From IMG/VR virus record IMGVR_UViG_3300045988_098681: DNA of 64,000 nucleotides, one strand, 5' to 3'. How positions within the stretch are numbered: position 1 is the first letter of the stretch; each line of letters begins with the position of its first letter. Positions 1 to 64,000 of the stretch are shown in pieces. This stretch comes from a virus. The translations under genes were made by a program, and so were the position numbers. The notes under the pieces are model-generated. The model did not search any database, was not told the DNA's origin, and worked only from the letters and a program-made list of their open reading frames with translations.

Positions 1-23
1 GCTGAAAAAAGAATAGAAAATGC

Positions 24-52
24 TTGACACCACCCCAAACCTATGCTATACT
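24..52 (+). promoter_or_regulatory. sigma-70/sigma-A-type promoter (TTGACA-17-TATACT)
   Basis: TTGACA 24-29, 17-nt spacer, TATACT 47-52. It lies just upstream of the AAGGAGG RBS (61-67) and ATG 74. Confidence 0.65.
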
Positions 53-73
53 ACCCATATAAGGAGGTAGAAC

Positions 74-2416
74 ATGAAAACAAAAATTCATTGTAAAGTC
101 GTTCGTAACGTCTTTACAGACAACGATGGTACATTCTCAATTTATGGGTGTGTGCCATCAAAAAACGATTTAGATAAAATCCACCTCAACAAGTATGGGA
201 ACTTCACACTTAAAGGCAATTTGAGTCTACTTGAAGTTGGAGAGGACTATACTGTTGAGGTAGAAGAAAAAAGTGGCTCATACGGCTATGAGTATTGGTT
301 AGTAGGCTTTCCAGAGATAGAAGATTTTGACGTATCTAACGTTAAAGAAATCACAGATGACCAAGAAGCAGAAATGCTCAAATCTTTTATGACTCTTAGC
401 CAAGCAAAATACGTTCACGAAGCCTATCCGAACTTTATTCGTTTAGTGCTTATGGGTGAACAAGACAAGATTGATTACAAAAATATTCACAATGTAGCCG
501 AAATTCGACTCAAAGGATATATTAACAAAGTCAACGAAAGGTTCAAGTATTATAAACTTCATCTTGATAATCCACAATACGAATTATCTATAGGTGATTG
601 CTGGACGCTTTGTTCAACATATTCGACCATACAAGAGTCAAACTTGGCACTTGCGACCAAGCCTTACGAGGTGCTTATTGATGTACTTGGCAGAGGCTTT
701 CAAGAAGCCGACAGAATGATATGTGAGTACGATAACAAGTGGGGAGATTCCGAAGCAAGGTGCTTATACTTGACTTGTTACTTACTTGAGTGCAATGAGG
801 AAGATGGCAACACGAGAATCAATGGAGCGCAAATCGCTAACGTAATCAATCAATACAATCCGCAACTTAACAAGCACATAGTTGAGCTAGTGGAGAAAAG
901 TGATAAGGTTTACTATGATAAACAAACTAAGGACTTATCGTTAATGAAAACATACATTAGTGAGTGCAACATAGCTCAAACGATAAAGCAAAAGACTAAG
1001 AAGCCACAGGTGTGGAACATTGATATTGAAAAGTATCGAGTAAATGAAAATATCACACTTACTGATGAACAAATGGGCATTTTAGAGCTTGTATGTAACT
1101 ATGATTTTGCAATGCTTATGGGAAATAGCGGAAGCGGGAAATCAAGTTCTGTCAAAGCCCTTATCTCGCTCCTTGAGGACAATAACAAGTCTTACACCCT
1201 TCTTGCCCCAAGCGGAATTGCAGCCAAACGCCTTCGTGAAACAACAGGTCGCGAAGCAAGCACAATTCATAGACGTATCATGTCAAGCAACGATATTGAG
1301 AGCGATGTTGTAGTTATTGATGAGGTGTCTATGGTCGATGTTCATTTGTTCTCGACTTTACTCAATCAAATTGCAAGCTATGCAAAGATTATTCTCGTGT
1401 TCGATTCCGCTCAACTTGCCTCAATTCAATGTGGCAACTTAGTGCAAGATATGATGGATTCACACGTTGTTCCATGCGCAGAACTTACTAAGGTTTTCCG
1501 CTATGGTATCGGTGGAATTGCAACCGTTGGTGCAGATGCTAGGAACGGAAGAGAATACTTAACAAGTGATGGAGAACTTAATTGTGAAAATGCCGAGAAT
1601 ATTAAAGACTACGAGTTTATAGAGGTTAATGATGAACCGCTTGAACAAGTTATGAGTGCATATGCAAAGTTAAGAGAAAAGTACGATGTAAAAGATATTC
1701 TTGTGCTTACACCATATAACAAGGGCAATTTTGGTACTTACGCAATCAACCAAGCAATTCAAGAAAAGTACAATCCTGCTGACCCTGTTGACGATGTAGT
1801 ATCAAGAAAACTTCCACCATCACTAGGAGTTCCAATGAAAACCCTTAACTATCATATTGGCGATAAGGTTATTAACAAGAAAAATAACTATCATGCACTA
1901 ACAGATGAGGGGTTTGAACATTACTTGCAAGAACAAAAGTTAAGGCTCAAGATAGATGAATATAAAGTCAAGTTTGGGGCAAATGATGAAGGTGTTTTAG
2001 ACCTTGAGGATACACTTAGAATGATGGAAGAACAAGAGCCACCCGAAGCCACAATATATAATGGTGATATTGGGTTCATTAAACACATTGACGATAAAGG
2101 TAATGTATGGGTGCAATTTGATGAAGATATGATTGTGTGTCGTAAAAGCGACCTTGAAAACTTACTCCTTGCTTATGCCTGCACTAGCCATGCGAGCCAA
2201 GGTTGTGAAGCAAAGGGAGTTATTTTCTTAACCCACCCTAGTCAAAAGCGCATGTTGTCAAGGAACTTATGTTACATGTCGCTCACAAGAGCCAAAGAAC
2301 ACTTAATCGAGATTGGTGATATTTCAACTATCAATAATGCGCTCAAAGTCAATGAAACAAGATTGCGTTACACGTGGCTCAGGGAACTTTTGGAGGAAGA
2401 TAAAGATGTTAAATGA
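74..2416 (+). CDS. RecD-like SF1 DNA helicase
   Basis: 780-aa ORF with a strong RBS. Walker A 'GNSGSGKSS', Walker B 'VVVIDEVSMVD', and C-terminal 'AYACTSHASQGCEAKGVIFL' / 'SLTRAKE' motifs typical of RecD/TraA-type helicases. Confidence 0.85.
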   Translation: MKTKIHCKVVRNVFTDNDGTFSIYGCVPSKNDLDKIHLNKYGNFTLKGNLSLLEVGEDYTVEVEEKSGSYGYEYWLVGFPEIEDFDVSNVKEITDDQEAEMLKSFMTLSQAKYVHEAYPNFIRLVLMGEQDKIDYKNIHNVAEIRLKGYINKVNERFKYYKLHLDNPQYELSIGDCWTLCSTYSTIQESNLALATKPYEVLIDVLGRGFQEADRMICEYDNKWGDSEARCLYLTCYLLECNEEDGNTRINGAQIANVINQYNPQLNKHIVELVEKSDKVYYDKQTKDLSLMKTYISECNIAQTIKQKTKKPQVWNIDIEKYRVNENITLTDEQMGILELVCNYDFAMLMGNSGSGKSSSVKALISLLEDNNKSYTLLAPSGIAAKRLRETTGREASTIHRRIMSSNDIESDVVVIDEVSMVDVHLFSTLLNQIASYAKIILVFDSAQLASIQCGNLVQDMMDSHVVPCAELTKVFRYGIGGIATVGADARNGREYLTSDGELNCENAENIKDYEFIEVNDEPLEQVMSAYAKLREKYDVKDILVLTPYNKGNFGTYAINQAIQEKYNPADPVDDVVSRKLPPSLGVPMKTLNYHIGDKVINKKNNYHALTDEGFEHYLQEQKLRLKIDEYKVKFGANDEGVLDLEDTLRMMEEQEPPEATIYNGDIGFIKHIDDKGNVWVQFDEDMIVCRKSDLENLLLAYACTSHASQGCEAKGVIFLTHPSQKRMLSRNLCYMSLTRAKEHLIEIGDISTINNALKVNETRLRYTWLRELLEEDKDVK

Positions 2417-3005
2417 TAAGCAAAGAAAGTTCATAGAGGATAACATAAAACTCGTTTACAAGTTTTGCGCTAGGTACAACATTACTGACGAGGACGATAT
2501 TAGCGACTTTGTATGCAAGTTTTGCGAGCTTGTAGAAAGTGATGCTTACGATGAAGATAGAGGTAAATTCTCTACCTTCATTTGGGCATCGCTCAACAAC
2601 TACGCTCACTATCGCTATGAGGGTCAAAATGCCCTTAAACGTAACCTTGCCGAAGGTGAAAGATTCGTCTATTTAAACAAAATGATTGCTAATGGAAAAA
2701 GCGACAAAGAGGACGAAACAGAAATACAAGAATTGGTTCAAACTCGTAATGATTACTTTGACGAGGTTGACTTAGGCATAGCGATTGAAAAAATGCGTAA
2801 GGCAGCTAGAGAACGTGATAATAGAAAAAAGTGCAAAAGGCGCATATCAAACGAAAAAATGCTCGATATTGTTCTCTACTATTACAAACACGAGAACGGC
2901 GAAATGAATATTACAGAGGTCGCTCGTGCGCTTCATACTACAAAACAGACTGTATTTAACAATTTGCAAGAATTAAGAAAGTCGGCAAAGAGGTGTTTAG
3001 AATGA
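2406..3005 (+). CDS. sigma-70 family factor (region 2 + region 4)
   Basis: Internal ATG 2406 overlaps the helicase stop. 'NIKLVYKFCARY...RGKFSTFIWASL' resembles region 2, and the C-terminal 'MLDIVLYYY...NITEVARALHTTKQTVFNNLQELRK' is an HTH resembling region 4. Confidence 0.7.
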   Translation: MLNDKQRKFIEDNIKLVYKFCARYNITDEDDISDFVCKFCELVESDAYDEDRGKFSTFIWASLNNYAHYRYEGQNALKRNLAEGERFVYLNKMIANGKSDKEDETEIQELVQTRNDYFDEVDLGIAIEKMRKAARERDNRKKCKRRISNEKMLDIVLYYYKHENGEMNITEVARALHTTKQTVFNNLQELRKSAKRCLE

Positions 3006-3547
3006 CAAGCGAACAATCAAAATTTGCAGAAGAAAATATTCGCCTCATGTATCGCTATTTCAACATGCACAACATTACAAACGAGGACGATAAAGCAGAC
3101 TTGTTTGAATACTATTGTAAAGTAATTGAATGTTACGATGATAAAAAAGGAAAATTCAGCACCCTGCTCTATTTTTCCCTTGACAGATATCGTAGACATA
3201 TTTATAATTATAAGTATAATAAGTGTAGATTTTCTGATAAGCCGAGTATATCTTTAGACTCAACTTATGATGACGAAAACGATTGGCTACAAGAGCTAGT
3301 TTGTGAAAGGGACGTTGATATTGAGTTTGTGGAGTTCTTGGATATTTGTGAGCGTGTTTATGATAAACTTGCAACTAAGAAAAATAGTTACAATCGAAAA
3401 CTCGAAGATAGAGAACTCTTTACAATGCTCTTGGCAGGCTACACGAGAAAGGAGATTGGCAATATGTATAATATCTCACAACAAGCATTGTCTGTGAGGA
3501 TTAACAAAATTAAAGCAATTTTTTATAAGGAAATGGAGGAATGTTGA
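3002..3547 (+). CDS. sigma-70 family factor, paralog of the preceding gene
   Basis: 'ENIRLMYRYFNMH...KGKFSTLLYFSL' plus 'LLAGYTRKEIGNMYNISQQALSVRINKIK'. Same architecture as 2406-3005. The start is 2993 or 3002. Confidence 0.65.
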   Translation: MTSEQSKFAEENIRLMYRYFNMHNITNEDDKADLFEYYCKVIECYDDKKGKFSTLLYFSLDRYRRHIYNYKYNKCRFSDKPSISLDSTYDDENDWLQELVCERDVDIEFVEFLDICERVYDKLATKKNSYNRKLEDRELFTMLLAGYTRKEIGNMYNISQQALSVRINKIKAIFYKEMEEC

Positions 3548-4852
3548 TGAGAGTAGAAGAATGGCTTGGCGAAGATAATAAGATTGGGTTAGATATTTGG
3601 CACAAAAAGTATCAACATGGCAATGAGACATTCGATGAATGGCTTGATAGAGTAAGTGGAGGTGATAATGACCTAAGAGAACTCATTAAAAGTAAAAAGT
3701 TCTTATTTGGTGGCAGAGTGCTTGCGAATCGAGGTGTGCCAGATAGTGGGAATTTTTATAATTGCTTTTCTGCCGGATATGTAAAAGACGATTATGCAAG
3801 TATTATGGACGTATTAAAAGAAGTTGGTATTACGTTCAAGTATCAAGGTGGTCAAGGAATCTCCATGTCGAAACTTCGTCCAAAAGGAACAAAAATTGGC
3901 GATAATTATGAGTCAGATGGTATTGTTCCTTTTATTGAAATGTTCAATTCTGTCACTAAAGGTACTTCGCAAGGCGGTGCAAGAAAAGGTGCTTTGATGA
4001 TTAGCTTAGACATCAATCACAAAGAAGCCGAAACATTCATCAAGCTAAAAACTGATCTTGACGCTGTAACAAAAGCGAATCTCTCTATGGAAATAGACGA
4101 TGAGTTTATGACTGCGGTGCAAGAGTTCTACTATGATGGGACAATAAAAACATTACATAAGAGATACAACTACAATGGGCATGTTGTGGAATATGATATT
4201 ACGCCGATTGAATTGTATAAATTGATGATGGAAGTTGTATGGGACTACGGGGAGCCGGGGTGTATCTTTGTAGACGAATTTAGGAACAACAACTTTTTAG
4301 AGCTTGATAACGAGTATCAAATAGAAACTTGCAATCCATGCGGAGAACAACCATTAAAAGCTCGTACAAGCTGCTTGCTTGGCTCATTAAACTTATACGA
4401 GTTTGTTGAAAACAAGTTTACAAGTGATGTGTATTTTAACTTTGAGGAATTTGCAAAAGCTATTAAAGTAGCCTCAAATGCACTTGATAACATCATCGAA
4501 GAAAATGCTCCAAGGCTTCCTAAAGAACTGGAGCAATACAAACAAAACGCTTATGATTGGCGTAATATGGGGCTTGGTGTATTCAACTATGCACACATGC
4601 TCATGGCTATGGGGCTTAAATACGGTAGCGAAGAAGCGTTGGCTTTTACTGATACGCTATTTTACACTATGATGATAGAAGCCATTATATCAAATGACGA
4701 AAGGGGCAAAGAAAAGGGTAATTATCCAAAGTTCAAAGGCGGGTTAGTACAAAAGTCCACGATGTTTAGAAACCATGCCCCCGAAGAACTTTTACAAAAC
4801 GGTGCGCTACATGCTAGAAATTGCACGTTGTTATCTATCGCGCCAACTGGAT
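3547..4852 (+). CDS. nrdJ: class II (B12-dependent) ribonucleotide reductase, exon 1
   Basis: GGAGGA RBS at 3535-3540. RNR active-site motif 'CNPCGEQPL'. The ORF breaks right after 'LLSIAPTG', with a stop 3 codons later. Confidence 0.8.
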
Positions 4853-5155
4853 TAACACAATAGGTTCAGTATAAACTATTTTAATTGCTGGAAACCCCTT
4901 AGAGCTACTTAAACTACAACGTAGGTATGAAATAAAACCAAGCGTGAATGTCTGAAAATTAAGTAGATTGGGCAATCAGCAGCTAAGACTCGAATAGAGT
5001 AAAGTTCAACGACTATCCCGCAAGGGAGTACACAATAAGCAAGAAATGATTGTGGAAAAGGATAGATACTATTTATAGTATAAGATATAGTCTATTCTTA
5101 TAGGAAACTATAAGCAGTTATATAACGGCAAATGTCTTGCGAACATTTGTGAATG
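4853..5155 (+). ncRNA. group I self-splicing intron (ORF-less, ~303 nt)
   Basis: R-like core 'GTTCAACGACTAT' at 4994-5006 and S-like core 'AAGATATAGTC' at 5082-5092. A 7-bp P1 pairs exon ACTGGAT (4846-4852) with GTTCAGT (4864-4870), with U.G at the splice site. The intron ends on G5155 and the exons join in frame. Confidence 0.8.
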
Positions 5156-6171
5156 TAAAAACTATTGCAACGATGGTAAATGGCGCAGGAGGGGTTGAGC
5201 CTGAGTTTGCCTTATCCTACACTCGTAGAACAGACAATTTAGATGAATCCTACAAGATTGAGTCAAACATCGTAAAAGAATATCGTATAATCACAGGCAA
5301 CACAGGCGAGCTACCAGACTATTTTGTATCAAGCGCAGACATCCATTGGAGAGACAGAGTAAAAACGCAATCTGTCATTCAAAAACATATTGATACAGCA
5401 ATTAGCTCAACTGTCAACTTACCAAAGGAAACTACCAAAGAAGAAATCGAGGAACTATACTTATACGCTTGGATTTGTGGGTTAAAAGGAATTACAATCT
5501 TTAGAGATGGGTGCAAAAGACTTGGCATTCTCACAACACAAGAAGATGAAGCTACGCAAAGTGAAAAGCCTAAATCAGAACTCACTCGTGGAACCATTCT
5601 TTCTGTTTCCGACGACTTGATTGGCGCAAAAAGAAAATTGAATACAGGCTGTGGGTCTTTGCATTTTGAGGTATATTTTGATGAAGTGACAGGCGAACCA
5701 CTTGAAACCTTTGTAAACGTAGGCTCTAGTGGTGGATGTGAGAAAAACTTACAATTCATTTCTCGACTCATCTCACTTGCCCTTAGAGCAGGTGTATCAA
5801 TCGAGGATATTATCGACCAATGCAAGTCAATTAAACCTTGCCCTGCATATGTATCTAGGACTAATAAAAAACACGATACAAGCAAGGGATCAAGTTGTCC
5901 TAGTGCCATTGGATATGCGTTAGAGGATTTGTATGACAAAATCAAAGAACGATGCTTTGCGGATTTTGATTTAGAAGATGGTTATGTTGAACCATTGACA
6001 ATCAGTTCACCTGCAATCAAAGAATCAGATAAGGTTGTAAAAACAGGTGCAGATGGTCAAATGATTATTAAAAACTCTGATTGTATATGTCCTGAATGTG
6101 GAGAACCTTTAGTATTTGAGGGTGGTTGTAACCAATGCAAGGCTTGTGGTTTGTATAGTAATTGCGATTAA
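5156..6171 (+). CDS. nrdJ: class II ribonucleotide reductase, exon 2
   Basis: Continues '..(L)KTIATMVNGAGGVEPEFALSYTRR..'. C-terminal CxxC...CxxC zinc ribbon 'CPECGEPLVFEGGCNQCKACG'. Confidence 0.8.
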
Positions 6172-6180
6172 GGAGGTCAT

Positions 6181-6396
6181 ATGAAAGACGACACAAAACA
6201 AATAAATCTAAACATTGGAAGTGTAATACAAATTGTGTTTATAATCCTTAAATTAACCAATTTAATTCATTGGTCTTGGCTTTGGGTGCTGTCACCACTT
6301 TGGATATCTGCAATTATTACACTACTTGTGTATACTATATCAGCTTGCATTATCAAGGAGAAAAAGAAATATGAGAGTAACGAACATTCAAATTAA
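6181..6396 (+). CDS. small membrane protein (2 predicted TM segments)
   Basis: AGGAGG RBS at 6172-6177. Hydrophobic stretches 'VIQIVFIILKLTNLI' and 'VLSPLWISAIITLLVYTISACII'. Confidence 0.5.
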   Translation: MKDDTKQINLNIGSVIQIVFIILKLTNLIHWSWLWVLSPLWISAIITLLVYTISACIIKEKKKYESNEHSN

Positions 6397-6976
6397 AGGT
6401 TCGTGGAGCGAGGTCTTAAATGACTCTCGCTTCACCGTATCCAAACCACCACTTGACAAAAAGCCAAGCGAAAAGTTCAAAAAATCTATCATCACAGCCG
6501 AACATTCGCCAATTCGCGACTTAATCGTGCGTGTAGATTTGGAGGATATTCCAACATGGGTTGCAACACACCTTGTTCGCCATAAGTGGGAAAAATTCGT
6601 ACAAACACAACGTACAGATCGCACAGGTGTGGATAGACATACTCTACCCCAAGACGCTCCTGTGTCTATGCGATGTGAACTTAACGCTCAACACCTTATC
6701 GACACAAGCAGGAAACGTTTGTGTTTTCAAGCTAGTAAAGAAACTAGGGAACTTTGGGAAGAATTTAAGTATGAACTACACAAGGTTGAGCCTATTCTTG
6801 CCGATATGATGGTTCCAAATTGCGTTTATCGATGCGGTTGCCCAGAGTTAAGTTGTTGTGGAATGGTAGAAAAGTGGTTACCGTTTACTAAAATTGACTT
6901 GACAAATATTCAAGAACGGTATAAAATGTATAACGAATGGTTGTATAATAAGTGGAAAGAAAAAAGGGGAGAGTAA
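6371..6976 (+). CDS. ThyX-like (flavin-dependent thymidylate synthase fold) protein
   Basis: AAGGAG RBS at 6355-6360. 'AEHSPIRDLIVRVDLEDIPTWVATHLVRHKWEKFVQTQRTDR' and 'LNAQHLIDTSRKRLCFQAS' align by eye to the ThyX core blocks. The RHR..S motif is deviant (RHK...Q). Confidence 0.5.
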   Translation: MRVTNIQIKGSWSEVLNDSRFTVSKPPLDKKPSEKFKKSIITAEHSPIRDLIVRVDLEDIPTWVATHLVRHKWEKFVQTQRTDRTGVDRHTLPQDAPVSMRCELNAQHLIDTSRKRLCFQASKETRELWEEFKYELHKVEPILADMMVPNCVYRCGCPELSCCGMVEKWLPFTKIDLTNIQERYKMYNEWLYNKWKEKRGE

Positions 6977-7423
6977 ATGGGAAAATATATGGATAATGCA
7001 AAGTTATTACATGATTACCTTAAATCGATACAAGTTGGAAAGGGGAATAAGATGAAAGATAAAATTATTTACACTAAACCATTAGAAAAAACAGAATATG
7101 GAGGCACTTTATCGCCATTTTATATAAATAATACATATGGAACATTGGGCAATAAAGTATATATTGAAAAAGTCCTCTACAACAATCCTGCCACAATCGT
7201 ATTTTGGAGCGATGGAACACAAACGCGCAACATCTGCCCAAAAGAAACACTCTACAACCCAGACACAGGGCTTGCATTTTGTGTCCTTAAAAAGTTCATG
7301 GGTGGCGATGAGATGGCTAAGTTGTTCAATGATTGGGAACTCAAAGACTATCGTAGAGATAAAGGTAATTGGGTTGAGCTAAAAGATGTAAGAAAAGCGC
7401 ATAAAAAAGAAAATAATGCTTGA
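6977..7423 (+). CDS. hypothetical protein
   Basis: 148-aa ORF. Its ATG abuts the preceding stop (TAAATG). Confidence 0.5.
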   Translation: MGKYMDNAKLLHDYLKSIQVGKGNKMKDKIIYTKPLEKTEYGGTLSPFYINNTYGTLGNKVYIEKVLYNNPATIVFWSDGTQTRNICPKETLYNPDTGLAFCVLKKFMGGDEMAKLFNDWELKDYRRDKGNWVELKDVRKAHKKENNA

Positions 7424-7448
7424 CTCCTTGTAACGTTTATTGTATAAG
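7420..7448 (+). promoter_or_regulatory. sigma-70-type promoter (TTGACT-17-TATAAG)
   Basis: TTGACT 7420-7425, 17-nt spacer, TATAAG 7443-7448, followed by a GGGAGG RBS and ATG 7471. Confidence 0.55.
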
Positions 7449-7470
7449 AAGAAAAAAAGGGAGGTAAAAC

Positions 7471-7716
7471 ATGAGTTATGCACATAACAAAAGAAAAAAG
7501 AATCGTGCAAAATTTGAGGACTTGATGTGCAATACATTCGATGAGTTTTGCACCAAGCGAAATCGTCCTGCACCAATGTTACTCACAAAAGAACAATACG
7601 ACCAAGAGATGTATTTGTGGATCAACTACAAGAAATACTATAAGATGGAAATGACGATGCAAGAGAGAGCATGGGCATCTAATCATGCAAAGGAGGCTTA
7701 TAGTGCGTTGGAATAG
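7471..7716 (+). CDS. hypothetical protein
   Basis: 81-aa ORF with its own promoter and RBS. Confidence 0.55.
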   Translation: MSYAHNKRKKNRAKFEDLMCNTFDEFCTKRNRPAPMLLTKEQYDQEMYLWINYKKYYKMEMTMQERAWASNHAKEAYSALE

Positions 7717-8326
7717 GCTTATCACAGAGATAAAAGAGGGGAAAAGAAAAGTTGTCGATGATAATATTCTTGTTCTCCTTGTGGGCAAAAGTGGGGCAGG
7801 AAAAACAACCCTAGAAAATAGACTTGTTAAGAACTTTGGCTTTCGTGGCACAAAATCCTACACCACAAGACCAAGACGATTTGAAGGTGAGGATAGCCAT
7901 ATCTTTATTAGCGAAGAAGAGTTCAACGCTCTTGAAAATAAGGTTGCCTATACCGAGTTCAATGGCTATAAGTATTGTGCCACAAAAGAACAACTCGATA
8001 ATGCAAATGTCTATGTAGTTGACCCAGATGGGGTGGAAACTCTTATGAAAAACTACGATAGGAACTTTTTCATCGTATTTCTTGACGTTAATAAGCAATT
8101 ATGCGAAAAGCGTATGAAAGAGCGTGGTGACGATTCTAACGCAATTAAAACAAGGTTAGATAGTGATGAAAAAATCTTTGAAACATTCAAAGCAAAAGCA
8201 GATGTGGTTATTGACGCAAGTGGTGGCATAGATAGAATGGTGGGAGATTTCTTAGTGTACTATATTATGATGCGTCTTGAAAGCGAGGTGGTAGAGTGGG
8301 AACGTTTGAACCGAAAATTACCGTAA
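7703..8326 (+). CDS. guanylate kinase-like / dNMP kinase
   Basis: AGGAGG at 7691-7696 followed by GTG 7703. P-loop 'LVGKSGAGKTT'. 'TTRPRRFEGEDSHIFISEEEF' matches the guanylate kinase signature TTRxxRxGE. Confidence 0.7.
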   Translation: MRWNRLITEIKEGKRKVVDDNILVLLVGKSGAGKTTLENRLVKNFGFRGTKSYTTRPRRFEGEDSHIFISEEEFNALENKVAYTEFNGYKYCATKEQLDNANVYVVDPDGVETLMKNYDRNFFIVFLDVNKQLCEKRMKERGDDSNAIKTRLDSDEKIFETFKAKADVVIDASGGIDRMVGDFLVYYIMMRLESEVVEWERLNRKLP

Positions 8327-8979
8327 TGGTTGATCTTGATGACGTCCTATGGAATTTGGTTGAGCATTGGATAGATATGTATAAACATCATCGTGCCATG
8401 AGTTTTAAGTGGTGTATTTTAGACGATGCACACGATGAGGTTCTTAACTCTTCCATGGTTACATCATGGGATATTGAGTCTTGTCTTGAGCCAACAGATA
8501 AAAAACTATTTTGGTCGGTGCTTGATACTAAGGGATTTTGGGATACAATCACAGCAAATCTCGAAACAATCTATGCACTAAAAGCCATCAACGACAACCC
8601 AAACATCGACCTCATCATTTGCACCGATACTTACTATAAGTCAGCAACCGCAAAACTCACACGATTTTTCGAGTTATTCCCATTCATTGAGCCACGACAA
8701 GTTATCTGTATGAAAGAAAAATGGAGACTCGATGCAGATATTGTAATTGATGACAAACCAGAAACACTTGAAAAATTTATGTTAAAGCAAAACCCACCTG
8801 TTGCAATTATGAAAATAAACAAACCTTGGAACGAAACGACAATTTGTGACTATTCGTTCAATGAGTTTAACGATGGGATTGCTAGATTTTGTAAAGATGC
8901 TGCTCAATCATACGTTGATGTAATGAAAGAAATTAGATTAGAAGGAGGAAATTCTTATGAGAGATGTTACTACAATTAA
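8326..8979 (+). CDS. 5'(3')-deoxyribonucleotidase-like HAD phosphatase
   Basis: TAATG overlap start at 8326. HAD motif I 'VDLDDVLWN' and a late 'VIDDKPE' motif. Confidence 0.6.
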   Translation: MVDLDDVLWNLVEHWIDMYKHHRAMSFKWCILDDAHDEVLNSSMVTSWDIESCLEPTDKKLFWSVLDTKGFWDTITANLETIYALKAINDNPNIDLIICTDTYYKSATAKLTRFFELFPFIEPRQVICMKEKWRLDADIVIDDKPETLEKFMLKQNPPVAIMKINKPWNETTICDYSFNEFNDGIARFCKDAAQSYVDVMKEIRLEGGNSYERCYYN

Positions 8980-9406
8980 ATTTGCTAAACTTGTCGATAG
9001 TGCCACTATCCCAAGTGGAAGAGATGAGGACTTGGGTATTGACTTTTACGCTTATGACAAGAGAATGTTAACCGTTACGTTAAAGCCACATATTGTATAC
9101 CAATTACCGACCGGTATCATTATGGCTATGGACGAAGGCTATGGCATGATTCTTAAAGAGCGTAGTTCGCTTGGCTCAAAAGGTGTTGCCCTAAGAGCAG
9201 GAGTCATTGATAGTGGGTATCGTGGTGAAGTCATTATTTGTTTAGAGAACACAACCGACAACGATATTAACATTGACCTTACTAAAGCAATCGCACAAGG
9301 GGTACTTATCCCAAATCCTAAAAAAGTGATTGAGGAATACAAGATGGATGAGATTATGGCAATTGATAGCGAGAGAGGGGTTAGAGGATTTGGGTCAACA
9401 AATTAA
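8957..9406 (+). CDS. dut: dUTP diphosphatase
   Basis: 'GRDEDLGIDFYA', 'GVIDSGYRGEV' and C-terminal 'RGVRGFGSTN' are classic trimeric dUTPase motifs. Confidence 0.85.
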   Translation: MRDVTTIKFAKLVDSATIPSGRDEDLGIDFYAYDKRMLTVTLKPHIVYQLPTGIIMAMDEGYGMILKERSSLGSKGVALRAGVIDSGYRGEVIICLENTTDNDINIDLTKAIAQGVLIPNPKKVIEEYKMDEIMAIDSERGVRGFGSTN

Positions 9407-9665
9407 AACTTCGACTAAGCTGACAGAAAATAGTTTGTGTGACAAACTCACCACTAATACTTCAAGCAAGACACAAACCATTACTATTAACAACAATGCA
9501 GTTCTATGCAGACAATGTCGTTTATGTAAACGTGATGTTGCGATATCTGCTTATTCACCAGAAAACAGTCCATATTGCCCCGATTGTGAAAAGGCACTAA
9601 ACGAAATAATTACATGGTGGAATAGTACCGCTAGAAAGTGGTGGGTAAGCAAAAAAAGTAAATAA
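9330..9665 (+). CDS. hypothetical Cys-rich (zinc-ribbon-like) protein, start uncertain
   Basis: ORF overlaps the dut 3' end. 'CRQCRLCK...CPDCEK'. No clear RBS. Confidence 0.3.
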   Translation: MRNTRWMRLWQLIAREGLEDLGQQIKTSTKLTENSLCDKLTTNTSSKTQTITINNNAVLCRQCRLCKRDVAISAYSPENSPYCPDCEKALNEIITWWNSTARKWWVSKKSK

Positions 9666-9675
9666 ATCCGAAAAA

Positions 9676-9700
9676 AGACAGAGAATTAAATTCTCTGTCT
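9676..9700. terminator. bidirectional rho-independent terminator between convergent operons
   Basis: Perfect stem AGACAGAGAATT / AATTCTCTGTCT, flanked by an A-run (9671-9676) and a T-run (9700-9704). Confidence 0.7.
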
Positions 9701-9723
9701 TTTATTCTGTTATATATCACAAT

Positions 9724-10245
9724 TTATTGAATTTTCACGAGGTCAACTTCAACTTCTTGCGTTTTATCATTCATAATTGTTTGGCTCTTGCCTGTATAGC
9801 CATCTGCTTCGACTGTTACGCTATATTTTTCATCGAGCATAGGAAGGCAATACTTAATATAATCTTCCCCTGTTGCAATCGGGTCAACAGCAATTGAGTT
9901 CTTATCGAGGACTTGTACTGTCGCTTCTTTTGGCGTAAATTTGACGGTTAAAATATAGCCATTGTTAAATGTGGTTACATTGCCAACTTTCACAAAGAAG
10001 TTCCCATCGAGTCCAACGCCACAATTCCCCGCAATCAAGTCTACATTTTTGCCATTGTTCTTGAGAGTTACACATGGTCTGTATCCGTCAACTTTTACAA
10101 TCTTGAAAGTTTCTCCATCCCACATTTGACCGCAACCTGTGACTGCTTTTTGAACATCTACCTCTTGTGCATTTGCAAGGCAAAGAACGCCGTTAATAGT
10201 TTTAAGGCTTGCATCGAATTTGAAGCCTCCGCAAAATTTAGCCAT
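9724..10245 (-). CDS. hypothetical protein (last gene of the late operon)
   Basis: 173-aa ORF with an AGGAGGT RBS. Confidence 0.6.
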   Translation of the reverse strand: MAKFCGGFKFDASLKTINGVLCLANAQEVDVQKAVTGCGQMWDGETFKIVKVDGYRPCVTLKNNGKNVDLIAGNCGVGLDGNFFVKVGNVTTFNNGYILTVKFTPKEATVQVLDKNSIAVDPIATGEDYIKYCLPMLDEKYSVTVEADGYTGKSQTIMNDKTQEVEVDLVKIQ

Positions 10246-10255
10246 TTGTTACCTC

Positions 10256-10426
10256 CTATAAATTCGTGTAATCTACACCATATCTGTCGAAAAGTTCTTT
10301 AATTTCTTGTCTTTTTACAAGTTGTTTTCTTTGCCCTTTGTTTACATTGTCAAAGAGCGTTTGGAGAGCTGAACCTGTATCGGTCTTGGCTTGTTCAACT
10401 CTTTCTTTAAGTAATTGTTTATTCAT
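10256..10426 (-). CDS. small hypothetical protein (56 aa; below the ORF-track cutoff)
   Basis: ATG at 10426 overlaps the upstream stop. Translated by eye as MNKQLLKERVEQAKTDTGSALQTLFDNVNKGQRKQLVKRQEIKELFDRYGVDYTNL. Confidence 0.35.
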   Translation of the reverse strand: MNKQLLKERVEQAKTDTGSALQTLFDNVNKGQRKQLVKRQEIKELFDRYGVDYTNL

Positions 10427-10634
10427 TAACATTTACCCCCAATTCTGTTAGAGCAGATTTATAATCTTGCTCTGTCGCTTGGTCGGATATTGATTTTTCA
10501 CTTGGATATTGTCCAGTGATTGCGTAAAAATCCTCTTTTGTAATATTACCCCTATCATAAATTTTTTGAAGCCTATCGAGGGTAATTCGTTTACTATTAT
10601 AAAGTCTTAAAAGACTATCGTTTAAAATTGACAT
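10419..10634 (-). CDS. XkdX-like small phage protein
   Basis: '..ITLDRLQKIYDRGNITKEDFYAITG' resembles the XkdX family C-terminus. Located downstream of the fibre genes. Confidence 0.5.
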   Translation of the reverse strand: MSILNDSLLRLYNSKRITLDRLQKIYDRGNITKEDFYAITGQYPSEKSISDQATEQDYKSALTELGVNVNE

Positions 10635-10906
10635 TATAGTACCCCGCTTTCAATTAGTGATAATGTATATTTATCGTTTGCATCATCAACAAGTATTTGT
10701 GCAATTTGTGCATGATTCTCTTTGTATTCCTCATATGTATATTGACGCTCTGTGTATTCGTAAATATCTGCTTGTTCTAATAATTCATTTAGTTCATTTT
10801 TTACTTCTGCTTTTTGAACGTTTGTGTGAACATATATTGTATCAACATTCATAATAAGTGGTGCAGATGCTTCTTTTGAGCCAGTAACCTTATCTATTTT
10901 TACCAT
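10634..10906 (-). CDS. hypothetical protein
   Basis: 90-aa ORF with a GGAGGGAG RBS, translationally coupled to the next ORF. Confidence 0.5.
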   Translation of the reverse strand: MVKIDKVTGSKEASAPLIMNVDTIYVHTNVQKAEVKNELNELLEQADIYEYTERQYTYEEYKENHAQIAQILVDDANDKYTLSLIESGVL

Positions 10907-10974
10907 TTCTCTCCCTCCTTCTTGTCCTATGAGGACGGAAAATCTTAATTGTATTTTTGATAGTTTGTGTTGTT

Positions 10975-12432
10975 TTATAAGTACATTAGGCGGGAACCGA
11001 GGTACGCATACGAGACCGACGCGGAGTTAATCACACTACAGTAGAACACTCCCGCAAAGTCACCACCATTCCAATGACCGCCGACAAAAGGAAAGCTAGA
11101 CGCGTAGAGAAGAGCGTAGTCGGAGTAATATGTGGCTGAACTGCCATTCGCAACTTTTAGAACAAAACCGCCGTTATTTGCTCCTTGCGATTCTTTCATA
11201 AAACCTTCAATATTACTTGTGACATCACTACTTACATTATATTCCCATGCACTTGCGCTTGTGTCTACACTAAAATTATCAGTTGTTGTAAGTAGATTTC
11301 TATTACTATTACTATACAAACCACTAATAAACTGATACACATTTCCCCACAAGTCCTCAAGACCAAACAACTTCATTCTATCATCACCACTGTTCGGATT
11401 GCCATAACACATACCCCGTGCATTAGTTGCGCCAGTTGTTTGAGCCCGTGACGCTGAGCCGCCTATAAACCCTTTACCAAGAGCCGCTTGTGAGTTCAAG
11501 TTACCATATTTCATTACATACAATGCCTGCACATAAGTCCATTGATAAAAAGCCATAATTTCATAGCCGGAGCCACGATTATGTGCATAATTGATAAAGT
11601 CAGTGATTGATGTATTTACAAGTGGCGCAAATCCACTATTGCTACCTAACTTGCTACTTGAACCTGTGGCACTATATGCACCAAGATAAAAGTAATCTTT
11701 TTGCACATTTCCACGTTTATGTGCTAGATACTGGAAATTACTATCGTTCTTTGCGTCAGTGAGTTTAATAGTAATAACCTTATTATTATCTGTACTGATA
11801 TCCAAACCCATTCTAGGGAACTCAATCATTACGTCGTAATTTGTATCTGTAATTGGTGCGGTTGAGCCGCTTGTGTATTTTGTAAAATCATTCGGATTCA
11901 AATATCCTTGCACTACACCATCGCGCATGATACAAGGTTTATAACCAAATATATCATCCCATTCACTCGAACCCTTTGTCATACCAACAGCATCATCTGC
12001 ATAGGTACAACAAGTGAGTGGGTTAGAATTGCTTTGGTCGATTCTAATTGTATATATTTTCTCTGCAACAGGTGTAACACTTACAATCTGCGACCCATCT
12101 GTGTTAATTCCACCACTTGTAGTTTTCGGAAATACAGAAATATAATATGTAACTCCATTCGTCAATCCAGTAACTGTAAGTGGATTGCTTGCATATTGAT
12201 TTCTAGTTGTTTCAACAACTGCCACTATTCCATCTGTTGCGCTCGTTGGTGCAGAACCAGCTTTATAGCGTACAACAGTCTCTTTCCATGTATAATTGTC
12301 ACCTTGAGCCGCTGGGTCATTCCATGTTAAACTAAATTGACCACTTCCTTTTGTAACGACAATATTTGTGCATGGTGGTGGAGCGATTGATGGGTTGGCT
12401 CCTGTACAACAATTCGTCCATCCTTGTGCCAT
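10975..12432 (-). CDS. tail fibre / receptor-binding protein candidate
   Basis: 485 aa. The N-terminal part is fibronectin-III-like ('FSLTWNDPAAQGDNYTWKETVVRYKAG..GVTYYISVFP'). Last large gene of the fibre cluster. Confidence 0.5.
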   Translation of the reverse strand: MAQGWTNCCTGANPSIAPPPCTNIVVTKGSGQFSLTWNDPAAQGDNYTWKETVVRYKAGSAPTSATDGIVAVVETTRNQYASNPLTVTGLTNGVTYYISVFPKTTSGGINTDGSQIVSVTPVAEKIYTIRIDQSNSNPLTCCTYADDAVGMTKGSSEWDDIFGYKPCIMRDGVVQGYLNPNDFTKYTSGSTAPITDTNYDVMIEFPRMGLDISTDNNKVITIKLTDAKNDSNFQYLAHKRGNVQKDYFYLGAYSATGSSSKLGSNSGFAPLVNTSITDFINYAHNRGSGYEIMAFYQWTYVQALYVMKYGNLNSQAALGKGFIGGSASRAQTTGATNARGMCYGNPNSGDDRMKLFGLEDLWGNVYQFISGLYSNSNRNLLTTTDNFSVDTSASAWEYNVSSDVTSNIEGFMKESQGANNGGFVLKVANGSSATYYSDYALLYASSFPFVGGHWNGGDFAGVFYCSVINSASVSYAYLGSRLMYL

Positions 12433-12433
12433 G

Positions 12434-13537
12434 TTAATTCTCCTTTGTTAATATAATGTTCGGAATTGTAATAGTGCCACTTGGTTTGCTTTTGCACCAA
12501 ATTGTAACAATCCCATTTCCACTTGTCGCACCAATGTAATTGCCACTTTCTTGCTCTGTTGGGGCAAAGTTGACAAGTGGAATATAATCTGCTGTCGCGC
12601 CTGTTACTGTTAAATTCGCCTTAAATTGGTAGTCAGTATAGGTTGTTGTGTCGCTAACCCATGCAGAAAGAGGACAAGATATATTTGTGACAACTTTTAT
12701 GTCTGGGATAGGTGTAGTGTTTGGAATTGCGCCTACATCAGATGCGGTAAGTGTGACTGCGCCTGTTTTGTTGTTTACAGAGGTAACTGGTGATATAGGA
12801 ATTTCATCAACAGTCCACACATTATCAGGACTCAAAAGAAATAAGATCATTCTATCGGGTTTGAATGTGATAAACGCAAAAGAATTATCAATGGGGAGAA
12901 CTGATAGTCCGGTTAATTCATGGTTATCGCTAAAAAGCACTTTTTTACCTGCATTAAACGCATTTACTACTTCTTGGTACGCTGTTACGTTGTACATAGC
13001 CCAAAATATATCAAGCTTTGATTCTAAAAACTTTTTATTAACAATACCCATATCGGTAGTTGGTCCTGCGGAAACTTCGATTTTACCACTGTACAATGCT
13101 TTAATGTAAGCATTTTGTTTATATTGACCATAATAATATCCATCTTCGCCATTCAAAAAACCTAACTCTATATTTCCGCCAAGAGAACTTCCTGAAATTA
13201 CTAATTCCTCAACGTCATCATTTATCTTAGTCCATGCCGCAGGAACTGTTCCCACATTTCCAGCAGTAAGCGTAATATCTGCGCTCAGAGCTTTGCCATT
13301 TACTTTTCTAGTATTCGGCACATATGTATTTTGCAACGTTGCAACCGCACCTTTAACCGCTGTCATATCGGTTTTAAGTGCGCTTGTATCGGTCTGCAAA
13401 CTCTCAATGTCCGATTCTGCCAGAGCTATATTATCTTCGTTTGTGTTAATACGAGTGGATAATGCCGTATCAGCATCATCCACATATTCTCTTGTTGTTA
13501 AATCTTTGGGGTCTTGAATTGTTCCTAAATATTTCAT
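12434..13537 (-). CDS. tail fibre protein
   Basis: 367 aa. N-terminal coiled coil, then repeated 'LTAGNVGTVP' / 'LTASDVGAIP' fibre-type motifs. Confidence 0.55.
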   Translation of the reverse strand: MKYLGTIQDPKDLTTREYVDDADTALSTRINTNEDNIALAESDIESLQTDTSALKTDMTAVKGAVATLQNTYVPNTRKVNGKALSADITLTAGNVGTVPAAWTKINDDVEELVISGSSLGGNIELGFLNGEDGYYYGQYKQNAYIKALYSGKIEVSAGPTTDMGIVNKKFLESKLDIFWAMYNVTAYQEVVNAFNAGKKVLFSDNHELTGLSVLPIDNSFAFITFKPDRMILFLLSPDNVWTVDEIPISPVTSVNNKTGAVTLTASDVGAIPNTTPIPDIKVVTNISCPLSAWVSDTTTYTDYQFKANLTVTGATADYIPLVNFAPTEQESGNYIGATSGNGIVTIWCKSKPSGTITIPNIILTKEN

Positions 13538-13553
13538 AGGCTTGACCTCCTTT

Positions 13554-14930
13554 TTATAATGTTGTTACCACAATCTTTACTACATAAGTAACCGCTTTAG
13601 CAATCGAAGCTGTTACTTTTGAGTCTTTTATAATTGAGTCTACAACAACCTCCTCCCCTGTTGTCGCATTTGTCGCAACAATAGAGAGGACTTCTTTATC
13701 ACCAATTTGGATTGCAACGCTCGTTGCACCAACAGCAATATTACCACTAACTTTTGTAATTGCTTTTGTTTTAAGTGTCGCAATATCAACAAGCGCACTT
13801 GTAAATTTTGTGTGGTCTTCGGCACTCATAAGCCCATTCACGCTATCGGTAGCAACCGTTGAAGGAATCGTAACCTCGTGTTCGCCCGCCGCAGTTAATC
13901 TGCCATATTGGTCTACGGTAAAACTAGGGACTTTGAATGTTGTGCCAAAAGCAGGAGTTTGTGCAGTTGAATCGCCATACCCACCTGTCGTAACGCCACT
14001 ATTTTCAAGTGCGATTTCTCTAGTTGTGCCTGTGCCTGTTACACTAATTGGGCTATCGCCTGTAATGCTCGTGATTGCACCATCAATATTAGTTTGTACT
14101 ACGTCCCAGTCGGAGTTTTGATTGCCTGTACCTTTTCTTGCTACAACAGCAATCATCAAATCGCCGACTTCGCACTTTTGCCCCACATAAGTTCCTGCTG
14201 TGCCAATCATATAGAGCCAACCTATATCGTAGGTAGTTGGAATATCGTCAACAGAATTGATCGTTCCTTTATAAACAATTCCTTGACTAGCAGAGATAAT
14301 TGCGTCAACATAAGCCTTAATAACTTTATTTTGAACCGCATTGGTGCTAGTTGCAGACATTTCAGTATCAACTACCGGTTGGTCTGTTAAATCATTATAG
14401 CTACCACTAAAGTCAGATGTACCTGCTCCAATATTGGCTCTAGCTTGAGTCTTTTGTTCGTTTGTTAAAGTTTGAGCCGTATATTTAACTGCGTTTGTAG
14501 TGACTTCCCCACTTTGCCCATCTACACTCGTGACAGGCGTAATCGTGTTATTACCTAAAGTGATAACGCCACCCTCAATTTTAGCATCCACAATGCCATA
14601 GCCCGCAAGTGTAGTTGGAGTATCTAATACACCACTCCATTCAACACTATCGGCAACTCCACCGCCTGTGGTAGACAATGTACCCTCGGGGCTAATTTGT
14701 AAGCCTCCGCCTACTTTAATACCACCAAGCGTAGATGAACTTGCGATAGGAAGTTCATAAATCCCACCAACAGGCTTCCATTCTGTGCCATTGTGTTGGT
14801 ACAAAAGTTTATCGGTTGTGTTAAAATAAAGTTGACCCGCTTTTCCATTTGCAGGTGGCGCAGCAAGATTTTGGATAACCGCATTTTGTAGCTCATTTTG
14901 CACTAAATCAATAGGAACTAAAAATTTCAT
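13554..14930 (-). CDS. tail fibre protein
   Basis: 458 aa. N-terminus 'MKFLVPIDLVQNELQNAVIQNLAAPPANGKAGQLYFNT' is typical of phage fibre proteins. Also 'LAGYGIVDA'. Confidence 0.6.
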   Translation of the reverse strand: MKFLVPIDLVQNELQNAVIQNLAAPPANGKAGQLYFNTTDKLLYQHNGTEWKPVGGIYELPIASSSTLGGIKVGGGLQISPEGTLSTTGGGVADSVEWSGVLDTPTTLAGYGIVDAKIEGGVITLGNNTITPVTSVDGQSGEVTTNAVKYTAQTLTNEQKTQARANIGAGTSDFSGSYNDLTDQPVVDTEMSATSTNAVQNKVIKAYVDAIISASQGIVYKGTINSVDDIPTTYDIGWLYMIGTAGTYVGQKCEVGDLMIAVVARKGTGNQNSDWDVVQTNIDGAITSITGDSPISVTGTGTTREIALENSGVTTGGYGDSTAQTPAFGTTFKVPSFTVDQYGRLTAAGEHEVTIPSTVATDSVNGLMSAEDHTKFTSALVDIATLKTKAITKVSGNIAVGATSVAIQIGDKEVLSIVATNATTGEEVVVDSIIKDSKVTASIAKAVTYVVKIVVTTL

Positions 14931-14945
14931 AAATTTGTCCTCCTT

Positions 14946-15320
14946 CTAGTTTAAGTAGCATGTTCCAGAAAACGATGCACTAAACTGTATCGTTAAATTC
15001 TCTTTGTCTAAATATGTAACTTCGCCCATAACTTGCGTCCCCGCAGAGTCCACCACCGTACAACTTGGGAACTTGTTGAGGGGGTGTTTAATCGTCCATA
15101 AATCGAGAGGGGTTTTCTGCTCATGTATAAATGTCTCGGGATTATTTACCCCATACAAGTACAAATCTTTTGAGGTCTTATCACCGATCAATTTTACGCC
15201 ATTGATAGAAGGTTTATTGTTGAGGTCATTATAATTTGAACTATCTATTGTTTGAGCAACGTTAGGTGTAACCAAAGCAATAGAGCCATCAATCGAGGCA
15301 ATTTCCATGTTAATTTCCAT
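14946..15320 (-). CDS. hypothetical tail-module protein
   Basis: 124-aa ORF coupled to the upstream gene. Confidence 0.5.
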   Translation of the reverse strand: MEINMEIASIDGSIALVTPNVAQTIDSSNYNDLNNKPSINGVKLIGDKTSKDLYLYGVNNPETFIHEQKTPLDLWTIKHPLNKFPSCTVVDSAGTQVMGEVTYLDKENLTIQFSASFSGTCYLN

Positions 15321-15673
15321 TATATCACCTCTTTATCAATCACCCTCACAACACGAATCTCATACTCAAGTGTGCCGATTATTTTATTTGTCGATTCGTT
15401 TTTTGCGCGAAGTTGTATTGAAATATTTTTATCCATTGTGAGCGTTTGTTCTTGTGTAAAAGTACACATAATCGCACACCCACAATCAGTTTGTGTAATT
15501 GTTAAATCTTCGTTCGTTAAGACGAAGTATTTGTTGACACCTGTTTTGACCGCAATACGCACATTATAACCTTGCGATAAATCATAGTCAACATTCAAAG
15601 TTAAAACAGGAGTTGTACCTTGCACGATTACAAGTGGTTTATCGACCTTGTAGCAATCGCTTTGACATCTCAT
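15320..15673 (-). CDS. hypothetical tail-module protein
   Basis: 117-aa ORF with a GGAGG RBS. Confidence 0.5.
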   Translation of the reverse strand: MRCQSDCYKVDKPLVIVQGTTPVLTLNVDYDLSQGYNVRIAVKTGVNKYFVLTNEDLTITQTDCGCAIMCTFTQEQTLTMDKNISIQLRAKNESTNKIIGTLEYEIRVVRVIDKEVI

Positions 15674-15732
15674 ATTATACCTCCTTTCTAACTAGCTATA
15701 AAATATTATTGTCAATATATATAGTATGCAAC

Positions 15733-16059
15733 TTAAAGTATATTAGATTCTACAAGAGACAATACAAGGTTATCTCTAATTTCATTTACAATTTTTTGTG
15801 GAACACCTCTATATTCTTCAACGGGTGCATCTTCATATTCAATCGAAAATCCATCAGTTGGAGTATATTTTACAAATCCTCGTTTGCCCTCTTTTCGTTC
15901 AATAACAGGGTATGACTCTACAAGAAACCCTGTCTCTTTAAGTTGTTCCTCTGTCTTGATAGTCCCATCTTCATTTTTTATTCCATATTGTTCATCAAAT
16001 GGTCTATAATGGGTCATAACAACTCTATTTGTATCCTTATTCGTTTGTATATAAACCAT
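15733..16059 (-). CDS. hypothetical protein
   Basis: 108-aa ORF with an AGGAGGG RBS. Confidence 0.5.
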   Translation of the reverse strand: MVYIQTNKDTNRVVMTHYRPFDEQYGIKNEDGTIKTEEQLKETGFLVESYPVIERKEGKRGFVKYTPTDGFSIEYEDAPVEEYRGVPQKIVNEIRDNLVLSLVESNIL

Positions 16060-16067
16060 AAGCCCTC

Positions 16068-16352
16068 CTATCCCATTTTAAGTGCAATATATCCATTCCC
16101 TGCGTTGCCATTGATAGCTTTTACAACAACACTATCCCCAACAGCTAGTGTATCTGAACTTTTGTTTTTTAGTCCAGTGTATGGTTTATCGCCACCTGCA
16201 ATTTGGACTGTATAATTTTGCCCATTTATTGAAAGAATTGTGCCATACATAATAGTCTCAACATTATTTTCTTTTAATATTCTACTACATTCGGAAGCCG
16301 CAATTTTCTTCATTATTTTTATCAATATACTCATCTCATCTTGTGTAAACAT
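16068..16352 (-). CDS. hypothetical protein
   Basis: Internal ATG 16352 preceded by GGAGGTGG. Starts just after the stop of the upstream gene. Confidence 0.5.
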   Translation of the reverse strand: MFTQDEMSILIKIMKKIAASECSRILKENNVETIMYGTILSINGQNYTVQIAGGDKPYTGLKNKSSDTLAVGDSVVVKAINGNAGNGYIALKMG

Positions 16353-16366
16353 CTTGCCACCTCCTT

Positions 16367-17566
16367 TTAGCTTGGGTAATATGGCAATGTTGCTATATTT
16401 GTGCAATCTATTGTCATGTTTGAGTGAATAGATAATGGTATAGAAATAGATTGAATAATAAATCTATTGTCAAAGTAATTAAAGAAATCATCTGTTATCG
16501 CAATACAATTATTCACATCTAAGTGTATCATAAATGCACTACTAATTTGTACAGTTTGTTGTACGATTGATAACTTGTTTAACTCATAGTCGGCTCTATC
16601 TTGGGCAAGTGTTTGAGTGTAGATATTGCTGTCCTCTAAGTAATAATTTTTTATACCTATTAAATCTACTCTCGTTTGGCTTCTTGGATTAGTATTTTCT
16701 GACACAGCTATGTAAAGTCCACCATCAGAATTTACATTTGCGCCAACTACTGTTACTCGATTACGAACATCGGTGAAATCATAATTTATATGACCCGAAA
16801 GATACTCATACTCGGTATCTTTGAATATCCATAAGGTTGGTTTATTTACTTGTGAAATATCCTTAATACCACTCTGAATTACCAAATTACCATTTGTATT
16901 ATAATAAATATCGCAAGCAATCATATTTGCTAATTCAATTAACATATCACCGTAGGATTCATTAGCAGATTTTGACAAAGTATAAACAGTGGATTCATTG
17001 ATAAGCGATGGGTCAAAGAAAATGGTCTTCAAATCAATCGGAACACCATTCCCATTATCTTGAAGTAAGGTATCTACAATTATATTATAAATCTTCTCTC
17101 CTGCATCAATCTCATAGGTCGCATCAAGAGTTCCACCAAGAGTTCCGTCTAGTAAAGCGAACTTATCATAACATTGTATATCAATTATTTTTCTTGCGTC
17201 TTCTCTTGTTATTTGTGGTGTACCGATAACAAATATCCCCGCGCTATTCCATACAACATCTCCGTTAGCCATTTCCATACCTAAATCTAATTGAAATTTT
17301 GTATTTACCCAAATTTTACTGTTAATACCATTCGGCGTAAATACTCCGCTCTCATTGTTGAGAGTAAAATTAAGGCTTCTTCTTTGACCTTGTGCATATT
17401 GAATTTGTAAACTTCCAGATCCTTGAATAAGATACTCACTTATATCCTCTCTAAAAGATTCATCTGGATATAACAAGCTCAATCGAAATCTAGGGCGAAT
17501 AGCTTGCTCTTTTACGATTTTAATATATTGTTGTGGGGGCATTTGATTGAAATTTATATTCGCCAT
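16367..17566 (-). CDS. hypothetical tail/baseplate protein
   Basis: 399-aa ORF in a tightly coupled tail gene string. Confidence 0.55.
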   Translation of the reverse strand: MANINFNQMPPQQYIKIVKEQAIRPRFRLSLLYPDESFREDISEYLIQGSGSLQIQYAQGQRRSLNFTLNNESGVFTPNGINSKIWVNTKFQLDLGMEMANGDVVWNSAGIFVIGTPQITREDARKIIDIQCYDKFALLDGTLGGTLDATYEIDAGEKIYNIIVDTLLQDNGNGVPIDLKTIFFDPSLINESTVYTLSKSANESYGDMLIELANMIACDIYYNTNGNLVIQSGIKDISQVNKPTLWIFKDTEYEYLSGHINYDFTDVRNRVTVVGANVNSDGGLYIAVSENTNPRSQTRVDLIGIKNYYLEDSNIYTQTLAQDRADYELNKLSIVQQTVQISSAFMIHLDVNNCIAITDDFFNYFDNRFIIQSISIPLSIHSNMTIDCTNIATLPYYPS

Positions 17567-17567
17567 A

Positions 17568-18416
17568 TTACCCTCCTATTACATTAACAGATTGAATATC
17601 ATTTAATTGAACAAAATTGAATGATACTTGTGTAATTTGCTCTACGGACTCATCAATATACCGCATATTGTTACCCATCGTAGACACAACCCAACCGTTT
17701 CCTTTTCTATCTCTTAGCAGTTTCGGCGTTGGTTGGGCTATAAAATCAACAAACCTATTATATTGTTCAACTGTGTCAACATATCTACCATCTTTTATAT
17801 TGTTAAGGAATGCAGTAATAGAACTTGATAAATAATTCTTTTTCCCGCTTGAAATTTTAGGGAATTGAGTAAAATTTTCAACTATATACTTATCTATATT
17901 TTGGTCGAAGCCACTAGATGTAAGCATAGTATCGAATAACCAAATATTATCACTATCAGCATAGTATAATCCGTTTATTCCGGAATCGTTTAATCCAACA
18001 ATAGACCAATTCCACCAAGATGCTTTTACAAAGTCCTTTTGTTCGAGTGGTGCTGAAATATAGTTCTCTGTCTCTGCAAAAATTGTATATTGATATTCAT
18101 CGTTATTTAATACATTAAAATCAGATACTTTATATTGAGCCGCCGGAACCTTGGCAACAAAAGTAAAGACAGAATCATCGGGTTTTCTTTTGTATATTTG
18201 CCAAGCTATAACATTATCAGATAATCCCACTACATTTCCACCATTTATATCAGAGTTAAATGGAGCAAGCATAAGTGTTGTATCGTCCCATTGTGGCGAA
18301 TAAGTATAAGCTGACACAGTATCTATTTCAGACTGCTCTGCCACATAATTTTTTATCCAAACATAATCTACAATAGAATTGCCATAAAGAGTTGCTTTGT
18401 TATATGAAAGTTGCAT
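17568..18416 (-). CDS. hypothetical tail/baseplate protein
   Basis: 282-aa ORF. Confidence 0.55.
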   Translation of the reverse strand: MQLSYNKATLYGNSIVDYVWIKNYVAEQSEIDTVSAYTYSPQWDDTTLMLAPFNSDINGGNVVGLSDNVIAWQIYKRKPDDSVFTFVAKVPAAQYKVSDFNVLNNDEYQYTIFAETENYISAPLEQKDFVKASWWNWSIVGLNDSGINGLYYADSDNIWLFDTMLTSSGFDQNIDKYIVENFTQFPKISSGKKNYLSSSITAFLNNIKDGRYVDTVEQYNRFVDFIAQPTPKLLRDRKGNGWVVSTMGNNMRYIDESVEQITQVSFNFVQLNDIQSVNVIGG

Positions 18417-18419
18417 GTC

Positions 18420-19874
18420 TTACGCCTCCTCTATCGTTGCTGTAAAAGCGTCTGTTGTGATGGTGCGAGATGCTGTAACGGATGTATCTATAAAACGCGC
18501 AGATGATGGATATGAAGAATAATACACATGTCCATACTCGTCTAGCACATAAGCGAACATATTTTGGCACTTTAACACAATATCTTCGTTGTCGGCAGCT
18601 TTAATCTTATATATGTATCCTGCAATATTGACACTCATAGTAAATACAAATTTGTCCCAAATAAGAGTGCCAGAACTTGTACCTATTGTATATTTCTTTT
18701 GCCAAATATTTGTATCTGATACTGGTTGTATGCTTTCAGTGTGTCTAAAAATAGCAGTCCAATTTTGATTTGTATCTTGTATTGCCATTGTAAATTTTCT
18801 TGCACCAACACCAGAATATTGTACGTCATATGTTAACCCTACTATTGTAGTTGTTCCAACACTACCGCTTGTTCCATACCAAGGATAAGAATAAGTTCCT
18901 TCTGATAAAAGAGAACCATCGTTAATACTATAACTTGTTATTAAAACGCTAGAAGCATATGAATAACATAAGTAAATATTTCCAACATTTACACGTCCAT
19001 TGGTTGAATCATATGAAGTCGAATTTCTCATTATTGTGCCTTTTTCAAAGCCATGAGTTCCAGATATATTCTTTTTAAAAGCGACACTTCCTGTTTGAGT
19101 GTCTATACAAACGATAACAGGAGACCCACTTGTTAATGGTATAACAGTGAATACAATCGCACTATCATTTATGTTCTTAAAAACGTCATATTTTTGTAAT
19201 GAACCAGTTTCGTATTTTATAGCAGATAAATCTGTTCCATTTTTTATAATTACTATATAATTATCACCTTGGCTCTGGTCGGAATAATTCATTTGGGCTG
19301 TTATAATATATAATTCATCTCTACCAGCGAGATTGTTATAAATAGGTACAACATCCACACTAGTGCTCATTGTGCCGTCAGAACTTACTACAATATATTG
19401 CGATAAATCGAATGTTGCTATTATTTCGTTGCTTGTTTTATTGATGCAATATACAAGTTTATCGTCATTAACATAGCAATATACTAAAAATTTTCCAAAA
19501 TAACAATAGTTAAACGGTTCAGGATATGGTGATTCAAATGATTCTGGAGAAACTATTCCAGAAATAGCAGTTTCTTTTATTTCCAAATTACTAAAACTTG
19601 TAATCTCATATTCAATTCCATAATCATCATCAAGTAAAAAAGCAACGCTTTTATTTGCGCTCTCATCGAATGAATTAAAATTTCCATTGACATTAAAAAG
19701 TGTGGTGCCAGTCCTGATATTTGAACTAGTTAAGTTTTTATCTCCATAAATTGTTAAATCTTTATCTAATAATGTATCTTTTGGTATAATTTGATTATTT
19801 GTACTAGGAGTAATACTTTCTATATTTAATGGATTTCCACTTTGACCGCCTATCATTCCATACGCATTTGCCAT
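18420..19874 (-). CDS. hypothetical tail protein
   Basis: 484-aa ORF. Its N-terminal ~95 aa are paralogous to the preceding 97-aa ORF. Confidence 0.55.
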   Translation of the reverse strand: MANAYGMIGGQSGNPLNIESITPSTNNQIIPKDTLLDKDLTIYGDKNLTSSNIRTGTTLFNVNGNFNSFDESANKSVAFLLDDDYGIEYEITSFSNLEIKETAISGIVSPESFESPYPEPFNYCYFGKFLVYCYVNDDKLVYCINKTSNEIIATFDLSQYIVVSSDGTMSTSVDVVPIYNNLAGRDELYIITAQMNYSDQSQGDNYIVIIKNGTDLSAIKYETGSLQKYDVFKNINDSAIVFTVIPLTSGSPVIVCIDTQTGSVAFKKNISGTHGFEKGTIMRNSTSYDSTNGRVNVGNIYLCYSYASSVLITSYSINDGSLLSEGTYSYPWYGTSGSVGTTTIVGLTYDVQYSGVGARKFTMAIQDTNQNWTAIFRHTESIQPVSDTNIWQKKYTIGTSSGTLIWDKFVFTMSVNIAGYIYKIKAADNEDIVLKCQNMFAYVLDEYGHVYYSSYPSSARFIDTSVTASRTITTDAFTATIEEA

Positions 19875-19885
19875 AATATTACCTC

Positions 19886-20179
19886 CTATCTTTGAATTGA
19901 TGTTATTTTATATACAGAATAGCCTCCATCAATATATAAGTATGCAGTCCCTATTCCACCTACATTCTGAACCGCAACAGCAGAACCACTGATTCCGAAT
20001 ATTGAAATGCCCAATTTTATATTTTTAGAGACTAAATTAGCATCCCCTTTAACAATCGTTTCCTCATCAAAATATGTGTCAACAGGAATTACGATATTAT
20101 TTGTAGTAGGTATAATTGGGTTGCTCCCAGTATAATAATCTCCACCAAGACCACCTACAAGACTATAAGCATCTGCCAT
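19886..20179 (-). CDS. hypothetical protein (short paralog of the N-terminus of 18420-19874)
   Basis: MADAYSLVGG..PTTNNIVIPVDT..GDANLVSKNI aligns with MANAYGMIGG..PSTNNQIIPKDT..GDKNLTSSNI. Confidence 0.5.
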   Translation of the reverse strand: MADAYSLVGGLGGDYYTGSNPIIPTTNNIVIPVDTYFDEETIVKGDANLVSKNIKLGISIFGISGSAVAVQNVGGIGTAYLYIDGGYSVYKITSIQR

Positions 20180-20181
20180 AT

Positions 20182-20550
20182 TTATGCACCTACCTTAATC
20201 TTAATAATGTTGACAACGATATTTGTAGTAGGAGTCTTAGTACAATTAAAAGTGATAGAGTTTGTTATCGTCACATTGTTCGGATAAATACCAGCTTTTG
20301 CATATGCCTCAAAATTATTAGGACTCGGAAATGTTAAATAAACATATCCAGTTGTTTCCAATCCTACCACTTGAATTGTTTGCGTATTCCCACTCCATCT
20401 ATTAGAGGACAATGTTCCAGTTAAAATACTTGAGGTTGCATTAAATATTGCAGTATCTATTTTATCAGAATTAGAATTTATAATGTCAACACTTACAATC
20501 GAATCGCCATCTGGTTTTTCTAAATTATAATGACTCGTAAATGTAGCCAT
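20182..20550 (-). CDS. hypothetical tail protein
   Basis: 122-aa ORF with a GGAGGTG RBS. Confidence 0.5.
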   Translation of the reverse strand: MATFTSHYNLEKPDGDSIVSVDIINSNSDKIDTAIFNATSSILTGTLSSNRWSGNTQTIQVVGLETTGYVYLTFPSPNNFEAYAKAGIYPNNVTITNSITFNCTKTPTTNIVVNIIKIKVGA

Positions 20551-20561
20551 AAAATCACCTC

Positions 20562-22208
20562 CTATATCTTGTTATACCTAAGTTCATTCCAAGTATAACT
20601 CCTTAAATCATTCCAAGTATAATTTCTCAAATCGTTCCAAGTAGTAGCCATAATTTCAAGAGCTGTTATTATTACTTCGTTTGGCAATAATGCTATCTTG
20701 AACCAATAATCAGATAAATTACCGCTCAATGGTTGCATTTGAACAGTTTCTTGCTTATTTATATCTCCATTGGAAATCTCATATATAAAAGAGCCACCTT
20801 GATATGATAATTGGTATAAAGCATTGGTATAGTTTGTTGTTTCCATATCCTCATTTATATCATCCCATAGATATCTAAGGTTTGTGCCAGTGTTATTATA
20901 AATAACATCGTTTCTTGGACTTGTGCCAGTAGTATCCCATGTATTAGTTGATATGGCAGTGTAAATAAGTTTTGTTGTTGTATTGTAATATTTATCGCCT
21001 GCTGTAGCAGACACTGGTGCGCTTGTACTCATTGCAACCAAATCAATATATTCACCCTCTTGTTTATAAATTATCCCACTAAAGTTATTATCTGTAGTGT
21101 GCCAATTTATAAAAGTCGTAGATTCATATGGAACATATAAAGGTGATTGTGTTGAACCAATATTCCAAATGATATTTGTTCCATCATTTATTCTTACACT
21201 ATTGCTACCGATATAAGGTTCATTTGTGAGAAAATCATATTGTGGGGATGTTGCAGTTTCAGATACTGCTTCGCCTCTATTTATCAATAATGGAGACCAC
21301 ATCAAATCTATTGAATCATTCTCACAATTTACTCTAGCTGTCGGCGGATTATCAATTTGTGGTTGAGCATATTGAACATCGAACCATATTGTAGGTTGAT
21401 TCAAAATAACTCCATCTTGATTTTCTAATACTAAGCTGACACCATATCTTTCACTATTGATGAAGCCATCAAAAGTATATTCTATTACGCCTGCACTAAT
21501 CTCACCACTTCTATTTATAATCTCGCCCAACCGATTATAAATTATCCATTCAAAATATTTATACCCAATATTCTCATTCTGCTCATAAGTAGCTTTAAAT
21601 GTATAGGATTTGTTATCTACAATACTTGGAATTGCAGATAGAGTAAGGGTAGGATTCGTCCTAGCTTTAAAATAATAACTTGTAGAAGTTACATTGTTAT
21701 TATAGATATTATAACTTGCATTATTATTTGCATACTGATATAAAGACGGATTTGTCACAACATAAACTTTTCCATCTTCCTCACCCATATCAGTAATTAA
21801 CCCACGATATGCTCCAATCTGCATATACATACCAGTTTTTACAAATTGATTTGGTCTAATATAAATGTGTTGATTAACAGTTGTCCCAATGCCTTGGCAA
21901 GTTCCATAAGTTATCCAGATATCTGCTATTTCTGTATATAGAGTAACACTCCATAAATAATCAACTCCATTTACTAATCCTACTGTTGATGGAACAGTAA
22001 ACGATAAAATATCGCCAGAATACAATGGTTTTGATAATGTAATTACACTAGATTGATATATACTTTCTCCACTATCTGTCGTAATTACATACTTATACGA
22101 TGTAACTTTTGTTCCACCATCGGCATTTATGTAACATGAAAATTCATTCACCTTTTTTCCATCTATATCTGATAAATATGGTGATGGATAGGACGGTTGG
22201 TATAACAT
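20562..22208 (-). CDS. hypothetical tail protein (first gene after the tape measure; distal-tail position)
   Basis: 548-aa ORF. C-terminus carries 3 tandem 8-aa repeats (TWNDLRNY). Confidence 0.55.
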   Translation of the reverse strand: MLYQPSYPSPYLSDIDGKKVNEFSCYINADGGTKVTSYKYVITTDSGESIYQSSVITLSKPLYSGDILSFTVPSTVGLVNGVDYLWSVTLYTEIADIWITYGTCQGIGTTVNQHIYIRPNQFVKTGMYMQIGAYRGLITDMGEEDGKVYVVTNPSLYQYANNNASYNIYNNNVTSTSYYFKARTNPTLTLSAIPSIVDNKSYTFKATYEQNENIGYKYFEWIIYNRLGEIINRSGEISAGVIEYTFDGFINSERYGVSLVLENQDGVILNQPTIWFDVQYAQPQIDNPPTARVNCENDSIDLMWSPLLINRGEAVSETATSPQYDFLTNEPYIGSNSVRINDGTNIIWNIGSTQSPLYVPYESTTFINWHTTDNNFSGIIYKQEGEYIDLVAMSTSAPVSATAGDKYYNTTTKLIYTAISTNTWDTTGTSPRNDVIYNNTGTNLRYLWDDINEDMETTNYTNALYQLSYQGGSFIYEISNGDINKQETVQMQPLSGNLSDYWFKIALLPNEVIITALEIMATTWNDLRNYTWNDLRSYTWNELRYNKI

Positions 22209-22235
22209 ATACCATTTCCTCCTTTCTAAAAAGAA

Positions 22236-22259
22236 TATCCCCTGTCGAAACAGGGGATT
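22236..22259 (-). terminator. rho-independent terminator/attenuator after the tape measure gene
   Basis: Stem TCCCCTG / CAGGGGA with loop TCGAAA. A T-run follows on the - strand (plus-strand CTAAAAAG). Confidence 0.5.
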
Positions 22260-22264
22260 CTATA

Positions 22265-23210
22265 TTAACCCCGAACAATAGCAAGATTTTGTAATTGTCT
22301 TACAAAGTCTTTTGCGTTGTCGGATTGTACGGTAAGATTTTGAATTGTAATGGAGTGGTCGTTTGTAATCACAGACGATTGCGCACCCATTAGATTCTTT
22401 GGATTGATTCTACCCCAATCCATAAGGTTTTTCGTTAAGTCAGCAGGAATAATGCCTGTTCCCTTCTTTAGAAAATCATAGTTTCCCGTAGGAGGAATCA
22501 TAAGCTCGTCACCAAGCTCGTTGACATTATAAACACCTGTCTTTGGAAGAGAAAGCGAACCCGAAGCCTTCTTGCCTGCTTTTTTAAGTGGGTCAGCAGT
22601 GCCAGCTTTAACTTTTTTCTTTGAGGTCTTGGTACTAGAAGCTCTATAATGTAAATTACCTTGTGCATCGTACCAAACTTCTACCTCGTATCCCTCAGCA
22701 CGTCTTTGGTCGATATTGGCTTGAACTGCACGATTACGGATTTCTTGTGCCGACATGGTTTCTTGGTAATAGTAGGTTGCATCTGTTGTTTTTGTAGATG
22801 CAGGTTTCCATTCCGGAACGACCATGTTGTTTGCATTATTGAGGGCTGAATTTGCTAAATCAAGCTCCTTTTGAGCTGCATTAACAGCTTGGATTGCCGC
22901 AATAACCTCTTGTGTCCCACTAATGTACGAGTTCTTCCAATTTGTAAAGTTTTGTGTTCGACCTTGGAATATGGCTTGTTCAATAGTCATGCCAAGTTCC
23001 GCTTCAATGTTGTAGCGGTTAAGAGCCTTTGTTTGCTCATCAATTACATCTTGGTATGCTTTCTTTTCATCTTCTTTTTTCTTAATTAAATCCTCAAGAG
23101 CCTTAATTTGTTCTTGAATTGCTTGCTTTTCTTTTTCGCGCTTTCGAGCAGTATCAAAATCATCGAGTGCGGTTTGAGCATCCTTTACTTTTTTAGGGTC
23201 AGCAGTCCAT
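22265..23210 (-). CDS. tail tape measure protein, exon 2
   Basis: The reading frame is open upstream of the annotated ATG as far as 23209 ('WTADPKKVKDAQTALDDFDTARKREKEKQ...'). It joins in frame to exon 1. Confidence 0.7.
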
Positions 23211-24606
23211 CAGTCTGTTACTTTTATGACCTATAAAAATAGGCGAGCTGGCATTTCTACCAACTTCTCACATTTCATTATTTGATTATAGTGTGAGTTC
23301 GGACTATATATTAAATCTGTCTAAACAGATTAACAACTTCAATATATATGTTACCATATATATCCTGTAGTCTCTACGGATTTTAAATGTTAATAAAAAA
23401 GTTCTGATAAAATATTTTTTATATTTTTATACTCCCAATAAGGTATTTCAATAAATCTGATATTATGTTTTCTACAATATTCTCTTTTAATGTTATCTCT
23501 AATTTGTCCATTTTTAAAATTTTGTAAAGCCTCTTCTTTTGATGAGCCAAATGTTACAACCTCATAATGTTGTTGCCCCATATATTCAATTACACAATTA
23601 TACTCTGGGAGATAAAAGTCATATTCTAGTGAGTTAATATATTTACATTTATCAAGGACACATTGTTCTATATATTCTATCCCCATCTCATCTAAAAATT
23701 TAGAAACTTCTCGTTCGCCAATAGTAGCATAGCATTTTGGACATTTTCTACCTACCAACATTTTGTTTGGAATCATCTCAAATTCCTTATGGCAAATATT
23801 ACATTTACATAAAATAGGAGTAGAATTATTAATATATTCACCTAAAATCTCATAACTTTTATCTCTTCTTGCATCGTTTATCAAATCTTCTTTAGTAAAA
23901 TTCAATAAATGACAACTACACTTATTCCTCTTTGCCATTAACCTCAAAGATTGCAACATGCAAGATTGAACCCCTTTATTCTTGTGCCTTTTACAAATAT
24001 AAGAAACCCTACTTTTTCTTCTTTGATTTTTTCTATCAATACCTACATAAATCAATCCCGCATTGTCGCACAAATTATTTAATTCATTTACATTAAAAGG
24101 TTTCAATAAATTTTCATCTTCTCTCATTGCATTATATCTACATTCGTTATTGCAATATATTTTATCATATAACTTATATCTTGCCAATGAAATTCTTATA
24201 GAATTACCACAATATGAACATTTCGTAGAAATAGACTTATTGGTTATGTTTAAAAAATTATCTAAAAGAAATATAATATCATCTAAATTTTTATTGCTGT
24301 CATTTAAAACAATTTCATTCAAACATTTCTTTTGATATAATAATTGATACAATAAATCATCTAATTCGCCTATATGCCAATTAGTTTCCAATAAAACTTT
24401 TTCTACCTCTTCTTTTCTTCTATAATAAAAACTATATATCTTACAATTTTTATCTATTTTATATGGACATACAAAACACTCATATCCACAATATTGTAAC
24501 TTTTTCATAACATTTAATCTTTCCTCGGTCTACACTATCTCTAGTCTTTAACCGATATAGTTGTTTTATTCGATATATGTCTCCATATAAAGGGGCATGT
24601 TAGTCT
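23211..24606 (-). ncRNA. group I intron carrying an endonuclease ORF (~1.4 kb)
   Basis: On the - strand: P1 GGGU|AGACUAACAU GCCC, an R-like 'GGTTAAAGACTAGAG' (~24540-24553), an S-like 'TAATATATAGTCC' (23301-23313), and a final G at 23211. The ORF sits between the R and S elements. Confidence 0.7.
23390..24508 (-). CDS. intron-encoded putative homing endonuclease (zinc ribbons + Vsr/DUF559-like PD-(D/E)xK-type domain)
   Basis: 372 aa. Multiple CxxC pairs. C-terminal 'LEYDFYLPEYNCVIEYMGQQHY...RDNIKREYC' resembles the 'DF.LP...IE.DG.QH...D..K' nuclease signature. Confidence 0.5.
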   Translation of the reverse strand: MKKLQYCGYECFVCPYKIDKNCKIYSFYYRRKEEVEKVLLETNWHIGELDDLLYQLLYQKKCLNEIVLNDSNKNLDDIIFLLDNFLNITNKSISTKCSYCGNSIRISLARYKLYDKIYCNNECRYNAMREDENLLKPFNVNELNNLCDNAGLIYVGIDRKNQRRKSRVSYICKRHKNKGVQSCMLQSLRLMAKRNKCSCHLLNFTKEDLINDARRDKSYEILGEYINNSTPILCKCNICHKEFEMIPNKMLVGRKCPKCYATIGEREVSKFLDEMGIEYIEQCVLDKCKYINSLEYDFYLPEYNCVIEYMGQQHYEVVTFGSSKEEALQNFKNGQIRDNIKREYCRKHNIRFIEIPYWEYKNIKNILSELFY

Positions 24607-27600
24607 ACCCATCCTAAACTGCTGTCATATACCCTAACCGTCTTTTGCTTCTTGGCTTCTTCAAGTGCATTAACCAACTTAATACGTTCAGCCTGTTTAT
24701 CAAGAGCTTCATTTTGCTCGTCCATAAGGTCAAGTTGTTCGTTAAGTTTTGCAATTTGCTCATTATAGCCATCTATCGTTTTGTCGATAATTTCTGTTTG
24801 CTCGTCTGCATAGAATTGCAAGGCTGATATAAACGCATTGGCTCTATCTTGTCTCTTTTGAGCTTCTTCTAACTTCTTTTGAGCTGCTTCGACTGCGGCT
24901 TCGGCGGCTTCAATCGCCGCTTGTTTAAGAGCCTTGGCAACCTCGTTCTTTGCTGCATAAGCTGCATCTACAAGTGCATTACGAGTCACCTTAACCATTG
25001 ACTTGTCTAATGCACCCGACTTAACAGATTGTCTTATAGATTTTTCGGACTTCTTTTGAGCTTCGTCTACCTTCTTTTGGTATTGCTCGGCTGTTAGTTG
25101 TCCGCTTTCATATTGCTTTTTAAGATTATCAAAGAGAGCAGTGTAGCCCTTTTTAATATAATCTCGATAGCTATCAAAGTCTATTTTACCATTCTTATAG
25201 AACTTTTTAGCGTATTTCCAAAGCTCATTATAATACTTTTCGCCATCAATTTGCCCCTCTTTATAACGATATTCAATCTCGCTAAAGATGTCCTTAACAG
25301 CGGTCGTATTATATTGCTTATATGTGTCAAGCATGGATTTTGCGTCACTTGCATAATCCGAACCCATTTTCTTGAGCTTGTCGTAGTAAGATTTGCCGCG
25401 CTTTTGCACATTAGAATAATATTCAGATGCGCTTATTTCACCCTTTTGATATGCGTCCTTTTGAGCCTTTTGGTATTCCTCAAGACGTTTCTTATAGATG
25501 GAGAGGTAATCTTTCTTTTCTTTTTTACCTTTACCATCTCCGCCATCTCCGCCACCACTAACACCTTTACTATAAACCTTAATTTTACTAAGTTCAGCAA
25601 TCACCTTTTGAGATGTTGCAATTACATTCTCCCATTTATCTTTAGATTGACTTGCGACATCTTCTGCTAAGGCATCTGGGGATTTTAGCTTTGTCTTTGA
25701 GAACATATCGCTAGATACATTCTTCATCAGCTTATTTGTGGTAGGCGCAGAAACCGACATAACTTTGGCAAGTTGTTCTCTAGCTTTTATCTCATTTTCT
25801 GTTTGAGCGATTATGGATTCTGCCTCTGCAATGATTGCTTTTTGTGTTGCAATCGCAGAATCTTTTGCGGCTTGTGATACAAAATAGTATGTATCTCCAA
25901 CCTCTACAAGTTGATTCTTATAAACCTCATAAATGCTTTGTGACGATGAATAAACTCCATTTAATTTTCCAGTAGCATCACGAAGTTTTTCAACTTTACT
26001 TTTCGCTCCGTCAAGAGTGCCTTTTGCGCCATCATAAGCACCCATAAGAAGTTTAAGTTTATCATAATTTTCTTTTTGTGAGTTTGTAAGTTCCCCACCA
26101 GAGTCTATGATATTTTGAAGAGCATTATAATATTCTACAAGCGAATCAATATTCCCAACCTTATCTAAGAAATCTTGAGCCGATATTGCCCCAAGATTAT
26201 ATTGGCTAGTAACTTCTTTGAGAAGTTTTAGTTTGGTATCTAAAGCCTCTTGACCTGTTACATCTTTATAACGTGTCCCTTGTTCGCCTTCATATGCCTT
26301 TTTTGCCTCTATTAAATTTAAGTAAGCATTGGCAACCTTACCTAAATCATCAGATGTTTTAGCAATGTGTTGGTTGCGAAGCTCTTTAAACTTGCCAGTT
26401 AAAACACCGACCGCAACACCTAAGCCGAGGAATACCGCAGCATATGGTGCGATAGAAGCAAGCATTGGAATTAAAGATGCTAGAACAGGAGACAAACGAC
26501 CTAGTGCTTTTGCAAGCCCTAAAGTTTTTACTATATCATGTATGGTAGCAATTATAATAGGGAGGTCTTTAAGTATCTTTTTAGCTGCTCCAAGCACACT
26601 AACAATTTTCTTTACTACCGATAGAAATTCTTTAGCAGAGCCGATTGCACCTGTAAATAAGCTACCTGCAATTTTGAACCCCTTGATTATAAGAAGGGCT
26701 TTGGCTATTTTTGTGATTGTGCTAATAGCTTGTTCGTTTTCGGCTAAAGAACGAAGCGCAGAATTAACTTTGTCTAATAAATCTCCAATAGCTTCTGAAT
26801 TTGCAAAAGCTAAAACTAATTCAGCCCAAGAATCTTTAATTGCTTTAATCTTCTTGTTAAGATTCTCCATCGCACGAGCATTTTCATCAAGTGCAGAACC
26901 CGAAGAATTGAGGGCAATATCGTGTGCTTTAAGAACTGTATCAAAGTTTTGGAGAATGGCTGATAAATTCTGTGTCTGATTTGCGCCTGCTTGTATGTTA
27001 AGATAGTAAAGTTGTTCGTCTTTACTTAATTGATTCCAAATTTTCGATACATCTGCAAGTGTATCATATAATTTACGTTGATTGCCTTCTTGGTCTTTAA
27101 TAGCAATATTATGTTCTTTGTACCATTTAACAAGTTTCTGACCTGTAGAAGATGTTTCATCAATAGTTTGATTGTAGCGGCTTTGCACGCTTACAAGCGC
27201 ACGAGAAACTTTTGCACCAGAACGTGTAATCTCCACCCCTGCCGTCATTAAGGAGAGTACATCTTCGTATGTATTCCCACCGACAGCTAATGCAGCAGAT
27301 GCTTTTCCAATATTTGTTGCGAGGTCGGCGGAACTTACGGCTGTACGATTTGATACCTCGTTTATTGCATCTATGATGTGCATAGCATCATCAGCTGTCA
27401 TATTAAATGCCTTCATTTGGCTAATAATAAAATTAGCCGCTTCGCCAGCATTAAGTTCTTCGTCCGCGATGTTTTGGTAAAGCGACGCCACTCTTGCTAA
27501 CGTTGCAGATTCCTCTTCACCAAAACCAGATTTTACAAATTCCGTAGCGGCATCTACCATTTGCGCCCTTGATTTTCCGACCTCTTGACCCATCTTGCCA

Positions 27601-28037
27601 AGTTTTTCAGTATATTCGTCAAGAGACTCACCAGACAAATCTGAAACCTTCTTTAGTTCAGTTAAAGAATCTTCAAACTCTAACAATGGTTGTATCGCTT
27701 GACCAAAGTTTACAACTACGTTCTTTACCGCTTGAAATACACCATTTATAGACTGCAACTTTCGACCCATGGACTCAAAGTTTTCACCTAAAGTCTGTGC
27801 TCCACTTGCAGTCCTTGTAAACGTTGTGCTAAGAGTATTCCCCTCACTATCCAATTTTTTCATCTCAAGATAAGCGTTACCTGCCGTATCTTTAAGCTTT
27901 GAAAATTCTTGAGTTATCTTAGGAATCCCATTTGCATCAAATGTTATCTTTTGTGTTTTGCTGACTTCTCTAAGCTGTTTTTTTATGTCATTGACATCAA
28001 CTTGCGCCTTTATATTAAGCTTGAAATCATCAGCCAT
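24607..28037 (-). CDS. tail tape measure protein, exon 1
   Basis: 1145-aa, mostly helical A/K/E/Q-rich ORF with a central hydrophobic segment. Longest tail gene. Stop lies 2 codons after the proposed splice site. Confidence 0.75.
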
Positions 28038-28061
28038 ATTTATACCCCCTTTCTACAGAGG

Positions 28062-28682
28062 TTATCTTTTTAGTTCTTCTATAATATCCGAAAAGCCCAC
28101 TTCGTTATATTTATACTCGTCATAAATCACACTCGCTACAATGTTAATTGCATCTGCAATATCATCATCGTTTTGTTTAGAGCCAAAACTTTTCCACTCT
28201 AAATCAATGCCAAAAGCACGATTGACTAGGTCAATACTCATTTTTTTCTCATAAGCCTTAGTCTTACCTTTGAGCTTTTCTAAGTCCTTTTTATTCCACT
28301 TTAAGTCCTTTTTCGCTTGATTGTATTCTTTACTATGTGTTAGGTTGATATTTACTTTGTTCTTCCATGTTTCAACAGGAATAAATTCAACATCAACACC
28401 GAACACACCCATAACACCAAGCACAATCCCTTGCAAAGCACCAAGCGTTTTAACTGTTTGAGAATTGTTGATAATTGGTGGTACATCTTCAATATACACT
28501 TTATCAATATGGTTTTCTCGCATAATCTCGCCTAGTTTGCCTGCCATATATGTAATCCTATTACGCCAATCTTTTTCTTGTGTGCTAAGTATCTCAATAC
28601 ACCCATAGTCCACAAGCTCTTTGTCACAAAAGATTGCGTAACCAGTTTTTTGGGTAGACATATCCAACCCTAAAATCTTCAT
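28062..28682 (-). CDS. RuvC-like Holliday junction resolvase
   Basis: 'MKILGLDMSTQKTGYAIF', 'KVYIEDV' and 'DDIADAINIV' match the RuvC catalytic D/E/D/D blocks. Confidence 0.7.
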   Translation of the reverse strand: MKILGLDMSTQKTGYAIFCDKELVDYGCIEILSTQEKDWRNRITYMAGKLGEIMRENHIDKVYIEDVPPIINNSQTVKTLGALQGIVLGVMGVFGVDVEFIPVETWKNKVNINLTHSKEYNQAKKDLKWNKKDLEKLKGKTKAYEKKMSIDLVNRAFGIDLEWKSFGSKQNDDDIADAINIVASVIYDEYKYNEVGFSDIIEELKR

Positions 28683-28703
28683 CCTTTTTATTCCTTTCGT
28701 ACC

Positions 28704-29225
28704 TTAAAAAGAGAACGCAAAGCCAACTTTACTTACGTCAAGTCCTGCGCTTATACATTCTCGTTGAAAAATGTTTGTTAAATTTTCATTACACCACTTC
28801 TCGAACTCATCCCAAAATGGTCTTGCCTCGATTGCAGGAAAGTTAATATGGGACTCTGATATACCACTATTGATGATATTATCAAGTTCATTGATTGTTA
28901 AGGCTCTACCTTCGACAACTGAACCATGACTAAATGGTTGATGCCAAGTTAGGGGGAGCATTTGCATAATTGACGCTTCAACAGCACTTCCTCTTAGACC
29001 TCTTACCATCTTTGCTTTTGTCTTACCCCATGTATCGTAAAACTCATGCGTCCTGCCGAACTCGCCACCATAGCCATTCGTCCAAGTCGCATTATAAGAA
29101 TACACAGTATGTTCAATAATATCTAGCAATTTATTCAAGGCAACTTCTGTCGTGCTATCTATTGCAATTTTTAACTTATCATATATAGCCGATTTTAGTT
29201 CGGTGGTACTATTTATCGTTTCCAT
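28704..29225 (-). CDS. hypothetical protein
   Basis: 173-aa ORF overlapping the upstream gene. Confidence 0.5.
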   Translation of the reverse strand: METINSTTELKSAIYDKLKIAIDSTTEVALNKLLDIIEHTVYSYNATWTNGYGGEFGRTHEFYDTWGKTKAKMVRGLRGSAVEASIMQMLPLTWHQPFSHGSVVEGRALTINELDNIINSGISESHINFPAIEARPFWDEFEKWCNENLTNIFQRECISAGLDVSKVGFAFSF

Positions 29226-29655
29226 CTTCTTGTTTCTCGCTTTGATTTAAAAACTTCTCAGCAAGTTCAGTTAATTTTGATTCTGTTGGCATAGCTTTTG
29301 CAAGGTTATCAAGTTCATTTGTCATTTTATCGCAAAGTCTAGTAAGTGCAAAATCCATAGATTCATAAACATGAACTTTTTCTTTGATTTCAATAACATA
29401 ATCGTAAACAAGACTCAAAATATCATTCCACAAGCCACTTGTTACAACTGTATCGTAATCAACTTCTTCGTCCTCTGCAATATCGGTACAAGCCGCTAAT
29501 ACACCAAATAAAAGCACAACTTGTCTATTAAATAAATCGTCCTCGGCAAGCATAAGCTCACAAATTTTCTTTTCCTGCTCGATTGTTAAATATGGTGTAA
29601 CATTAATGTCAAACTTTTCCAAGTAAACATTCTCAGGTCTTTTTAATCCTTTCAT
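29209..29655 (-). CDS. hypothetical acidic protein (tail assembly chaperone position)
   Basis: 148 aa, acidic. ATGA overlap with the MazF-like gene. Lies upstream of the tape measure gene. Confidence 0.45.
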   Translation of the reverse strand: MKGLKRPENVYLEKFDINVTPYLTIEQEKKICELMLAEDDLFNRQVVLLFGVLAACTDIAEDEEVDYDTVVTSGLWNDILSLVYDYVIEIKEKVHVYESMDFALTRLCDKMTNELDNLAKAMPTESKLTELAEKFLNQSEKQEDGNDK

Positions 29656-30020
29656 TCCTTTTCCTCCATCTTGAAATTCTTTAGAAATGCCTCTAAAATA
29701 AACCCCTTATCCATTTCTTTTACCATGCCAAGATACTTTTGTACTTGAAGAGCAACATCTATTGTCACAACTTGCTCACAAAGTATCGTATTTTCTTCGT
29801 AATCAAAAAATGGATAGTCGGACTTTTTCAAAATATAATGGGTCGGCATTTTAGATTTGGTTTGGCTACTTGTAATTGGCACACATATCGTTGTAGTGCT
29901 ACAAGCATTACCTATTGCATTTTGCAATATAAGACAAGGGCGAACCCCATTTTGAACAGAACCGCCCTTGTCCCCCAAATCTACAATATATATCCCCCAT
30001 TGATTTACGAACTTTCTCAT
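29652..30020 (-). CDS. MazF/PemK (EndoA-like) endoribonuclease toxin
   Basis: 'WGIYIVDLGDKGGSVQNGVRPCLILQNAIGN..STTTICVPITSS..KSKMPTHYIL..ENTILCEQVVTID' aligns block by block with B. subtilis EndoA/MazF. ATG 30020 lies 1 nt after the upstream stop. Confidence 0.8.
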   Translation of the reverse strand: MRKFVNQWGIYIVDLGDKGGSVQNGVRPCLILQNAIGNACSTTTICVPITSSQTKSKMPTHYILKKSDYPFFDYEENTILCEQVVTIDVALQVQKYLGMVKEMDKGFILEAFLKNFKMEEKE

Positions 30021-30021
30021 G

Positions 30022-30339
30022 TTAAATAATTTGTAAAAGCGACCCCACAACTGCTCCACCTATACCCGAAACTGCACAAGTAATAAGTGTTTTCTTTGCA
30101 TTGTTCCAAGCCTCAACAGGTTGCATCTCTAAGGCGCGGATTCTTCCATCTTCTCTTTCTTGGGTGTCCGCTAATCTTCTTTGTTCGTGAGTCATTTGTT
30201 CCATATTAGCTGCCATAACTTCAACGGAAGTTGCCAAACGATTTACATTTTCGCCAAGCTCTTCTAGCTTATCCATTCTGTACGTGAGACTTTTTATATC
30301 TTTTTTTAATCCTTGTACGGTAACTTCCATGCTCTCCAT
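30022..30339 (-). CDS. XhlA-like protein (coiled coil + C-terminal TM)
   Basis: 105 aa. Heptad-rich N-terminus and a C-terminal 'LITCAVSGIGGAVVGSLLQII' TM segment. Confidence 0.4.
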   Translation of the reverse strand: MESMEVTVQGLKKDIKSLTYRMDKLEELGENVNRLATSVEVMAANMEQMTHEQRRLADTQEREDGRIRALEMQPVEAWNNAKKTLITCAVSGIGGAVVGSLLQII

Positions 30340-30354
30340 AATAACTACCCCCTG

Positions 30355-30669
30355 TTATACAACTTTCGCAGTACTTAAAGTTCCATCGTTGGAAACCTTA
30401 ATTTGCCACTTTGTTCCATCTGGGGAGGTAATGTAGTGAGCATCAACGTAATTTTTATTTGTAGCCTCTTTCGCATCACTAGGGTCTGGAACTACAATAC
30501 TATCTGTAACATCTAAGTGATTAATTACAGCATCGCCATCAACCTTAATGTTCTTAAATAGAACAGCGTTTTCTATCCCTTTGTTCATGGTTAATTCGCC
30601 ATTTTCGTTGATTGCAAATGAGCTAGAATCAACTGGAATTAACCCACCACAATTTCCTCTAACATTCAT
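30355..30669 (-). CDS. hypothetical protein
   Basis: ATG 30669 preceded by GGGAGGAA. Confidence 0.5.
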   Translation of the reverse strand: MNVRGNCGGLIPVDSSSFAINENGELTMNKGIENAVLFKNIKVDGDAVINHLDVTDSIVVPDPSDAKEATNKNYVDAHYITSPDGTKWQIKVSNDGTLSTAKVV

Positions 30670-31039
30670 CTTGTTTTCCTCCCTTTTTCTTTTTAGGAGT
30701 AACTTTTGGCTCAAACCCCTTTACATACCATTCGCCATCAACATTCGCAACCTCTACAAATTCCGGTGTATAGTCGTATGGGTTCTTGATGGAGTATACA
30801 AAATCGCCAATTTCAACATAAAGTTCTCCATTTATCTCAAAGCGAACTTTGTTCATTCCTGTTGGCACAACTACTTCATCCTTTCCTAGTTTACATTTAT
30901 CCATTGTATCAAGTGGCTTCCACCGATGTTCATTTTGACACCTTCTTACAAATGGGCAAGTTTCACCGCTTTTACCACAAGTACAAAATTCTTCATATTT
31001 CCCAATTTGGCAATATTTACAAAACATGTGCCACCTCAT
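30659..31039 (-). CDS. hypothetical Cys-rich protein
   Basis: 126 aa. N-terminal C..C/C..C cluster. Confidence 0.5.
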   Translation of the reverse strand: MRWHMFCKYCQIGKYEEFCTCGKSGETCPFVRRCQNEHRWKPLDTMDKCKLGKDEVVVPTGMNKVRFEINGELYVEIGDFVYSIKNPYDYTPEFVEVANVDGEWYVKGFEPKVTPKKKKGGKQDEC

Positions 31040-31047
31040 TCAAAATT

Positions 31048-31071
31048 GAGAGGACAAAAAGATGTCCTCTC
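31048..31071 (-). terminator. rho-independent terminator after the major tail gene
   Basis: 9-bp stem GAGAGGACA / TGTCCTCTC. On the - strand it is followed by AATTTTG. Confidence 0.55.
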
Positions 31072-31085
31072 AAAAGTTAATCGAA

Positions 31086-32153
31086 TTATTCAACCGTAAT
31101 ACTTGCATATCCTTCGATTGGGTTCTCGTTGCCAGCAGTATCAGTAGCAACAATCTTAATCGTTGCAGTTCCTTTTTCAGAAGCAGTAACTAAGCCCTCT
31201 GCGGAAACCGTAGCCGTAGCACTTGGAGTAACGGTATAAGTCATTTTAGTGTTGTCTAACGGCTTCGTGGATAAAGATGCACCATCATTGTATACTCCCC
31301 AAAGTTTAAGGGTAGTCGTTTCGGTTGTCTTTAATCTAATGTCAGCATTGTCTACTGCGATAGTAGTTAAACCATCATACCAATTTGTACCGTCAATAAT
31401 CTCTGTAAAGATAGCATAATTACCACCATCATTTTGGCAATCAGTAGTAGCTTTATATGGTAAAGCAGTACCAGAGAAGTTAGTGGTAGATGCTCCACCC
31501 GATGTCAACGACATATCAATAGACGGGTCTGGTAAGAATCTAGGAATCTTAACTTCAAGAGTACCAACCCTATAAGATTGAGTAAGGCTAGTTGTGCCTG
31601 CTCTAAATAGAGGATATTGAAGAATCATAGTGATTTCTTTCGGAATGATATTAGTCGGAATTACGAATTGTCTAGACGCTTCTTTATCTGCACAGAACTT
31701 AACACAAACTTCCGAACCCAATTTAAGGTTAGGAACTTTTGCTACTTTACCCTCAAATGTGAGCTTTTTCCATTCGTCTTTACCAGCATAGCTCCACCAA
31801 CCTAAAACGCCAAGTCCCTCTAAGGCAACAGGAGTTTCAGTAACCGTGATTTCATTTTCTTTTACAGTAGTGATAGATTCTAATACAATACCATTAGAAC
31901 CAACAGTAATTGCTGCGCCCATCTTTAAGGAAAGATATTCCAAAGAGAACAAGGCATCAGTTAATGTGGCATTCATAACGGAATCGTGGAAGTATTTTCC
32001 TAAAATCGGATTAGCTAATCCTCCTCTGATATCTTCACTAGTGACCTCAACACTTAACGAAGATTCAGTATAAGTGTCACCACTTACTACTAATTCGCCA
32101 GCGGAGTTGACACCCATACCAGTACCAACACCAGCCAAAATATATTTTGCCAT
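31086..32153 (-). CDS. major tail protein candidate with C-terminal Ig-like (Big_2-type) domain
   Basis: 355 aa. C-terminus 'TYTVTPSATATVSAEGLVTASEKGTATIKIVATD' is Big_2-like. A terminator follows the gene. Confidence 0.55.
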   Translation of the reverse strand: MAKYILAGVGTGMGVNSAGELVVSGDTYTESSLSVEVTSEDIRGGLANPILGKYFHDSVMNATLTDALFSLEYLSLKMGAAITVGSNGIVLESITTVKENEITVTETPVALEGLGVLGWWSYAGKDEWKKLTFEGKVAKVPNLKLGSEVCVKFCADKEASRQFVIPTNIIPKEITMILQYPLFRAGTTSLTQSYRVGTLEVKIPRFLPDPSIDMSLTSGGASTTNFSGTALPYKATTDCQNDGGNYAIFTEIIDGTNWYDGLTTIAVDNADIRLKTTETTTLKLWGVYNDGASLSTKPLDNTKMTYTVTPSATATVSAEGLVTASEKGTATIKIVATDTAGNENPIEGYASITVE

Positions 32154-32174
32154 AGTAGCTTTTCTCCTTTCATA

Positions 32175-33029
32175 TTATACAGATTGATTAGACTTTGTAA
32201 AAGACTCTGCATTTACAAAGACCTCTGAAAATCTTTCTTTGTTTGTTTTATATGCCCAATGTTCGATGTCTGGCAATTTCTTGTCCGTCATAGCATGCGC
32301 TCTATAATTATGCTCTACAACATAATCAGTTCGTCTTATTGCAATATGGAAAATTTGTTCAACACTTATCATAGTCATATTTGCAACTTGAGATTTTACA
32401 ACTCCAAGTTCTGACATAACCGATAAAACTTTTTCCTCGAACGTGGGCGGTTTTATGCCTTTGTTGCGCATAGAATAGTATTTTTCTACAATCTCTCGAA
32501 CGTCATCATTTACAAATTCATCGAAGTAATCATAAATGTTTTGGTAGTGGATATATTTATTGATTGTATCGAAATCAGAAGAATCAAGTTCGCAACCCTT
32601 TATCTTGATTTTTAACAACCCATCTATATCAATAAAGTCAATATCATATCCATTCAAATGGAAAATAAGTTCTCCATCTTTTCCGAGTTCATTCCAAAAT
32701 GCACCACGCTTTATCCTGTTGTTCTCACAATTTGTTTCTTCAACCCCAAAGCATAAGCACATAATTGTAATAAACTTTTCTCTCCACCCAATATCATTCA
32801 AAATTAACCCGAACAAGAATTGTAAATAACTCATTTGAATAATTTGTATATCTGGTATTCTATTCTTTTGTATATCAAAAACTGTTAAACTAGGCATAAA
32901 TCTATAATAATCCCTCGATTTTATGGGATAAATCAATAAATCTTTATATGGAATTGGCTCATCAAACGCTCTGTACTTTTCGATAGTTGCGTTAATATCA
33001 CATGCCACAAGTGCTATCTCCTTGTACAT
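32175..33029 (-). CDS. hypothetical protein
   Basis: ORF with ATG at 33029 (TTG at 33035 on the track). Confidence 0.5.
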   Translation of the reverse strand: MYKEIALVACDINATIEKYRAFDEPIPYKDLLIYPIKSRDYYRFMPSLTVFDIQKNRIPDIQIIQMSYLQFLFGLILNDIGWREKFITIMCLCFGVEETNCENNRIKRGAFWNELGKDGELIFHLNGYDIDFIDIDGLLKIKIKGCELDSSDFDTINKYIHYQNIYDYFDEFVNDDVREIVEKYYSMRNKGIKPPTFEEKVLSVMSELGVVKSQVANMTMISVEQIFHIAIRRTDYVVEHNYRAHAMTDKKLPDIEHWAYKTNKERFSEVFVNAESFTKSNQSV

Positions 33030-33570
33030 CAGCAATTTGTGTAGCCATAATAATTGATGTGCCTGTAAAGGTATAGTTATTTCCTATATTCAAAGTAGAG
33101 CGACAAAGCCTAGATAATTCATGATTGAATTGCAAAGTTCCGACACCTGCTACATCTGCGCCATTTAGCGTTTTCATAAGCTCCATTTCCATTACATCAA
33201 CTCTAGGGCATGGCACACCTTGATAATCCACTAGGGCATTTTTTGTTCCATATAAGATATCAAATCTATAACAAACCGTAGACAATATAGGATTGTCCGG
33301 CAGTGTATCATATCTATAAATCTTTAATATAGTCTTAGAGTCCACAAGCTCGTTTGGCTCAACATTCGTAAGGAAAACATTGTAATTGTGCATATCATCA
33401 AAATCCTTACACACCAACGAGAGCTTTTCGTCCTCCGTTAAATCATCACGATCCAAAGCATCGTATGTATTATATTTTAAGAGTTTGAAAAATTTATCGT
33501 TCTTTGCCAACTCTACAACAATTCGATAAGGAATAAATGGGAGGCTAAAGAATTTGTTAAATTTACTCAT
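32998..33570 (-). CDS. hypothetical protein
   Basis: 190-aa ORF with a GGGGGTGGG-type RBS. Confidence 0.5.
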   Translation of the reverse strand: MSKFNKFFSLPFIPYRIVVELAKNDKFFKLLKYNTYDALDRDDLTEDEKLSLVCKDFDDMHNYNVFLTNVEPNELVDSKTILKIYRYDTLPDNPILSTVCYRFDILYGTKNALVDYQGVPCPRVDVMEMELMKTLNGADVAGVGTLQFNHELSRLCRSTLNIGNNYTFTGTSIIMATQIADVQGDSTCGM

Positions 33571-33581
33571 ATTCCCACCCC

Positions 33582-34835
33582 CTAAAATGCACTAGTTAGC
33601 ATAATCTCAATAGTTTTTTCTATGTTATTGGACGTAAATGTAAGAGTGAGTGGCGTTTGTGAAATCTTCCTAGCAGACAATAACCATGTATTTTCATGCT
33701 TGTGCGCAAAACCATAAAAACTACCATCTAGTCCACTTACCACACAAGCAACCTCGTCTTTGAGCGCAACACCATCTTCATAAAGTGTCGCACTAATCGT
33801 TACTTGTTTTCCTACTCTTAATGTATTGATATTTGGCTCTACAACAATTTCATAGTATTTATCCGCCAACTCTACTATCTTAATTTCTGTAGAACCATAA
33901 ATATCCTCATTGCCCTTTATCCAACACTCGAATTTTGCGACAGAACCGACTTGACCCGTAAGTGTAAACACTCCGTTCTTGTCTATCTCCGCATTTTGAT
34001 TGCAACAATATTCTACTTGCCTATCTACGACTACGCCATTCAACTTGACAACAGGGATAAGCCTTCCAACATACCCATTAACTTGACTCTCAACACTTGG
34101 TTCAAACTCGATTGTATATTGGTACAATCCCTTGTTCGCAATATTATTCTCTATATCATCGTCTGGCTCTTCCATATCGAGGTACATATCCAAGTAGAGC
34201 AAATTGCTTGCCAAGTTAGCTTTTACTCCCTCATTGAGCATATTTTGATATGCCACCAATTTGAATGGTTGTTTGTTAAAAATAAACCTCGTGTTTTTTG
34301 GAATATATCTTGTAATATTATCACCTTGACACATAACAGTTATGTGACCATTGGCAGTAATAACTTCCTTATCTTTAAGTTGTTGAGGTGATTCTAATAC
34401 ATATTCGACAATACAAGGATACTCATATACCTTACCATTTATCTTATCAACCCAACGCATCATATTATTGCAACGCCGAATTGTAACATCATTAGATACC
34501 GAACCAAGTTCGCCTGTATTAACTACAAGCCAATAATCATCATCATATTGATACATAAGCCCTTTTGGTGCTTTATGAGTCAAATCTCGGAACGAGAAAA
34601 TCTTAAAGTCATCGTCTTGTTTAAATCCTGTTCCCATTTCAATGGCATAATCAATATGCACATCAATGTAATGGTACTTATTGCTCCCGATTCCATCTTG
34701 CTCTTGCACACAATCTAACACTTGTGTTGTATTGTCCCATTGAGAATCAACGCTTGCTTGCATGAGTCCACGATATTCCGAGTCGGGGTCTTTTGCCATA
34801 TTGTTTAGATAATTTTGATAAAACTTTAACGCCAT
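33582..34835 (-). CDS. hypothetical structural protein
   Basis: 417-aa ORF coupled (ATGA-type overlap) to the upstream gene. Confidence 0.55.
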   Translation of the reverse strand: MALKFYQNYLNNMAKDPDSEYRGLMQASVDSQWDNTTQVLDCVQEQDGIGSNKYHYIDVHIDYAIEMGTGFKQDDDFKIFSFRDLTHKAPKGLMYQYDDDYWLVVNTGELGSVSNDVTIRRCNNMMRWVDKINGKVYEYPCIVEYVLESPQQLKDKEVITANGHITVMCQGDNITRYIPKNTRFIFNKQPFKLVAYQNMLNEGVKANLASNLLYLDMYLDMEEPDDDIENNIANKGLYQYTIEFEPSVESQVNGYVGRLIPVVKLNGVVVDRQVEYCCNQNAEIDKNGVFTLTGQVGSVAKFECWIKGNEDIYGSTEIKIVELADKYYEIVVEPNINTLRVGKQVTISATLYEDGVALKDEVACVVSGLDGSFYGFAHKHENTWLLSARKISQTPLTLTFTSNNIEKTIEIMLTSAF

Positions 34836-35119
34836 TAGACCACCTCCTCTAATCTGCGCTCAATTTCATTAGTTACATGGAACACAACTTGCTTCACATC
34901 TTCATGTGTTACCTTTGCCCCCATATTTAAAAGTCCATTGAGCAAAATTAAACTATCAAGAACCGCATCGGACGATTGTTGACTTGAAAGCGCAATAATG
35001 GCTCGCTTTAGACAAGATTGGTAATCTTTAATTCCCTCTTTGCCGTCTTGGTAATTCTCATACGAGCATAGCACCTTATAGCAAGTATTTATTAAAATTT
35101 GTTTTTTTGTCCTTCTCAT
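34835..35119 (-). CDS. hypothetical protein
   Basis: 94-aa ORF. Confidence 0.5.
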   Translation of the reverse strand: MRRTKKQILINTCYKVLCSYENYQDGKEGIKDYQSCLKRAIIALSSQQSSDAVLDSLILLNGLLNMGAKVTHEDVKQVVFHVTNEIERRLEEVV

Positions 35120-35130
35120 ACCAAAGCCCC

Positions 35131-35595
35131 CTAAAGCATAAAATTTAAGGGGGAAGTTGGAATAAGGTCTATTTCATAATCAACAATATCTTGATTATAT
35201 TTTTCTCTAAGCCTATCAAGGTATTCGGACTTTTCCTTTAAGTTGTTTGCCTCTGAATGTGCCTTAAATTCTTTGTTGCTCAAATGCCCTTGGAATTGCG
35301 TCACATCATTTACTTTCTTAGCGAACCAATTATATACCATAATAGACGATAAAATATTTATTTCTTTATTGCTCAAGTCTTGGATAAAAGACATGGATTT
35401 TTCTCCATTCTCGTCCTCGATTTCGCCATAAGACAAGTCCGTATTGCAAGAAGTAAAATCTGGTACAGAACGCTCCAGTATACCTTGCAATTCTAGCAAA
35501 AAGGACTCATAGTCCTCTTGAGCCAATTTATTCAGTTTATAATCTTCGATAAGCACTAACGCTCTATCGTAAACTGCTTCAAAGGGCGTTCCCAT
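35131..35595 (-). CDS. hypothetical protein (head-tail joining position)
   Basis: 154-aa ORF. Confidence 0.5.
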   Translation of the reverse strand: MGTPFEAVYDRALVLIEDYKLNKLAQEDYESFLLELQGILERSVPDFTSCNTDLSYGEIEDENGEKSMSFIQDLSNKEINILSSIMVYNWFAKKVNDVTQFQGHLSNKEFKAHSEANNLKEKSEYLDRLREKYNQDIVDYEIDLIPTSPLNFML

Positions 35596-35616
35596 ATACT
35601 ACTTACCTCTCTGTCT

Positions 35617-36279
35617 TTATTGAGCCTCTACTTCCTCAACTTTTTCTATACCAAAATAATCAATTCCGCTGATTTTTCCAAGTTCCATTAAAATGTTTGC
35701 ATCAATTTCCAAGCCCATCAAACGACCATCGACAATCATAGAGTCGATTATCTTTTTCTGTGCGTCTGGTGCATTTTGGTAAATATCCACAACGTCTTTT
35801 GCGTTCTTTAATAAAACTGTTTTAAGTTGTCTATCATCAAGTATCGTTTGATAAGCGTCCTCTAAATCATTTTCCTCTACAAAATCGTTGTCTGCGATAT
35901 AAAAGATTCCCTCTCTTGCAGACTTAGGCATGTTGGAAATAATAATTCTAGCTTCTGAATCAGTAACACTTACACTATCGAATTGCTTATCAATACGAAT
36001 AATGCGAGAACCTTGAAGGGTTAAACCACCTGCAACTAAACTAATGATTTTAACCATCTTTTTCTTTCTCTTTGGCTCTGTTTGCTCAACACTAACATTG
36101 GCTTGCGCTCTCATAAGCACTTCGAGTTGCGCTTGTAAATTTGCAATTTGTTCAGCTTGTTCTTTAAGCTTTTGGTTATCGTTGAGTTCAATAGGAGTAA
36201 CCTCTTTTTCAACATTTTCAGTTGTAACTTTTTCGGTTGTAGTTTGCTCAATAATTTCTTTTTTTGGTCTACCTGCCAT
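35617..36279 (-). CDS. hypothetical protein
   Basis: 220-aa ORF with an N-terminal coiled coil. Confidence 0.55.
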   Translation of the reverse strand: MAGRPKKEIIEQTTTEKVTTENVEKEVTPIELNDNQKLKEQAEQIANLQAQLEVLMRAQANVSVEQTEPKRKKKMVKIISLVAGGLTLQGSRIIRIDKQFDSVSVTDSEARIIISNMPKSAREGIFYIADNDFVEENDLEDAYQTILDDRQLKTVLLKNAKDVVDIYQNAPDAQKKIIDSMIVDGRLMGLEIDANILMELGKISGIDYFGIEKVEEVEAQ

Positions 36280-36336
36280 ATCCTTTTATTCCTTTCTTAT
36301 TCCATATAGAATAGGAGAGCAGAAAAGACTGCCCTC

Positions 36337-37218
36337 CTAAATATCGTACTTCCAAATGTAGCCCTTTGCTCCAACTCCACCTTTTTTGCAACAACTATAA
36401 ATATAGCCCTTGCTAAGATTTAGTTCATTTGCTGCATCATTAGCAGTTTCGTATCTTTTGATTATAATTCCATCTAAAGATAATTGCAAAATAGGCACAT
36501 TCTTTTTGCTTTTATATCTTTTCTTTTGCAGTGGATTACCATTTTCAAATCTCCATTGATAACCGAAACAAGATTTATCTTCTAATCGGCAACATTCTGA
36601 AATTTGAGTTTTATTACAACCTAAAAAAATTGAAGCATCTGTTATTGACTTAAAAGTCCGAATAAAATTACCATCAAGGTCATATTGGCAAACACTCTTC
36701 TCTTTTGGATTTATATATGGTTTTGGTGGCTCTTCACCTTCAAATTGCCACATATATCCACCAAGAGAGTTTCTCCTATGAGAACAACAATTTGTTATGC
36801 CTCCTCTTGAAAACCCCAACTCACGTTCGGCTTCTGCCATACTGTCAAAAGTTTTAATATAATTACCATCTAAGCTATATTGACAAACTTTTTTACCCCA
36901 ACCGTTTTGACCATCTCCGCCTTTAGTCATATTATAACCACACCTAGGTTCATTAAAAGCATAACTATTATATTCCTTGATATAATATATTTCTCTTTTA
37001 TCTAGGTCTTTTGGTTGGCACTCTTCAATTATCTCAAATACAAAATTTTCAAATCCGTATTTTTGCATAGCTTTATATAATATTGTTCCTTTTGTTTTTG
37101 ATTTAAACGTTGTTTTATGTTCAATCCATCTCTTATGAATGTCTCTCGATTGCCCAATATAAACATGACCATTCATAATATTAGTAATTTTATATATGCC
37201 ACATATTTTTTTATTCAT
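36337..37218 (-). CDS. free-standing GIY-YIG homing endonuclease with three C-terminal repeats
   Basis: 'CGIYKITNIMNGHVYIGQSRDIHKRWIEHK' is the GIY-YIG motif. Three ~55-aa repeats follow ('VCQYSLDGNYIKTFDSMAEAEREL..', 'VCQYDLDGNFIRTFKSITDASIFL..', 'ILQLSLDGIIIKRYETANDAANEL..'). GGAGGAATTA RBS. Confidence 0.8.
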   Translation of the reverse strand: MNKKICGIYKITNIMNGHVYIGQSRDIHKRWIEHKTTFKSKTKGTILYKAMQKYGFENFVFEIIEECQPKDLDKREIYYIKEYNSYAFNEPRCGYNMTKGGDGQNGWGKKVCQYSLDGNYIKTFDSMAEAERELGFSRGGITNCCSHRRNSLGGYMWQFEGEEPPKPYINPKEKSVCQYDLDGNFIRTFKSITDASIFLGCNKTQISECCRLEDKSCFGYQWRFENGNPLQKKRYKSKKNVPILQLSLDGIIIKRYETANDAANELNLSKGYIYSCCKKGGVGAKGYIWKYDI

Positions 37219-37339
37219 TGTAATTCCTCCTGTCAAAAGAAATTAAACAAATAATAAAGTAATTTAAAATTTTGACAGAATTTTAAAAGGGATAGCTAGT
37301 CCTTGTCCTTTATTATTTGTTGTTTTTGTATTTTTTATT

Positions 37340-38204
37340 TTATGCAGTAATGGTATATTTACCAGCGTATCCTGCCGAGATAAACGCAAAATTCCATAAA
37401 CGGCGAAGCGTGAAATTGCTTGTGATGTCAGCATTATCATAGAACTGGTTGCCATTAGTCAGAGTCGGACTCATAACACCCTTAACAACCTTGTCTACGC
37501 TAGGAGATACAACATACAAAGTGTTGTCATCTAACAGCATACCAAAGTTATTGCCGGACGGAATTTGAGTAAGTTCGATAAGCTCATAACCATAGAAGTC
37601 TTTCATAATTCTTACAGAACCATCAGCACCTGCAACTTCCATTCTGAAACCTGCGGAATAGTCCGGAAGAACCTTAGAAAGAGCAGCAGCACTACCCATA
37701 AATACAGGTTTTGCGCCATAGTTGTATGCTTGAACTCTCTGTGCTAACTTAATAGCAGTTTGAACAGAGAATGCACCAGTTTCAATGAATTGAGTCGGAT
37801 AATTGTTAGTTGTGCTAAGACCTTCATTCAAAACCTTGATAGCATCAACAGTCATTTCTCTTTCGATAGAGATAACAGCCAATCTGATAAAGTCAGCCAA
37901 ATCTTCTTTCTTGGCGAGAACAGAAGCCATATCTACAAAAACGGTAACAAAATGTTCCTCTGGTGTGAGGATTAAGTTACCTTTATAGGATTTTTGACGG
38001 AAGCTCGTGCGTTCCCCCTGACCCCCACGCGAAATGACGTACAGAGTTCTCGGTTTAATATCAAATTTTACAGTATCGCCATAGCCAACCGTTCTAAAGT
38101 CTACGAACGGAGACAGGGAATTGGTCATATACTGCGGAATGAGGGAATTAACAACCTCGTTGACGATAGCCATAGCAGCAAATGTGTTCAAATTAAGGCG
38201 CAAC
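37340..38204 (-). CDS. major capsid protein candidate, exon 2
   Basis: No ATG at the ORF start. The frame joins exon 1 as '..QVQWV|LRLNLNTFAAMAIVNE..'. Positioned after the portal and scaffold-like genes. Confidence 0.6.
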
Positions 38205-38567
38205 CCTTAATCCAGTCTTGCCCTCGCCAAAAGGCAGACCTCTCATACTTTCATATGAGTTCAGACTATATCTGCATCTTATATTTCGATATAAGAGCCT
38301 CATTTTTCTTTCGCCATAAACTTGCGATTTTACATCCCCCTCAAGGGGCTAGTCGTTGAGCGTTCCTCTATTCGAGGCTTCGTTGCTAAACACCCATTTA
38401 CATTCACTTAGGATTTAACCTTATGAATATCTCTTTTACTTTTTTCTACTTTCGTAACATTCACGCCTAGACTTATTTCATTCTTACGTTGTAGTGAAAA
38501 GAGCTTTAGGGATTCAAAGCATTTAACGAGGAGTCTTTGCACCTCACGATACAAAGAGGGCTACGCT
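38205..38567 (-). ncRNA. group I self-splicing intron (ORF-less, ~363 nt)
   Basis: On the - strand: P1 GGGU|AGCGUA GCCC, an R-like 'CGCTCAACGACTAGCC' (~38347-38362), an S-like 'AGATATAGTCTGAAC' (~38261-38275), ending on G38205. Confidence 0.75.
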
Positions 38568-38794
38568 ACCCATTGAACTTGCGGATTTGCCATCCAAGAG
38601 TTCGGACAATCAGCTTCTTTAACGCCTGCTAATCTTTCGATTTCAGCAAAATAACCATTAGAAACCTTTTCAGCCATTTCATACATCGGAATGGACGGTG
38701 TTCTGTTGCTATTCTTGCAAGCGTAATATTCATCAAACGCAACATAGAAATCTGTGTTTCCATTTGCGAATTTCTTTAATTCATTGGTAATCAT
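38568..38794 (-). CDS. major capsid protein candidate, exon 1
   Basis: 77-aa ORF with a good RBS. Stop lies 2 codons after the proposed splice site. Confidence 0.6.
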
Positions 38795-38823
38795 TATATT
38801 TTATTCTCCTTTCCCTAGTTTAA

Positions 38824-39345
38824 TTATGCCATCAGCATGAATACATAATGAGTAATTACTTCTTGACCGTATCCTCTATCAACAGCACCAACTAACTTGA
38901 AGGAGCCACCAGTCTCAACCATCTGCAACCTACCTTCTGCTCCGATAGAAGCCAATTTGTAAGTCGGTTTGTCAACAGGAGTTGCGCCTTCTTTCAGAGC
39001 ATTTGTATCAAGTTCAACACAGTCACCCTTAACAAGTCTTTTGATACTTGCGGTCTTTCCTGCCGGAATGTAGAAGTATCTAGGGTCATCCATAATTTGT
39101 GTTTCAACATCAATACCACGAACAGGAGAATCAACGATATACTTCATATCAGAAGTTCCGTTTGCATCCGGAGTAACTTCAAAAGTATATTCATCAATTT
39201 TACCATCAGTGTTCATAATATCGCCAAGTGCAACGAAAGTACCGTTGTCTAAATCGCCTGCTTTGTAGATTCCTGCGAAATTATAGGAATCAACATCCCA
39301 GCATGCGCAATGAGTAGTATTAACTACACCATGTGTGTTTGCCAT
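38824..39345 (-). CDS. hypothetical head protein (decoration/auxiliary position)
   Basis: 173-aa ORF with an AGGAG RBS, between the scaffold-like and capsid genes. Confidence 0.45.
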   Translation of the reverse strand: MANTHGVVNTTHCACWDVDSYNFAGIYKAGDLDNGTFVALGDIMNTDGKIDEYTFEVTPDANGTSDMKYIVDSPVRGIDVETQIMDDPRYFYIPAGKTASIKRLVKGDCVELDTNALKEGATPVDKPTYKLASIGAEGRLQMVETGGSFKLVGAVDRGYGQEVITHYVFMLMA

Positions 39346-39368
39346 AATATTTAATCTCCTTTTCTTTA

Positions 39369-41081
39369 TTATAATCTATCCCATACAGAAGTTTTCTTTT
39401 CAACTGGGTTCGGGGTTGCGATTCTAAGTGTTAAGTTTTCGTCATTGTGTGACATATTTGCAAAACAAAATGCTTTTACTTTATTTTCCCAATTATCGAG
39501 AGCAGAAAACTCACATGCCACACCATCAGCCTTGAATGTATTGTAATCCTCGTTACTCAAGAATTTTTCAACTTCTTCCATAACTGAATCAATTTTATTC
39601 ATTTTTTCTTTTTCTTCGGTGTTAGCTTTAAACTCTCTAAGCTCTTCAAGTTCTTTTCCTTGCTCCATGATAATATTTTCTTTATCTTCAAGCTCTTTTA
39701 CTAAAGCATCGCACTTTGCATTAGCTTCTGCTAATTTTTCCTCATCGGTCATATCATCTTGTTTGTCATCGTCATCGTCATCGTCTGTATCGTCCTCATC
39801 ATCCGCAAACTTTGTATATTGTTCTGCACCTTCTGGGACTGCAAACTTTTCAACGGTTTCGCTCGGAACAAATTCAATTTCAACCTTTTGATATTCATCC
39901 GCAAGTGTAATACCCTCTTCTGTGTAGGAATAATCAATACGATAAATGTTGCAATCATCATCTTTTATAATTGCAAACTTCTGATTATCTTCCTCATAAA
40001 GTCCATCAATGTAAAATTTCCAACCATATTTTTCTCTGATTGCTATATAAACTCTATCCCACATATCATTGAGGTCTACAGCGGCAAATTCAATTTCTTT
40101 CAATGCCATTTCCTCCTTATTCTCTTTGTCTAAACCAAACTTGTCGTAAATCTTTTCTACCTTTGCTACAACACTATCTTCACCCTCTTGTTTTGCATAA
40201 GCAAGAGCAGCCGCAAGTCCATAGCGATTATAATAGAATGTATCGTCAACAAGTTGCATTACTGGATATTTCAAATGTTCAGAAGGAGCATCTTTCCAAC
40301 CGTCCTCAACAAGCAAATAAACCGATTTTACCAATGTAGCCTTGTTGCTTGCCTCCATGATTTTATTTCTCATTTCAGTCTTATCAACATCACCCCATGG
40401 TGTATCTTTTAATTCTTCTTTGTTGATTTTGTATTTTGTATCAGCCATACTTCTCCTCCTTTCCTCTGAAAATCTTTGCAATTCTGCAAGCGGATCATTG
40501 TGACCCTCATAAAATTTATTAGCTTTCTCGTCCGAGAATCTAATCATGTTCATGTTCGCATCAGGACAAGAGCCATGAACATCTCGCCCCAAAACCTTTC
40601 CAAGCACTGTTACTCCGACAATATTAAACTTATCAGCTGCAATATGCCCATTATCAAGTTCTTCACCACTAACAAGCATTTCTACTGAAACGTCTTTTTT
40701 CGTGTTCTCATCGCCGAACAAATTATAAAGTTGTGTAGAGTAAATCTTGGAAATAACAGCCGTAGCACTAGCTTTTAAGATATCTCCATCTTCCTCAAAC
40801 TCAACCTCTTGGTTAATTGGGAAATTGCCGAAAATTTGTTGATTGTCTGTATGAGTCATAACATCTTCATAAAACTTATCATATTCAGCAACGAGCCATT
40901 TACCCAAAACTGTGCTTGCATATTCCTTTAGCACGTCTTTAGAAATATCTATTTTGTGTGAATTTTCATTGGTAGAAAGAAAAGTGACCTTAGCCATAGC
41001 AAATTCATCATCGTTATAATCTTCCATTTCAAATTTTTCAATGGAGAAATTTACCTTTTGCTCTTTAATTGCCCTCACCAC
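39369..41081 (-). CDS. putative scaffolding / prohead-processing protein
   Basis: 570 aa. Poly-acidic run 'DDEDDTDDDDDDDKQDD' and a C-terminal coiled coil. Lies between the portal and capsid genes. Confidence 0.4.
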   Translation of the reverse strand: MVRAIKEQKVNFSIEKFEMEDYNDDEFAMAKVTFLSTNENSHKIDISKDVLKEYASTVLGKWLVAEYDKFYEDVMTHTDNQQIFGNFPINQEVEFEEDGDILKASATAVISKIYSTQLYNLFGDENTKKDVSVEMLVSGEELDNGHIAADKFNIVGVTVLGKVLGRDVHGSCPDANMNMIRFSDEKANKFYEGHNDPLAELQRFSEERRRSMADTKYKINKEELKDTPWGDVDKTEMRNKIMEASNKATLVKSVYLLVEDGWKDAPSEHLKYPVMQLVDDTFYYNRYGLAAALAYAKQEGEDSVVAKVEKIYDKFGLDKENKEEMALKEIEFAAVDLNDMWDRVYIAIREKYGWKFYIDGLYEEDNQKFAIIKDDDCNIYRIDYSYTEEGITLADEYQKVEIEFVPSETVEKFAVPEGAEQYTKFADDEDDTDDDDDDDKQDDMTDEEKLAEANAKCDALVKELEDKENIIMEQGKELEELREFKANTEEKEKMNKIDSVMEEVEKFLSNEDYNTFKADGVACEFSALDNWENKVKAFCFANMSHNDENLTLRIATPNPVEKKTSVWDRL

Positions 41082-41274
41082 CTTCCATCTCTAACACCCT
41101 AGTAAGTTCTGCTAATTTTTCATAATAGAACTTACCTTTCCACATATAGAGAGCCATAAAGCCCATAGAAGAAAGTTTAAGGTGCATATCAATATCTACT
41201 GCATAATATTCTTGTGGATTTTCTGGCTTTTGTCTAAGAATCATTCTTCGCCCTCCAATCCAACAATACCCCAA
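41065..41274 (-). CDS. hypothetical protein
   Basis: 69-aa ORF overlapping both neighbours. Confidence 0.35.
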   Translation of the reverse strand: MGYCWIGGRRMILRQKPENPQEYYAVDIDMHLKLSSMGFMALYMWKGKFYYEKLAELTRVLEMEGGEGN

Positions 41275-41750
41275 TCCTTGATTCTAAAGTCGAATGTATC
41301 AAAATCAAGTCCTTGGTCTGCCTTGTTCTTTAATGTAATAATTTGCCCAACTATCTTGTTAAATGTTCTCATAATACCCATTAAATCAGCATGTACGTTA
41401 ATATCGCCCTCTTCGAGCGCAATTTTATTTGTAAGCGTAATCATATAATAGGTTGCCTCAAATTCATCATATATGTAATCAAACATCTCTTTGAGCGAAG
41501 AATATGTTTCATCATGTTTTGGCACTTCGGGTCTAATCGAACGTTCGTCATAATTGTCCTTAATCTCGCTCACAAAGTCAGCAATTACAGGCATAGCATG
41601 GGCAAGCCGATGATGGCAAATATCGCTCGCTTGTACCATAGCCCAATCATTGAGCATAAAGCTCACAGCATTATCTAAGAGTGAGTTAAGATTAAAAAAT
41701 TGACCGTATAAGATATCTAAGGCATCACTTGTCTTTTTAGAAATCAACAT
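41241..41750 (-). CDS. hypothetical protein
   Basis: 169-aa ORF with an AGGAGG RBS. Confidence 0.5.
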   Translation of the reverse strand: MLISKKTSDALDILYGQFFNLNSLLDNAVSFMLNDWAMVQASDICHHRLAHAMPVIADFVSEIKDNYDERSIRPEVPKHDETYSSLKEMFDYIYDEFEATYYMITLTNKIALEEGDINVHADLMGIMRTFNKIVGQIITLKNKADQGLDFDTFDFRIKDWGIVGLEGEE

Positions 41751-41767
41751 AGCTTTTACCTCCTTTC

Positions 41768-43345
41768 TTATTCGGTATCGTCATATTCTCTAGCGTCGGT
41801 TTTAACCTCATCTTGTTTAGGTCTACCTGCTTTATCGCTTGCTGTATGAATAGACATAAGCTGTACTAAATTATCTGTAAAGCCACCATATTTCGCCTCT
41901 TCCATCATGCGCTCAAAATCTTGAGGCTTATAGCCGTAAGCAGCCCCAATAGCACTCGGAAGAACGATTCCGACATTAGCAAGTTCCATAACTTTCTTTT
42001 GTCGATATTCTTGCTCGAATGGGAAATTGATTCCCTCGAACTCGAATGAGAATTTATACTTTCTTGTTTTCTTATTGACATAGAAGTTTAAGAACGCATT
42101 GAATTGTGAGTACATACGTTTAATAATATTGCTATCATTGATAATCGCATTACGCACTTCTTCTTGACTCATTTTGCTCGTACTAAACAACATGTTGCCA
42201 GCACTTGCGCTGATTGAGCTTGTGTTTGTTACTTGATTACTATATGTATCTGGGTTCTTATCCTCGTATTGATAAAAATCCAAGTTACGAACAGGTAACG
42301 CTCCAACCTTGATGTGCTTATCTAATCCACTACGAACAAGATTTAACAATTTACCAAGTGTCTTAGGATTGACAGCAAACGCATCTTTTATATTACCTGA
42401 CTTTTGTTTGTCAAGCATTTCCATTTCTCCGACAAGAAGCCCATAAGCCGCCTCAATATCTTTGTCCTTTTGTAATGCTTGCATTTCCCTATCGGTAATC
42501 ATGTTAGGGAGAGCGGGTGCTAAAAATGGCACAGTGTCAAACTTAAACTCATCGAGCAGAAATACCCAAGCACCCTGTTCGGGTGATGTTTGAACCCAAT
42601 AAGAAAACGTGCCATTTCTACGATTTAATGGGTTGGTTGGCACATAATCAACCATGCTATTCTCGTCAAATATCTCTCTTGCCTTTTTTTTAAAGATAGG
42701 GTCAAAAGCATCAATATCAACGCCTGCTTGCAAGAAATAGCTCATATCAAAATCATACAGCCCACCTTGTTCAAAATAACCAGTAAGCAAGCAATAATCT
42801 TGAGGCATGGTTTGTAATGTATATTTTGGTAATTTTGTAACCTTTTCTGCCGAAACATCTTCAACGTCTTGGCTGAATGTTCCACGAGTTGTACGAAGCC
42901 AAGTAAAATCAGCTTGTTGTCTCGCACAAATATCAATAACACGGCTAAACTCTCTTTTGCAATCAAAGTTATCTAAAAATTTCCAAACTCTCTTCTTATC
43001 ATCTAAATATTCTTTACTTCTATAATCATCGCCACTTGCGTTAATACAAGTAACTTTTAGGTCGAAGGAAAGCATGTTTGCATAATAACGAATCAACCGA
43101 GCATAAAGCATATCATTATACTCAACCCATGCAGAATATTCTTGTAAGTCCTTAGCGCACTCTCTTGCCTTGTCAAGAGCCTTAATAACCTTATCATAAT
43201 CAGGCGTTTTCGTGTTTCCTGTTAATGACACAAGGTTGTAATTGTTAAGGTGTGGCGTATAGAACCCATTTGTAAGCGCACTCGCAAAGGCTACAACATC
43301 ATATACTTGCTCTTTTGTTAATCCATTCTTGTTTTTTTCTTCCAA
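41768..43345 (-). CDS. portal protein candidate
   Basis: 525-aa ORF immediately downstream of the large terminase gene. Confidence 0.6.
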   Translation of the reverse strand: MEEKNKNGLTKEQVYDVVAFASALTNGFYTPHLNNYNLVSLTGNTKTPDYDKVIKALDKARECAKDLQEYSAWVEYNDMLYARLIRYYANMLSFDLKVTCINASGDDYRSKEYLDDKKRVWKFLDNFDCKREFSRVIDICARQQADFTWLRTTRGTFSQDVEDVSAEKVTKLPKYTLQTMPQDYCLLTGYFEQGGLYDFDMSYFLQAGVDIDAFDPIFKKKAREIFDENSMVDYVPTNPLNRRNGTFSYWVQTSPEQGAWVFLLDEFKFDTVPFLAPALPNMITDREMQALQKDKDIEAAYGLLVGEMEMLDKQKSGNIKDAFAVNPKTLGKLLNLVRSGLDKHIKVGALPVRNLDFYQYEDKNPDTYSNQVTNTSSISASAGNMLFSTSKMSQEEVRNAIINDSNIIKRMYSQFNAFLNFYVNKKTRKYKFSFEFEGINFPFEQEYRQKKVMELANVGIVLPSAIGAAYGYKPQDFERMMEEAKYGGFTDNLVQLMSIHTASDKAGRPKQDEVKTDAREYDDTE

Positions 43346-43363
43346 ACTTTTTCCTCCTTTCTC

Positions 43364-45220
43364 TTATATTAAAATACCTGCAAAGTCATCTATATTAAAA
43401 TCTTCTTGATTTTGAGATATTGCATGGTTATTTTCTATTTTATCTGCTATCCAATTTGCATATTGGAGCGAACTCATACGGTCTTTATGTCCCATTCTAG
43501 GTTGCGAAAGCGACAACATACCATTATCCTTCCATGTTGCTGATAGGTTAATACCCTCACTAATCAACATACTAGTTTGAACATATGGGAGCAAATACAA
43601 CGCTCGTTGTTCAGATGTAAATTTAAAAGACTCTGGACTTTCATCAAATGTTTTCGTTGCTTGAAGTTCGTCCTCAAGCAACAACAAACTGCCGTTATTG
43701 AGCGATTTCCAAAGCGACTTCCACATATTAGAGTTCATTTCAGCGGTTGCTTTCATCGGTATCATACAAGGAATATATTCTGGGTCAACTGTACGTTGAC
43801 GAAGTTCGTTTAAAACACCCTCAGACAAAACTTGCATATTCGGCTCTTCACAAATACCAAATCCATGCGGATTCCAATTTTGTCTAGTTGGGTGTTTCCA
43901 TGGTGAAGAAAGCATCGTATAATAAAGATTACCCCCACCGTTAATATCAACGCACAAATATGTGCAACCTAAATCCCAATATAGTTCTCTGATTCTTTGG
44001 TGAACAGCTTGTTCATCGCCGCCACCCATAGACTCGATATATTCAAGCCTACGCTCTGTTGTTCCATCACTTTTACAAATAACCGATAAAACCTCTAAGG
44101 CACACCTGTCAGACTCTTCTTTTTTACCAACTGCATCTTCTGAAAATGCTAAGTCAACCGAAAGCACACGATATTCATTATCCCGCTTTTTTCGATTCTT
44201 CTTATCTATTCCAATATTAACTTCTTCATTTGTAGGTGGTTTCAAAGATTTGTTAAGAACTTGATTCTTTTGGAACATCTCAAGAGTATAATATGCACCA
44301 TCAGCCTCTCCAACCATCTCATTCAAATCTTCTATTCTAAACTCAAGCTCACCGCCTTGTTTACCTTTCATATAGTCAACTTTTGTTTTGAGTCCATGGT
44401 GCATAGCAACAAAGATATCTCCTGCAAAGAAGTTCCAATTTGCTAATCTGTCGTTATAGCAATTATTTACGCATTTTTTAAAAGACCTCCAAATCCAACT
44501 TGACTTAAACCATGCAGAAGTTAAATAAATTTCCTTACACTCTTCTACTAAGTCTGGATCGTTTTCATATTCTGGAAATTGTAAATATTCTGCTTGCCTT
44601 GGTTGGGACATTTTAGTGAATACAGAATCCCAAATAGATTTTTTAATAAGTCTAGCTTCTTCGGCAATAAGGCAAGAACTCCTTTCGCCGCGGCTCGAAT
44701 CCAACGCTGGCATAACTTTAATCCAACTACCGTTCCAAAAATCTACTTGAGCGCAATCTTTAGGATGTGTAATTGTTATCATTCCATCATCTTTCATTTG
44801 CTTTAAAATGGATGATAGCTTACCAATAAGCTCTTTATCTATTTTATTATCAACTATCTTATTTGCTTGGTCGATTGTAGAAGAAACAACAACAATTTGG
44901 CTATGTGGTCTAATCAAACAAATACATGTTGATGCAAGAGCCGTATCAAACGACTTACCAAGACCACGACTACAAATCATCCAAAAGAAATCAGATATGC
45001 CAATCAAAAATAATTTAATGTGTTGAAATGGTTTTAATCTAATCCTTAACCTTTCACTAGCATATATATTTAAGTTTCTACGATAAAAGGTACACCATTG
45101 TTTAGTGCGAATGTCCTTTTCTTCTTTTGTTTGCTTTTTCTCTTGTTTCCAACGGTTCCTTCTTGCTTTCTTTATAAAGTCATAATATTGGCTCTCTTGT
45201 AGTAAATCTTCTCTTGTCAT
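43364..45220 (-). CDS. terminase large subunit
   Basis: 618 aa. Walker A-like 'CSRGLGKS', Walker B-like 'SCLIAEEA', and a C-terminal nuclease-sized domain. 4-nt overlap with the upstream ORF. Confidence 0.7.
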   Translation of the reverse strand: MTREDLLQESQYYDFIKKARRNRWKQEKKQTKEEKDIRTKQWCTFYRRNLNIYASERLRIRLKPFQHIKLFLIGISDFFWMICSRGLGKSFDTALASTCICLIRPHSQIVVVSSTIDQANKIVDNKIDKELIGKLSSILKQMKDDGMITITHPKDCAQVDFWNGSWIKVMPALDSSRGERSSCLIAEEARLIKKSIWDSVFTKMSQPRQAEYLQFPEYENDPDLVEECKEIYLTSAWFKSSWIWRSFKKCVNNCYNDRLANWNFFAGDIFVAMHHGLKTKVDYMKGKQGGELEFRIEDLNEMVGEADGAYYTLEMFQKNQVLNKSLKPPTNEEVNIGIDKKNRKKRDNEYRVLSVDLAFSEDAVGKKEESDRCALEVLSVICKSDGTTERRLEYIESMGGGDEQAVHQRIRELYWDLGCTYLCVDINGGGNLYYTMLSSPWKHPTRQNWNPHGFGICEEPNMQVLSEGVLNELRQRTVDPEYIPCMIPMKATAEMNSNMWKSLWKSLNNGSLLLLEDELQATKTFDESPESFKFTSEQRALYLLPYVQTSMLISEGINLSATWKDNGMLSLSQPRMGHKDRMSSLQYANWIADKIENNHAISQNQEDFNIDDFAGILI

Positions 45221-46086
45221 TTTGAGCCACCATATTTACTATCTTCTGTAACCTCATAGTCCTTAGAGCCAATTACAAGATTTCTAACAGGTCTAAGAAC
45301 CCAATCAATCCAATATTTATGAATCCCCAAGAAGTCTTTATATAATTCTTTATCTTTATAATATTCAGCAGGCTCATTTTTCTCCATCATGTATATATCA
45401 TTTTCGATATATTTTTCAGCCTCTGTCTTATTTCTTTCTACTTCAAACTTATCAATACCAAGCTCTTTTGCAATAGTCGCTTTCGCTTTCATGTTTTGTT
45501 GAGCCTCATCGTTCTCTTTTATGCGCAACTCACACATACACAAATCGCGATATCGACTTGCTTGGTATTCTGTCAATTCTACACCTGTTGTATAGGTTAA
45601 AAAACGCCACTCTAAATAAGCAAGCTCGTCAACATTCAAATCATCGCCCCATGCCAATCGTAGTTTTCGCAGTTCTTCCTCTCGTTCTTCATCAAGAACC
45701 ACAGCAGTACGAATATCTCCAAATGAAGCATCGGTATCCGAAAATTCATTCCATTGTTTTGGCTTGCCACTAAAGTCTTTCATGCACTTTAGATATGTTT
45801 CCAACGGATTTGCACTTTTATTTGCGGTTAGTTTTTTCTTTGTTTGTCCCCATAAATGCTCAATAAATGGGATACCAATATCGGCACAAGTGAACCACAA
45901 CCCAGCTTCAACATCTTGGAATCTCTCATAGTGCCTTTGATATATCTCTTTACAACAATCCTTACAATATGGCATATAACCATGATGGTTAGGATTTTTA
46001 CTTGGGTAGAATTGCGTAACAGGCATTGTCTTTTGATGCTTCAAACAATAAGAGAACACCTTTTCATTTCTTTTCGTTACTGCCAT
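45217..46086 (-). CDS. hypothetical protein (small terminase position)
   Basis: 289-aa ORF coupled to the large terminase gene. N-terminal Cys/His cluster. Confidence 0.35.
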   Translation of the reverse strand: MAVTKRNEKVFSYCLKHQKTMPVTQFYPSKNPNHHGYMPYCKDCCKEIYQRHYERFQDVEAGLWFTCADIGIPFIEHLWGQTKKKLTANKSANPLETYLKCMKDFSGKPKQWNEFSDTDASFGDIRTAVVLDEEREEELRKLRLAWGDDLNVDELAYLEWRFLTYTTGVELTEYQASRYRDLCMCELRIKENDEAQQNMKAKATIAKELGIDKFEVERNKTEAEKYIENDIYMMEKNEPAEYYKDKELYKDFLGIHKYWIDWVLRPVRNLVIGSKDYEVTEDSKYGGSK

Positions 46087-46202
46087 TATCCGACCATCCT
46101 TTTATTCCTTTAGGGGAGGCACTAAGACCACCCCACAACAAATAGGAGGAGTTCTCCTTCAAAAAATATATTAAATTAAGTATAAATGTACTTAAGTGTA
46201 CA

Positions 46203-47432
46203 TCATAAAAAATAAATTTTTGAGTAACTCCAAAGTAATTTGCACTTTTTAGCATTCACCTTTTTACAGTGCTTTGTTGGGCTTTGAAAGTTCAATGCGT
46301 GTTGACATGGGTACAGTGCTGTCACATATCCCATATGAGTTTCCCCACTCTTATACGTATATTCAACCAAGTCCCTATGCCTTATACCCAGTACATTATC
46401 TGTCTTAGCTTTACTCTGTCTGCGCATTGGTTTTACAATCCATTCTTTAACATCACATGTATCAGGCAGTAAGCCTGTAATACAGATAGCATCATTAGAA
46501 TGTGATTTCTCAATGTTCCAATCAATACGTTTATTTGCTGTATCACCACCGTTGGTTAAGTGCAATTCGCCAAGACTAGACAATTTGTCTCTAAGCCAAT
46601 TCTTACCAATCATCACATGTTGTGCATAGTTTAGATTTTTATTGTCACTTGAACCCAATATGGAAAAGTACCAATCCATGAACTGTTCTTCTTTACCTTC
46701 TGTTTTTTGGTGACAATTCTTGCACAGTGTGATTAGATTGCCGAGTGTATTTGAACCATTTAATCTCCTTGGCTTAATGTGATGCACTTCAAGCCCACAA
46801 TCAGATTTTCCACATTCCATACATTTACAACCGTCTCTTAAGATAACTGCCCTACGTATGTTTTCGTCCAACCTGTTTGATTTTTGATACTGCCATTTGT
46901 ATGGTCTGTACCCATCAGTCAATGCTCTAATATCAATTGATACATCCTCAAGCCAATAACTTGTTATGTTTACCCATCTGTTAAGACAATTTATAACTCT
47001 AATTGTTGCTTGTCTCTTTTGCAGTATGCTTGGTGCAATTCTTCCTTTTCTTCTTGGGGAACTGCGATTGTTAAACCTTGCAGGTCTGTGCCTCTTGTGG
47101 TTTCTGTGATAACGTCTGTAACCACGCCTAACTTCCATCAAACGTTTTACATCGTTTCGCTGCTCGATTGTCCCCTTGAAAAGAACTTTGTTTTTCGTCT
47201 GGCACTTTTGAACAACAGATATCCCCACATGAAGTCCGCCATCATCAATGCCACATCGCATCTCATCCTTACAAACTTCATTGTCTAAAATTTTTTTCTT
47301 AAGCCGTATTACCATTGGATATTTACTCACAAGCACTGCACGTTTCTTGCGAATAAGAAACCATGCTTTTTGCTCTTTTGTTGGAGCCAATTGTTTTCCA
47401 TCAGCGTCTAACACAAAAGCATAATTTATCAT
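46203..47432 (-). CDS. iscB: IscB-like RNA-guided nuclease (split RuvC with HNH insertion)
   Basis: Motifs occur in IscB order: 'GKQLAPT' (PLMP-like), RuvC-I '[14 protein letters not shown]', Arg-rich helix '[22 protein letters not shown]', 'IAPSILQK', RuvC-II '[10 protein letters not shown]', HNH '[22 protein letters not shown]', RuvC-III '[10 protein letters not shown]'. Confidence 0.8.
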
Positions 47433-47745
47433 TTCTGATACCTTCCTTTCGGAGAATTTTTCTTCTTGCCAATGTCAAGCAGAGGACATGTGTTTCCCTG
47501 TTATCAGTGCAGGGCATTAGTACTGTTTCTTGGTTGGCACTCACAGAGCCTTAAACTGAAAATTACATTCAAGGGTGTGTTTTTACCTTACTGCTCAACG
47601 TAGTTCATATCTGCAACTCGTCTTTCGACAATAGCAGTCACTTAGGCTTGAAACCTACCATTAAGCCGTGTGTAAGAGGCTTGTGTGCCCACTCTTACAC
47701 ACGTTTGTCAATACACTTCTATGGTTTTGACAACTTAATGACTAG
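47433..47745 (-). ncRNA. putative IscB omega RNA (HEARO-type) region
   Basis: ~310-nt ORF-free region directly 5' of iscB. Contains an 11-bp stem (47668-47678/47692-47702), GGCTT/AAGCC (47645-47667), GTC-GAAA-GAC (47620-47629, GNRA only on the - strand), CCCTG/CAGGG, and a long-range TGCCAA/TTGGCA pairing. Confidence 0.5.
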
Positions 47746-47749
47746 TCCT

Positions 47750-48136
47750 CTATTCTACACTATCTCCCTTTTCTAAAATCTTCTTGAACTTTGTATATGC
47801 CTCAAACACATATTTACAAGAAGACGTTACGAAAAGTGCTAAAATAGCTAAATTACTAAAAATTTCCGCATACTCTTTTGGAATATTTAATCCGACATAG
47901 CTTGCAAACGCCGGAATTGTCGTAATAGCAATACATAATAATGCAAGACCAACAATAATAGTTGTAACTCTAATAACAGAGTCTAAAATTTTATTCTTGT
48001 CGAACTTTTCCATAAGCATACGAATATTGTAATAAAGCGAAAACGCCATATTGCTAGTATAAGCAACTAAAAATAAAGCTGCACCAATACCAACATAAGT
48101 TAAATTCTCAAGTACACCATCTAAAAAACTAGTCAT
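47750..48136 (-). CDS. holin-like membrane protein (3 TM)
   Basis: 128 aa with three hydrophobic helices and a charged C-terminus. Adjacent to the cell-wall hydrolases. Confidence 0.5.
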   Translation of the reverse strand: MTSFLDGVLENLTYVGIGAALFLVAYTSNMAFSLYYNIRMLMEKFDKNKILDSVIRVTTIIVGLALLCIAITTIPAFASYVGLNIPKEYAEIFSNLAILALFVTSSCKYVFEAYTKFKKILEKGDSVE

Positions 48137-48383
48137 CTAAATCCTCCTGCTTTCTTAATAATTTAGATGCGGCATCAGCAAGCACAATGCTTGTGCCTGT
48201 CATAATTACCCATCGCCCAGTCTTAAACACCTCAGTTGTAACCGTACTGTCTATTGCGTGGTCGTACCAAGACATAATAAAACTAAATATCGTGTAAATA
48301 ACTAAAAAAAGCAACACACCAACAAATGTCACTTTCCTAGTCCGCCATTTTTTCCATGGTCTATTTTTAATCCATTCTTTCAT
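48129..48383 (-). CDS. small membrane protein (2 TM; holin/antiholin position)
   Basis: 84 aa. 'VTFVGVLLFLVIYTIFSFIM' and 'WVIMTGTSIVLADA'. Confidence 0.45.
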   Translation of the reverse strand: MKEWIKNRPWKKWRTRKVTFVGVLLFLVIYTIFSFIMSWYDHAIDSTVTTEVFKTGRWVIMTGTSIVLADAASKLLRKQEDLDD

Positions 48384-48390
48384 GTTTCAC

Positions 48391-48843
48391 CTACTTTAAT
48401 GCGCTAAAAGGCATATTGATTTGCTTCCCACTCCTAGAATCCCAATGATAAAACACCTTGGAATATTTTATACAAGACCCTAAGTGCATGCCCCACTTAT
48501 AAAGTCCTGCTTCACCAACTACGCCATGTGCCTTACAAATTGAACGCCACTTTTTCGCATAACGAATAAAATCGTCTTTTGACAAGTTTGGATTACTCCA
48601 ATCTGTCGCACACCCACGAAGATGCGAAGAGGTTGCAGAGCCTCCAACTTTCTTATTATAATCCTTTGTACGATACCATGCGTTTATTTTCATTGATCTA
48701 CCAAGCCACTTTCTAAACTCTTCTAAGCAAGTAGCATGCAGAATAGCAGATGCATTAAGAATACATTGACCTGTCTGATTAACCGTATATTCATCGATTG
48801 AAAAATGTTCTGTCAACTTTGTAACTTTTACAGTTGCATCCAT
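48391..48843 (-). CDS. peptidase M15-type endolysin (zinc D-Ala-D-Ala carboxypeptidase fold)
   Basis: 'SSHLRGCATDW' (H..G.A.D) and a distal 'HLG' are characteristic of M15 peptidoglycan peptidases. Confidence 0.6.
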   Translation of the reverse strand: MDATVKVTKLTEHFSIDEYTVNQTGQCILNASAILHATCLEEFRKWLGRSMKINAWYRTKDYNKKVGGSATSSHLRGCATDWSNPNLSKDDFIRYAKKWRSICKAHGVVGEAGLYKWGMHLGSCIKYSKVFYHWDSRSGKQINMPFSALK

Positions 48844-48861
48844 TTAACCACTTCCTTTCTA

Positions 48862-49716
48862 TTATTTCCTGCGATATGTTGTAAATTTATCTGGCACATT
48901 ACCAACATATCCAAAAGCTATAGGGTGTCTTGCACACATTACAACCCTCTGTTCTTGTCCTGAGCCACGCACATTACCAAACGTTGTCACATCATCACCC
49001 AATCCGCTTTTGCCAAGGCAAGACGCATAGGCACTGGAACTTTCAGCAATCGTCAAAATTCCACTTTTCGATTTGTTATACACAATACCAACATGAGTTA
49101 TATATCTAAATGACGATTGTTCAAGACCATCTGTGTCTCCATCGCTCACATTATTGCTACGATAAAAAACCAAATCACCAATATCTGCTTTACTATATGG
49201 AATCTCACAGCCTAATTTATAAAGTTCTTGAGCCATAGATGCGGCGTTATCAAATGTTATAAATGCTCTATTTCCTGCATCATTTTCATATGTATTGTCT
49301 TTATAATATGTCTTATTATTCTTTTTAATACCATATGCAACTTGCGCGGCTAAAAACTCAAAATAATAACCCCAATCAAACACCTTTGTAATAACTGTTG
49401 TTGGGGTTGATTTAAAATCTTTAATATTTCTGCCCATCCAAATCATCTGCGCAAAAATACCACAATTCATAATATAATCACCTTTATACATACATCCATT
49501 AGTGGAACCATTGAGCGATGATACAGAATTCGGATAAGCATAGCTTTCTCTTCGGAAACTGCCGTCATAAACAAATTTTGATTTATTGTTAAGATAATCT
49601 GTTATAAGTGATTGCAAGGCATCTTTTTGTTTATTACTTAATGTTGGGATGGAGCTATTTGTATCATCTATTGGTAACTGAAATCTTAAAGTACCATCTA
49701 CTTCGTAATTTTTCAT
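48862..49716 (-). CDS. NlpC/P60-like cell-wall hydrolase candidate
   Basis: Candidate nucleophile 'NCGIFAQMIW'. 'GDLVFYRS...ITHVGIVYN' resembles the NlpC/P60 His block. Confidence 0.45.
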   Translation of the reverse strand: MKNYEVDGTLRFQLPIDDTNSSIPTLSNKQKDALQSLITDYLNNKSKFVYDGSFRRESYAYPNSVSSLNGSTNGCMYKGDYIMNCGIFAQMIWMGRNIKDFKSTPTTVITKVFDWGYYFEFLAAQVAYGIKKNNKTYYKDNTYENDAGNRAFITFDNAASMAQELYKLGCEIPYSKADIGDLVFYRSNNVSDGDTDGLEQSSFRYITHVGIVYNKSKSGILTIAESSSAYASCLGKSGLGDDVTTFGNVRGSGQEQRVVMCARHPIAFGYVGNVPDKFTTYRRK

Positions 49717-49735
49717 ATTTTCCTCCTAATAAAAT

Positions 49736-49760
49736 AACCCCACCGACCATCAGTGGGGTT
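49736..49760 (-). terminator. rho-independent terminator
   Basis: 8-bp stem AACCCCAC / GTGGGGTT. On the - strand it is followed by ATTTTATT. Confidence 0.55.
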
Positions 49761-49859
49761 AAGTTTGACCGACCATCAGTCATTCGCTATTTAATAGATA
49801 AGGTCAAAACATGCCATTCTAATCTAAATGGACTTATAGTTCCTTGCTAATCTAATTTT

Positions 49860-50099
49860 TTATTTAAAAGAAGATTTAAGATAAAAGTATCCGCAACTCT
49901 TGTTCGAGCCATCTTTGTTTTTAATCACGTTGCCATCTTTATCTTTTGCAAAGCCATCACATACATACACGTTATCGCCAAGTTTGGTTTTGCGTAATGT
50001 TGCTCCACACTTACGACAAGTTAATTGCTTTTCCTCTTTTGGCTCTAACGGTTTGAGATTTAATACCTCTCTCATGCTTTCAAAACTGTTTACTTTCAT
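49860..50099 (-). CDS. hypothetical zinc-ribbon protein
   Basis: ATG 50099 with a GGAGAG RBS. 'CRKCGATL...YVCDG'. Confidence 0.45.
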   Translation of the reverse strand: MKVNSFESMREVLNLKPLEPKEEKQLTCRKCGATLRKTKLGDNVYVCDGFAKDKDGNVIKNKDGSNKSCGYFYLKSSFK

Positions 50100-50239
50100 A
50101 CCCTTTCTCTCCTTTTGTTCTGTGTAATGCACAACTTTTTCACTTGTATTTATGCTGTTATTATGAGAAGCCCAAGCGCATTTTCGTATTGTGCATGATA
50201 GCCTTTTCGCTAAACGAATCCCTTGTACTTCGGGTTAAT

Positions 50240-50314
50240 TGGCATACCTACTACGAATCGAACATAGATATACGGTTTTGGAGACCGCTGTTTTCCCAAT
50301 TAAACTATAGGCAC
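50240..50314 (-). tRNA. tRNA-Trp: tRNA-Trp (anticodon CCA), CCA-encoded
   Basis: Cloverleaf folded by eye: acceptor GTGCCTA/TAGGTAT, D stem GTTT/AAAC, anticodon stem GCGGT/ACCGT with loop CTCCAAA, T arm CTATG-TTCGATT-CGTAG. Confidence 0.75.
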
Positions 50315-50377
50315 ATATCAGATGAGTTAAGTTTCTCTAACTCACCAAGTACGCATCCGAAAACACATACCCCAATT

Positions 50378-50740
50378 TTAAAATAATTCTTGTTCAGTTA
50401 TTCCAATATTTTCTTCTGTATATGGTAAAAACAAATGACCAAATCTACCACGCACTTCTCCATTATCTTTTGGAAATCTTAAAAAATGTTTGTAATCTGT
50501 TAATAGCTTAGGACAATTTTTTTCTACCCACTGTTTAGTTGCAGTAATACAATAATCCGAAGACGTATCTACAAAATTAAATACTACAAATACTACACAT
50601 AATTTATTTTCTTTTACCCAATCTTCATTGTCAAATGGAATTTTTAAATTGTCTTCAAACCATGTGATAAAAGGTTCATCATCAGGAAAATCTCTTTCTA
50701 AAAACCAATTATTTAATTCAAAATAAATTATATTTTCCAT
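50378..50740 (-). CDS. hypothetical protein
   Basis: 120-aa ORF between tRNA genes. Confidence 0.5.
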   Translation of the reverse strand: MENIIYFELNNWFLERDFPDDEPFITWFEDNLKIPFDNEDWVKENKLCVVFVVFNFVDTSSDYCITATKQWVEKNCPKLLTDYKHFLRFPKDNGEVRGRFGHLFLPYTEENIGITEQELF

Positions 50741-50770
50741 TACACCGTCCTAAACTTTCTATAAATTTAA

Positions 50771-50847
50771 TGGTGATGCCACCGAGGCTCGAACTCGGAC
50801 TTTTCAGCTTGAAAGGCTGATGTGTTAACCAGTTACACTATGGCACC
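50771..50847 (-). tRNA. tRNA-Glu: tRNA-Glu (anticodon UUC), CCA-encoded
   Basis: Acceptor GGTGCCA/TGGCATC, anticodon stem TCAGC/GCTGA with loop CTTTCAA, T arm CCGAG-TTCGAGC-CTCGG. Confidence 0.8.
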
Positions 50848-50925
50848 ATACGAAGAAAGTATAATAGATAATTTCTAAAATTTGTATTAAATCCCACAAT
50901 AAGAAATTATCAAACATAAAGGGAT

Positions 50926-51002
50926 TGGCGGGACATCTAGGATTCGAACCTAGAATCTTGCGGTTAACAGCCGCCTGCTCTAACCAGCTGAGCTAATGTC
51001 CC
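50926..51002 (-). tRNA. tRNA-Asn: tRNA-Asn (anticodon GUU), CCA-encoded
   Basis: Acceptor GGGACAT/ATGTCCC, D arm GCTC-AGCTGGTTA-GAGC, anticodon loop CTGTTAA, T arm CTAGG-TTCGAAT-CCTAG. Confidence 0.85.
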
Positions 51003-51300
51003 ATATGGATGCAGGTACTCGACACTCCCCTTAGCTAAATCAAAGGATTTTAGGTGGCGATAGTTCAATAACTTATTTGCCTAACATGTGCAAACAAGTT
51101 TATTCATGCTCAGCCACCTAGAACTTTCATTAAGAAAAATTGTTGGAAACGACAGGACTCGACGTTACGTTCAACTAAAAAAAGTTGATTCCTTATTCAT
51201 CGTGCTCTGTTTTGCCGAAGCTATTCCAGTTGGTATAGCACTCCAAAGGCTTAAATTCCCATGTAGCGATTTGGTACATATATGTAGTCACTTCTAGTTG
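51003..51300 (-). ncRNA. putative TnpB omega RNA (reRNA) / transposon right-end region
   Basis: ORF-free 3' flank of tnpB. Nested stems TAGGTGGC/GCCACCTA (51051-51058/51113-51120) and CTTATTTGC/GCAAACAAG (51072-51080/51090-51098). The single non-Watson-Crick pair is A-C on the + strand and G-U on the - strand. Confidence 0.4.
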
Positions 51301-52425
51301 TTAAACTACATATTTCATTAAATTGATTGCTGCGTTGTAATCACGATCTATTACGGGACCGCATTCTGGACAGACGTAGATTCTGTCGCTGAGCTTTAGG
51401 TTTGACTTAATCGTTCCGCAACAAGAACATGTTTTGGAAGAAGGGCAGAACCGATCTACCTGTACGAACTCGATCCCATTCCACTCACACTTGTATTTCA
51501 TCTGACGAACAAACTCATAAAAGCATTGTTCCTGAATTACTTTTGACAGGTGTTTATTCTTCATCATTCCAGACACATTAAGGTTCTCCATGACGACCCG
51601 ATATGGACGCATAAATACGAGTTTATGTGTTGCTTGATGAATATGATTTTGTCTTGTCATTGAAATGTGATAGGAAAGTTCTCGAATTTGTTCTTCGACT
51701 TTAAGAATATTAGCCGTCTTTTCAAAATTACCATTTTGATAATACTTACGAGAAACTTTACGTTGAAGGCGCTTCAATTTCTTTTGCTTTTTCTTCATGT
51801 TGGAAGTTTTGTTAATGTTCTTAATGACAATATTTTCATCGCCAAAAGCTACACTACAAAGCGCTTTGATTCCAAGGTCAATACCCATGGACTTATTTGT
51901 CAGCTCCAATACTTGGTTCTCACACTCAAAGCCAACTGTTAAAATCCATTTCTTATTGACATATGATATTCTTGGATTGTAAAATTTTGCTTCTTTTCCT
52001 AGTGGGACATTGTAGTTTGTCCGATATTTTACTTTACCGAGCTTTGGAATTGTTACAGATTCTTCGGTAAAGTAAGTTCCATCGTTTCTGATTGGATAAT
52101 TAGGTTTCGATTTCTTTTTACTTTTAAATTTAGGAAAACCTGCGCCACGAAAAAAGTTTGAATATGCTTTATCAAGGTCTCTTAATGTTGTTACCAAGCT
52201 CGCATTTAAAACTTCATTAAGCCAAGCATATTGTTCTTCTTTTTTCAATGGAGTGAGTTTCTTGATAAGATCAAAAGATGATAATTTCTTGCCGATGGAA
52301 GAGTATTCCACTTTTTGAATCTCTAATCCCCAATTCCAGATAAACCTACAACACCCAATGTGTTTCCACATCAATTCTTCCTGCTCCTTAGTTGGGAGCA
52401 GTCTGATCTTGTACGTTTTCATCAT
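51301..52425 (-). CDS. tnpB: TnpB (IS200/IS605-family RuvC-like RNA-guided nuclease); no tnpA nearby
   Basis: N-terminus 'YKIRLLPTKEQEELMWKHIGCCRFIWNWGL', RuvC D 'GIDLGIKALCSVA', E 'VVMENLNVSGM', zinc finger 'CSCCG..CPECG', final 'IDRDYNAAINL'. Strong AAGGAGGT RBS. Confidence 0.85.
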   Translation of the reverse strand: MMKTYKIRLLPTKEQEELMWKHIGCCRFIWNWGLEIQKVEYSSIGKKLSSFDLIKKLTPLKKEEQYAWLNEVLNASLVTTLRDLDKAYSNFFRGAGFPKFKSKKKSKPNYPIRNDGTYFTEESVTIPKLGKVKYRTNYNVPLGKEAKFYNPRISYVNKKWILTVGFECENQVLELTNKSMGIDLGIKALCSVAFGDENIVIKNINKTSNMKKKQKKLKRLQRKVSRKYYQNGNFEKTANILKVEEQIRELSYHISMTRQNHIHQATHKLVFMRPYRVVMENLNVSGMMKNKHLSKVIQEQCFYEFVRQMKYKCEWNGIEFVQVDRFCPSSKTCSCCGTIKSNLKLSDRIYVCPECGPVIDRDYNAAINLMKYVV

Positions 52426-53530
52426 TTACCTCCTTTTCTTTAAGATTTTATGAAAAGGAGAGTGGCGGGAACTTACCCCGCACATGCGTTTCTCTCTTGT
52501 TGAATATATGAGCGAGACTTTGGGAACCGTTTTTACCTATCGACATCAGCATAGTGGTATTCAACGTTATCGAGTATGCTCCCGCCTTGCCATCTTCCAA
52601 TGACTGAAAATCTCGCAGAAATCTTAAGTTATTTTACTAAGCTAAACAACTAAATAACATGTGCCATGAACCTTCGTTCTACCTTCCACAATCATCGTCA
52701 TATTCAACCAGTAAGTAGACAAGTCTGTGCCACAGGGAGCTACCCTATGACATCTTGCCTAGATGGAAACCATCAAATCTTACAAGGGGCTCTTTCTACC
52801 CTTAACTTTCACAAAGCATTCAGAATTATTTTCTTCAAATCTTCATCATTTGACATCATTTGACTTGTAAAATTACTACAGTCATTGCTTTTTGCTACTC
52901 GTACCTTGACCCTATCTTATACTTTGTCTTTCGACAATCTCACAGCAAACTTCCTTAGTGGCACTTCCGTACTTATGCCGCTTGCCACAGCGACACAGCC
53001 CTCGGATTCGGCTTACGCTTTTAACGCTTAGCTTCTATTGTGGAAGCGATAGGACAGTGTTTTTAACAAGGATTGCTTTAGCACACACCCCCAGAACCAT
53101 TCTATTCATAAGTGGCATCTTGCATCTCACAATGCAAGCCTTTGACCGTTACCAAAGCTATCGTTTTGGCTAGGCTATTCTTACCCGCAGGTGGGTAGTG
53201 TTCTCTGCACCATGCTCTTGGTCTACACAGAGTTATGGCACACATTATTTAGTTGTCTAAAAATGGCTACGGGATTGAGTACCGCCCTCAACAATAGTCG
53301 GGTCAAAGCCGACTGCGTTCACTTGTTCGCCATCCCGCAATATTTGGTTGGTATACGATTGAAACCATATACCAACCGTAAGGAAAAAAATATGAAAAAA
53401 GCGTTTTTCTTTTTTATTGTGGCGCACCAAATAAATTTTATGGATGTCCTTTTAGGAGGTAAAACACAAAAAACAGAAAGGTTGGTTTTAGGTGCGCCAC
53501 TCGAATATTTTGTTGTTTTCTCTCTTTACA
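52426..53530 (-). ncRNA. candidate large structured non-coding RNA (class unassigned)
   Basis: ~1.1 kb downstream of a perfect consensus promoter with no ORF >=60 aa on the transcribed strand. Many stems: 53419-53428/53491-53500 (10 bp), 53346-53355/53368-53377 (10 bp), 53296-53301/53309-53314, 53119-53125/53132-53138, 52958-52963/52983-52988, and GTC-GAAA-GAC at 52926-52935 (GNRA only on the - strand). Confidence 0.35.
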
Positions 53531-53536
53531 CTTTTC

Positions 53537-53565
53537 ATTATATAGAGATGCTTGCATTTTGTCAA
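53537..53565 (-). promoter_or_regulatory. perfect consensus sigma-70-type promoter (TTGACA-17-TATAAT) on the - strand
   Basis: Reverse complement reads TTGACA (53565-53560), then 17 nt, then TATAAT (53542-53537). It lies just downstream of the stop of gene 53581-54723. Confidence 0.7.
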
Positions 53566-53580
53566 GCAAAATTTCAAATT

Positions 53581-54723
53581 TTACAAATTTATTTTATAAG
53601 TACAAACATCATTGTCAAACACTTGTAAAACTTGATAAGGTTTTGTATTACATCTCAAGCTCATAGCAAACTCGTCAATGCCCGATATAGACCCATTGAC
53701 TACAATCTCTGTACCATTGTCATCTTTTATGTTCATGTGATGAATATGCCCAAAATAAATTCTATCCGGCACTTTACCAAGTAAATTAACAGAATGTAGT
53801 TTAATATTTGACAAAGAATCTTTATCCCCATGTGTCATAAAAACTAATTGGTCTTTTACCTTAAATGTGATCCAATCCTCTAACCCATTCATGCAAACTC
53901 TCACATTCGGCAACCTAAGTTCAATATGCTTAAAAATCAATCTTTCAAAATTTTCAGCAGGCATATTTGATTTCTTATCGGCATTTACTCTTGAGTGATT
54001 TCCAATAACTCCATAAACCTTGGCTTCTGGAATATATGCCTTGAGTCCATTGACAAAGTTAGCCAAAAGTTCTCCGACATTGATAACTTGTGTAATCAAA
54101 TCTTCTTCCGCAGCGATACGACTTTGTAAATGAATTGTGCCACTAATCAAATCACCTGCTAATCCGAGGTGTAATTTTTGTACCTTATGTAGTTGACAAT
54201 AATAGATTGTTTTCTTGAGCAAAGTTTCTAAACGTTCATTGGCAATATCTACATTGTACTCGTTTAGAACATTATCTATTAAAAGTCCATAGTGAAAGTC
54301 AGACAAGATAAGAACCGCCTCTACATTGGTAGAATTTGGTTCATGCACACTATTGAGTTTTAATGGCTCAATATCTTCAATCGCTTTTACCATTAAATCC
54401 TCTAGGTGTTCATATCTTGCACTTTCTCTAAGCAACTTGTTATACTCACGCTTTTGATCTTGCACTCTGCACTTCTCTTTATAAAGTTCTTGGCGCAAAG
54501 TTTCTAACCTAGCAGATTCCTCGCTTGTATATCCTTCTTCGAGCTTTTCAAGCATATACTTATATACTCGATAGCCACAATAGCGACCGCCAGCAAAAGA
54601 TTTCCTTAAAGAGTCAGGGTGAACATCTAGTTCAAGTTCATCTACCATCTCTTCCCAATCTTTATTCGTTGTTCCTTCTACTTTATCTACGAGCAAATCA
54701 AGCTCGTCTTGATAATTTCGCAT
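53581..54723 (-). CDS. calcineurin-like metallophosphoesterase (Mre11/SbcD-type nuclease candidate)
   Basis: Motifs in order: 'LILSDFHYG', 'GDLISG', 'GNHSR', 'THGD', 'GHIHH'. Confidence 0.7.
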   Translation of the reverse strand: MRNYQDELDLLVDKVEGTTNKDWEEMVDELELDVHPDSLRKSFAGGRYCGYRVYKYMLEKLEEGYTSEESARLETLRQELYKEKCRVQDQKREYNKLLRESARYEHLEDLMVKAIEDIEPLKLNSVHEPNSTNVEAVLILSDFHYGLLIDNVLNEYNVDIANERLETLLKKTIYYCQLHKVQKLHLGLAGDLISGTIHLQSRIAAEEDLITQVINVGELLANFVNGLKAYIPEAKVYGVIGNHSRVNADKKSNMPAENFERLIFKHIELRLPNVRVCMNGLEDWITFKVKDQLVFMTHGDKDSLSNIKLHSVNLLGKVPDRIYFGHIHHMNIKDDNGTEIVVNGSISGIDEFAMSLRCNTKPYQVLQVFDNDVCTYKINL

Positions 54724-54914
54724 TAGTTCACCTGTTCCGAGATAAACGAAACTTGCATACCTTCCATATCTCTAAGCATTTCTTCAACGCTAACAACAAT
54801 CGGTTCTTCGTCTTTCTTATCATAAACCTCTACAACAAAGTCACCGTTATCATTTCTTGTTAAGTAGCCAATAACCTTGGTGGTTGTAATGCGACTATAT
54901 GTATCCTTCATCAT
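54723..54914 (-). CDS. hypothetical protein
   Basis: 63-aa ORF coupled on both sides. Confidence 0.45.
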   Translation of the reverse strand: MMKDTYSRITTTKVIGYLTRNDNGDFVVEVYDKKDEEPIVVSVEEMLRDMEGMQVSFISEQVN

Positions 54915-55285
54915 TCATCGTCCTCCTCATAATTGTCTGGTTTAAAAAGCGGGTTCCCCCATGTTTGTTCCATCATCTCACTTCTAAATTGTTGTGAAAT
55001 TAAGAATTGTGGAATATTGTGTTCAAGACGCTCACGACTCAAACTCAACTCACCATTAAGACTTACATTTGGCATATATCTTGGTTTTTTATATGGTCTG
55101 TATTTGAGCGTAAGAGTTCCAACTTTTTGCAAGCACACCTCTCTGCCCGATAATAAACATTCCCTTATCACATGAATGTAGTTTTCTATGATTTCTCTAC
55201 ATTCCTTTTGCGAATACCCAGACAATTCAGAAACTACTCGAACGATATCACCTTGTTTCATTTTAGGTACGTTGTATCCTTTCAT
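54911..55285 (-). CDS. HU/IHF-like DNA-binding protein
   Basis: 'DIVRVVSELSGYSQKECREIIENYIHVIRECLLSGREVCLQKVGTLTLKYR' follows the HU helix-helix-beta-arm pattern. Confidence 0.5.
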   Translation of the reverse strand: MKGYNVPKMKQGDIVRVVSELSGYSQKECREIIENYIHVIRECLLSGREVCLQKVGTLTLKYRPYKKPRYMPNVSLNGELSLSRERLEHNIPQFLISQQFRSEMMEQTWGNPLFKPDNYEEDDE

Positions 55286-55511
55286 TTCTAATCCTTTTAA
55301 TCCTTTCTAATCCATACCCCACGCTGAAATAACAACGTGGGGCTTTATGCAATTCCCATACTTGTATGGCGCATTGGGTAATAGCGCACCCCTACTTGGG
55401 CAAACTGCCCTTTCCAAGATATTCTATCATATAGTAACTTATGATAAAAATTGAACAAACGTTGAAATTTCAACATTCTTAATCTTGTATGTTTTCCCAT
55501 AATTTCACATT

Positions 55512-56117
55512 TTATGTGGTTTTTTGAAAAATTTTGAGCAAATTACTAGGGTTTATTGTATATAAAGTTTTCAATAAAAGCACTTTATTCTTATCTGTTT
55601 TGGCTTTAGACTTCCTGCCATTTCCATCTAAATTTACCCTTAAATGAAAAGCTCTATCTATAAGCCAACTAAACAATCCAAGATAATCTTTTGATATATA
55701 TACTCGTTTAATATCTTCTACCATATTCTCAAAATCTTCTCGTAATATTAAATCGTCCTCAATATCATCAATCGCATTTTGGTATAACCTCAATCCATAA
55801 GCCTCTATAAACGCCTCAACTTTTTTAGATTTTCGTCTGTCCTCTTTGAGTTGGTGATGGTTGTAAAAATAACACATCGGCAAAGTTGACTCATTTGAAC
55901 GTATTTTAGGTGGTTTATAGTCAAAAAGTACATTCATAGGACATTGGAGCTTGTTGTTAATTTTATCTTTTGGTATGGCATAGTTTACATAAAGCCAAAA
56001 GCGTGGATATCCATTATGTTTTACATTAAGTTCTTGTTTTATGCGCCGTATTTCTGAGTTTAGGTCGATATCGTAAGTGCGCTTTGCATTGTCGATAGCA
56101 GCCTGCATTTGTTTTAT
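55512..56117 (-). CDS. YonO/RdRP-like polymerase candidate, exon 2 (junction approximate)
   Basis: The frame is open upstream of ATG 56108. An in-frame join '..ILSVVA|IKQMQAAIDN..' is possible. Confidence 0.45.
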   Translation of the reverse strand: MKQMQAAIDNAKRTYDIDLNSEIRRIKQELNVKHNGYPRFWLYVNYAIPKDKINNKLQCPMNVLFDYKPPKIRSNESTLPMCYFYNHHQLKEDRRKSKKVEAFIEAYGLRLYQNAIDDIEDDLILREDFENMVEDIKRVYISKDYLGLFSWLIDRAFHLRVNLDGNGRKSKAKTDKNKVLLLKTLYTINPSNLLKIFQKTT

Positions 56118-56381
56118 CTCTGGCTCTTTATCCAGAGCTTCTTTAAGTTTCCTTAAAGTATCGGACTATATCTTCACCATGCACTTTCGTGTTTAGGTGT
56201 TCAGCACTCGTGGGGGGATTATTGCTAGTTCTGCTCACCCCCTAGTCTCTGAGCCTTCCTATCTACTAAATGAACCTCGATAGGTTTGGCATATGGTTAG
56301 CATATGCTTTTGCACTTAGCTTTCCACTATTCACTGAATATTTTTTACTAAATGTTTCCACTTAGCTGACCCATTTTACTA
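56118..56381 (-). ncRNA. group I self-splicing intron (ORF-less, ~264 nt; boundaries approximate)
   Basis: On the - strand: an R-like 'GGCTCAGAGACTAG' (56242-56255), an S-like 'AAGATATAGTCC' (56163-56174), then a CTTTAAG-GAAA-CTTAAAG hairpin (P9-like) and a GCTCT..AGAGC hairpin before the proposed 3' splice site. Confidence 0.7.
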
Positions 56382-58337
56382 AGCCACTACACTCAGAATA
56401 CACACATAATCATCATACTCTTTGTCTGTAAAACTATATCCATAAGTCAACGCAAGCTGCGCAAGATTACTAGACTCACCTATTGCCATTTGTGCTTTGG
56501 CAAGGTTGTTGTCTATAACGGCGTGATTGTACATGGATAAGTCATAATGATTTTTTTCTTTTGGAATGTTGTTTACAATGGTTGGATGGTTTATGTAGCA
56601 ATATTTGGCGTAGTCGGCAATGTCATGTTGATTTGTTACAAATACTTGGTCAGAATCCCAGTCGCAGCCATTTAGTCGGTCTTGGACATCTGTGTGTTTG
56701 CAATTCATTGCAATACATTGCTCCCCAATATAAAAATATTTATCTAAAATATCGCTCTTAATATTTTTAAGTCCAATAATATTCGACTTACTATTGTGCG
56801 GGCTTCTAAATCCTGCTAAATACTCGTTTGCTCCAAACCTCTTTGTGTAACATTGAATACAATCCTGCTCTTGACCAAACGTATTGTCTTTTTCTACATC
56901 TTCACCCACACTATGTAATAACATGGCATAAGGAGAGCCAACCATTACTAAGTTATCACCCTCTTGCAACACTTTACCAAACTTTAGATTTTTTACATAA
57001 CCATCAATTATTTTTTTCTTCCTGCTCCTAAAATACTCACTTCGCACAAATTCTGAATCCTGCTCGCACAATGCGACCAAAACCTCGTAGTCATTAGAAA
57101 AGTTCTCATTGTCTCTAAGGTAGTCAAGGAACACATCATTGTCACTCTTTAGTTGTTCAACATACGATTTGCTTCTTGCAAGCACACCATCCATAATTTC
57201 AACATCAAGTGTGTTTATCATTTGGTAACTCATACGTTGAACGTCACCGTATTTGCTCTTGTGTGCAGTTTTAACTATTCCAAATTGACAATCATTCTCA
57301 TGGACTTTCTTACACCAATAGTCATACGATACGTCGAATTTTAACCACTTCATGGAATTATCTGTGGTTATCATCTTGATATCTTTTACATAGTGTTCAT
57401 TGCCCCACATATCGACAACTTTTGCACTTTTGTACTCATCGCCATACCAATCCCTAAAGAACCGTTGTATGTTCGTGTGAAAAGCAGCACACTTTGTCAT
57501 ATGATGTCTTAGTAATACATACCCCTCTCCCCACTTGGGAAAAATCGAATCGTCTATCAAGGCTTGCCCATCGAACAAGGTGTTTTTTAATTCGTAGTCT
57601 TGTATTCGCTTTGCATAACAATGTTTTTTTCCATCAATGCCAATACTCACTACTTCACGCCTAAAAAAACTATCCACATCTTTTAGTATCAATATATTTT
57701 CCGGCTCAATCCTCATGCGTCCAACTATCGTGCTTGCGATGAGTGACACATATGCACTTGCTTCTACTATCGGCGCATTATGCTTTGGAATCTTTAACCC
57801 CATATAAATAAAGTCGTGGGCTTTTTTATAGAGCCTAGAACAAATAAACATAACAGAACCTTGCTTCGCCTTGCCAGCAGAACGATAAAGCATTTTATAG
57901 TGTATTGTTTCTGTTTTCTTTATATTTCCTGCTTTGTCTTTGGTATGATATTTAATATTTATTCCATGTTCGTAATATTCAATTCGTATATCTTCTTTTC
58001 GCTTCTTGACGTACTTATCTCTATTTTCGTCTACTTTATTTAGTAAAAATTCTAATCTCTTTATTTTCTCCTCATCGTCAATTTCTTTTATCTTATTTAC
58101 AATGTTGCCCCTCGTGTCCTCATAACTCTTAGCTCCCATGTCAAAATTCAAGCATATTACATCTCTAGTGAAACCGTTCTTCGACACTTTAAGTCCATTT
58201 TCTAACAAGAAGTCTAAGAAGAGGCTATTTGTCAACATGGCATTAGTATATGGCAGATAATCTCTTGCGCCAAGATTATATTCATATAGTTGTCCTGCCG
58301 AAAAGTTCTTTATTCGTACACCATATTTATTCGTCAT
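56382..58337 (-). CDS. YonO/RdRP-like two-barrel RNA polymerase candidate, exon 1
   Basis: 'GFRSPHNSKSN...(~40 aa)...LNGCDWDSDQVFV' matches the 'RSP.H...GGD.DGD' spacing of the catalytic double-psi beta-barrel in QDE-1/YonO-type polymerases. The ATG at 58337 is preferred over the GTG at 58349. Confidence 0.5.
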
Positions 58338-58338
58338 T

Positions 58339-58509
58339 TTACCACTCACCCCATTGAAATCTTACACACTCATTATAATTAAAGTATCTATATAAAAAAT
58401 CATATTCTTGTTCTTTGTATTCTCTATTTAATCGTTCCTTTTGTGATAAAATGGGATAAACATGGTGACTCATTTCTTCCCAATAATCTTCTTTATCCCT
58501 ATACTCCAT
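58339..58509 (-). CDS. small hypothetical protein (56 aa; below the track cutoff)
   Basis: GGAGGAG RBS and ATG 58509. Stop overlaps the start of the next gene (TAAAATG). Confidence 0.4.
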   Translation of the reverse strand: MEYRDKEDYWEEMSHHVYPILSQKERLNREYKEQEYDFLYRYFNYNECVRFQWGEW

Positions 58510-58550
58510 TACTCCTCCTTTCTTGAATGAATCAATACCTTATATTGTAT

Positions 58551-58579
58551 AGTATAAAGATTCTACCACAAAATGTCAA
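58551..58579 (-). promoter_or_regulatory. sigma-70-type promoter (TTGACA-17-TATACT) on the - strand
   Basis: Reverse complement reads TTGACA (58579-58574), then 17 nt, then TATACT (58556-58551). Divergent from the + promoter 11 nt away. Confidence 0.65.
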
Positions 58580-58589
58580 TAGAATTTGC

Positions 58590-58618
58590 TTGACTTTTAA
58601 CATAACTTATTGTATAAT
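58590..58618 (+). promoter_or_regulatory. sigma-70-type promoter (TTGACT-17-TATAAT)
   Basis: TTGACT 58590-58595, 17-nt spacer, TATAAT 58613-58618, then an AGAGG RBS and ATG 58637. Confidence 0.65.
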
Positions 58619-58636
58619 AAACCAAGAGGTGTTAAA

Positions 58637-59617
58637 ATGAAAGAATTTGAGTTAAAAGAAAAGATAAAAAACCTTGAACGAAAATTGGAACAATATGAGT
58701 TAGAATCGATTGGAATCTATGCGCCAAAACATGCGCTCAATACAAGATCTGAATTTGGAGAGGCAATTAGACAAAACCTAAAAGAACAACGCGAGTGCAG
58801 CAAAGTTAAAAATTTGTTCACCACAACAGGCACAATTCAAAGTATCCTTGTGCAAAACTTTAACTTTGAGTGTTCTGAAATCATAAGAAAGCTCAACGGC
58901 TACAACTTGCAAAGCGCAAAGTTAAAAATTCAAGAAAAAGCGAATAATATGCTAGATGTATGTGACGAATATGGCATTTTAGTGAGCAATCACAATTTAT
59001 TCAACCTCAAAATTGAACAAGCCGAACTTGAAAACGACTACTTGTTATTCCAAGCAGAAGAAAGATATAGAAAGCAAGAACAAGCTCGCAAAATAGCCGA
59101 ACAACGCAAAGCCGACAAAGAATGGTTCGATAGGTTGGTGGAATTAGAGAAAAGAATCCAAGAAAGTATATCTAATGGCGATATTGAGGAAACTGAACGA
59201 TTGCAAGAAGAAGCCAATCAAACACGCCATTTACTCAAAGAAAAGAAAGCAGGTTGGGTATATATCATCAGCAACGAAGATATGCACAATGGATACTATA
59301 AAGTTGGAACAACGCGAAGAATCTCGCCCCTTGTAAGAATAGACGAACTTTCAGACGCAAGCCATGCTTTCAAGTTTAGGATTCATGCGCTCATATATTC
59401 TGAAGATTGTTTTGACTTAGAATCAAGATTGCACAGAAGATTGACAAACTATCGAGTAAACAAAGAAAATCTACATAAAGAATTCTTTGAAATTGACCTT
59501 GAAGAATTACAAATTATCTTGCTTGATGAATTTGGTATTGATGTAGAAATGAATGAAAATATTTACGAGGACGATGAAAAACTCAATGCGCTCTACTCAT
59601 TTATTTACGATAAATAG
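58637..59617 (+). CDS. DUF4041-like coiled-coil + T5orf172 (GIY-YIG superfamily) domain protein
   Basis: C-terminal 'GWVYIISNEDMHNGYYKVGTTRRISPLVRIDEL...ESRLHRRLTNYRVNKENLHKEFFEI' matches the T5orf172/MUG113 pattern. Long N-terminal coiled coil. Confidence 0.7.
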   Translation: MKEFELKEKIKNLERKLEQYELESIGIYAPKHALNTRSEFGEAIRQNLKEQRECSKVKNLFTTTGTIQSILVQNFNFECSEIIRKLNGYNLQSAKLKIQEKANNMLDVCDEYGILVSNHNLFNLKIEQAELENDYLLFQAEERYRKQEQARKIAEQRKADKEWFDRLVELEKRIQESISNGDIEETERLQEEANQTRHLLKEKKAGWVYIISNEDMHNGYYKVGTTRRISPLVRIDELSDASHAFKFRIHALIYSEDCFDLESRLHRRLTNYRVNKENLHKEFFEIDLEELQIILLDEFGIDVEMNENIYEDDEKLNALYSFIYDK

Positions 59618-59705
59618 TCAATACGAAAATTAAGATAAAAAGATTTTAAGATAGACTTGTATAGCCACTCGGTAAATTACTCGACAAACACATAAAAAAC
59701 GATAA

Positions 59706-59728
59706 GGGGGCAAATAACCCCCTTTTTT
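59706..59728. terminator. bidirectional rho-independent terminator
   Basis: GGGGG-caaataa-CCCCC followed by TTTTTT. Lies between convergent genes. Confidence 0.65.
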
Positions 59729-59733
59729 CTATT

Positions 59734-60351
59734 CTATTCACCACTAACTCTATTCGATAAGAAAGCCATATATTCTTCCCATCTGCCAATATGCCACAAA
59801 TAGTTACGAAAATCTAAACGCTCTGCTTTCATTTCCTGCTTGTAGTCACTTGGCAATCTTTCACCGAACTCTTTGTTTGCCTCAAGCACCATTCTTGCAA
59901 GTTGAATTTTTTCGCCACCAAACTTTTCGCAAGTCTTTTTATATCTTTTCAACTCGCTGTCCGGCAATATAGCTTTTCTTTTTGGCAGTGTCTTTGGTGA
60001 TAATGGTTTAATGTTTCTCCCTTTGATGCAAGCCTTACACGCCTTTGCGACCTTTTCAATCTCACTTGCAGGAAAAGTAAAGTAAACCTCACCGTCAAGA
60101 ATCTCTGTCTCTATGGCTACATCACCAACTCCCTTCAAAATGTTCATGCCCCTCTTTACGCTTGGTATATAGCAGCTAAGTGTCGAGCCAACGCCATGGC
60201 GAATTTTTATCCCATTGGCGCACTTAATGTAATAGTCATCAAAACTTGGGTCTAGTGTTCCATCAAACAAACGTGGGAAATCATTTGTGTCCTCATCGTA
60301 ATCCGCTCTTACCTCATAAGTTCCAACATAACGTCTTAAATATATTGCCAT
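59734..60351 (-). CDS. hypothetical protein
   Basis: 205-aa ORF. Confidence 0.55.
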   Translation of the reverse strand: MAIYLRRYVGTYEVRADYDEDTNDFPRLFDGTLDPSFDDYYIKCANGIKIRHGVGSTLSCYIPSVKRGMNILKGVGDVAIETEILDGEVYFTFPASEIEKVAKACKACIKGRNIKPLSPKTLPKRKAILPDSELKRYKKTCEKFGGEKIQLARMVLEANKEFGERLPSDYKQEMKAERLDFRNYLWHIGRWEEYMAFLSNRVSGE

Positions 60352-60533
60352 GATTCTTTCTCCTTTTGTTCATACGCTTGTAAAATTGCCCTTGCTCGCT
60401 CAACATATTCGAGTGTTGACTTAATGTATTGGCTATTAGTTGTGTCTGACTCAAGCATGGATTGCACATCTTTTAACATACTTAAAATTAACTTATTGTT
60501 CGTCATATTCGTCCACCTCAAAATAAACTTCAT
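60336..60533 (-). CDS. hypothetical protein
   Basis: 65-aa ORF overlapping its neighbours. Confidence 0.4.
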   Translation of the reverse strand: MKFILRWTNMTNNKLILSMLKDVQSMLESDTTNSQYIKSTLEYVERARAILQAYEQKEKESWQYI

Positions 60534-60897
60534 TCACATCGTACAAATGCCCACCTACCATAAGTCTGATTGAGTCTTTTGTAAAATACGCCCCTGTGCA
60601 TAAGCCAAGTTCGTTCCCGTCTTTATCGTAAGTAACTTTTTCGATTGCATTTGTGAGTGAAAAATTTGCGCCATTGTATTCAATGATCTTTTCTGCGTCT
60701 TTTGGTGGGTGCTGAACCCATTCGCCCTCGAGCCACGCAAGAATAACTGTGAGCGAAAAGGTGATTAGAAGATTCAAGATTGCATCTTGTAGGTTGGAAA
60801 CTTCACCTAGTTGGATTCCAACTCCAACTAATGAGGCGATTGTAAGTAAAATAACAAAAATTCTTGTCTTTGTAAAATATAAATATCTTTCTATCAT
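60493..60897 (-). CDS. hypothetical membrane-anchored protein
   Basis: 134 aa with two N-terminal hydrophobic helices. Confidence 0.5.
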   Translation of the reverse strand: MIERYLYFTKTRIFVILLTIASLVGVGIQLGEVSNLQDAILNLLITFSLTVILAWLEGEWVQHPPKDAEKIIEYNGANFSLTNAIEKVTYDKDGNELGLCTGAYFTKDSIRLMVGGHLYDVNEVYFEVDEYDEQ

Positions 60898-61343
60898 AGC
60901 TCCTCCACAATTAAATTATAGTTTGTATTGATATTGATTAAAGAATCAATCAATAGGTCAATTTTGTCTTTCTTTACACTATGCGACATATCTTGTTCTT
61001 TTGTCAGGTGTAAGATAATTTTATTGATATCAAACTTTGATTCTTCTATATCTAATAAATTATTATTAGCTGTTTTATAGTCAAATTTATGACAAATCTT
61101 ATACCAATCGCATCCAACATATTTTTTAATTGCCATTTGTATATCGTAATAAAAGGCTTTTATATCTCCACCAATTAAATCATATTTTACGGACTTAATA
61201 CTTTTAACATGATAACGATGGCACATTGCGTCTATAACTAGTTGTATTTTGTCATATTCTTCGCTACCCTTAAAAAACATCGTTATACCCATCGTTCTTA
61301 AAAAGCCTATATCCATCCTCAACTTTAATTCCATAATCATCAC
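60894..61343 (-). CDS. hypothetical protein
   Basis: 149-aa ORF; start uncertain. Confidence 0.45.
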   Translation of the reverse strand: MMIMELKLRMDIGFLRTMGITMFFKGSEEYDKIQLVIDAMCHRYHVKSIKSVKYDLIGGDIKAFYYDIQMAIKKYVGCDWYKICHKFDYKTANNNLLDIEESKFDINKIILHLTKEQDMSHSVKKDKIDLLIDSLININTNYNLIVEEL

Positions 61344-61605
61344 ATTTGCGCAGGAAAGAGTTTAAAATCGAACGAATAACAAAAGTATTTATAATTTCAA
61401 TAAATGATTTAATAGATTGTTTAGAAATATCCTTGCCCTCGGATAAAAGAACGATATATCTTTGCGAATTGTTCTTGTTGTTTAATAAAGCAAAATTTTT
61501 ATTTGCTAGTCCAAAAGTAAGTAGTAAATCATTATTGTCAAAAGATTTCTTGTTTGAACTTTTCAATAAAGCAGCAAGAATATTGTTATCAATTACTTGT
61601 TTCAT
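61270..61605 (-). CDS. hypothetical protein
   Basis: 111-aa ORF with a GGAGGGCAAATAAAA-type RBS. Confidence 0.45.
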   Translation of the reverse strand: MKQVIDNNILAALLKSSNKKSFDNNDLLLTFGLANKNFALLNNKNNSQRYIVLLSEGKDISKQSIKSFIEIINTFVIRSILNSFLRKCDDYGIKVEDGYRLFKNDGYNDVF

Positions 61606-61607
61606 TT

Positions 61608-62621
61608 TTATTTGCCCTCCTTATTCTTTAAATAATCATGCTCAAAATTATACTTAGTGTTAATATCAACCAATGCGTTTGTTAAGTTTTTAAGTCCTGT
61701 TACAGAAATATTGCTTAAAAAGACCTTATTGTTCATAACCTTGTTTTTAATCTTCTCATTCATCTTTGAAAGTAGCAGTTCATAGTTGTATTGGTATTCT
61801 ACCGACTCATGTATTGTAGCAACATAACAATCATAAAAATTAGAGTAGCGAGTTTTTTCTTTGCACTTTACCTCTCTTTTTTTATAATAATAGTTTGTAT
61901 TACCATAAAGTAAAAATACATCTCTCATATTTTTACATCTCATTTCTTTTAGGCATTGATTCGAAATTTCTGTCAAAACAGCCCCGTCTTTACTGTTTGG
62001 TCTAATATTCATTGTTGATTTATCATCACTGTTTTTAAAAACTACAATGTATCCCCTTTCTATCAATATTCGCCCATTAAGGTTTATATCTTGTATTGAT
62101 TTCAACAAAATATCTTTAAAGATGTTTGAATATAAATTCAAAACCATTTGATTCAACTCGTAATTGTTAAACTCTCCTTTATGCGCCATAATTATAGCTT
62201 TCTTTTTATCTATGTCTTTAATACCGTATTTTACAAAACTATAATTCTTGTTTGCCATTCCTGTAATATTGAACAAATCTTTTGCCGTTAAAAATATTTC
62301 ATCTTTGTTTTTATCCAACATGTATCCAATCAATAAGTTTTCAATAAGTTCGCTATATGTTAATTTTATATTCTTGGATTTTGATTGTCTTACCTCTTCA
62401 ATATTTTTCATGCCAAAGAAACAAAATATCTTTTTGCGTTTCTCAAAGTCACAAATTTGTTCAAGCTCCATAATTTGCCTCTTCTTACCGTTGCCCGTTA
62501 AAGGCTCTATATTTATTCTTTTGCAAAGTATAGCATAGGTCAGATGCTCTTTGGCACAAGCAATATTCTTAAGAGCCTCTAAGTCTATTCCATTTAAGTA
62601 GTTCTTTCTGACTTTACCCAT
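61608..62621 (-). CDS. hypothetical protein (first gene of the leftward early unit)
   Basis: ATG 62621 preceded by GGAAGGAGGTG. 337 aa from this start. Confidence 0.55.
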   Translation of the reverse strand: MGKVRKNYLNGIDLEALKNIACAKEHLTYAILCKRINIEPLTGNGKKRQIMELEQICDFEKRKKIFCFFGMKNIEEVRQSKSKNIKLTYSELIENLLIGYMLDKNKDEIFLTAKDLFNITGMANKNYSFVKYGIKDIDKKKAIIMAHKGEFNNYELNQMVLNLYSNIFKDILLKSIQDINLNGRILIERGYIVVFKNSDDKSTMNIRPNSKDGAVLTEISNQCLKEMRCKNMRDVFLLYGNTNYYYKKREVKCKEKTRYSNFYDCYVATIHESVEYQYNYELLLSKMNEKIKNKVMNNKVFLSNISVTGLKNLTNALVDINTKYNFEHDYLKNKEGK

Positions 62622-63130
62622 TTCACACCTCCTTCCACAATGGTTATTATATGTATTTCTAATCAAATTGTCAATCATTTTTTTTATTTTTATCCACTTT
62701 ACTTTGCTAAAGTTTTTGACTATTGACTAAAAATTCTCTAAGCTACTTCCGTATAGATGTTTGTAGGTTTTTTAGTCAAAACTTACAACCACCTATCGTC
62801 TTCACTCATGCCCTACATGAGCGACAAGGGTTTCCGTTCGCTACGCTTACTGCACCTTGACCAGCCACTAACGTGTCTCACTTCGCACGTTGCTTGCTTA
62901 ATCTTGCTACGCAATCTTTTCGCATCGCTGCCTTAGCTCGTTTAGCTCACTTGTTTCTACTAATTTGTTCCTTAAAGCAACTCGAACTATCATATTGTAA
63001 CTTAATGTTTCTTGGTGGCTCAATGATCTATGGCTTATTGTATATATAATAAATATAAGTTAATTGGTTATAGCCATGAGTGAGCAGGGGCTCACATTGC
63101 GCATTCCATTGCTTACGCAATTCCATGCGT

Positions 63131-63212
63131 TTGATTAAATTAAATTAAGTACCGTTCACTTACGTTCACTATCTTTCGCTACGCTCAAGATTACTTAATT
63201 TAATTTAATCAA
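63131..63212. repeat. perfect 21-bp inverted repeat with 40-nt spacer
   Basis: TTGATTAAATTAAATTAAGTA (63131-63151) and TACTTAATTTAATTTAATCAA (63192-63212). The spacer contains the direct repeat CGTTCACT x2. Confidence 0.85.
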
Positions 63213-63384
63213 TCTGGATGAACAGAAAAAGTGTGGGGAATGAAACATGACGCTCAAATAGATTGTATGATTGTATTAGTTAAGTAATACAGTTAGAATC
63301 AAAGTGATATCATGGAGAATACACACGAAAAGTGTGGGGTGGTTTCTATGTAGTTTTGAAAACTATGTAGAGTGGTTAAAGTGA

Positions 63385-63990
63385 CTAGGTGTGGTAGTTA
63401 TGGAAGCTAAATTGTGCATAAAATGTGGTGATTTTTGCAAGTGGGTGGGAAAAATTGGTGAATAGTGGTGGGGAGTGGGGAGAGATGGGAAAATTTGGTT
63501 GGGGAATTGGGGGAGTGGCGGGAAGGTTGAAATTGGTGGGGTTTGAGGTTAAGGTGGGTGGAGTGGGGGTGCTACGACGCAAACGTTTGTGGTAGGAAAT
63601 CCCATTTTTGGAAAATACCCCCACCTATGGCAGAACGTGGAAATAGGGATGTTTGGTGTTGGTAAAATATTCCATCTAATAGCATGTATAATGTGCATTA
63701 TATATGAAAAAAACTGGAAAACGTTGGAATTTCAACGTTTGTAAGCCCTTTGCACATTTGGGAGGGATTGACATTTGCCCGTTTAGATGCCTGCAAGCGT
63801 TGAAATTAAAACGTTTCGCATTAACGGGGTGAAACGTCCACCCTCCCAAAACCCAAACCACAAACCACATGCCGCCACCCCTCACATTTTCACACTTAAC
63901 CCCTCTTCCCGCTCCCATAACCCCATCACCTAGTATTCAATACTACATGCAGCACAAAAAAAATAGGGCTAACACCCACCAAAAAACACA
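63385..63990. other. mirrored strand-composition block: C-depleted G/T-rich arm, central AAACGTT palindromes, G-depleted C/A-rich arm
   Basis: 63421-63570 contains only about two C's. ~63838-63930 contains only about three G's. AAACGTT(T)-type palindromes at 63581, 63719, 63734 and 63809. Confidence 0.8.
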
Positions 63991-64000
63991 AAAAAAAAAG

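Follow-up and report, generated by a model that had tools for sequence, protein, structure and literature searches.

A probable mobile group I intron with a zinc-ribbon and Vsr-fold endonuclease gene in the tape measure gene of an uncultured gut phage

Two open reading frames (ORFs) of the tape measure protein (TMP) are separated by an ORF of 372 aa in the stretch of 64,000 nucleotides analysed here (IMG/VR virus record IMGVR_UViG_3300045988_098681, hereafter the window). This locus raises the question whether it holds three separate genes or one TMP gene that is interrupted by an intron. A preliminary description had favoured a 1.4-kb group I intron, which carries an endonuclease with zinc ribbons that belongs to the Vsr/PD-(D/E)xK superfamily, and the comparative and structural evidence presented below agrees with that view. 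With a probability of about 0.9 we regard window positions 24606..23211 (minus strand) as a mobile group I intron, subgroup-IA-like, in the TMP gene of an uncultured gut phage.

Boundaries of the insert and intron-less alleles

The main features of the locus are as follows.

24607..28037, minus strand: predicted TMP exon 1, codons 1-1143 and the GU of Val1144
23211..24606, minus strand: group I intron of 1396 nt, consisting of 281 nt ribozyme and a P6a loop of 1115 nt which holds the ORF
23390..24508, minus strand: putative homing endonuclease ORF, 372 aa, with zinc-ribbon (CapR/DUF4379-like) modules and a C-terminal Vsr-fold nuclease of the EDxHD type
23211, minus strand: terminal guanosine (omega-G), the final intron nucleotide, which is a G in all complete relatives
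22265..23210, minus strand: predicted TMP exon 2, last base of Val1144 and 314 codons

The upstream TMP ORF (28037..24600, 1145 aa) terminates with ...GWVD*, since exon 1 runs into a stop codon at 24600-24602 if the transcript is left unspliced. Exon 1 matches the profiles PF10145 PhageMin_Tail (4.7e-23) and phrog_4211 TMP (1e-50). It is collinear with the uninterrupted TMP of the phage contig MT837813 (L001), which is 93-98% identical at the nucleotide level and from whose TMP gene the insert (24606..23211, minus strand, 1396 nt) is missing. Window positions 25970..24607 correspond to positions 1497..2860 of L001 and window positions 23209..22265 to 2862..3806. As the two flanks are collinear, the extra DNA is 24606..23211, with an ambiguity of 1 nt at the boundary because an A is found on both sides. 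Exon 2 and the contiguous TMP of L001 share 97.8% identity. The intron-less TMP site of this allele is AGTTTAGGTTGGGTTTGGACTGCTGACCCTAA, and the sequence of MT837813 at the site, ...SSLGWVWTADPKK..., is exactly that of the predicted spliced product. A second intron-less allele is found in L135, in which the insert is likewise exactly absent and whose protein (77% aa identity) is contiguous across the junction. Both alleles are uninterrupted through ...GWVW(T/S)... and define the same junction; these relatives therefore carry one contiguous TMP and not two separate genes.

Removal of the insert restores the host reading frame. A join after U24607 and after G23211 gives the in-frame sequence ...SSLGWV|WTADPKK..., as had been proposed, and the boundaries are now fixed by the intron-less L001. 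From 23209 to 22265 the frame stays open over 314 codons, and the predicted spliced ORF comprises 1458 aa. The predicted ligated junction of the window phage reads ...GGAUGGGU|AUGGACUG..., and the predicted junction-spanning peptide ...SSLGWVWTADPK... A search of genome_contigs with the TMP junction peptide found no relative and hence pointed to no host. The complete relatives of the intron all end with ...AACAGAYUG or ...AAUG directly before the restored exon frame.

Structure of the ribozyme

Without its ORF the insert adopts a group I intron fold, which comprises P1-P9 with a pseudoknot of P3 and P7 and, in addition, a P7.1 hairpin. In the order of transcription the elements are the following.

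24593..24610, minus strand: P1, exon GGGU (24610..24607) with the guide GCCC (24596..24593), U.G at the splice site
24574..24589, minus strand: P2 hairpin UAUAUG-GAGA-CAUAUA, double changes in 4 of 6 pairs
24559..24565, minus strand: P3 5' strand AACAACU, partner 23338..23332
24525..24555, minus strand: P4 (UCGGU/ACCGA) around P5 (ACUA-GAGA-UAGU), double changes in 3 of 4 pairs of P5
24508..24524, minus strand: P6 (GG) and P6a 5' strand UUAAAUGUUA, the final A being the A of the ORF AUG
23378..23392, minus strand: P6a 3' strand UAACAUUUAA and P6 CC, with the ORF stop UAA inside
23367..23377, minus strand: J6/7 and P7 5' strand GUAGAGACUAC, the functional R element, conserved in all relatives
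23342..23363, minus strand: P7.1 hairpin with GUAA loop, an extra element between P7 and P3'
23332..23338, minus strand: P3 3' strand AGUUGUU (covariation and RNAalifold)
23314..23331, minus strand: P8 hairpin AAUCUGU-UUAG-ACAGAUU, retained as a hairpin with a sequence that differs per lineage
23301..23313, minus strand: J8/7 and P7 3' strand UUAAUAUAUAGUC(C), the S element (core motif comparison, relatives)
23267..23297, minus strand: P9 (covariation, RNAalifold, MFE fold)
23247..23264, minus strand: P9.1 with GAAA loop (covariation, RNAalifold, MFE fold)
23230..23243, minus strand: P9.2 (covariation, MFE fold)

Compensatory changes among the relatives are found in nearly all helices, including P1. 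Every pair of P1 is kept in seven sequences with two compensatory changes, the U.G wobble is present in 7 of 7, and exon and guide covary as GGAU/GUCC in L004 and AGGU/GCCU in L092, which confirms the P1 (GGGU/GCCC) that had been suggested before. P3 changes from AACAAC/GUUGUU to GAUAAC/GUUAUC in L007 (double changes in 3 of 6 pairs) and also appears in RNAalifold and in the single-sequence MFE fold. The arms of P5 are replaced by GCCA/UGGU in L004. The 5' strand of P6/P6a pairs with 23392..23378 and shows compensatory changes in L004, L007, L092, L040 and L136. P7 covaries in L136 (2 of 6 pairs, G-C to A-U and A-U to G-C), P7.1 has a compensatory change from G-C to A-U in L004, and double changes are present in P8 as well. 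P4 is invariant and therefore uninformative either way. By-eye inspection only points to a candidate P10, in which CAU (24599..24597) could pair with AUG of the 3' exon. At this TMP site three alleles carry a HEG, and their P2 loops are all of the GNRA type, namely GAGA in the window, GUGA in L003 and GCGA in L004. A reading of P2 and P7.1 as one long interrupted helix of AU-rich hairpins was rejected, because each hairpin retains its GNRA loop and covaries locally.

In the proposed structure 93.9% of the cells pair, compared to 29-42% with slid partners, and 37 pairs show double changes; none of 500 shuffles reaches these values, and the underlying MAFFT alignment is imperfect at P8 and P9.2, with 58-83% of the cells paired in some sub-helices. 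RNAalifold independently yields P1, P2, the long-range P3, P4, P5, P6, P6a, P7.1, P8, P9 and P9.1. The MFE fold of the ORF-deleted intron (z = -5.3; 0 of 200 shuffles are as good) reproduces P2-P6a, P7.1, P8 and P9-P9.2.

The S-like element noticed in the preliminary description is present (AUAUAGUCC at 23308..23300). The R/S pair GUAGAGACUA ... AUAUAGUCC agrees with the RF00028 consensus aAGACUA ... AGAUAUAGUC and with the two group I introns called by Rfam in the window, in which the R/S core motifs are identical. This core pattern occurs at only three places within the window, the insert and these two introns. The R-like element had been placed wrongly: the AGACUA upstream of the ORF, at about 24546..24541, belongs to the P5 hairpin as its 5' arm and was rejected as P7/R, as it covaries as P5 and lacks conservation in L004 and L136, while the true R, GUAGAGACUAC, is located 3' of the ORF. 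Nor is the ORF placed between R and S in a P8-type loop, as had been assumed. It occupies the P6a loop (L6a), and the ORF-less relatives (L007 type, L092, L136) have a short P6a hairpin exactly at this position.

The extra P7.1 hairpin between P7 and P3' presumably marks a subgroup IA-like architecture. The T4 td intron is of the IA type with extra P7.1-type hairpins, and its endonuclease ORF is looped out from P6a with start and stop at the stem base, likewise as in the window intron. Unlike the window intron, it encodes a GIY-YIG enzyme (I-TevI) and its host gene is thymidylate synthase; in the lineage studied here the relative L040 has a GIY-YIG ORF at the equivalent P6a position.

The intron-encoded endonuclease

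The ORF matches phrog_559 (5e-46), phrog_9084 (2e-29) and phrog_7140 (5e-12), families which carry the names homing or intron-encoded nuclease. For its N-terminal part matches to CapR (1e-4) and DUF4379 were found, with mS66/DUF4379 chains among the PDB sequences, and homologs of the protein carry precomputed Pfam matches to PF14311, PF05265 and PF21817. An N-terminal NUMOD/helix-turn-helix region as in I-Bth0305I was not found in this part, which gave zinc-ribbon matches instead. Due to these zinc ribbons the protein is assigned to the CapR-like outgroup (PMC12350094) and not to the I-Bth0305I subfamily.

In the AF2 model the residues from about 211 to 372 have per-10-residue mean pLDDT values of about 87-98, and the N-terminal 200 residues are of low confidence. 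The top PDB structures in Foldseek are Vsr (1vsr, TM 0.60) and I-Bth0305I (3r3p_B, TM 0.70), both with a probability of 1.00 and E-values of only 3e-3 to 5e-3. Sequence similarity to I-Bth0305I is marginal, the profile alignment to 3r3p being weak (E=0.14). While phmmer with the ORF and its full-length profile match only zinc-ribbon proteins among the PDB sequences, the nuclease relationship is revealed by the fold search and a domain-only profile. E265, D297, (M310), H314 and D338 align with E170, D196, N208, H213 and D222 of I-Bth0305I. Four of these (E265, D297, H314, D338) are invariant in 53 homologs, and the window ORF keeps all nine residues that are invariant in this set, E-D-H-D included; the 'x' of EDxHD is Met (M310) in the window protein and Gln in relatives. 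The zinc ribbon and the Vsr/DUF559-like C-terminal signature that had been seen in the sequence are thus supported by profile, fold and homolog evidence, and the predicted structure has the nuclease fold, which is of the Vsr type.

A canonical PD-(D/E)xK triad of the I-Ssp6803I type was not found in the protein: D297 is followed by E308-Y-M310 with no Lys at the canonical place, and the invariant K341 is located in a later helix. The enzyme belongs to the same broad superfamily as PD-(D/E)xK, but to the Vsr branch. No HNH family is among the Pfam matches of the ORF and the fold matches are of the Vsr type. The label 'HNH' of PHROG 559 and of GenBank records appears to be a mis-annotation.

The preliminary description regarded this as an uncommon class of endonuclease. 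The architecture is found in 388 phage records by tblastn and was described in 2025 in a paper entitled 'Presence of group II introns in phage genomes' (NAR 2025, PMC12350094). There, proteins with CapR/DUF4379/DUF723-like repeats and an EDxHD/Vsr-like domain constitute a large outgroup of EDxHD/Vsr homing endonucleases; they were located in introns of group II and, within virion RNA polymerase genes, in those of group I (PMC12350094). Like these, the window protein is encoded by a phage intron and has several zinc-ribbon modules of roughly 60 aa followed by a Vsr-like nuclease of roughly 100 aa; unlike them, it resides in a TMP gene, within a group I intron. No biochemical test of any CapR-like EDxHD outgroup member was found in the literature. 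The EDxHD prototype I-Bth0305I is encoded by the recA group I intron of Bacillus phage 0305phi8-36 (PDB 3R3P, PMC3239194). It shares with the window protein the Vsr-type catalytic fold, the aligned E-D-x-H-D residues and a phage group I intron as host, but has NUMOD/helix-turn-helix N-terminal modules and is located at P5, in contrast to the zinc ribbons and the P6a position of the window protein.

Homing states at the TMP site

Every stage of the homing cycle is present at this one TMP site. The site is empty in L001 and L135, holds an intron with an intact endonuclease gene in the window and L003, an intron with a frameshifted endonuclease gene in L004 and an ORF-less intron in L136/L137.

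These states bear on the question whether the intron is mobile. It could be spliced and inherited only by vertical descent, with the ORF as an inactive relic or solely as a splicing helper (maturase). The endonuclease gene indeed decays in the lineage, as the frameshift in L004 and its absence from L136/L137 indicate, and the window protein has a diverged N-terminal part that is modelled poorly. However, the window ORF is intact over its 372 aa with the nine invariant residues in place, and an intact copy that is 88% identical was found in an independent sample, within an intron whose DNA identity is only about 84%. We therefore consider an immobile intron unlikely.

The outer parts of the window intron (P1-P2; P9 to the 3' end) are 91-95% identical to those of the ORF-less L136/L137 at the same site. 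From J6/7 to P8 it is 44% identical to L136 and 73% to the L007 type, and in its catalytic core and endonuclease gene it is similar to introns located elsewhere in TMP genes. We put forward only tentatively that the window intron is chimeric, L136/L137-like outside and with core and endonuclease gene from a lineage of other TMP sites. If this is true, an endonuclease-bearing ribozyme core can invade a resident intron and replace its core, and one intron lineage would be specialised on TMP genes, hopping among at least five sites. All five TMP insertion sites follow GGU, a rule which would fit reverse splicing guided by a GCCC-type guide sequence.

One spliced gene or three genes

The usual annotation of such loci is a free-standing endonuclease gene between two separately translated TMP fragments, without any splicing. 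The cultured Thomasclavelia phage TR-TP1 (PQ571309) is annotated that way, with three separate genes and the endonuclease labelled HNH. Rfam gives no call either: RF00028 has no match at the insert in the window scan, neither at the gathering score (50 bits) nor at E<=10, because the 1.1-kb ORF breaks the model and the sensitivity of the model is low. The ORF-less relatives are also below threshold (L007 with 16.4 bits against the gathering score of 50, L136 with no match), and for that reason the silence of RF00028 is not evidence of absence. In the sub-threshold alignment of L007 the elements P4, P5, P6, P7 and P7' are placed as in the proposed structure. We read the failure of RF00028 as a limit of the model for a P7.1-bearing subfamily, given the outcome of the comparative tests. 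The 5' core pattern CGAATAAAACAACTATATCGG has no exact match in the viral contigs. Against three separate genes it speaks that the sequences on either side of the ORF adopt a covarying group I structure with the exon end paired to an internal guide, that the junction preserves the frame with single-nucleotide precision, and that the first 73 codons of exon 2 contain no start codon yet are conserved in L001 and L135. Moreover, the gene is still interrupted by ORF-less versions of the insert, which would be senseless without splicing. Separate translation of the fragments is accordingly very improbable.

TR-TP1 itself belongs to the same intron lineage, P9-P9.2 and the core motifs being nearly identical, and its endonuclease is of the same family (38.6% aa identity). 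The intron is located in the homologous TMP motif RVY..GW.W, unlike the window intron 11 nt further upstream (..YEEG|VGWTW..). Predicted splicing, which removes 1531 nt and creates the ligated junction ...GAGGAGGGU|GUUGGAUGG..., gives one ORF of 1102 aa, and this can be tested since the phage is cultured on T. ramosa YY17.

Other types of insertion (group II intron, intein, transposon or assembly chimera) have nothing specific in their favour and a negligible probability, as the insert starts with AGACU instead of GUGYG and has neither a reverse transcriptase nor, in the window, an Rfam group II match, the ORF does not share the reading frame of the host gene, is enclosed by stops and hence is no intein, no transposase was found, and the same insert occupies the same site in the independent samples L003, L004, L136 and L137.

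The host gene is not an exceptional one. Introns had been supposed to be less common in tail structural genes, but TMP is a well-documented target (PMC2504315, PMC10448857). The TMP genes of Bacillus cereus-group prophages contain the introns IVS1-3 (PMC2504315), and splicing of TMP was shown for Vibrio phage ICP1 in a paper that refers to TMP as a 'frequently interrupted gene' (PMC10448857). Likened by description, these introns are also of group I, partly with endonuclease genes, and are found at several TMP positions; unlike the window enzyme, the endonuclease of ICP1 is HNH.

Proposed mechanism and implications

In the life cycle of a mobile group I intron as we picture it here, the late TMP transcript would fold into the ribozyme, and the guide GCCC would pair with the exon end GGGU, which places the U.G wobble at 24607. 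This position would be attacked by a free guanosine bound in P7, the terminal G (23211) would next replace that guanosine, and ligation of the exons would yield the TMP of 1458 aa. Splicing should be essential for tails, because the unspliced transcript would give only a truncated protein of 1145 aa. The N-terminal zinc-ribbon modules presumably bind DNA and the C-terminal Vsr-fold nuclease of the EDxHD type presumably cuts intron-less TMP genes near ...GGGT|(A/T/C)TGGA... during co-infection. Once cut, such a gene would receive the intron through repair templated by the genome that carries it.

Intron type, enzyme family and target gene each belong to a kind that has been described before, and no concept is changed by the finding. 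It adds a well-resolved example of a full homing cycle at one site and uncovers a blind spot, as RF00028 misses this intron subfamily including its ORF-less members. The 'HNH' label in PHROG and GenBank is apparently wrong for a widespread family of Vsr-type endonucleases. Adjacent 'TMP' ORFs with an 'HNH endonuclease' in gut-phage contigs would represent one spliced gene, as is likewise predicted for TR-TP1. For the window phage the TMP length would be corrected to 1458 aa, instead of 1145 plus 241, and with it the predicted tail length. TR-TP1 offers a cultured system for a first biochemical test of the CapR-like EDxHD outgroup.

Insertion in the tape measure gene

The tape measure gene (TMP) of the window is found in two pieces, with a further ORF between them:

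28037..24600, - strand: TMP ORF of 1145 aa, C-terminus ...SSLGWVD* (PF10145 PhageMin_Tail, 4.7e-23; phrog_4211, 1e-50)
24508..23390, - strand: ORF of 372 aa, downstream of the 1145-aa TMP ORF
23209..22265, - strand: open frame of 314 codons, first residues WTADPKK

The G+C content is 0.21-0.30 over 23250-24600 and about 0.40 in the flanks. A megablast search against phage records retrieved the human-gut phage contig MT837813 (L001), which aligns to the window with 1497..2860 on 25970..24607 (93% identity) and with 2862..3806 on 23209..22265 (97.8% identity). As L001 encodes a single unbroken protein across the junction (...VRVYDSSLGWVWTADPKKVKDAQ...), the window has 1396 additional bases (24606..23211). 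Due to an A on both sides the ends are ambiguous by one base, which is settled by the group I rule that U precedes the intron and G closes it. The TMP of L135, which is more distant than L001 (77% amino acid identity), is also unbroken (...TGWVWSEDPKK...). In-silico splicing of the window TMP gives 1458 aa. The two TMP ORFs were described earlier as one interrupted gene that can be joined in frame, and this is confirmed by both intron-less relatives, which encode one TMP instead of two separate genes. The ORF adjoining TMP upstream (window 28062-28682, - strand) starts MKILGLDMSTQKTGYAIF; its counterpart in L004, an intron-bearing relative, shows a weak RuvC match (PF02075).

Intron relatives were gathered by ORF homologs, by a core DNA pattern and by the TMP junction peptide. 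The closest ORF homologs led to two loci with the insert at the same TMP site, L003 with an endonuclease 88% identical to that of the window and L004 with a frameshifted endonuclease gene. With the core pattern, an ORF-less intron of roughly 300 nt was found at a different TMP site in 15 loci (L006-L020), and a looser pattern added L092/L023 (ORF-less) and L040/L060/L098 (GIY-YIG ORF). With the junction peptide L136/L137 (IMG/VR UViG_3300045988_093528 and _093127) could be identified, which carry an ORF-less intron of 272 nt exactly at the window's site (L136:3283-3554).

Evidence for a group I intron

Rfam gives no match at the insert of the window, neither at the gathering score nor at E<=10, and therefore the structure was tested by comparison. 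The proposed helices are P1, P2, P3, P4, P5, P6, P6a, P7, P7.1, P8, P9, P9.1 and P9.2; the pseudoknot consists of P3 and P7. The alignments were made after deletion of the P6a loop, and the covariation draws on seven sequences that represent about five lineages. Where MAFFT misregistered parts of P8, P9.1 and P9.2 and the P3 strand of L136, the pairing was inspected by eye. Of all cells 93.9% are paired, compared to 29-42% after a shift of the 3' partners by 1-3 columns. Double-sided changes occur at 37 pairs, and none of 500 column shuffles was as high in pairing, double changes or covariation.

P1 lies on the - strand as previously claimed, and exon and guide covary among the relatives (GGGU/GCCC, GGAU/GUCC, AGGU/GCCU). 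In all three HEG-bearing alleles at the window's site the P2 loop is a GNRA tetraloop: GAGA in the window, GUGA in L003 and GCGA in L004. P3 changes from AACAAC/GUUGUU to GAUAAC/GUUAUC among relatives and two P7 pairs are changed in L136, while P4 is invariant and thus uninformative. RNAalifold, with the alignment as sole input, recovers all helices except P7, because it cannot draw pseudoknots. The ORF-deleted intron of the window, taken alone, folds into the same hairpins (-67.7 kcal/mol, z = -5.3).

The R and S motifs (GUAGAGACUA ... AUAUAGUCC) agree with the Rfam consensus, which substantiates the S-like element already reported. Within the window, AGACTA-N-ATAGTC is confined to the insert and two Rfam-called introns. 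RF00028 places P4, P5, P6, P7 and P7' of the ORF-less L007 intron (L007:2324-2542) as in the proposed structure, with 16.4 bits, and finds no match in L136:3150-3700, which contains the ORF-less intron. Both introns are well supported by comparison, and this P7.1-bearing subfamily of phage introns therefore escapes standard annotation. Judged by these comparisons, the insert is a group I intron. Together with the two called by Rfam the phage has at least three:

4817-5114, + strand: ORF-less group I intron (Rfam, 73.5 bits), splits a ribonucleotide-reductase-like ORF (3541-4863 / 5137-6171)
56141-56390, - strand: ORF-less group I intron (Rfam, 77.2 bits), splits a large ORF (58349-56379 / 56108-55512)

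Other RNAs of the window, on the - strand, are clustered:

52649-53256: ROOL RNA (269.5 bits)
51189-51249: RAGATH-18 RNA (63 bits), also found in the related contig L013:9658-9719
50243-51002: three tRNA genes

Position of the ORF

The preliminary description took an upstream AGACUA (about 24546) as R and placed the ORF between R and S in a P8-type loop. Neither assignment holds. This AGACUA belongs to the P5 hairpin ACUA-GAGA-UAGU as its 5' arm, and the arms of the hairpin are GCCA/UGGU in L004 and different again in L136. The true R element lies 3' of the ORF:

23377..23367, - strand: R element

The ORF fills the P6a loop, which is closed by a 10-bp stem (UUAAAUGUUA/UAACAUUUAA). The 5' strand of that stem ends with the A of the ORF's AUG and the 3' strand begins with the stop UAA. 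At the equivalent position the ORF-less relatives have a short P6a hairpin with a loop of 4-8 nt. The same arrangement is known from the td intron of T4, whose ORF is likewise housed in P6a.

The endonuclease

With Pfam, the 372-aa ORF gives only weak zinc-ribbon matches (CapR, 1e-4, and DUF4379) as well as DUF2726. Precomputed DUF4379, DUF723 and CapR matches are present in most of 104 homologs. In an alignment of 53 of these, C259, E265, D297, E308, G311, H314, D338, K341 and Y357 are invariant. An AlphaFold model has a mean pLDDT per 10 residues of about 87-98 at residues ~211-372 and low to moderate values N-terminal of that. The closest structures in the PDB are those of E. coli Vsr (1vsr, TM 0.60) and the I-Bth0305I catalytic domain (3r3p_B, TM 0.70), each with probability 1.00 and E-values of 3e-3 to 5e-3. 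The proposed zinc ribbon and Vsr-like C-terminus are supported. A profile of the C-terminal domain matches 3r3p weakly (E=0.14) but informatively, and places E265, D297, H314 and D338 on E170, D196, H213 and D222, and M310 on N208; the four residues thus align to the composite EDxHD motif defined for the I-Bth0305I family (PMC3239194).

PHROG matches are phrog_559 (5e-46, labelled HNH), phrog_9084 ('homing endonuclease') and phrog_7140 ('intron encoded nuclease'). No HNH signal was found in the window ORF, so the HNH label of PHROG and GenBank looks wrong. CapR/DUF4379/DUF723-like repeats with an EDxHD/Vsr-like domain were reported in 2025 for endonuclease genes of phage group II and group I introns, as a large outgroup of the EDxHD/Vsr family that had gone unrecognised (PMC12350094). 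The architecture is therefore already known. By tblastn the family is present in 388 phage records, mostly of Firmicutes phages, and in BFVD 192 structural hits pass E<=1e-3, some of which are called homing endonuclease or group I intron protein. Group I introns were described at three TMP positions in Bacillus cereus-group prophages (PMC2504315), and the TMP of ICP1 is spliced, TMP being termed a frequently interrupted gene (PMC10448857). TMP introns, this endonuclease family and the placement of an ORF in P6a are all known, so the earlier statements that introns are less common in tail genes than in DNA-metabolism genes and that this class is uncommon among intron-encoded endonucleases were overstated.

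Spread, apparent mosaicism and probable homing

In the cultured Thomasclavelia phage TR-TP1 (PQ571309; L138:3519-5049, record ~28517-30047), TMP contains an intron of the same lineage with an endonuclease of the same family, 11 nt upstream of the position used in the window and within the homologous TMP motif. The locus is annotated as three genes (TMP, 'HNH endonuclease', hypothetical protein); the predicted splice would give one ORF of 1102 aa, which aligns with the window TMP over the junction. Another copy of this endonuclease family is located directly upstream of the TMP piece. L040 (~6470-7390, - strand), L060 and L098 have a related intron elsewhere in TMP (..PINKLG|NTMALSNQ..) with a GIY-YIG-type ORF (MIIYRCLLPNGKSYIGQT...) in its P6a loop, so one intron lineage holds different endonuclease families in the same slot. 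L004 (Logan SRR19415655) contains a second group-I-like insert (1807-2195; ..AATCCGCAGCCAAG..AAGGTTCGACGGTCA..) in the N-terminal part of TMP, which separates fragments of 380 and 791 aa.

The lineage is found at at least five TMP sites, every one after GGU (L007, L092, L040, L138 and window 24607-24610). The exons end in GGGU at four sites and AGGU at one, matching the GCCC/GCCU guide. This rule would fit a spread by reverse splicing, although GGU may also reflect Gly/Val codon bias. Compared to the ORF-less intron of L136/L137, the window intron is 91-95% identical in the outer parts (P1-P2; P9 to the 3' end) and only 44-66% in the P3-P8 core, which is closer to the L007-type intron of the other TMP site (73%). 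Set against its ORF-less counterpart, the window intron looks like a mosaic, pointing to recombination between introns or to replacement of the core.

Guanosine-initiated self-splicing would restore the 1458-aa TMP, and the unspliced message would yield the truncated 1145-aa form. The predicted spliced junction reads TTAGGATGGGT|ATGGACTGCTGACCCTAA (24617-24607 + 23210-23193). In it, TTAGGATG ... GACCCTAA form an imperfect inverted repeat, whose centre is some 4 nt 3' of the point of insertion. I-Bth0305I reportedly recognises a pseudopalindrome adjoining its own insertion site, and the repeat could therefore be a putative endonuclease target. It is kept only partly in L135 and may also be due to chance. 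In homing, intron-less TMP alleles would be cut near GGGT|NTGGA and repaired from an intron-bearing genome. The insert is precisely present or absent, its ribozyme fold covaries, and the nuclease fold has intact catalytic residues. At the window's TMP site the states empty (L001, L135), intact gene (window, L003), frameshifted (L004) and ORF-less (L136/L137) all occur, in agreement with the known cycle in which an intron invades, its endonuclease gene decays and the intron is lost.

What the first reader, a model, noticed from the sequence alone, without database searches (positions are those of the whole stretch)
38205..38567. ORF-less group I intron inside the major capsid gene candidate
A 77-aa ORF with an RBS and a 287-aa ORF lacking an ATG are separated by 363 nt. 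That gap contains P1 (GGGU|AGCGUA GCCC), R (GCTCAACGACTAGCC) and S (AGATATAGTCTGAAC). Splicing after 38568 and G38205 gives '..NPQVQWV|LRLNLNTF..' in frame. Capsid production would depend on ribozyme activity.
Basis: partly seen in the sequence, partly recalled or inferred. Interest (0 to 1): 0.65.

Follow-up and report, generated by a model that had tools for sequence, protein, structure and literature searches.

The report
Self-splicing intron splits phage capsid gene

Summary
Confirmed in kind, corrected in detail. On the minus strand an HK97-fold major capsid gene (YonB type, PF27364) is split by an ORF-less group I intron of IA2 architecture. The fold is supported by covariation in nine family members: 93% of cells paired, 55 of 89 pairs compensatory.

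It lies inside a covarying hairpin (P9.2). Three intronless relatives (95-98% identical) and a P9.0 covariation place the terminal G at 38179. The inserted block is 38568-38179 (390 nt).

The same intron family sits at three or more sites of this capsid gene and in other genes of related gut phages. Some copies carry a nuclease ORF in the P8 loop. A free-standing GIY-YIG endonuclease gene lies just downstream here.

One point is unexplained. At 11 copies (7 or more sites) the frame closes only if the U that pairs with the guide G lies inside the intron. The 5' exon then ends in G, not U. Two other introns analysed the same way are canonical. This needs cDNA sequencing.

The parts
38569..38794 (-). 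Exon 1 of the major capsid gene. ATG at 38794-38792, ends ...CAA TGG G. It encodes residues 1-75 plus the first base of codon 76. An RBS (AAAGGAG) lies at 38812-38806.
   Evidence: ORF list and sequence. About 98% DNA identity to the intronless relatives L001, L128 and L129 up to G38569.
38179..38568 (-). Inserted element: an ORF-less group I intron of 390 nt, UAGCGUAGCCC...GAACACAUUUG. An in-frame stop (UAG, 38563-38561) two codons into the intron ends translation from exon 1.
   Evidence: Absent from three intronless alleles at exactly these limits. Rfam RF00028 39.4 bits. Covariation-supported fold. Folding z-score -3.98.
37340..38178 (-). Exon 2 of the major capsid gene. It starts CT GCT ATG GCT... 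and the stop is at 37342-37340. Joined product is 354 aa.
   Evidence: Homolog alignment. tblastn of the joined product covers residues 75-354 at 38182..37343. HK97 fold of the 95%-identical homolog P0001.
38558..38571 (-). P1 stem-loop. Exon GGG plus U38568 pairs with the guide GCCC (38561-38558). The loop AGCGUA carries the P10 guide bases.
   Evidence: Family covariation of exon and guide: GGGU/GCCC, GAGGU/GCCUU, UGGU/GCCA, and C.A in place of U.G.
38535..38556 (-). P2 hairpin, CUUUGUAUC-GUGA-GGUGCAAAG.
   Evidence: 8 of 9 pairs show compensatory changes and 100% of cells are paired.
38264..38361 (-). Catalytic core. It holds the R element and the P7 5' strand (GACUA, 38354-38350), P7.1 (38348-38336), P7.2 (38327-38311), the P3 3' strand (38302-38298), P8 (38295-38278) and the S element with the P7 3' strand (UAGUC, 38268-38264).
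   Evidence: Helix map. P3, P7.1, P7.2 and P8 covary; P7 is nearly invariant.
38192..38211 (-). P9.2 hairpin, AUUAAGG-GUUGCG-CCUUAAU.
   Evidence: 6 of 7 pairs are compensatory across the family and the loop GUUGCG is conserved.
38179..38191 (-). 3' tail UUGAACACAUUUG, ending in the terminal G (38179). U38181 and U38180 pair with A38261 and A38260 of J7/9 (P9.0).
   Evidence: P9.0 covariation with five pair combinations: AA:UU, AC:GU, AG:CU, GA:UC, CA:UG. The end coincides with the DNA insertion limit.
36337..37236 (-). Free-standing homing-endonuclease gene (299 aa) directly after the capsid gene. It lies in a block of about 1 kb (36341-37340) that relative L129 lacks. It is a possible partner in intron mobility.
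   Evidence: Pfam GIY-YIG, NUMOD1, I-HmuI NUMOD-like and I-TevI DNA-binding domains. Presence/absence against L129.

Best explanation
**What it is.** Window 38568-38179 (minus strand) is a mobile, ORF-less group I intron of IA2 architecture: P1, P2, P3-P9 with P7.1 and P7.2, plus P9.1, P9.2 and a short tail. It is inserted in the phage's single HK97-fold major capsid gene.

**How it works.**
- The gene is transcribed as one pre-mRNA.
- Ribosomes reading exon 1 stop at a UAG two codons into the intron.
- The ribozyme folds and its guide sequence (GUAG|CCC) aligns exon 1 (GGG) and exon 2 (CUGC).
- The 390 nt are excised, joining ...CAAUGGG to CUGCUAUGG....
- The result is a 354-aa capsid protein (...NPQVQW|AAMAIVNE...).

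**What is shown.** The fold by covariation, the DNA insertion limits, the position of the terminal G by P9.0, the host protein fold, and presence/absence polymorphism.

**What is inferred.** Self-splicing itself, and that the RNA splice sites equal the DNA insertion limits. If they do, the 5' exon ends in G38569 (paired to C38560), and U38568, the partner of guide G38561, is the first intron base. That departs from the usual rule that the exon ends in the U of a U.G pair.

**Mobility (inferred).** Homing by a nuclease. Close relatives carry a DUF7487+DUF559 ORF in the P8 loop of the same intron. This genome instead has a free-standing GIY-YIG endonuclease gene immediately downstream.
For: **Group I fold.**
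- Rfam RF00028 hit, E=1.4e-8.
- Hand-built structure tested on nine family members: 93.1% of cells paired against 75.9% in shuffles and 38-45% when partners are slid. 55 of 89 pairs are compensatory, and 0 of 500 shuffles reach this.
- Folding z-score -3.98.

**Boundaries.**
- L001 (98% identical), L128 (94.7%) and L129 (97.9%) lack the element and read CAATGGG|CTGC(T/A)ATGG.
- All 33 aligned homologs read W|A or W|S with no insertion.
- P9.0 covariation fixes G38179.
- P10 (CUGC:GUAG) lies in register with the junction and covaries in L007, L009 and L025a.

**Frame.** With the terminal G fixed, the long upstream and downstream frames join only if the wobble base is excluded, at 11 of 12 copies.

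**Residues.** Removing U...G restores the conserved Ala here and the conserved Arg/Lys in a second gene. Removing A...GC would give Val and Cys.

**Method controls.** The window's third intron and an Rfam-recognised intron in L011 come out fully canonical by the same analysis.

**Host gene.** HK97 fold, with 313 PDB capsid or encapsulin hits at E<=1e-3. An Enterocloster phage homolog is annotated as major capsid protein. It is the only copy in the window.

**Mobility.**
- The same family occurs in 42 IMG/VR stretches at several sites.
- L043 has the same intron (99% identical) with an ORF in P8.
- The family's intron ORFs are DUF7487+DUF559.
- A GIY-YIG gene lies adjacent.
Against: - No RNA data. 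An exact look-up of the predicted spliced proteins found nothing.
- The Rfam score is below the curated gathering threshold, for this copy and for every family copy tested.
- A 5' exon ending in G paired to C contradicts the near-universal U.G rule. A 2025 intron database even requires U at that position (PMC11835236).
- Some family members have C.A in place of U.G at the disputed pair. That is the substitution expected for a true cleavage-site wobble pair (own knowledge of ribozyme studies), and it argues that cleavage follows that base.
- L022 is in frame only if the U is kept. It lacks a 25-nt mini-exon and may be an assembly collapse of two adjacent introns.
Confidence: 0.8

Rival explanations
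1. A 363-nt intron (38567-38205) is spliced after U38568 and G38205, giving a 363-aa capsid protein with nine extra residues (VLRLNLNTF).
For: It is in frame and obeys both canonical rules, with the exon ending in U and the intron ending in G.
Against: - The nine residues are absent from 33 of 33 aligned homologs and from three near-identical intronless alleles.
- G38205 lies inside the covarying P9.2 stem, and the equivalent base is U in L003.
- P9.0 and P10 point to G38179.
- The extra residues would fall inside a predicted long helix, residues 71-97.
Confidence: 0.03
2. Fully canonical splicing. Cleavage follows U38568 and G38179, removing 389 nt. This leaves one extra U, shifts the frame and truncates the capsid protein at 85 aa. 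The gene would be defective, or only a minor alternative splice would rescue it.
For: P1 covariation with a U.G (or C.A) pair at the top of the helix is the classical signature of the cleavage site. The terminal G is well defined.
Against: - The same one-base excess is seen at 11 copies in at least four genes, including essential ones, all with intact conserved exons.
- L016 has no canonical in-frame solution at all, because of a stop in the tail.
- This is the only capsid gene in the window.
Confidence: 0.06
3. Canonical 5' cleavage after U38568, with exon ligation one base beyond the terminal G (after C38178). This removes A38567..C38178 and gives a 354-aa protein with Val in place of Ala76.
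For: It keeps the U.G rule and the usual P10 register, with +1 paired to the base 5' of the guide G. It is in frame at every site.
Against: - It requires an intron ending in C or U.
- It predicts Val here and Cys in gene X, and the analogous shifted junction in the RNR intron predicts Phe. Homologs have Ala/Ser, Lys/Arg/Gln and Ser at these positions.
- No allele with GGGTTGC was found.
- P9.0 places the G, not the following base, at the terminal position.
Confidence: 0.08
4. No splicing. The capsid is built from two separate polypeptides, 77 aa and a 287-aa product initiated at the TTG. The intervening sequence would be a decayed intron remnant or a regulatory spacer.
For: Both ORFs are open, and the downstream ORF has a possible TTG start.
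Against: - The TTG lies in the loop and 3' arm of a conserved RNA hairpin and has no RBS.
- Every helix of the ribozyme is intact in this copy and maintained by compensatory changes in the family.
- All uninterrupted homologs are single chains, and the junction falls inside a helix.
Confidence: 0.03

Closest known systems
Subgroup IA2 group I introns of phages of Firmicutes and of T4 (T4 td, nrdB and nrdD; SPO1; Staphylococcus Twort- and K-like; Bacillus cereus-group prophage introns)
   Same: - Same core architecture with P7.1 and P7.2.
- Same R and S elements, short P1 hairpin, and GNRA-capped P2 and P9.
- The intron begins with a stop codon (UAG).
- ORF-less and ORF-bearing forms both exist.
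- Homologous copies occupy different sites of one gene, with P1 adapted to each site, as reported for prophage tape-measure genes (PMC2504315).
- Core nt 42-330 is 68-75% identical to Herelleviridae introns.
   Different: - It scores below Rfam's gathering threshold.
- It carries a P9.2 hairpin with a conserved GUUGCG loop and an 11-nt tail.
- By comparative evidence the 5' exon ends in G paired to C, and the only U.G pair involves the intron's first base. td (own knowledge), the window's third intron and the L011 intron all have an exon-terminal U.
Group I introns in late or structural genes of phages (for example Lactobacillus delbrueckii phage JCL1032, cited in PMC6669764)
   Same: A self-splicing intron interrupts a virion structural gene, so virion production depends on splicing.
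   Different: Here a single intron family has invaded at least three positions of the same HK97-fold capsid gene in closely related gut phages: after W75, after ...SRGG, and after ...DKVVKG.
Collaborative homing between a free-standing endonuclease and an ORF-less intron (cyanophage psbA with F-CphI; own knowledge)
   Same: An ORF-less intron with a free-standing homing-endonuclease gene immediately next to the interrupted gene. Another intron-bearing allele (L005) has the same arrangement.
   Different: The target of the GIY-YIG enzyme is unknown. Two intron-bearing relatives (L003, L004) lack the endonuclease gene. Close relatives instead carry a DUF559-type ORF inside the intron.

Membership tests
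Group I intron (Rfam RF00028) | Score at or above the curated gathering threshold of the covariance model | tested here: not met
   39.4 bits against 50 (E=1.4e-8 on a 600-nt search). There was no hit in the whole-window gathering search. No copy of this family reached threshold in eight loci.
Group I intron | Conserved core of paired regions P3-P9, including the P3/P7 pseudoknot, supported by covariation | tested here: met
   89 pairs in 16 helices, 93.1% of cells paired, 55 pairs compensatory, 0 of 500 shuffles reach this, slid controls 38-45%.
Group I intron | P1: an internal guide sequence pairs with the end of the 5' exon | tested here: met
   Exon and guide covary between insertion sites: GGG/CCC, GAGG/CCUU, UGG/CCA.
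Group I intron | The 5' exon ends in U, which forms a U.G wobble pair with the guide | tested here: not met
   A U.G pair exists (U38568.G38561). However, intronless alleles, reading frames at 11 copies and conserved junction residues all place that U inside the excised block, so the exon ends in G38569 paired to C38560. This is inferred from DNA only. RNA evidence is needed.
Group I intron | The intron ends in G, positioned by P9.0 and followed by P10 pairing of the 3' exon with the guide | tested here: met
   G38179. P9.0 covaries in five combinations. P10 is CUGC:GUAG, with 4-6 bp in the window, L007, L009 and L025a. The DNA insertion ends at the same base.
Group I intron | Guanosine-binding site in P7 | tested here: inconclusive
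   P7 (GACUA/UAGUC) is present and nearly invariant, including its G-C pair, with 9 of 9 sequences agreeing at four of five pairs. Binding itself cannot be tested in silico.
Group I intron | Guanosine-dependent self-splicing | not testable with these tools
   It needs in vitro transcription and splicing, or cDNA from infected cells.
Subgroup IA2 | Extra helices P7.1 and P7.2 between P7 and the 3' strand of P3 | tested here: met
   P7.1 at 38348-38336 and P7.2 at 38327-38311. Both covary, with 3 of 5 and 4 of 4 pairs compensatory.
Mobile (homing) intron | Presence/absence polymorphism at an exact site in otherwise near-identical genomes, and association with a homing endonuclease | tested here: met
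   Present here and in L043. Absent in L001, L128 and L129 at 95-98% identity. L043 has an ORF in the P8 loop, and the family's ORFs carry DUF559. A GIY-YIG gene lies adjacent. Endonuclease activity and target were not tested.
HK97-fold major capsid protein | HK97-like fold, and a position in the head-morphogenesis module | tested here: met
   AlphaFold model of the 95%-identical P0001 has pLDDT 76 and pTM 0.73. The top 50 PDB matches are phage capsids, gene-transfer-agent capsids or encapsulins, all with probability 1.00. Homologs carry PF27364 (YonB) next to YonD_N, YomX_C and YomW genes. The PMBT24 homolog is annotated as major capsid protein.

The most novel reading that the evidence does not exclude
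This intron belongs to a widespread family in gut phages that splices one base upstream of the conserved wobble pair. The 5' exon ends in an invariant G paired to C. The U (or C) that pairs with the guide G (or A) is the first base of the intron, and at exon ligation the first base of exon 2 replaces it. That would be a natural class of group I ribozymes lacking the exon-terminal U.G pair, which is treated as defining. Boundary filters that require a U would systematically exclude such introns.
Probability: 0.45. Interest if true: 0.7.

Novelty: new member of a known kind. Interest (0 to 1): 0.45.

Why it matters
Gene callers split this capsid gene into a 77-aa and a 287-aa ORF. Rfam's curated threshold misses the intron, so automated annotation of these abundant gut phages will mislabel their capsid genes. 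Knowing the exact junction gives the true 354-aa protein.

The family shows how one ribozyme lineage can colonise several positions of an essential structural gene by retuning a 3-5 bp guide.

If the inferred 5' boundary is confirmed by cDNA, the family would be a natural exception to the U.G rule for 5' splice-site choice. That would be directly testable with a 400-nt transcript.

Tried and rejected
1. **Splice just after the conserved GUUGCG loop (7 extra residues).** It is in frame in the window, but it fails in L025a (19 nt left), L016 and L029 (stop codons) and L037. Rejected.
2. **Exact look-up of eight predicted spliced proteins among 15 billion sequences.** None found, so uninformative.
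3. **Scan of viral contigs with the 16-mer CCAACTGGATTAACAC for more copies of the RNR intron.** All 73 hits were chance matches.
4. **My first guess for P1 of the third intron (cleavage after CUGAGU).** It was wrong. Intronless alleles show the exon runs three codons further, to GUGGCU|.
5. **Search for uninterrupted homologs of the genes hosting the C.A-type members (L029, L037).** None among the fetched loci.
6. **Staphylococcus phage homologs (phiRNIID, DELF3) as annotated references for the 3' end.** In DELF3 the core is followed by an annotated transposase gene. In phiRNIID it lies between a tail-lysin and an endolysin gene. Neither is a cleanly interrupted gene, so neither is comparable.
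7. **Literature searches for a described exception to the exon-terminal U.** None found in the held library.
8. **L022.** It looked like support for keeping the U, but it lacks the 25-nt mini-exon between two adjacent introns. It is best explained as a collapsed assembly or a deletion, so it was set aside.

Full report
**1. The observation**

All features are on the minus strand.
- A 77-aa ORF runs 38794..38561, with an ATG start and AAAGGAG 11 nt upstream. A 287-aa ORF runs 38203..37340, with a TTG start. They flank a non-coding stretch.
- The R...S pair is found only here and in another intron of the window, against 0 expected from shuffles. The S decamer occurs three times, once in each of the window's three introns, against 0.08 expected.
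- Rfam's group I model matches 38613..38242(-) at 39.4 bits. That gives E=1.4e-8 in a local search but is below the gathering score of 50.

**2. The host gene**

- The joined protein has hundreds of relatives, mostly 350-369 aa, carrying PF27364 (YonB). One is called capsid protein by a source.
- Enterocloster phage homologs (38% identity) are continuous across the junction, and one is annotated as major capsid protein.
- An AlphaFold model of the 95%-identical P0001 (pLDDT 76, pTM 0.73) matches HK97-fold capsid proteins throughout the top of the PDB list, with 313 hits at E<=1e-3.
- The window has no second copy.

**3. The boundaries**

- The 98%-identical contig L001 (MT838494.1) lacks the element and reads CAATGGG|CTGCAATGG.
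- Two 100-kb phage contigs, L128 (94.7%) and L129 (97.9%), read CAATGGG|CTGCTATGG.
- So the window carries 390 extra bases, 38568..38179.
- Those residues would fall inside a predicted helix, residues 71-97.

**4. The fold**

- An 18-mer from P4/P5 retrieved 42 stretches of viral contigs carrying the same intron family, at several sites and in several genes.
- I aligned nine compact copies (376-425 nt) and mapped a hand-built IA2-type structure onto the alignment.
- 93.1% of cells pair, against 75.9% in shuffles and 38-45% when partners are slid by 1-3 columns.
- 55 of 89 pairs have compensatory changes, and 0 of 500 shuffles reach this.
- P2, P3, P5a, P6a, P7.1, P7.2, P8, P9, P9.1 and P9.2 all covary. 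P4, P5 and P7 are nearly invariant.
- The 390-nt RNA folds better than all 100 shuffles (z=-3.98).

**5. The 3' splice site**

- Two bases of J7/9 covary with the two bases before the last G: AA:UU, AC:GU, AG:CU, GA:UC and CA:UG. This is a P9.0 pairing.
- It places the terminal G of the window copy at 38179, the same base as the DNA insertion limit.
- The first bases of exon 2 (CUGC) pair with the guide (GUAG) next to the P1 strand. The equivalent P10 has 5-6 bp in L007, L009 and L025a.

**6. The 5' splice site: an unresolved anomaly**

*P1.* P1 covaries between sites (GGGU/GCCC, GAGGU/GCCUU, UGGU/GCCA). It has a U.G pair at its top, or C.A in L026, L029 and L037. By the textbook rule the exon should end in that U.

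*Evidence that the U is excised.*
- The intronless alleles have no U there.
- With the terminal G fixed, the long upstream and downstream reading frames join only if the U (or C) is excluded. This holds at 11 of 12 copies, covering at least seven sites in at least four genes. Keeping the U ends the upstream frame within 4-20 codons.
- Removing U...G restores the conserved Ala here.
- It also restores the conserved Arg/Lys/Gln position in a second gene, whose uninterrupted version is at window ~31932-32066. Removing A...GC would give Val and Cys.
- No public contig has GGGTCTGC or GGGTTGC at this junction.

*Controls.*
- The same analysis gives canonical boundaries for the window's third intron. 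Intronless alleles read GTGGCT|CAGGCT, and the intron is UAGUAA...AAAUG.
- It also gives canonical boundaries for an Rfam-recognised intron at the very site of the second gene: CUGGGGU|UAAG...ACAG|AAAUAC in L011.
- So the anomaly is specific to this family. The exon ends in an invariant G paired to C, and the only U.G pair involves the intron's first base.

*Caveats.* I could not find this described in the literature, and there are no RNA data here. It stays an inference. The C.A variants argue the other way.

**7. Mobility**

- L001 lacks the intron at this site. It has an 80%-identical copy further down the same gene (after ...ISRGG). Other relatives have it after ...DKVVKG.
- L043, from a contig 98% identical to the window, has the same intron (99% identical) with an ORF and RBS inserted in the P8 loop.
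- Full-length ORFs of this kind carry DUF7487 repeats and a DUF559 nuclease domain.
- The window copy has a 4-nt P8 loop instead.
- Directly after the capsid stop codon, the window has about 1 kb that L129 lacks. It encodes a protein with GIY-YIG, NUMOD1 and I-TevI-like DNA-binding domains.
- L005, another intron-bearing allele, has a similar gene there. L003 and L004 do not.
- Whether this enzyme targets intronless capsid genes is untested.

**8. Comparison and verdict**

- The element is a member of the phage IA2 group I introns. Its core is 68-75% identical to introns of Staphylococcus, Enterococcus and other Herelleviridae.
- Introns in phage structural genes, and homologous introns at several sites of one gene, have been reported before (PMC6669764, PMC2504315).
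- The finding is therefore real but of a known kind.
- The apparent exon-terminal G is the one feature that could be new.

Noticed in passing
window 4853-5161 (+): A group I intron (Rfam 73.5 bits) splits a class II (B12-dependent) ribonucleotide reductase gene. Seven relatives are uninterrupted and read APTG-S-IS/IA-TM. The junction GGAU|CUAUUG sits on a continuous guide: GUUCAG pairs with exon 1 and CAAUAG with exon 2. The intron would then end in A (tail GAAUGUAAAAA), not G. The flanking ~10 nt of both exons differ from the 98% relative, as expected for co-conversion.
   Followed up: partly
window 56106-56381 (-): A third group I intron (Rfam 77.2 bits) splits a 656-aa and a 198-aa ORF of unknown function. 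Intronless alleles (L130-L132, L134) show fully canonical boundaries, GUGGCU|UAGUAA...ACAAAUG|CAGGCU, with an in-frame UAG as the first intron codon.
   Followed up: yes
window 36337-37236 (-): A free-standing GIY-YIG/NUMOD1/I-TevI-like homing-endonuclease gene lies in a ~1-kb block (36341-37340) that relative L129 lacks, directly after the capsid gene. It may act with the ORF-less intron.
   Followed up: partly
window 52649-53256 (-), 51189-51249 (-), 50243-51002 (-): A ROOL RNA (269.5 bits), a RAGATH-18 RNA (63.1 bits) and three tRNA genes lie together in this phage genome.
   Followed up: no
window ~31932-32066 (-): The window's copy of a second structural-region gene (...EDIRGGLANPILGKYFHDS...) is uninterrupted. 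In relatives the same gene carries introns of this family after DIRG and after LLG.
   Followed up: partly
L025 ~4050-6050 (IMGVR_UViG_3300045988_104925): Two introns of the family lie in one gene, separated by a 25-nt mini-exon (UGGAUUAUCCAAUCCGCUUUUGGGG). L022 looks like the same gene with the mini-exon lost, either by recombination between the introns or by assembly collapse.
   Followed up: partly
L135 1440-1850 (Staphylococcus phage phiRNIID); L137 1250-1700 (phage DELF3): Homologous ribozyme cores lie after the annotated end of tail-lysin genes. In DELF3 the core is followed by an annotated transposase gene, which resembles intron-IS chimeras (IStrons). In phiRNIID an endolysin gene follows.
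   Followed up: no
L009, L016, L025, L033, L043 (P8 loops of the intron family): The intron-encoded ORFs (296-360 aa) combine an N-terminal zinc-ribbon-like CxxC...CxxC motif, DUF7487 repeats and a C-terminal DUF559 (Vsr-like) nuclease domain. This is not a classic GIY-YIG, HNH or LAGLIDADG homing endonuclease.
   Followed up: partly

Follow-up and report, generated by a model that had tools for sequence, protein, structure and literature searches.

Positions 46159-47749 of the window, by which we mean the whole 64,000-nt stretch of viral DNA that was analysed, likely represent a non-autonomous ISC/OMEGA-type mobile element of the IS200/IS605-IS607 superfamily that would cut its own empty site. 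It is carried by a phage of roughly 100 kb that belongs to gut Firmicutes. The most likely function of the element is RNA-guided cutting of the uninterrupted site, consisting of the 3' end of a putative holin gene followed by AGGAG, in a manner that would favour the element's own inheritance. The features on which this reading is based are as follows.

46159-47749, minus strand: the whole inserted IscB/omega-RNA element, 1591 bp, with a border ambiguity of 4 nt (AGGA at both junctions)
46203-47432, minus strand: iscB gene, 409 aa, RuvC and HNH nuclease
47433-47749, minus strand: omega-RNA scaffold, 317 nt, starting AGGACUAG and conserved in relatives
47454-47629, minus strand: match to Rfam HEARO (RF02033), 35.2 bits, E=4.8e-5, over the full model (1-211)
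47667-47703, minus strand: 12-bp perfect hairpin (stem 47667-47678 with 47692-47703) in a clade-specific domain of ~70 nt
46159-46202, minus strand: A/T-rich 3' tail with the hairpin TGTAC-ACTTAA-GTACA (46187-46202) directly 3' of the iscB stop codon
47750-47765, minus strand: putative guide-supplying flank, AGATAGTGTAGAATAG, covering the final codons and the TAG stop of the putative holin gene (128 aa)
46154-46158, minus strand: AGGAG, the candidate target-adjacent motif (TAM), located in the flank and 3' of the target as read on the iscB strand; the empty site has it too

It is clear from comparison with related phages that the element is a discrete 1591-bp insertion at one exact site. Contig L001 provided the first approximate borders and a near-identical phage contig, L084, the exact ones; L084 is 97-98.6% identical to the window over 44898-60922 and carries the exact empty site, reading ...GTAGAATAG|AGGAGAATTCC with zero nucleotides in between. 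The preliminary description of this DNA had pointed to an empty allele in related genomes as a means of recognising an insertion, and its occurrence in a phage 97-99% identical to this one marks the element as such. The empty site is simply both flanks joined with nothing added. A target-site duplication was rejected, as the empty site shows none, no terminal inverted repeats were found in the element, and RGGAG adjoins every insertion site of the family; these features are common to IS200/IS605 and IS607. A metagenome scan with a 19-nt pattern gave 30 matches, 28 of them due to chance; the relevant ones were L142, a second occupied allele with an identical omega RNA and two amino-acid changes, and L135, an empty allele with a duplication. 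The neighbours of the element are a 128-aa membrane-protein gene (stop at 47750) and a 289-aa gene that itself precedes the large terminase. A location between holin and small terminase had been put forward, and the position is right, but both names are positional guesses, with no named-family match for either protein in our searches.

The 409-aa ORF is, judging from its alignments, a full-length IscB, a nuclease of the type ancestral to Cas9, for which RNA-guided, TAM-dependent cleavage is predicted. Its layout comprises a PLMP-like N-terminus, a split RuvC domain, an Arg-rich bridge helix, an HNH domain whose zinc site is CxxC...CxxC, and a domain at the C-terminus, and Pfam recognised RRXRR (E=1e-45, residues 6-184) and HNH (E=4e-11, residues 204-244), well outside what chance would give. 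LAPT at residue 15 occupies the PLMP position, with GKQLAPT aligned to GKPLMPT, and is followed by RuvC-I (GIDDG at 61-65, with Asp63), an Arg-rich stretch ending in RFNNR (residues 119-123), RuvC-II (WLEDV at 160, with Glu162), the HNH motifs (CMEC at 204, EVHHIK at 215 with His217/218, Asn232, and CKNCH at 237), and RuvC-III (HSNDA at 311, with His311 and Asp314). The FNNR motif of the bridge helix has been described previously (PMC13180657). The zinc-site cysteines C204, C207, C237, and C240 are all present. D63, E162, H217, H311, and D314 align to their counterparts in OgeuIscB and HfmIscB, so that every motif listed in the preliminary description is found at its proper place and the catalytic residues are all intact, assuming that their roles can be carried over from OgeuIscB D61, E193, and H340/D343. 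The match to HfmIscB (PDB 9k2z) has E=1.5e-194, with 68% identity over 406 of the 409 aa and one gap, and residues 320-409, a putative TAM-interacting domain, align gap-free with the HfmIscB C-terminus. OgeuIscB is matched with E=2e-22, and Cas9 entries match weakly.

The 317 nt directly upstream of iscB, where a structured RNA of the omega type had been supposed to lie, form, judging from comparative folding, just such an RNA in the expected place, and both a HEARO match and covariation with controls support this. For 32 aligned relatives, RNAalifold predicted 63 pairs, 39 of which show compensatory changes; 97.7% of cells were paired in the observed alignment versus 86% in shuffles and 32-44% in slid controls, and on every measure the observed value was attained by none of 500 shuffles. 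The scaffold has an MFE of -86.5 kcal/mol (z = -2.1), and an nhmmer scaffold profile found a single copy in the window. A covariance scan yielded the anticipated HEARO match, but its 35.2 bits lie below the Rfam gathering score of 83, and HEARO is absent from the list produced by a whole-window scan at the gathering threshold. The scaffold therefore reads as an RNA related to HEARO that is outside the reach of the curated model. The ~70-nt clade-specific domain is located 5' of the HEARO-like core and is enclosed by a long-range stem (about 47733-47748 with about 47646-47661) of 14 pairs, 7 of which are changed on both sides. Covariation supports long-range pairings, a feature also suggested earlier. 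The perfect hairpin within this domain had been given as 11 bp; it is indeed perfect, but 12 bp long. Two GAAA-capped hairpins in the upstream region are invariant across relatives. The last scaffold hairpin (CUCCGAAAGGAAGG) holds the iscB ribosome-binding site.

The element belongs to a clade with 118 relatives counted in viral contigs and 44 in genomes, at 26-33 independent insertion sites in phages and Firmicute genomes that share RGGAG in the 3' flank and have unrelated 5' flanks. The elements are 1588-1632 bp long, and all have similar tails, mostly of 44-58 nt, each with a hairpin 3' of the stop codon. One MAG has six copies, each at a different site, and an internally deleted mini-element in which the RNA and both ends are kept is found at two different sites. 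HfmIscB is part of this same phage-borne clade, and the window element is therefore a clear example of a known system rather than a new kind. For the HfmIscB element, a precise empty site is present in 72 viral contigs, at least 30 of which match both flanks of that element, with up to 99.8% identity among those inspected; perfectly matching empty sites are abundant for it, and homing, if it occurs, has not swept. An L004 empty site was also sought in the viral contigs, and none was found.

The IscB guide lies outside the transposon end that adjoins the omega RNA (Meers et al., PMC10055086). The preliminary description placed it beside the holin gene, and the comparative data fit this, as conservation begins exactly at AGGAC at the 26-33 independent sites and all sequence 5' of AGGAC differs. 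A guide length of 16 nt was assumed by analogy with other IscBs. A scan of the minus strand found no sigma-70-like promoter upstream of the RNA, and read-through transcription is assumed for this reason, as are the RNA 5' end and the guide length. A terminator-like match in the promoter scan is the AGGAG hairpin itself. At the other end of the element, RGGAG adjoins the tail on its 3' side at each of the 26-27 independent sites. The base after RGGAG, which the search left free, is always A or G. An ORF starts 11-19 nt past RGGAG at 22 of 26 sites, and the motif usually serves as ribosome-binding site for the gene that follows; in the window, AGGAG is instead one arm, the 5' one, of a small hairpin resembling a terminator (46144-46158). 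The sole near-match in the window to the guide plus AGGAG is the occupied site, in which the 16-mer runs into AGGAC, with which the scaffold begins. All four empty-type alleles (L084, L001, L085, and L135) have T at 47760, which is guide position 11, versus G in both occupied alleles, and none of the four offers a perfectly matching empty target for the window element. In L001, L085, and L135 there is also a 10-nt tandem duplication at the site. Its interpretation as a scar of IscB cutting and fill-in was rejected: the duplicated stretch takes in 8 nt of the target and 2 nt of the motif, a position at odds with cleavage 3 nt from the TAM, and slippage is equally likely, given that TAGAA TAGAG at this place is nearly a repeat to begin with.

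These features suggest a plausible mechanism. Read-through from the lysis genes probably transcribes the element, and the transcript would open with the final ~16 nt of the putative holin gene and continue into the scaffold. The IscB-RNA complex would then recognise the 16-mer directly followed by AGGAG, and, as this combination exists only where the element is missing, cleavage would spare the occupied site. The empty site could be cut either in a co-infecting sibling phage or following excision, and repair of the break from an occupied copy would lead to the element being copied in or restored. Movement to new sites, by comparison, would need a transposase supplied in trans, and because the RGGAG target mostly coincides with the ribosome-binding site of a following gene, the element would land between genes, in their orientation and with none broken. 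It is known that IscB cleaves donor joints and that the TAM is common to IscB and transposase (PMC10055086), and a review counts homing into co-infecting phages among the possible modes (PMC13565253).

How the element reaches new sites is a separate matter. A scan of 35 window ORFs, 100-241 aa in length, recovered neither Y1_Tnp nor Resolvase domains, which agrees with the earlier remark that no TnpA is present, and the 1591-bp element has no room inside for a Y1 TnpA; as no transposase in this size range was found in the window, the element is considered non-autonomous. The target reads CTCCY on the non-iscB strand and is G-rich on the iscB strand rather than AT-rich, and the hairpin after the stop codon has no similar hairpin at the opposite element end. 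One possibility, which we raise tentatively and regard as somewhat unlikely, is that an IS607-type serine recombinase, acting through a double-stranded circle and a GG-core crossover, mobilises the element in place of an IS200/IS605 Y1 (HUH) transposase. This concerns only the route to new sites and is compatible with a role as an RNA-guided nuclease. It would account for AGGA at both junctions (AGG|A), with GG at the flank/element and element/flank joints, and for the G-rich RGGAG(R) target at every site, as IS607 inserts at or downstream of GG and ends in GG, and IS607 TnpB TAMs are AGGAG or GAGGG, while IS605 targets are AT-rich (PMC13565253). An IS607-type TnpB with a RAGATH-18 RNA is also found 3.4 kb from the element in the same phage, and in L029 an IS607 TnpA and TnpB lie 4 kb from IscB; this TnpA, outside the IscB element, was the only one recovered by a serine-recombinase catalytic-motif search of about 2.1 Mb. 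However, iscB has been found in association with Y1 TnpA (rarely) and never with serine resolvases (Meers et al., PMC10055086), there is no serine recombinase inside any of about 120 elements or among the window ORFs, and on the opposite strand the data fit IS605 as well, with insertion 3' of CTCCY and the other end finishing GTCCT. The end of the 5' flank resembles the end of the tail (at least 4 nt at 5 sites versus 0.66 expected, P=0.0004), as would follow from a site-specific recombinase picking targets that resemble its own junction, but few sites contribute to this microhomology, and the signal is weak when measured across 16 nt (6.8 versus 6.2 matches, P=0.015). Compared with L084 and 61 relatives, the TnpB region of the window phage is rearranged and partly intron-like.

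A bolder proposal, and in our estimation a doubtful one, is that the clade, rather than consisting of IS605-type passengers, is mobilised at RGGAG in an IS607-like (GG-core, serine-recombinase) or otherwise unknown way and, after insertion, spreads among phages at co-infection as a natural RNA-guided gene drive. As RGGAG is also a Shine-Dalgarno sequence, nearly every gene start in Firmicute phages would be a permissible and harmless landing site. If the element does spread as a drive, the T in place of G at guide position 11 and the 10-nt duplication could be resistance alleles.

It is improbable, in contrast, that the element is a domesticated, immobile weapon or accessory of the phage, with IscB kept for cutting competitor phages or host DNA. 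The intact catalytic residues, the location of iscB in a conserved late operon, where it is oriented like the genes around it, and the 52-60% identical genes of cultured Staphylococcus Herelleviridae would all be in line with such a role. However, an immobile gene does not fit presence and absence at one exact site between phages that are 97-99% identical, the same element type at more than 26 different sites, including 6 in a single MAG, or a deletion derivative with only the RNA and ends at two sites; moreover, the guide position falls in the local flank every time, so that no target other than the empty site of the element itself can be predicted. A further rival, namely an ordinary HNH homing endonuclease guided by protein contacts, or an HNH factor helping the terminase in packaging, in either case with incidental upstream structures, agrees with the label of the matching PHROGs families ('HNH endonuclease') and with the adjoining packaging module, but is highly improbable. 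It is effectively refuted, in line with the argument of the preliminary description against a plain homing endonuclease, by the IscB architecture (full RuvC-I/II/III, bridge helix, and PLMP, Pfam RRXRR plus HNH, and alignment to OgeuIscB and to the protein of a solved IscB-omega RNA complex), the strong structural selection on the upstream RNA, and the empty site, with a near-identical phage lacking the gene implying that iscB is dispensable for packaging.

Among known systems, HfmIscB shares clade, length, and domain order with the window IscB, and its locus resembles the window locus in scaffold start (AGGACTAA) and in tail, with GGGAG in the flank. Viral contig L068 holds the native gene, one residue apart owing to an engineered His-to-Ala change, and the window IscB retains the catalytic His, which has been mutated in the deposited chain (9k2z). 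The phage and insertion site of HfmIscB differ from those of the window, and its guide therefore differs as well. The IS200/IS605-borne IscB-omega RNA systems, OgeuIscB and GstIscB, have been described in 2023 by Meers (PMC10055086) and reportedly in 2021 by Altae-Tran. They have the same domain architecture and catalytic residues as the window IscB, and likewise an omega RNA directly upstream and a guide outside the transposon end, but the window IscB is about 90 aa shorter than OgeuIscB, its RNA is longer, with the extra 5' domain of ~70 nt outside the HEARO model, and its host replicon is a phage. Such IS200/IS605-borne iscB elements are usually without tnpA, with the nuclease targeting the donor joint (PMC10055086). 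The candidate TAM of the window element is the G-rich RGGAG, in contrast to the reported AT-rich TTCAT of GstIscB (PMC10055086) and NWRRNA of OgeuIscB (PMC12660989). HEARO RNA (RF02033) has the same position and strand relative to an HNH/IscB ORF as the window RNA, from which it differs in the loop of the first hairpin (46 nt in the model versus 4 in the window) and in the 5' domain added by this clade. The IS607 TnpB/RAGATH-18 system is likewise carried by a transposon, and its RNA-guided nuclease draws the guide from the flank and has the same target-side motif (AGGAG or GAGGG), but this nuclease, TnpB, is of another family with RuvC only, the RNA is at the 3' end of the gene, and the TAM is 5'. 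To date, moreover, a link between a serine recombinase and IscB has not been reported (PMC10055086). Homing endonucleases of the T4 Seg/Mob type are, like the window iscB, intergenic and present or absent among close phages, and free-standing homing endonucleases are expected to cut the allele without the gene and to be copied in at co-infection (PMC13565253). These proteins recognise their sites by protein contacts, whereas the window system would use a guide RNA and a 5-nt motif, and, as insertion separates target from motif, self-protection would not rely on sequence differences in neighbouring genes. The features of type II CRISPR-Cas9, namely an adjacent CRISPR array, a tracrRNA, and a REC lobe, are lacking, as the 1591-bp element consists of only an RNA scaffold and a 409-aa protein between phage genes.

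To our knowledge, IscB-omega RNA systems are well characterised as nucleases, and tests of what they do in nature have been confined to plasmids and the chromosomes of bacteria. The window provides a clean natural viral case, with occupied and empty alleles at 97-99% identity and a guide and target motif that can be inferred. Together with a sister protein of solved structure (HfmIscB) and the relatives in cultured Staphylococcus phages, in which co-infection is feasible, this makes RNA-guided homing between phages directly testable. A target motif that doubles as a ribosome-binding site offers a simple explanation for damage-free spread in tightly packed phage genomes, and RGGAG links the clade with target rules like those of IS607 and not those of IS605. 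These findings also have implications for annotation: the genes of the cultured Staphylococcus Herelleviridae are annotated only as HNH endonuclease or HEARO, and phage records and PHROGs more generally call such genes 'HNH endonuclease' or 'hypothetical'.

It is clear that the IscB finding in the window is real. Judged from its sequence, the 409-aa protein is an IscB, because its Pfam domains, its solved-structure matches, and its aligned catalytic and zinc-binding residues all identify it as such. The element, together with that of its nearest solved relative, is laid out as follows:

46159-47749, minus strand: whole inserted element, 1591 bp, from the window compared with the empty site of contig L084
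46203-47432, minus strand: iscB ORF, 409 aa
47433-47749, minus strand: omega-RNA region, 317 nt between the iscB ORF and the preceding stop codon
L068 5670-7274: native HfmIscB element, 1605 bp, in a 121-kb viral contig

Residues 6-184 match the Pfam domain RRXRR (E=1e-45) and residues 204-244 match HNH (E=4e-11). The top match among solved structures is HfmIscB (9k2z; E=1.5e-194, 68% identity over 406 residues with one gap), followed by TbaIscB, OgeuIscB, and other IscBs at 1e-21 to 1e-29, while matches to IsrB and Cas9 structure entries are weak. The motif list of the preliminary description was correct, as the RuvC residues Asp63 (GIDDG), Glu162 (WLEDV), and His311 and Asp314 (HSNDA), and the HNH and zinc residues His217/His218 (EVHHIK), Asn232, and Cys204/207/237/240, are all present and align with the matching positions of OgeuIscB and HfmIscB; in the deposited HfmIscB chain the first His is Ala, whereas the window protein keeps it. 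HfmIscB is otherwise the protein of viral contig L068, from which it differs by this one engineered His-to-Ala residue, and the solved structure therefore already represents the phage-borne clade. What the window adds is a natural pair of occupied and empty alleles, an RGGAG (ribosome-binding-site) target rule over many sites, the IS607-like junctions of an IscB element, and a second OMEGA element (TnpB) within the same phage.

The Rfam HEARO model is matched in full within 47433-47749, with a score of 35.2 bits (E=4.8e-5) where the gathering score is 83; the low score is explained by a clade-specific domain of ~70 nt that falls 5' of the modelled part. This domain is surrounded by the long-range helix of the omega RNA and contains a perfect 12-bp hairpin, the perfect stem already noted in the upstream region. 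The RNA was also tested independently of Rfam through the upstream regions of relatives. IscB relatives 65-82% identical are encoded in 118 viral contigs, in all of which the upstream region is conserved and similarly long, and the consensus structure from 32 aligned relatives comprises 63 pairs, 39 of which keep pairing through two-sided changes. Paired cells amount to 97.7% of the alignment, compared with 86% for shuffled and 32-44% for slid-partner controls, and none of 500 shuffles matched the observed pairing on any measure. The window RNA has a folding energy of -86.5 kcal/mol (z = -2.1), its scaffold starts 5' with AGGACUA, and its final hairpin (CUCCGAAAGGAAGG) carries the iscB ribosome-binding site.

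The insertion itself is visible by comparison with related phages. MT839428 (L001), a human-faecal phage record, matches both flanks and lacks ~1.6 kb, and the search for an empty site in relatives proposed in the preliminary description recovered the exact site in L084, an IMG/VR contig of 99.6 kb found by pattern search and 97-98.6% identical over window 44898-60922. With junctions marked by a slash, the empty site in L084 reads ...GGGAGATATTGTAGAATAG/AGGAGAATTCCTCC... and the occupied site in the window reads ...GGGAGATAGTGTAGAATAG/AGGACTAGTC...element...TTTTTTGA/AGGAGAACTCCTCC. It is this comparison that defines the 1591-bp element, with a 4-nt boundary ambiguity because AGGA is present at both junctions. 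No target duplication was found between the window and the empty site, nor were terminal inverted repeats found for the element. L142 is a further occupied allele; its RNA is identical to that of the window, and its IscB differs at two amino acids. Window position 47760, which is 11 nt from the junction and position 11 of the inferred guide, is G (Ser codon) in both occupied alleles, and its equivalent is T (Ile codon) in all four empty-type alleles (L084, L001, L085, and L135), a difference that may reflect either lineage history or escape from cutting. Exactly at the target/TAM junction, the site equivalent to window 47750/46158, three empty-type alleles carry a 10-nt tandem duplication of TAGAATAGAG, which L084 has only once:

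L001 2773-2782: 10-nt duplication
L085 about 329-338: 10-nt duplication
L135 about 3077-3086: 10-nt duplication

This duplication may have arisen by slippage or as a repair scar, or it may be a resistance allele.

Similarity among relatives starts precisely at AGGAC, the sequence on the 5' side of this point being unrelated from locus to locus, with 33 distinct 5' flanks among the viral loci and 26-27 independent insertion sites upon strict clustering of viral and genome loci. Such variability is the behavior that would be expected of a guide position, and it agrees with the published IscB arrangement, in which the omega RNA adjoins the transposon end and the guide lies outside it (PMC10055086). 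At the other end, the A/T-rich element tail always precedes RGGAG, and at all 27 sites the base after this motif, which was not imposed by the search, is either A or G. RGGAG belongs to the target, since both examinable empty sites retain it (TAG/AGGAG for the window and TTAA/GGGAG for the HfmIscB element). At 22 of 26 sites it is also the Shine-Dalgarno sequence of the next gene, with an ORF (≥50 codons) beginning 11-19 nt past it; a co-oriented ORF terminates ≤15 nt upstream at 14 of 26. In the window, AGGAG is instead part of a small terminator-like hairpin behind the putative holin gene, making up its 5' arm. A search of the 64 kb for the guide plus AGGAG gave a single near-match, namely the occupied site with its AGGAC, so that insertion replaces the fifth motif base and everything beyond it. 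The precise empty site of the HfmIscB element (GGATGAGTTCAATTAA/GGGAGAGT) is found in 72 viral contigs (L160-L231). Both flanks match as well in at least 30 of them, the highest identity among the contigs inspected being 99.8%. Empty sites predicted to be cleavable are thus common in nature.

GstIscB cuts the donor joint, and its TAM is common to nuclease and transposase (PMC10055086). By analogy, the most likely function of the IscB ribonucleoprotein in the window would be to cut DNA where AGGAG follows AGATAGTGTAGAATAG, which is the uninterrupted holin-terminator junction. The phage would meet this target once the element is excised or when it shares a cell with a sibling that lacks the element, and repair from an occupied genome would reinstate the element or copy it in. 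Transcription of the omega RNA is assumed to occur by read-through from the lysis genes, because no promoter was predicted for it on the minus strand. Co-infecting phages have been put forward as possible targets of 'non-restorative homing' (PMC13565253), and our literature search found no demonstration of homing into co-infecting phages for IscB. The earlier interpretation, that the element would let the phage cut relatives lacking the insertion, is thus supported apart from its homing step, which we infer.

The IscB element family clearly moves, as many sites are occupied, six of them within one MAG. The six copies or fragments in this MAG (JBNMKO01, Eubacteriales) lie at different sites (L089, L095, L111, L115, L123, and L125) and indicate recent proliferation; each precedes AGGAGG or GGGAGA and a start codon. 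A miniature derivative is found at two further loci:

L002 (MT835474) 3880-4395: miniature derivative of the IscB element
L003 (MT835533) 3885-4393: miniature derivative of the IscB element

It retains the full omega RNA and tail, ends before AAGGAGG-ATG, and has ~22 N-terminal codons fused, in a different frame, to the final ~15 codons. The same internal deletion at two different insertion sites points to a non-autonomous, RNA-only element that moved.

The 1591-bp element has no room for a transposase gene, and the absence of TnpA noted previously holds, with no Y1 transposase or resolvase among the 35 window ORFs of 100-241 aa. IS607-like mobilization is a tentative explanation and, in our estimation, a somewhat unlikely one. 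The iscB-strand junctions fit the IS607 rules, namely that insertion takes place at or after GG, that the element ends in GG, and that the TnpB TAM is AGGAG or GAGGG (PMC13565253); read on the opposite strand, they fit the IS605 scheme, with insertion 3' of CTCCY and the other end finishing GTCCT. The targets of IS605 are described as AT-rich (PMC13565253). The 5' flank and the element tail also end alike more often than by chance, as a recombinase preferring junction-like targets would explain: over ~27 independent sites (L004-L129) the shared suffix averages 1.89 nt versus 0.86 (P<0.001), and it reaches at least 4 nt at five sites versus 0.66 expected (P=0.0004). Target choice by a site-specific recombinase is possibly the reason. 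However, this signal is small and weak over 16 nt, the only serine recombinase found near any element lies outside that element (L029), and iscB was never seen with serine resolvases by Meers et al. (PMC10055086). Examples of the shared suffix are TTTTAAGA at both ends in L017 and TTTTAAAA at both in L041. At L029 1-1643 (minus strand), in a 272-kb viral contig, an IS607-type TnpA of 211 aa with a MerR-like N-terminus and the serine motif YCRVSTTKQ is followed by a tnpB-like ORF, the pair lying 4 kb from the IscB element in opposite orientation.

The window is phage DNA, with a portal, an M15 endolysin, and a large terminase that shares 42% identity with its counterparts in Enterocloster phages of roughly 100 kb. 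Assemblies with IscB relatives include Lachnospiraceae, Erysipelotrichaceae, Gemella, Selenomonas, and Veillonella. Cultured Staphylococcus Herelleviridae encode proteins 52-60% identical, labelled HNH endonuclease or hypothetical (PMC13346280), with a HEARO feature annotated at some of the loci, and phage JDF86 has the same layout (TAA/AGGACTTAC... and ...TTTTAAGA/AGGAGG-ATG). In Staphylococcus phage CIFT_MFB_MRSA28 (Silviavirus; L087 2690-2780), the IscB homologue is without the usual stop and tail and reads into AAAGGAG-ATG of the next gene, the annotated CDS (1489-2778) overlapping the one that follows, and the copy may be immobilized. Several other elements lie in the window:

51189-52425, within about 50851-52642, minus strand: second OMEGA element (TnpB)
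51189-51249, minus strand: RAGATH-18 RNA after TnpB, 63 bits, above Rfam threshold
52649-53256, minus strand: ROOL RNA (RF03087), 269.5 bits, full length
56141-56390, minus strand: group I intron, 77 bits, above Rfam threshold
4817-5114, plus strand: group I intron, 73.5 bits, above Rfam threshold
58610-59617: T5orf172/MUG113-domain protein

IscB, TnpB, the two group I introns, and the T5orf172/MUG113 protein together make this a phage rich in selfish elements. The TnpB (374 aa; HTH_OrfB_IS605, OrfB_IS605, and Cas12f1-like TNB) belongs to an IS607-type element, since RAGATH-18 RNA follows it. At the TnpB region L084 has ~0.5 kb of different sequence, and some relatives of the region have intron-like sequence upstream. 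The ROOL RNA adjoins the point at which the window and L084 diverge there, with a tRNA cluster nearby, which comprises Trp, Glu, and Asn in the window (50240-51002, minus strand) and Tyr(ata), Ile(tat), and Glu in L084 (8624-8882). L084 8373-8482 resembles a long tRNA-like gene, of which the window retains only the 3' end (TCGAGTCCTG.CGTTTCCA), beside the TnpB element.
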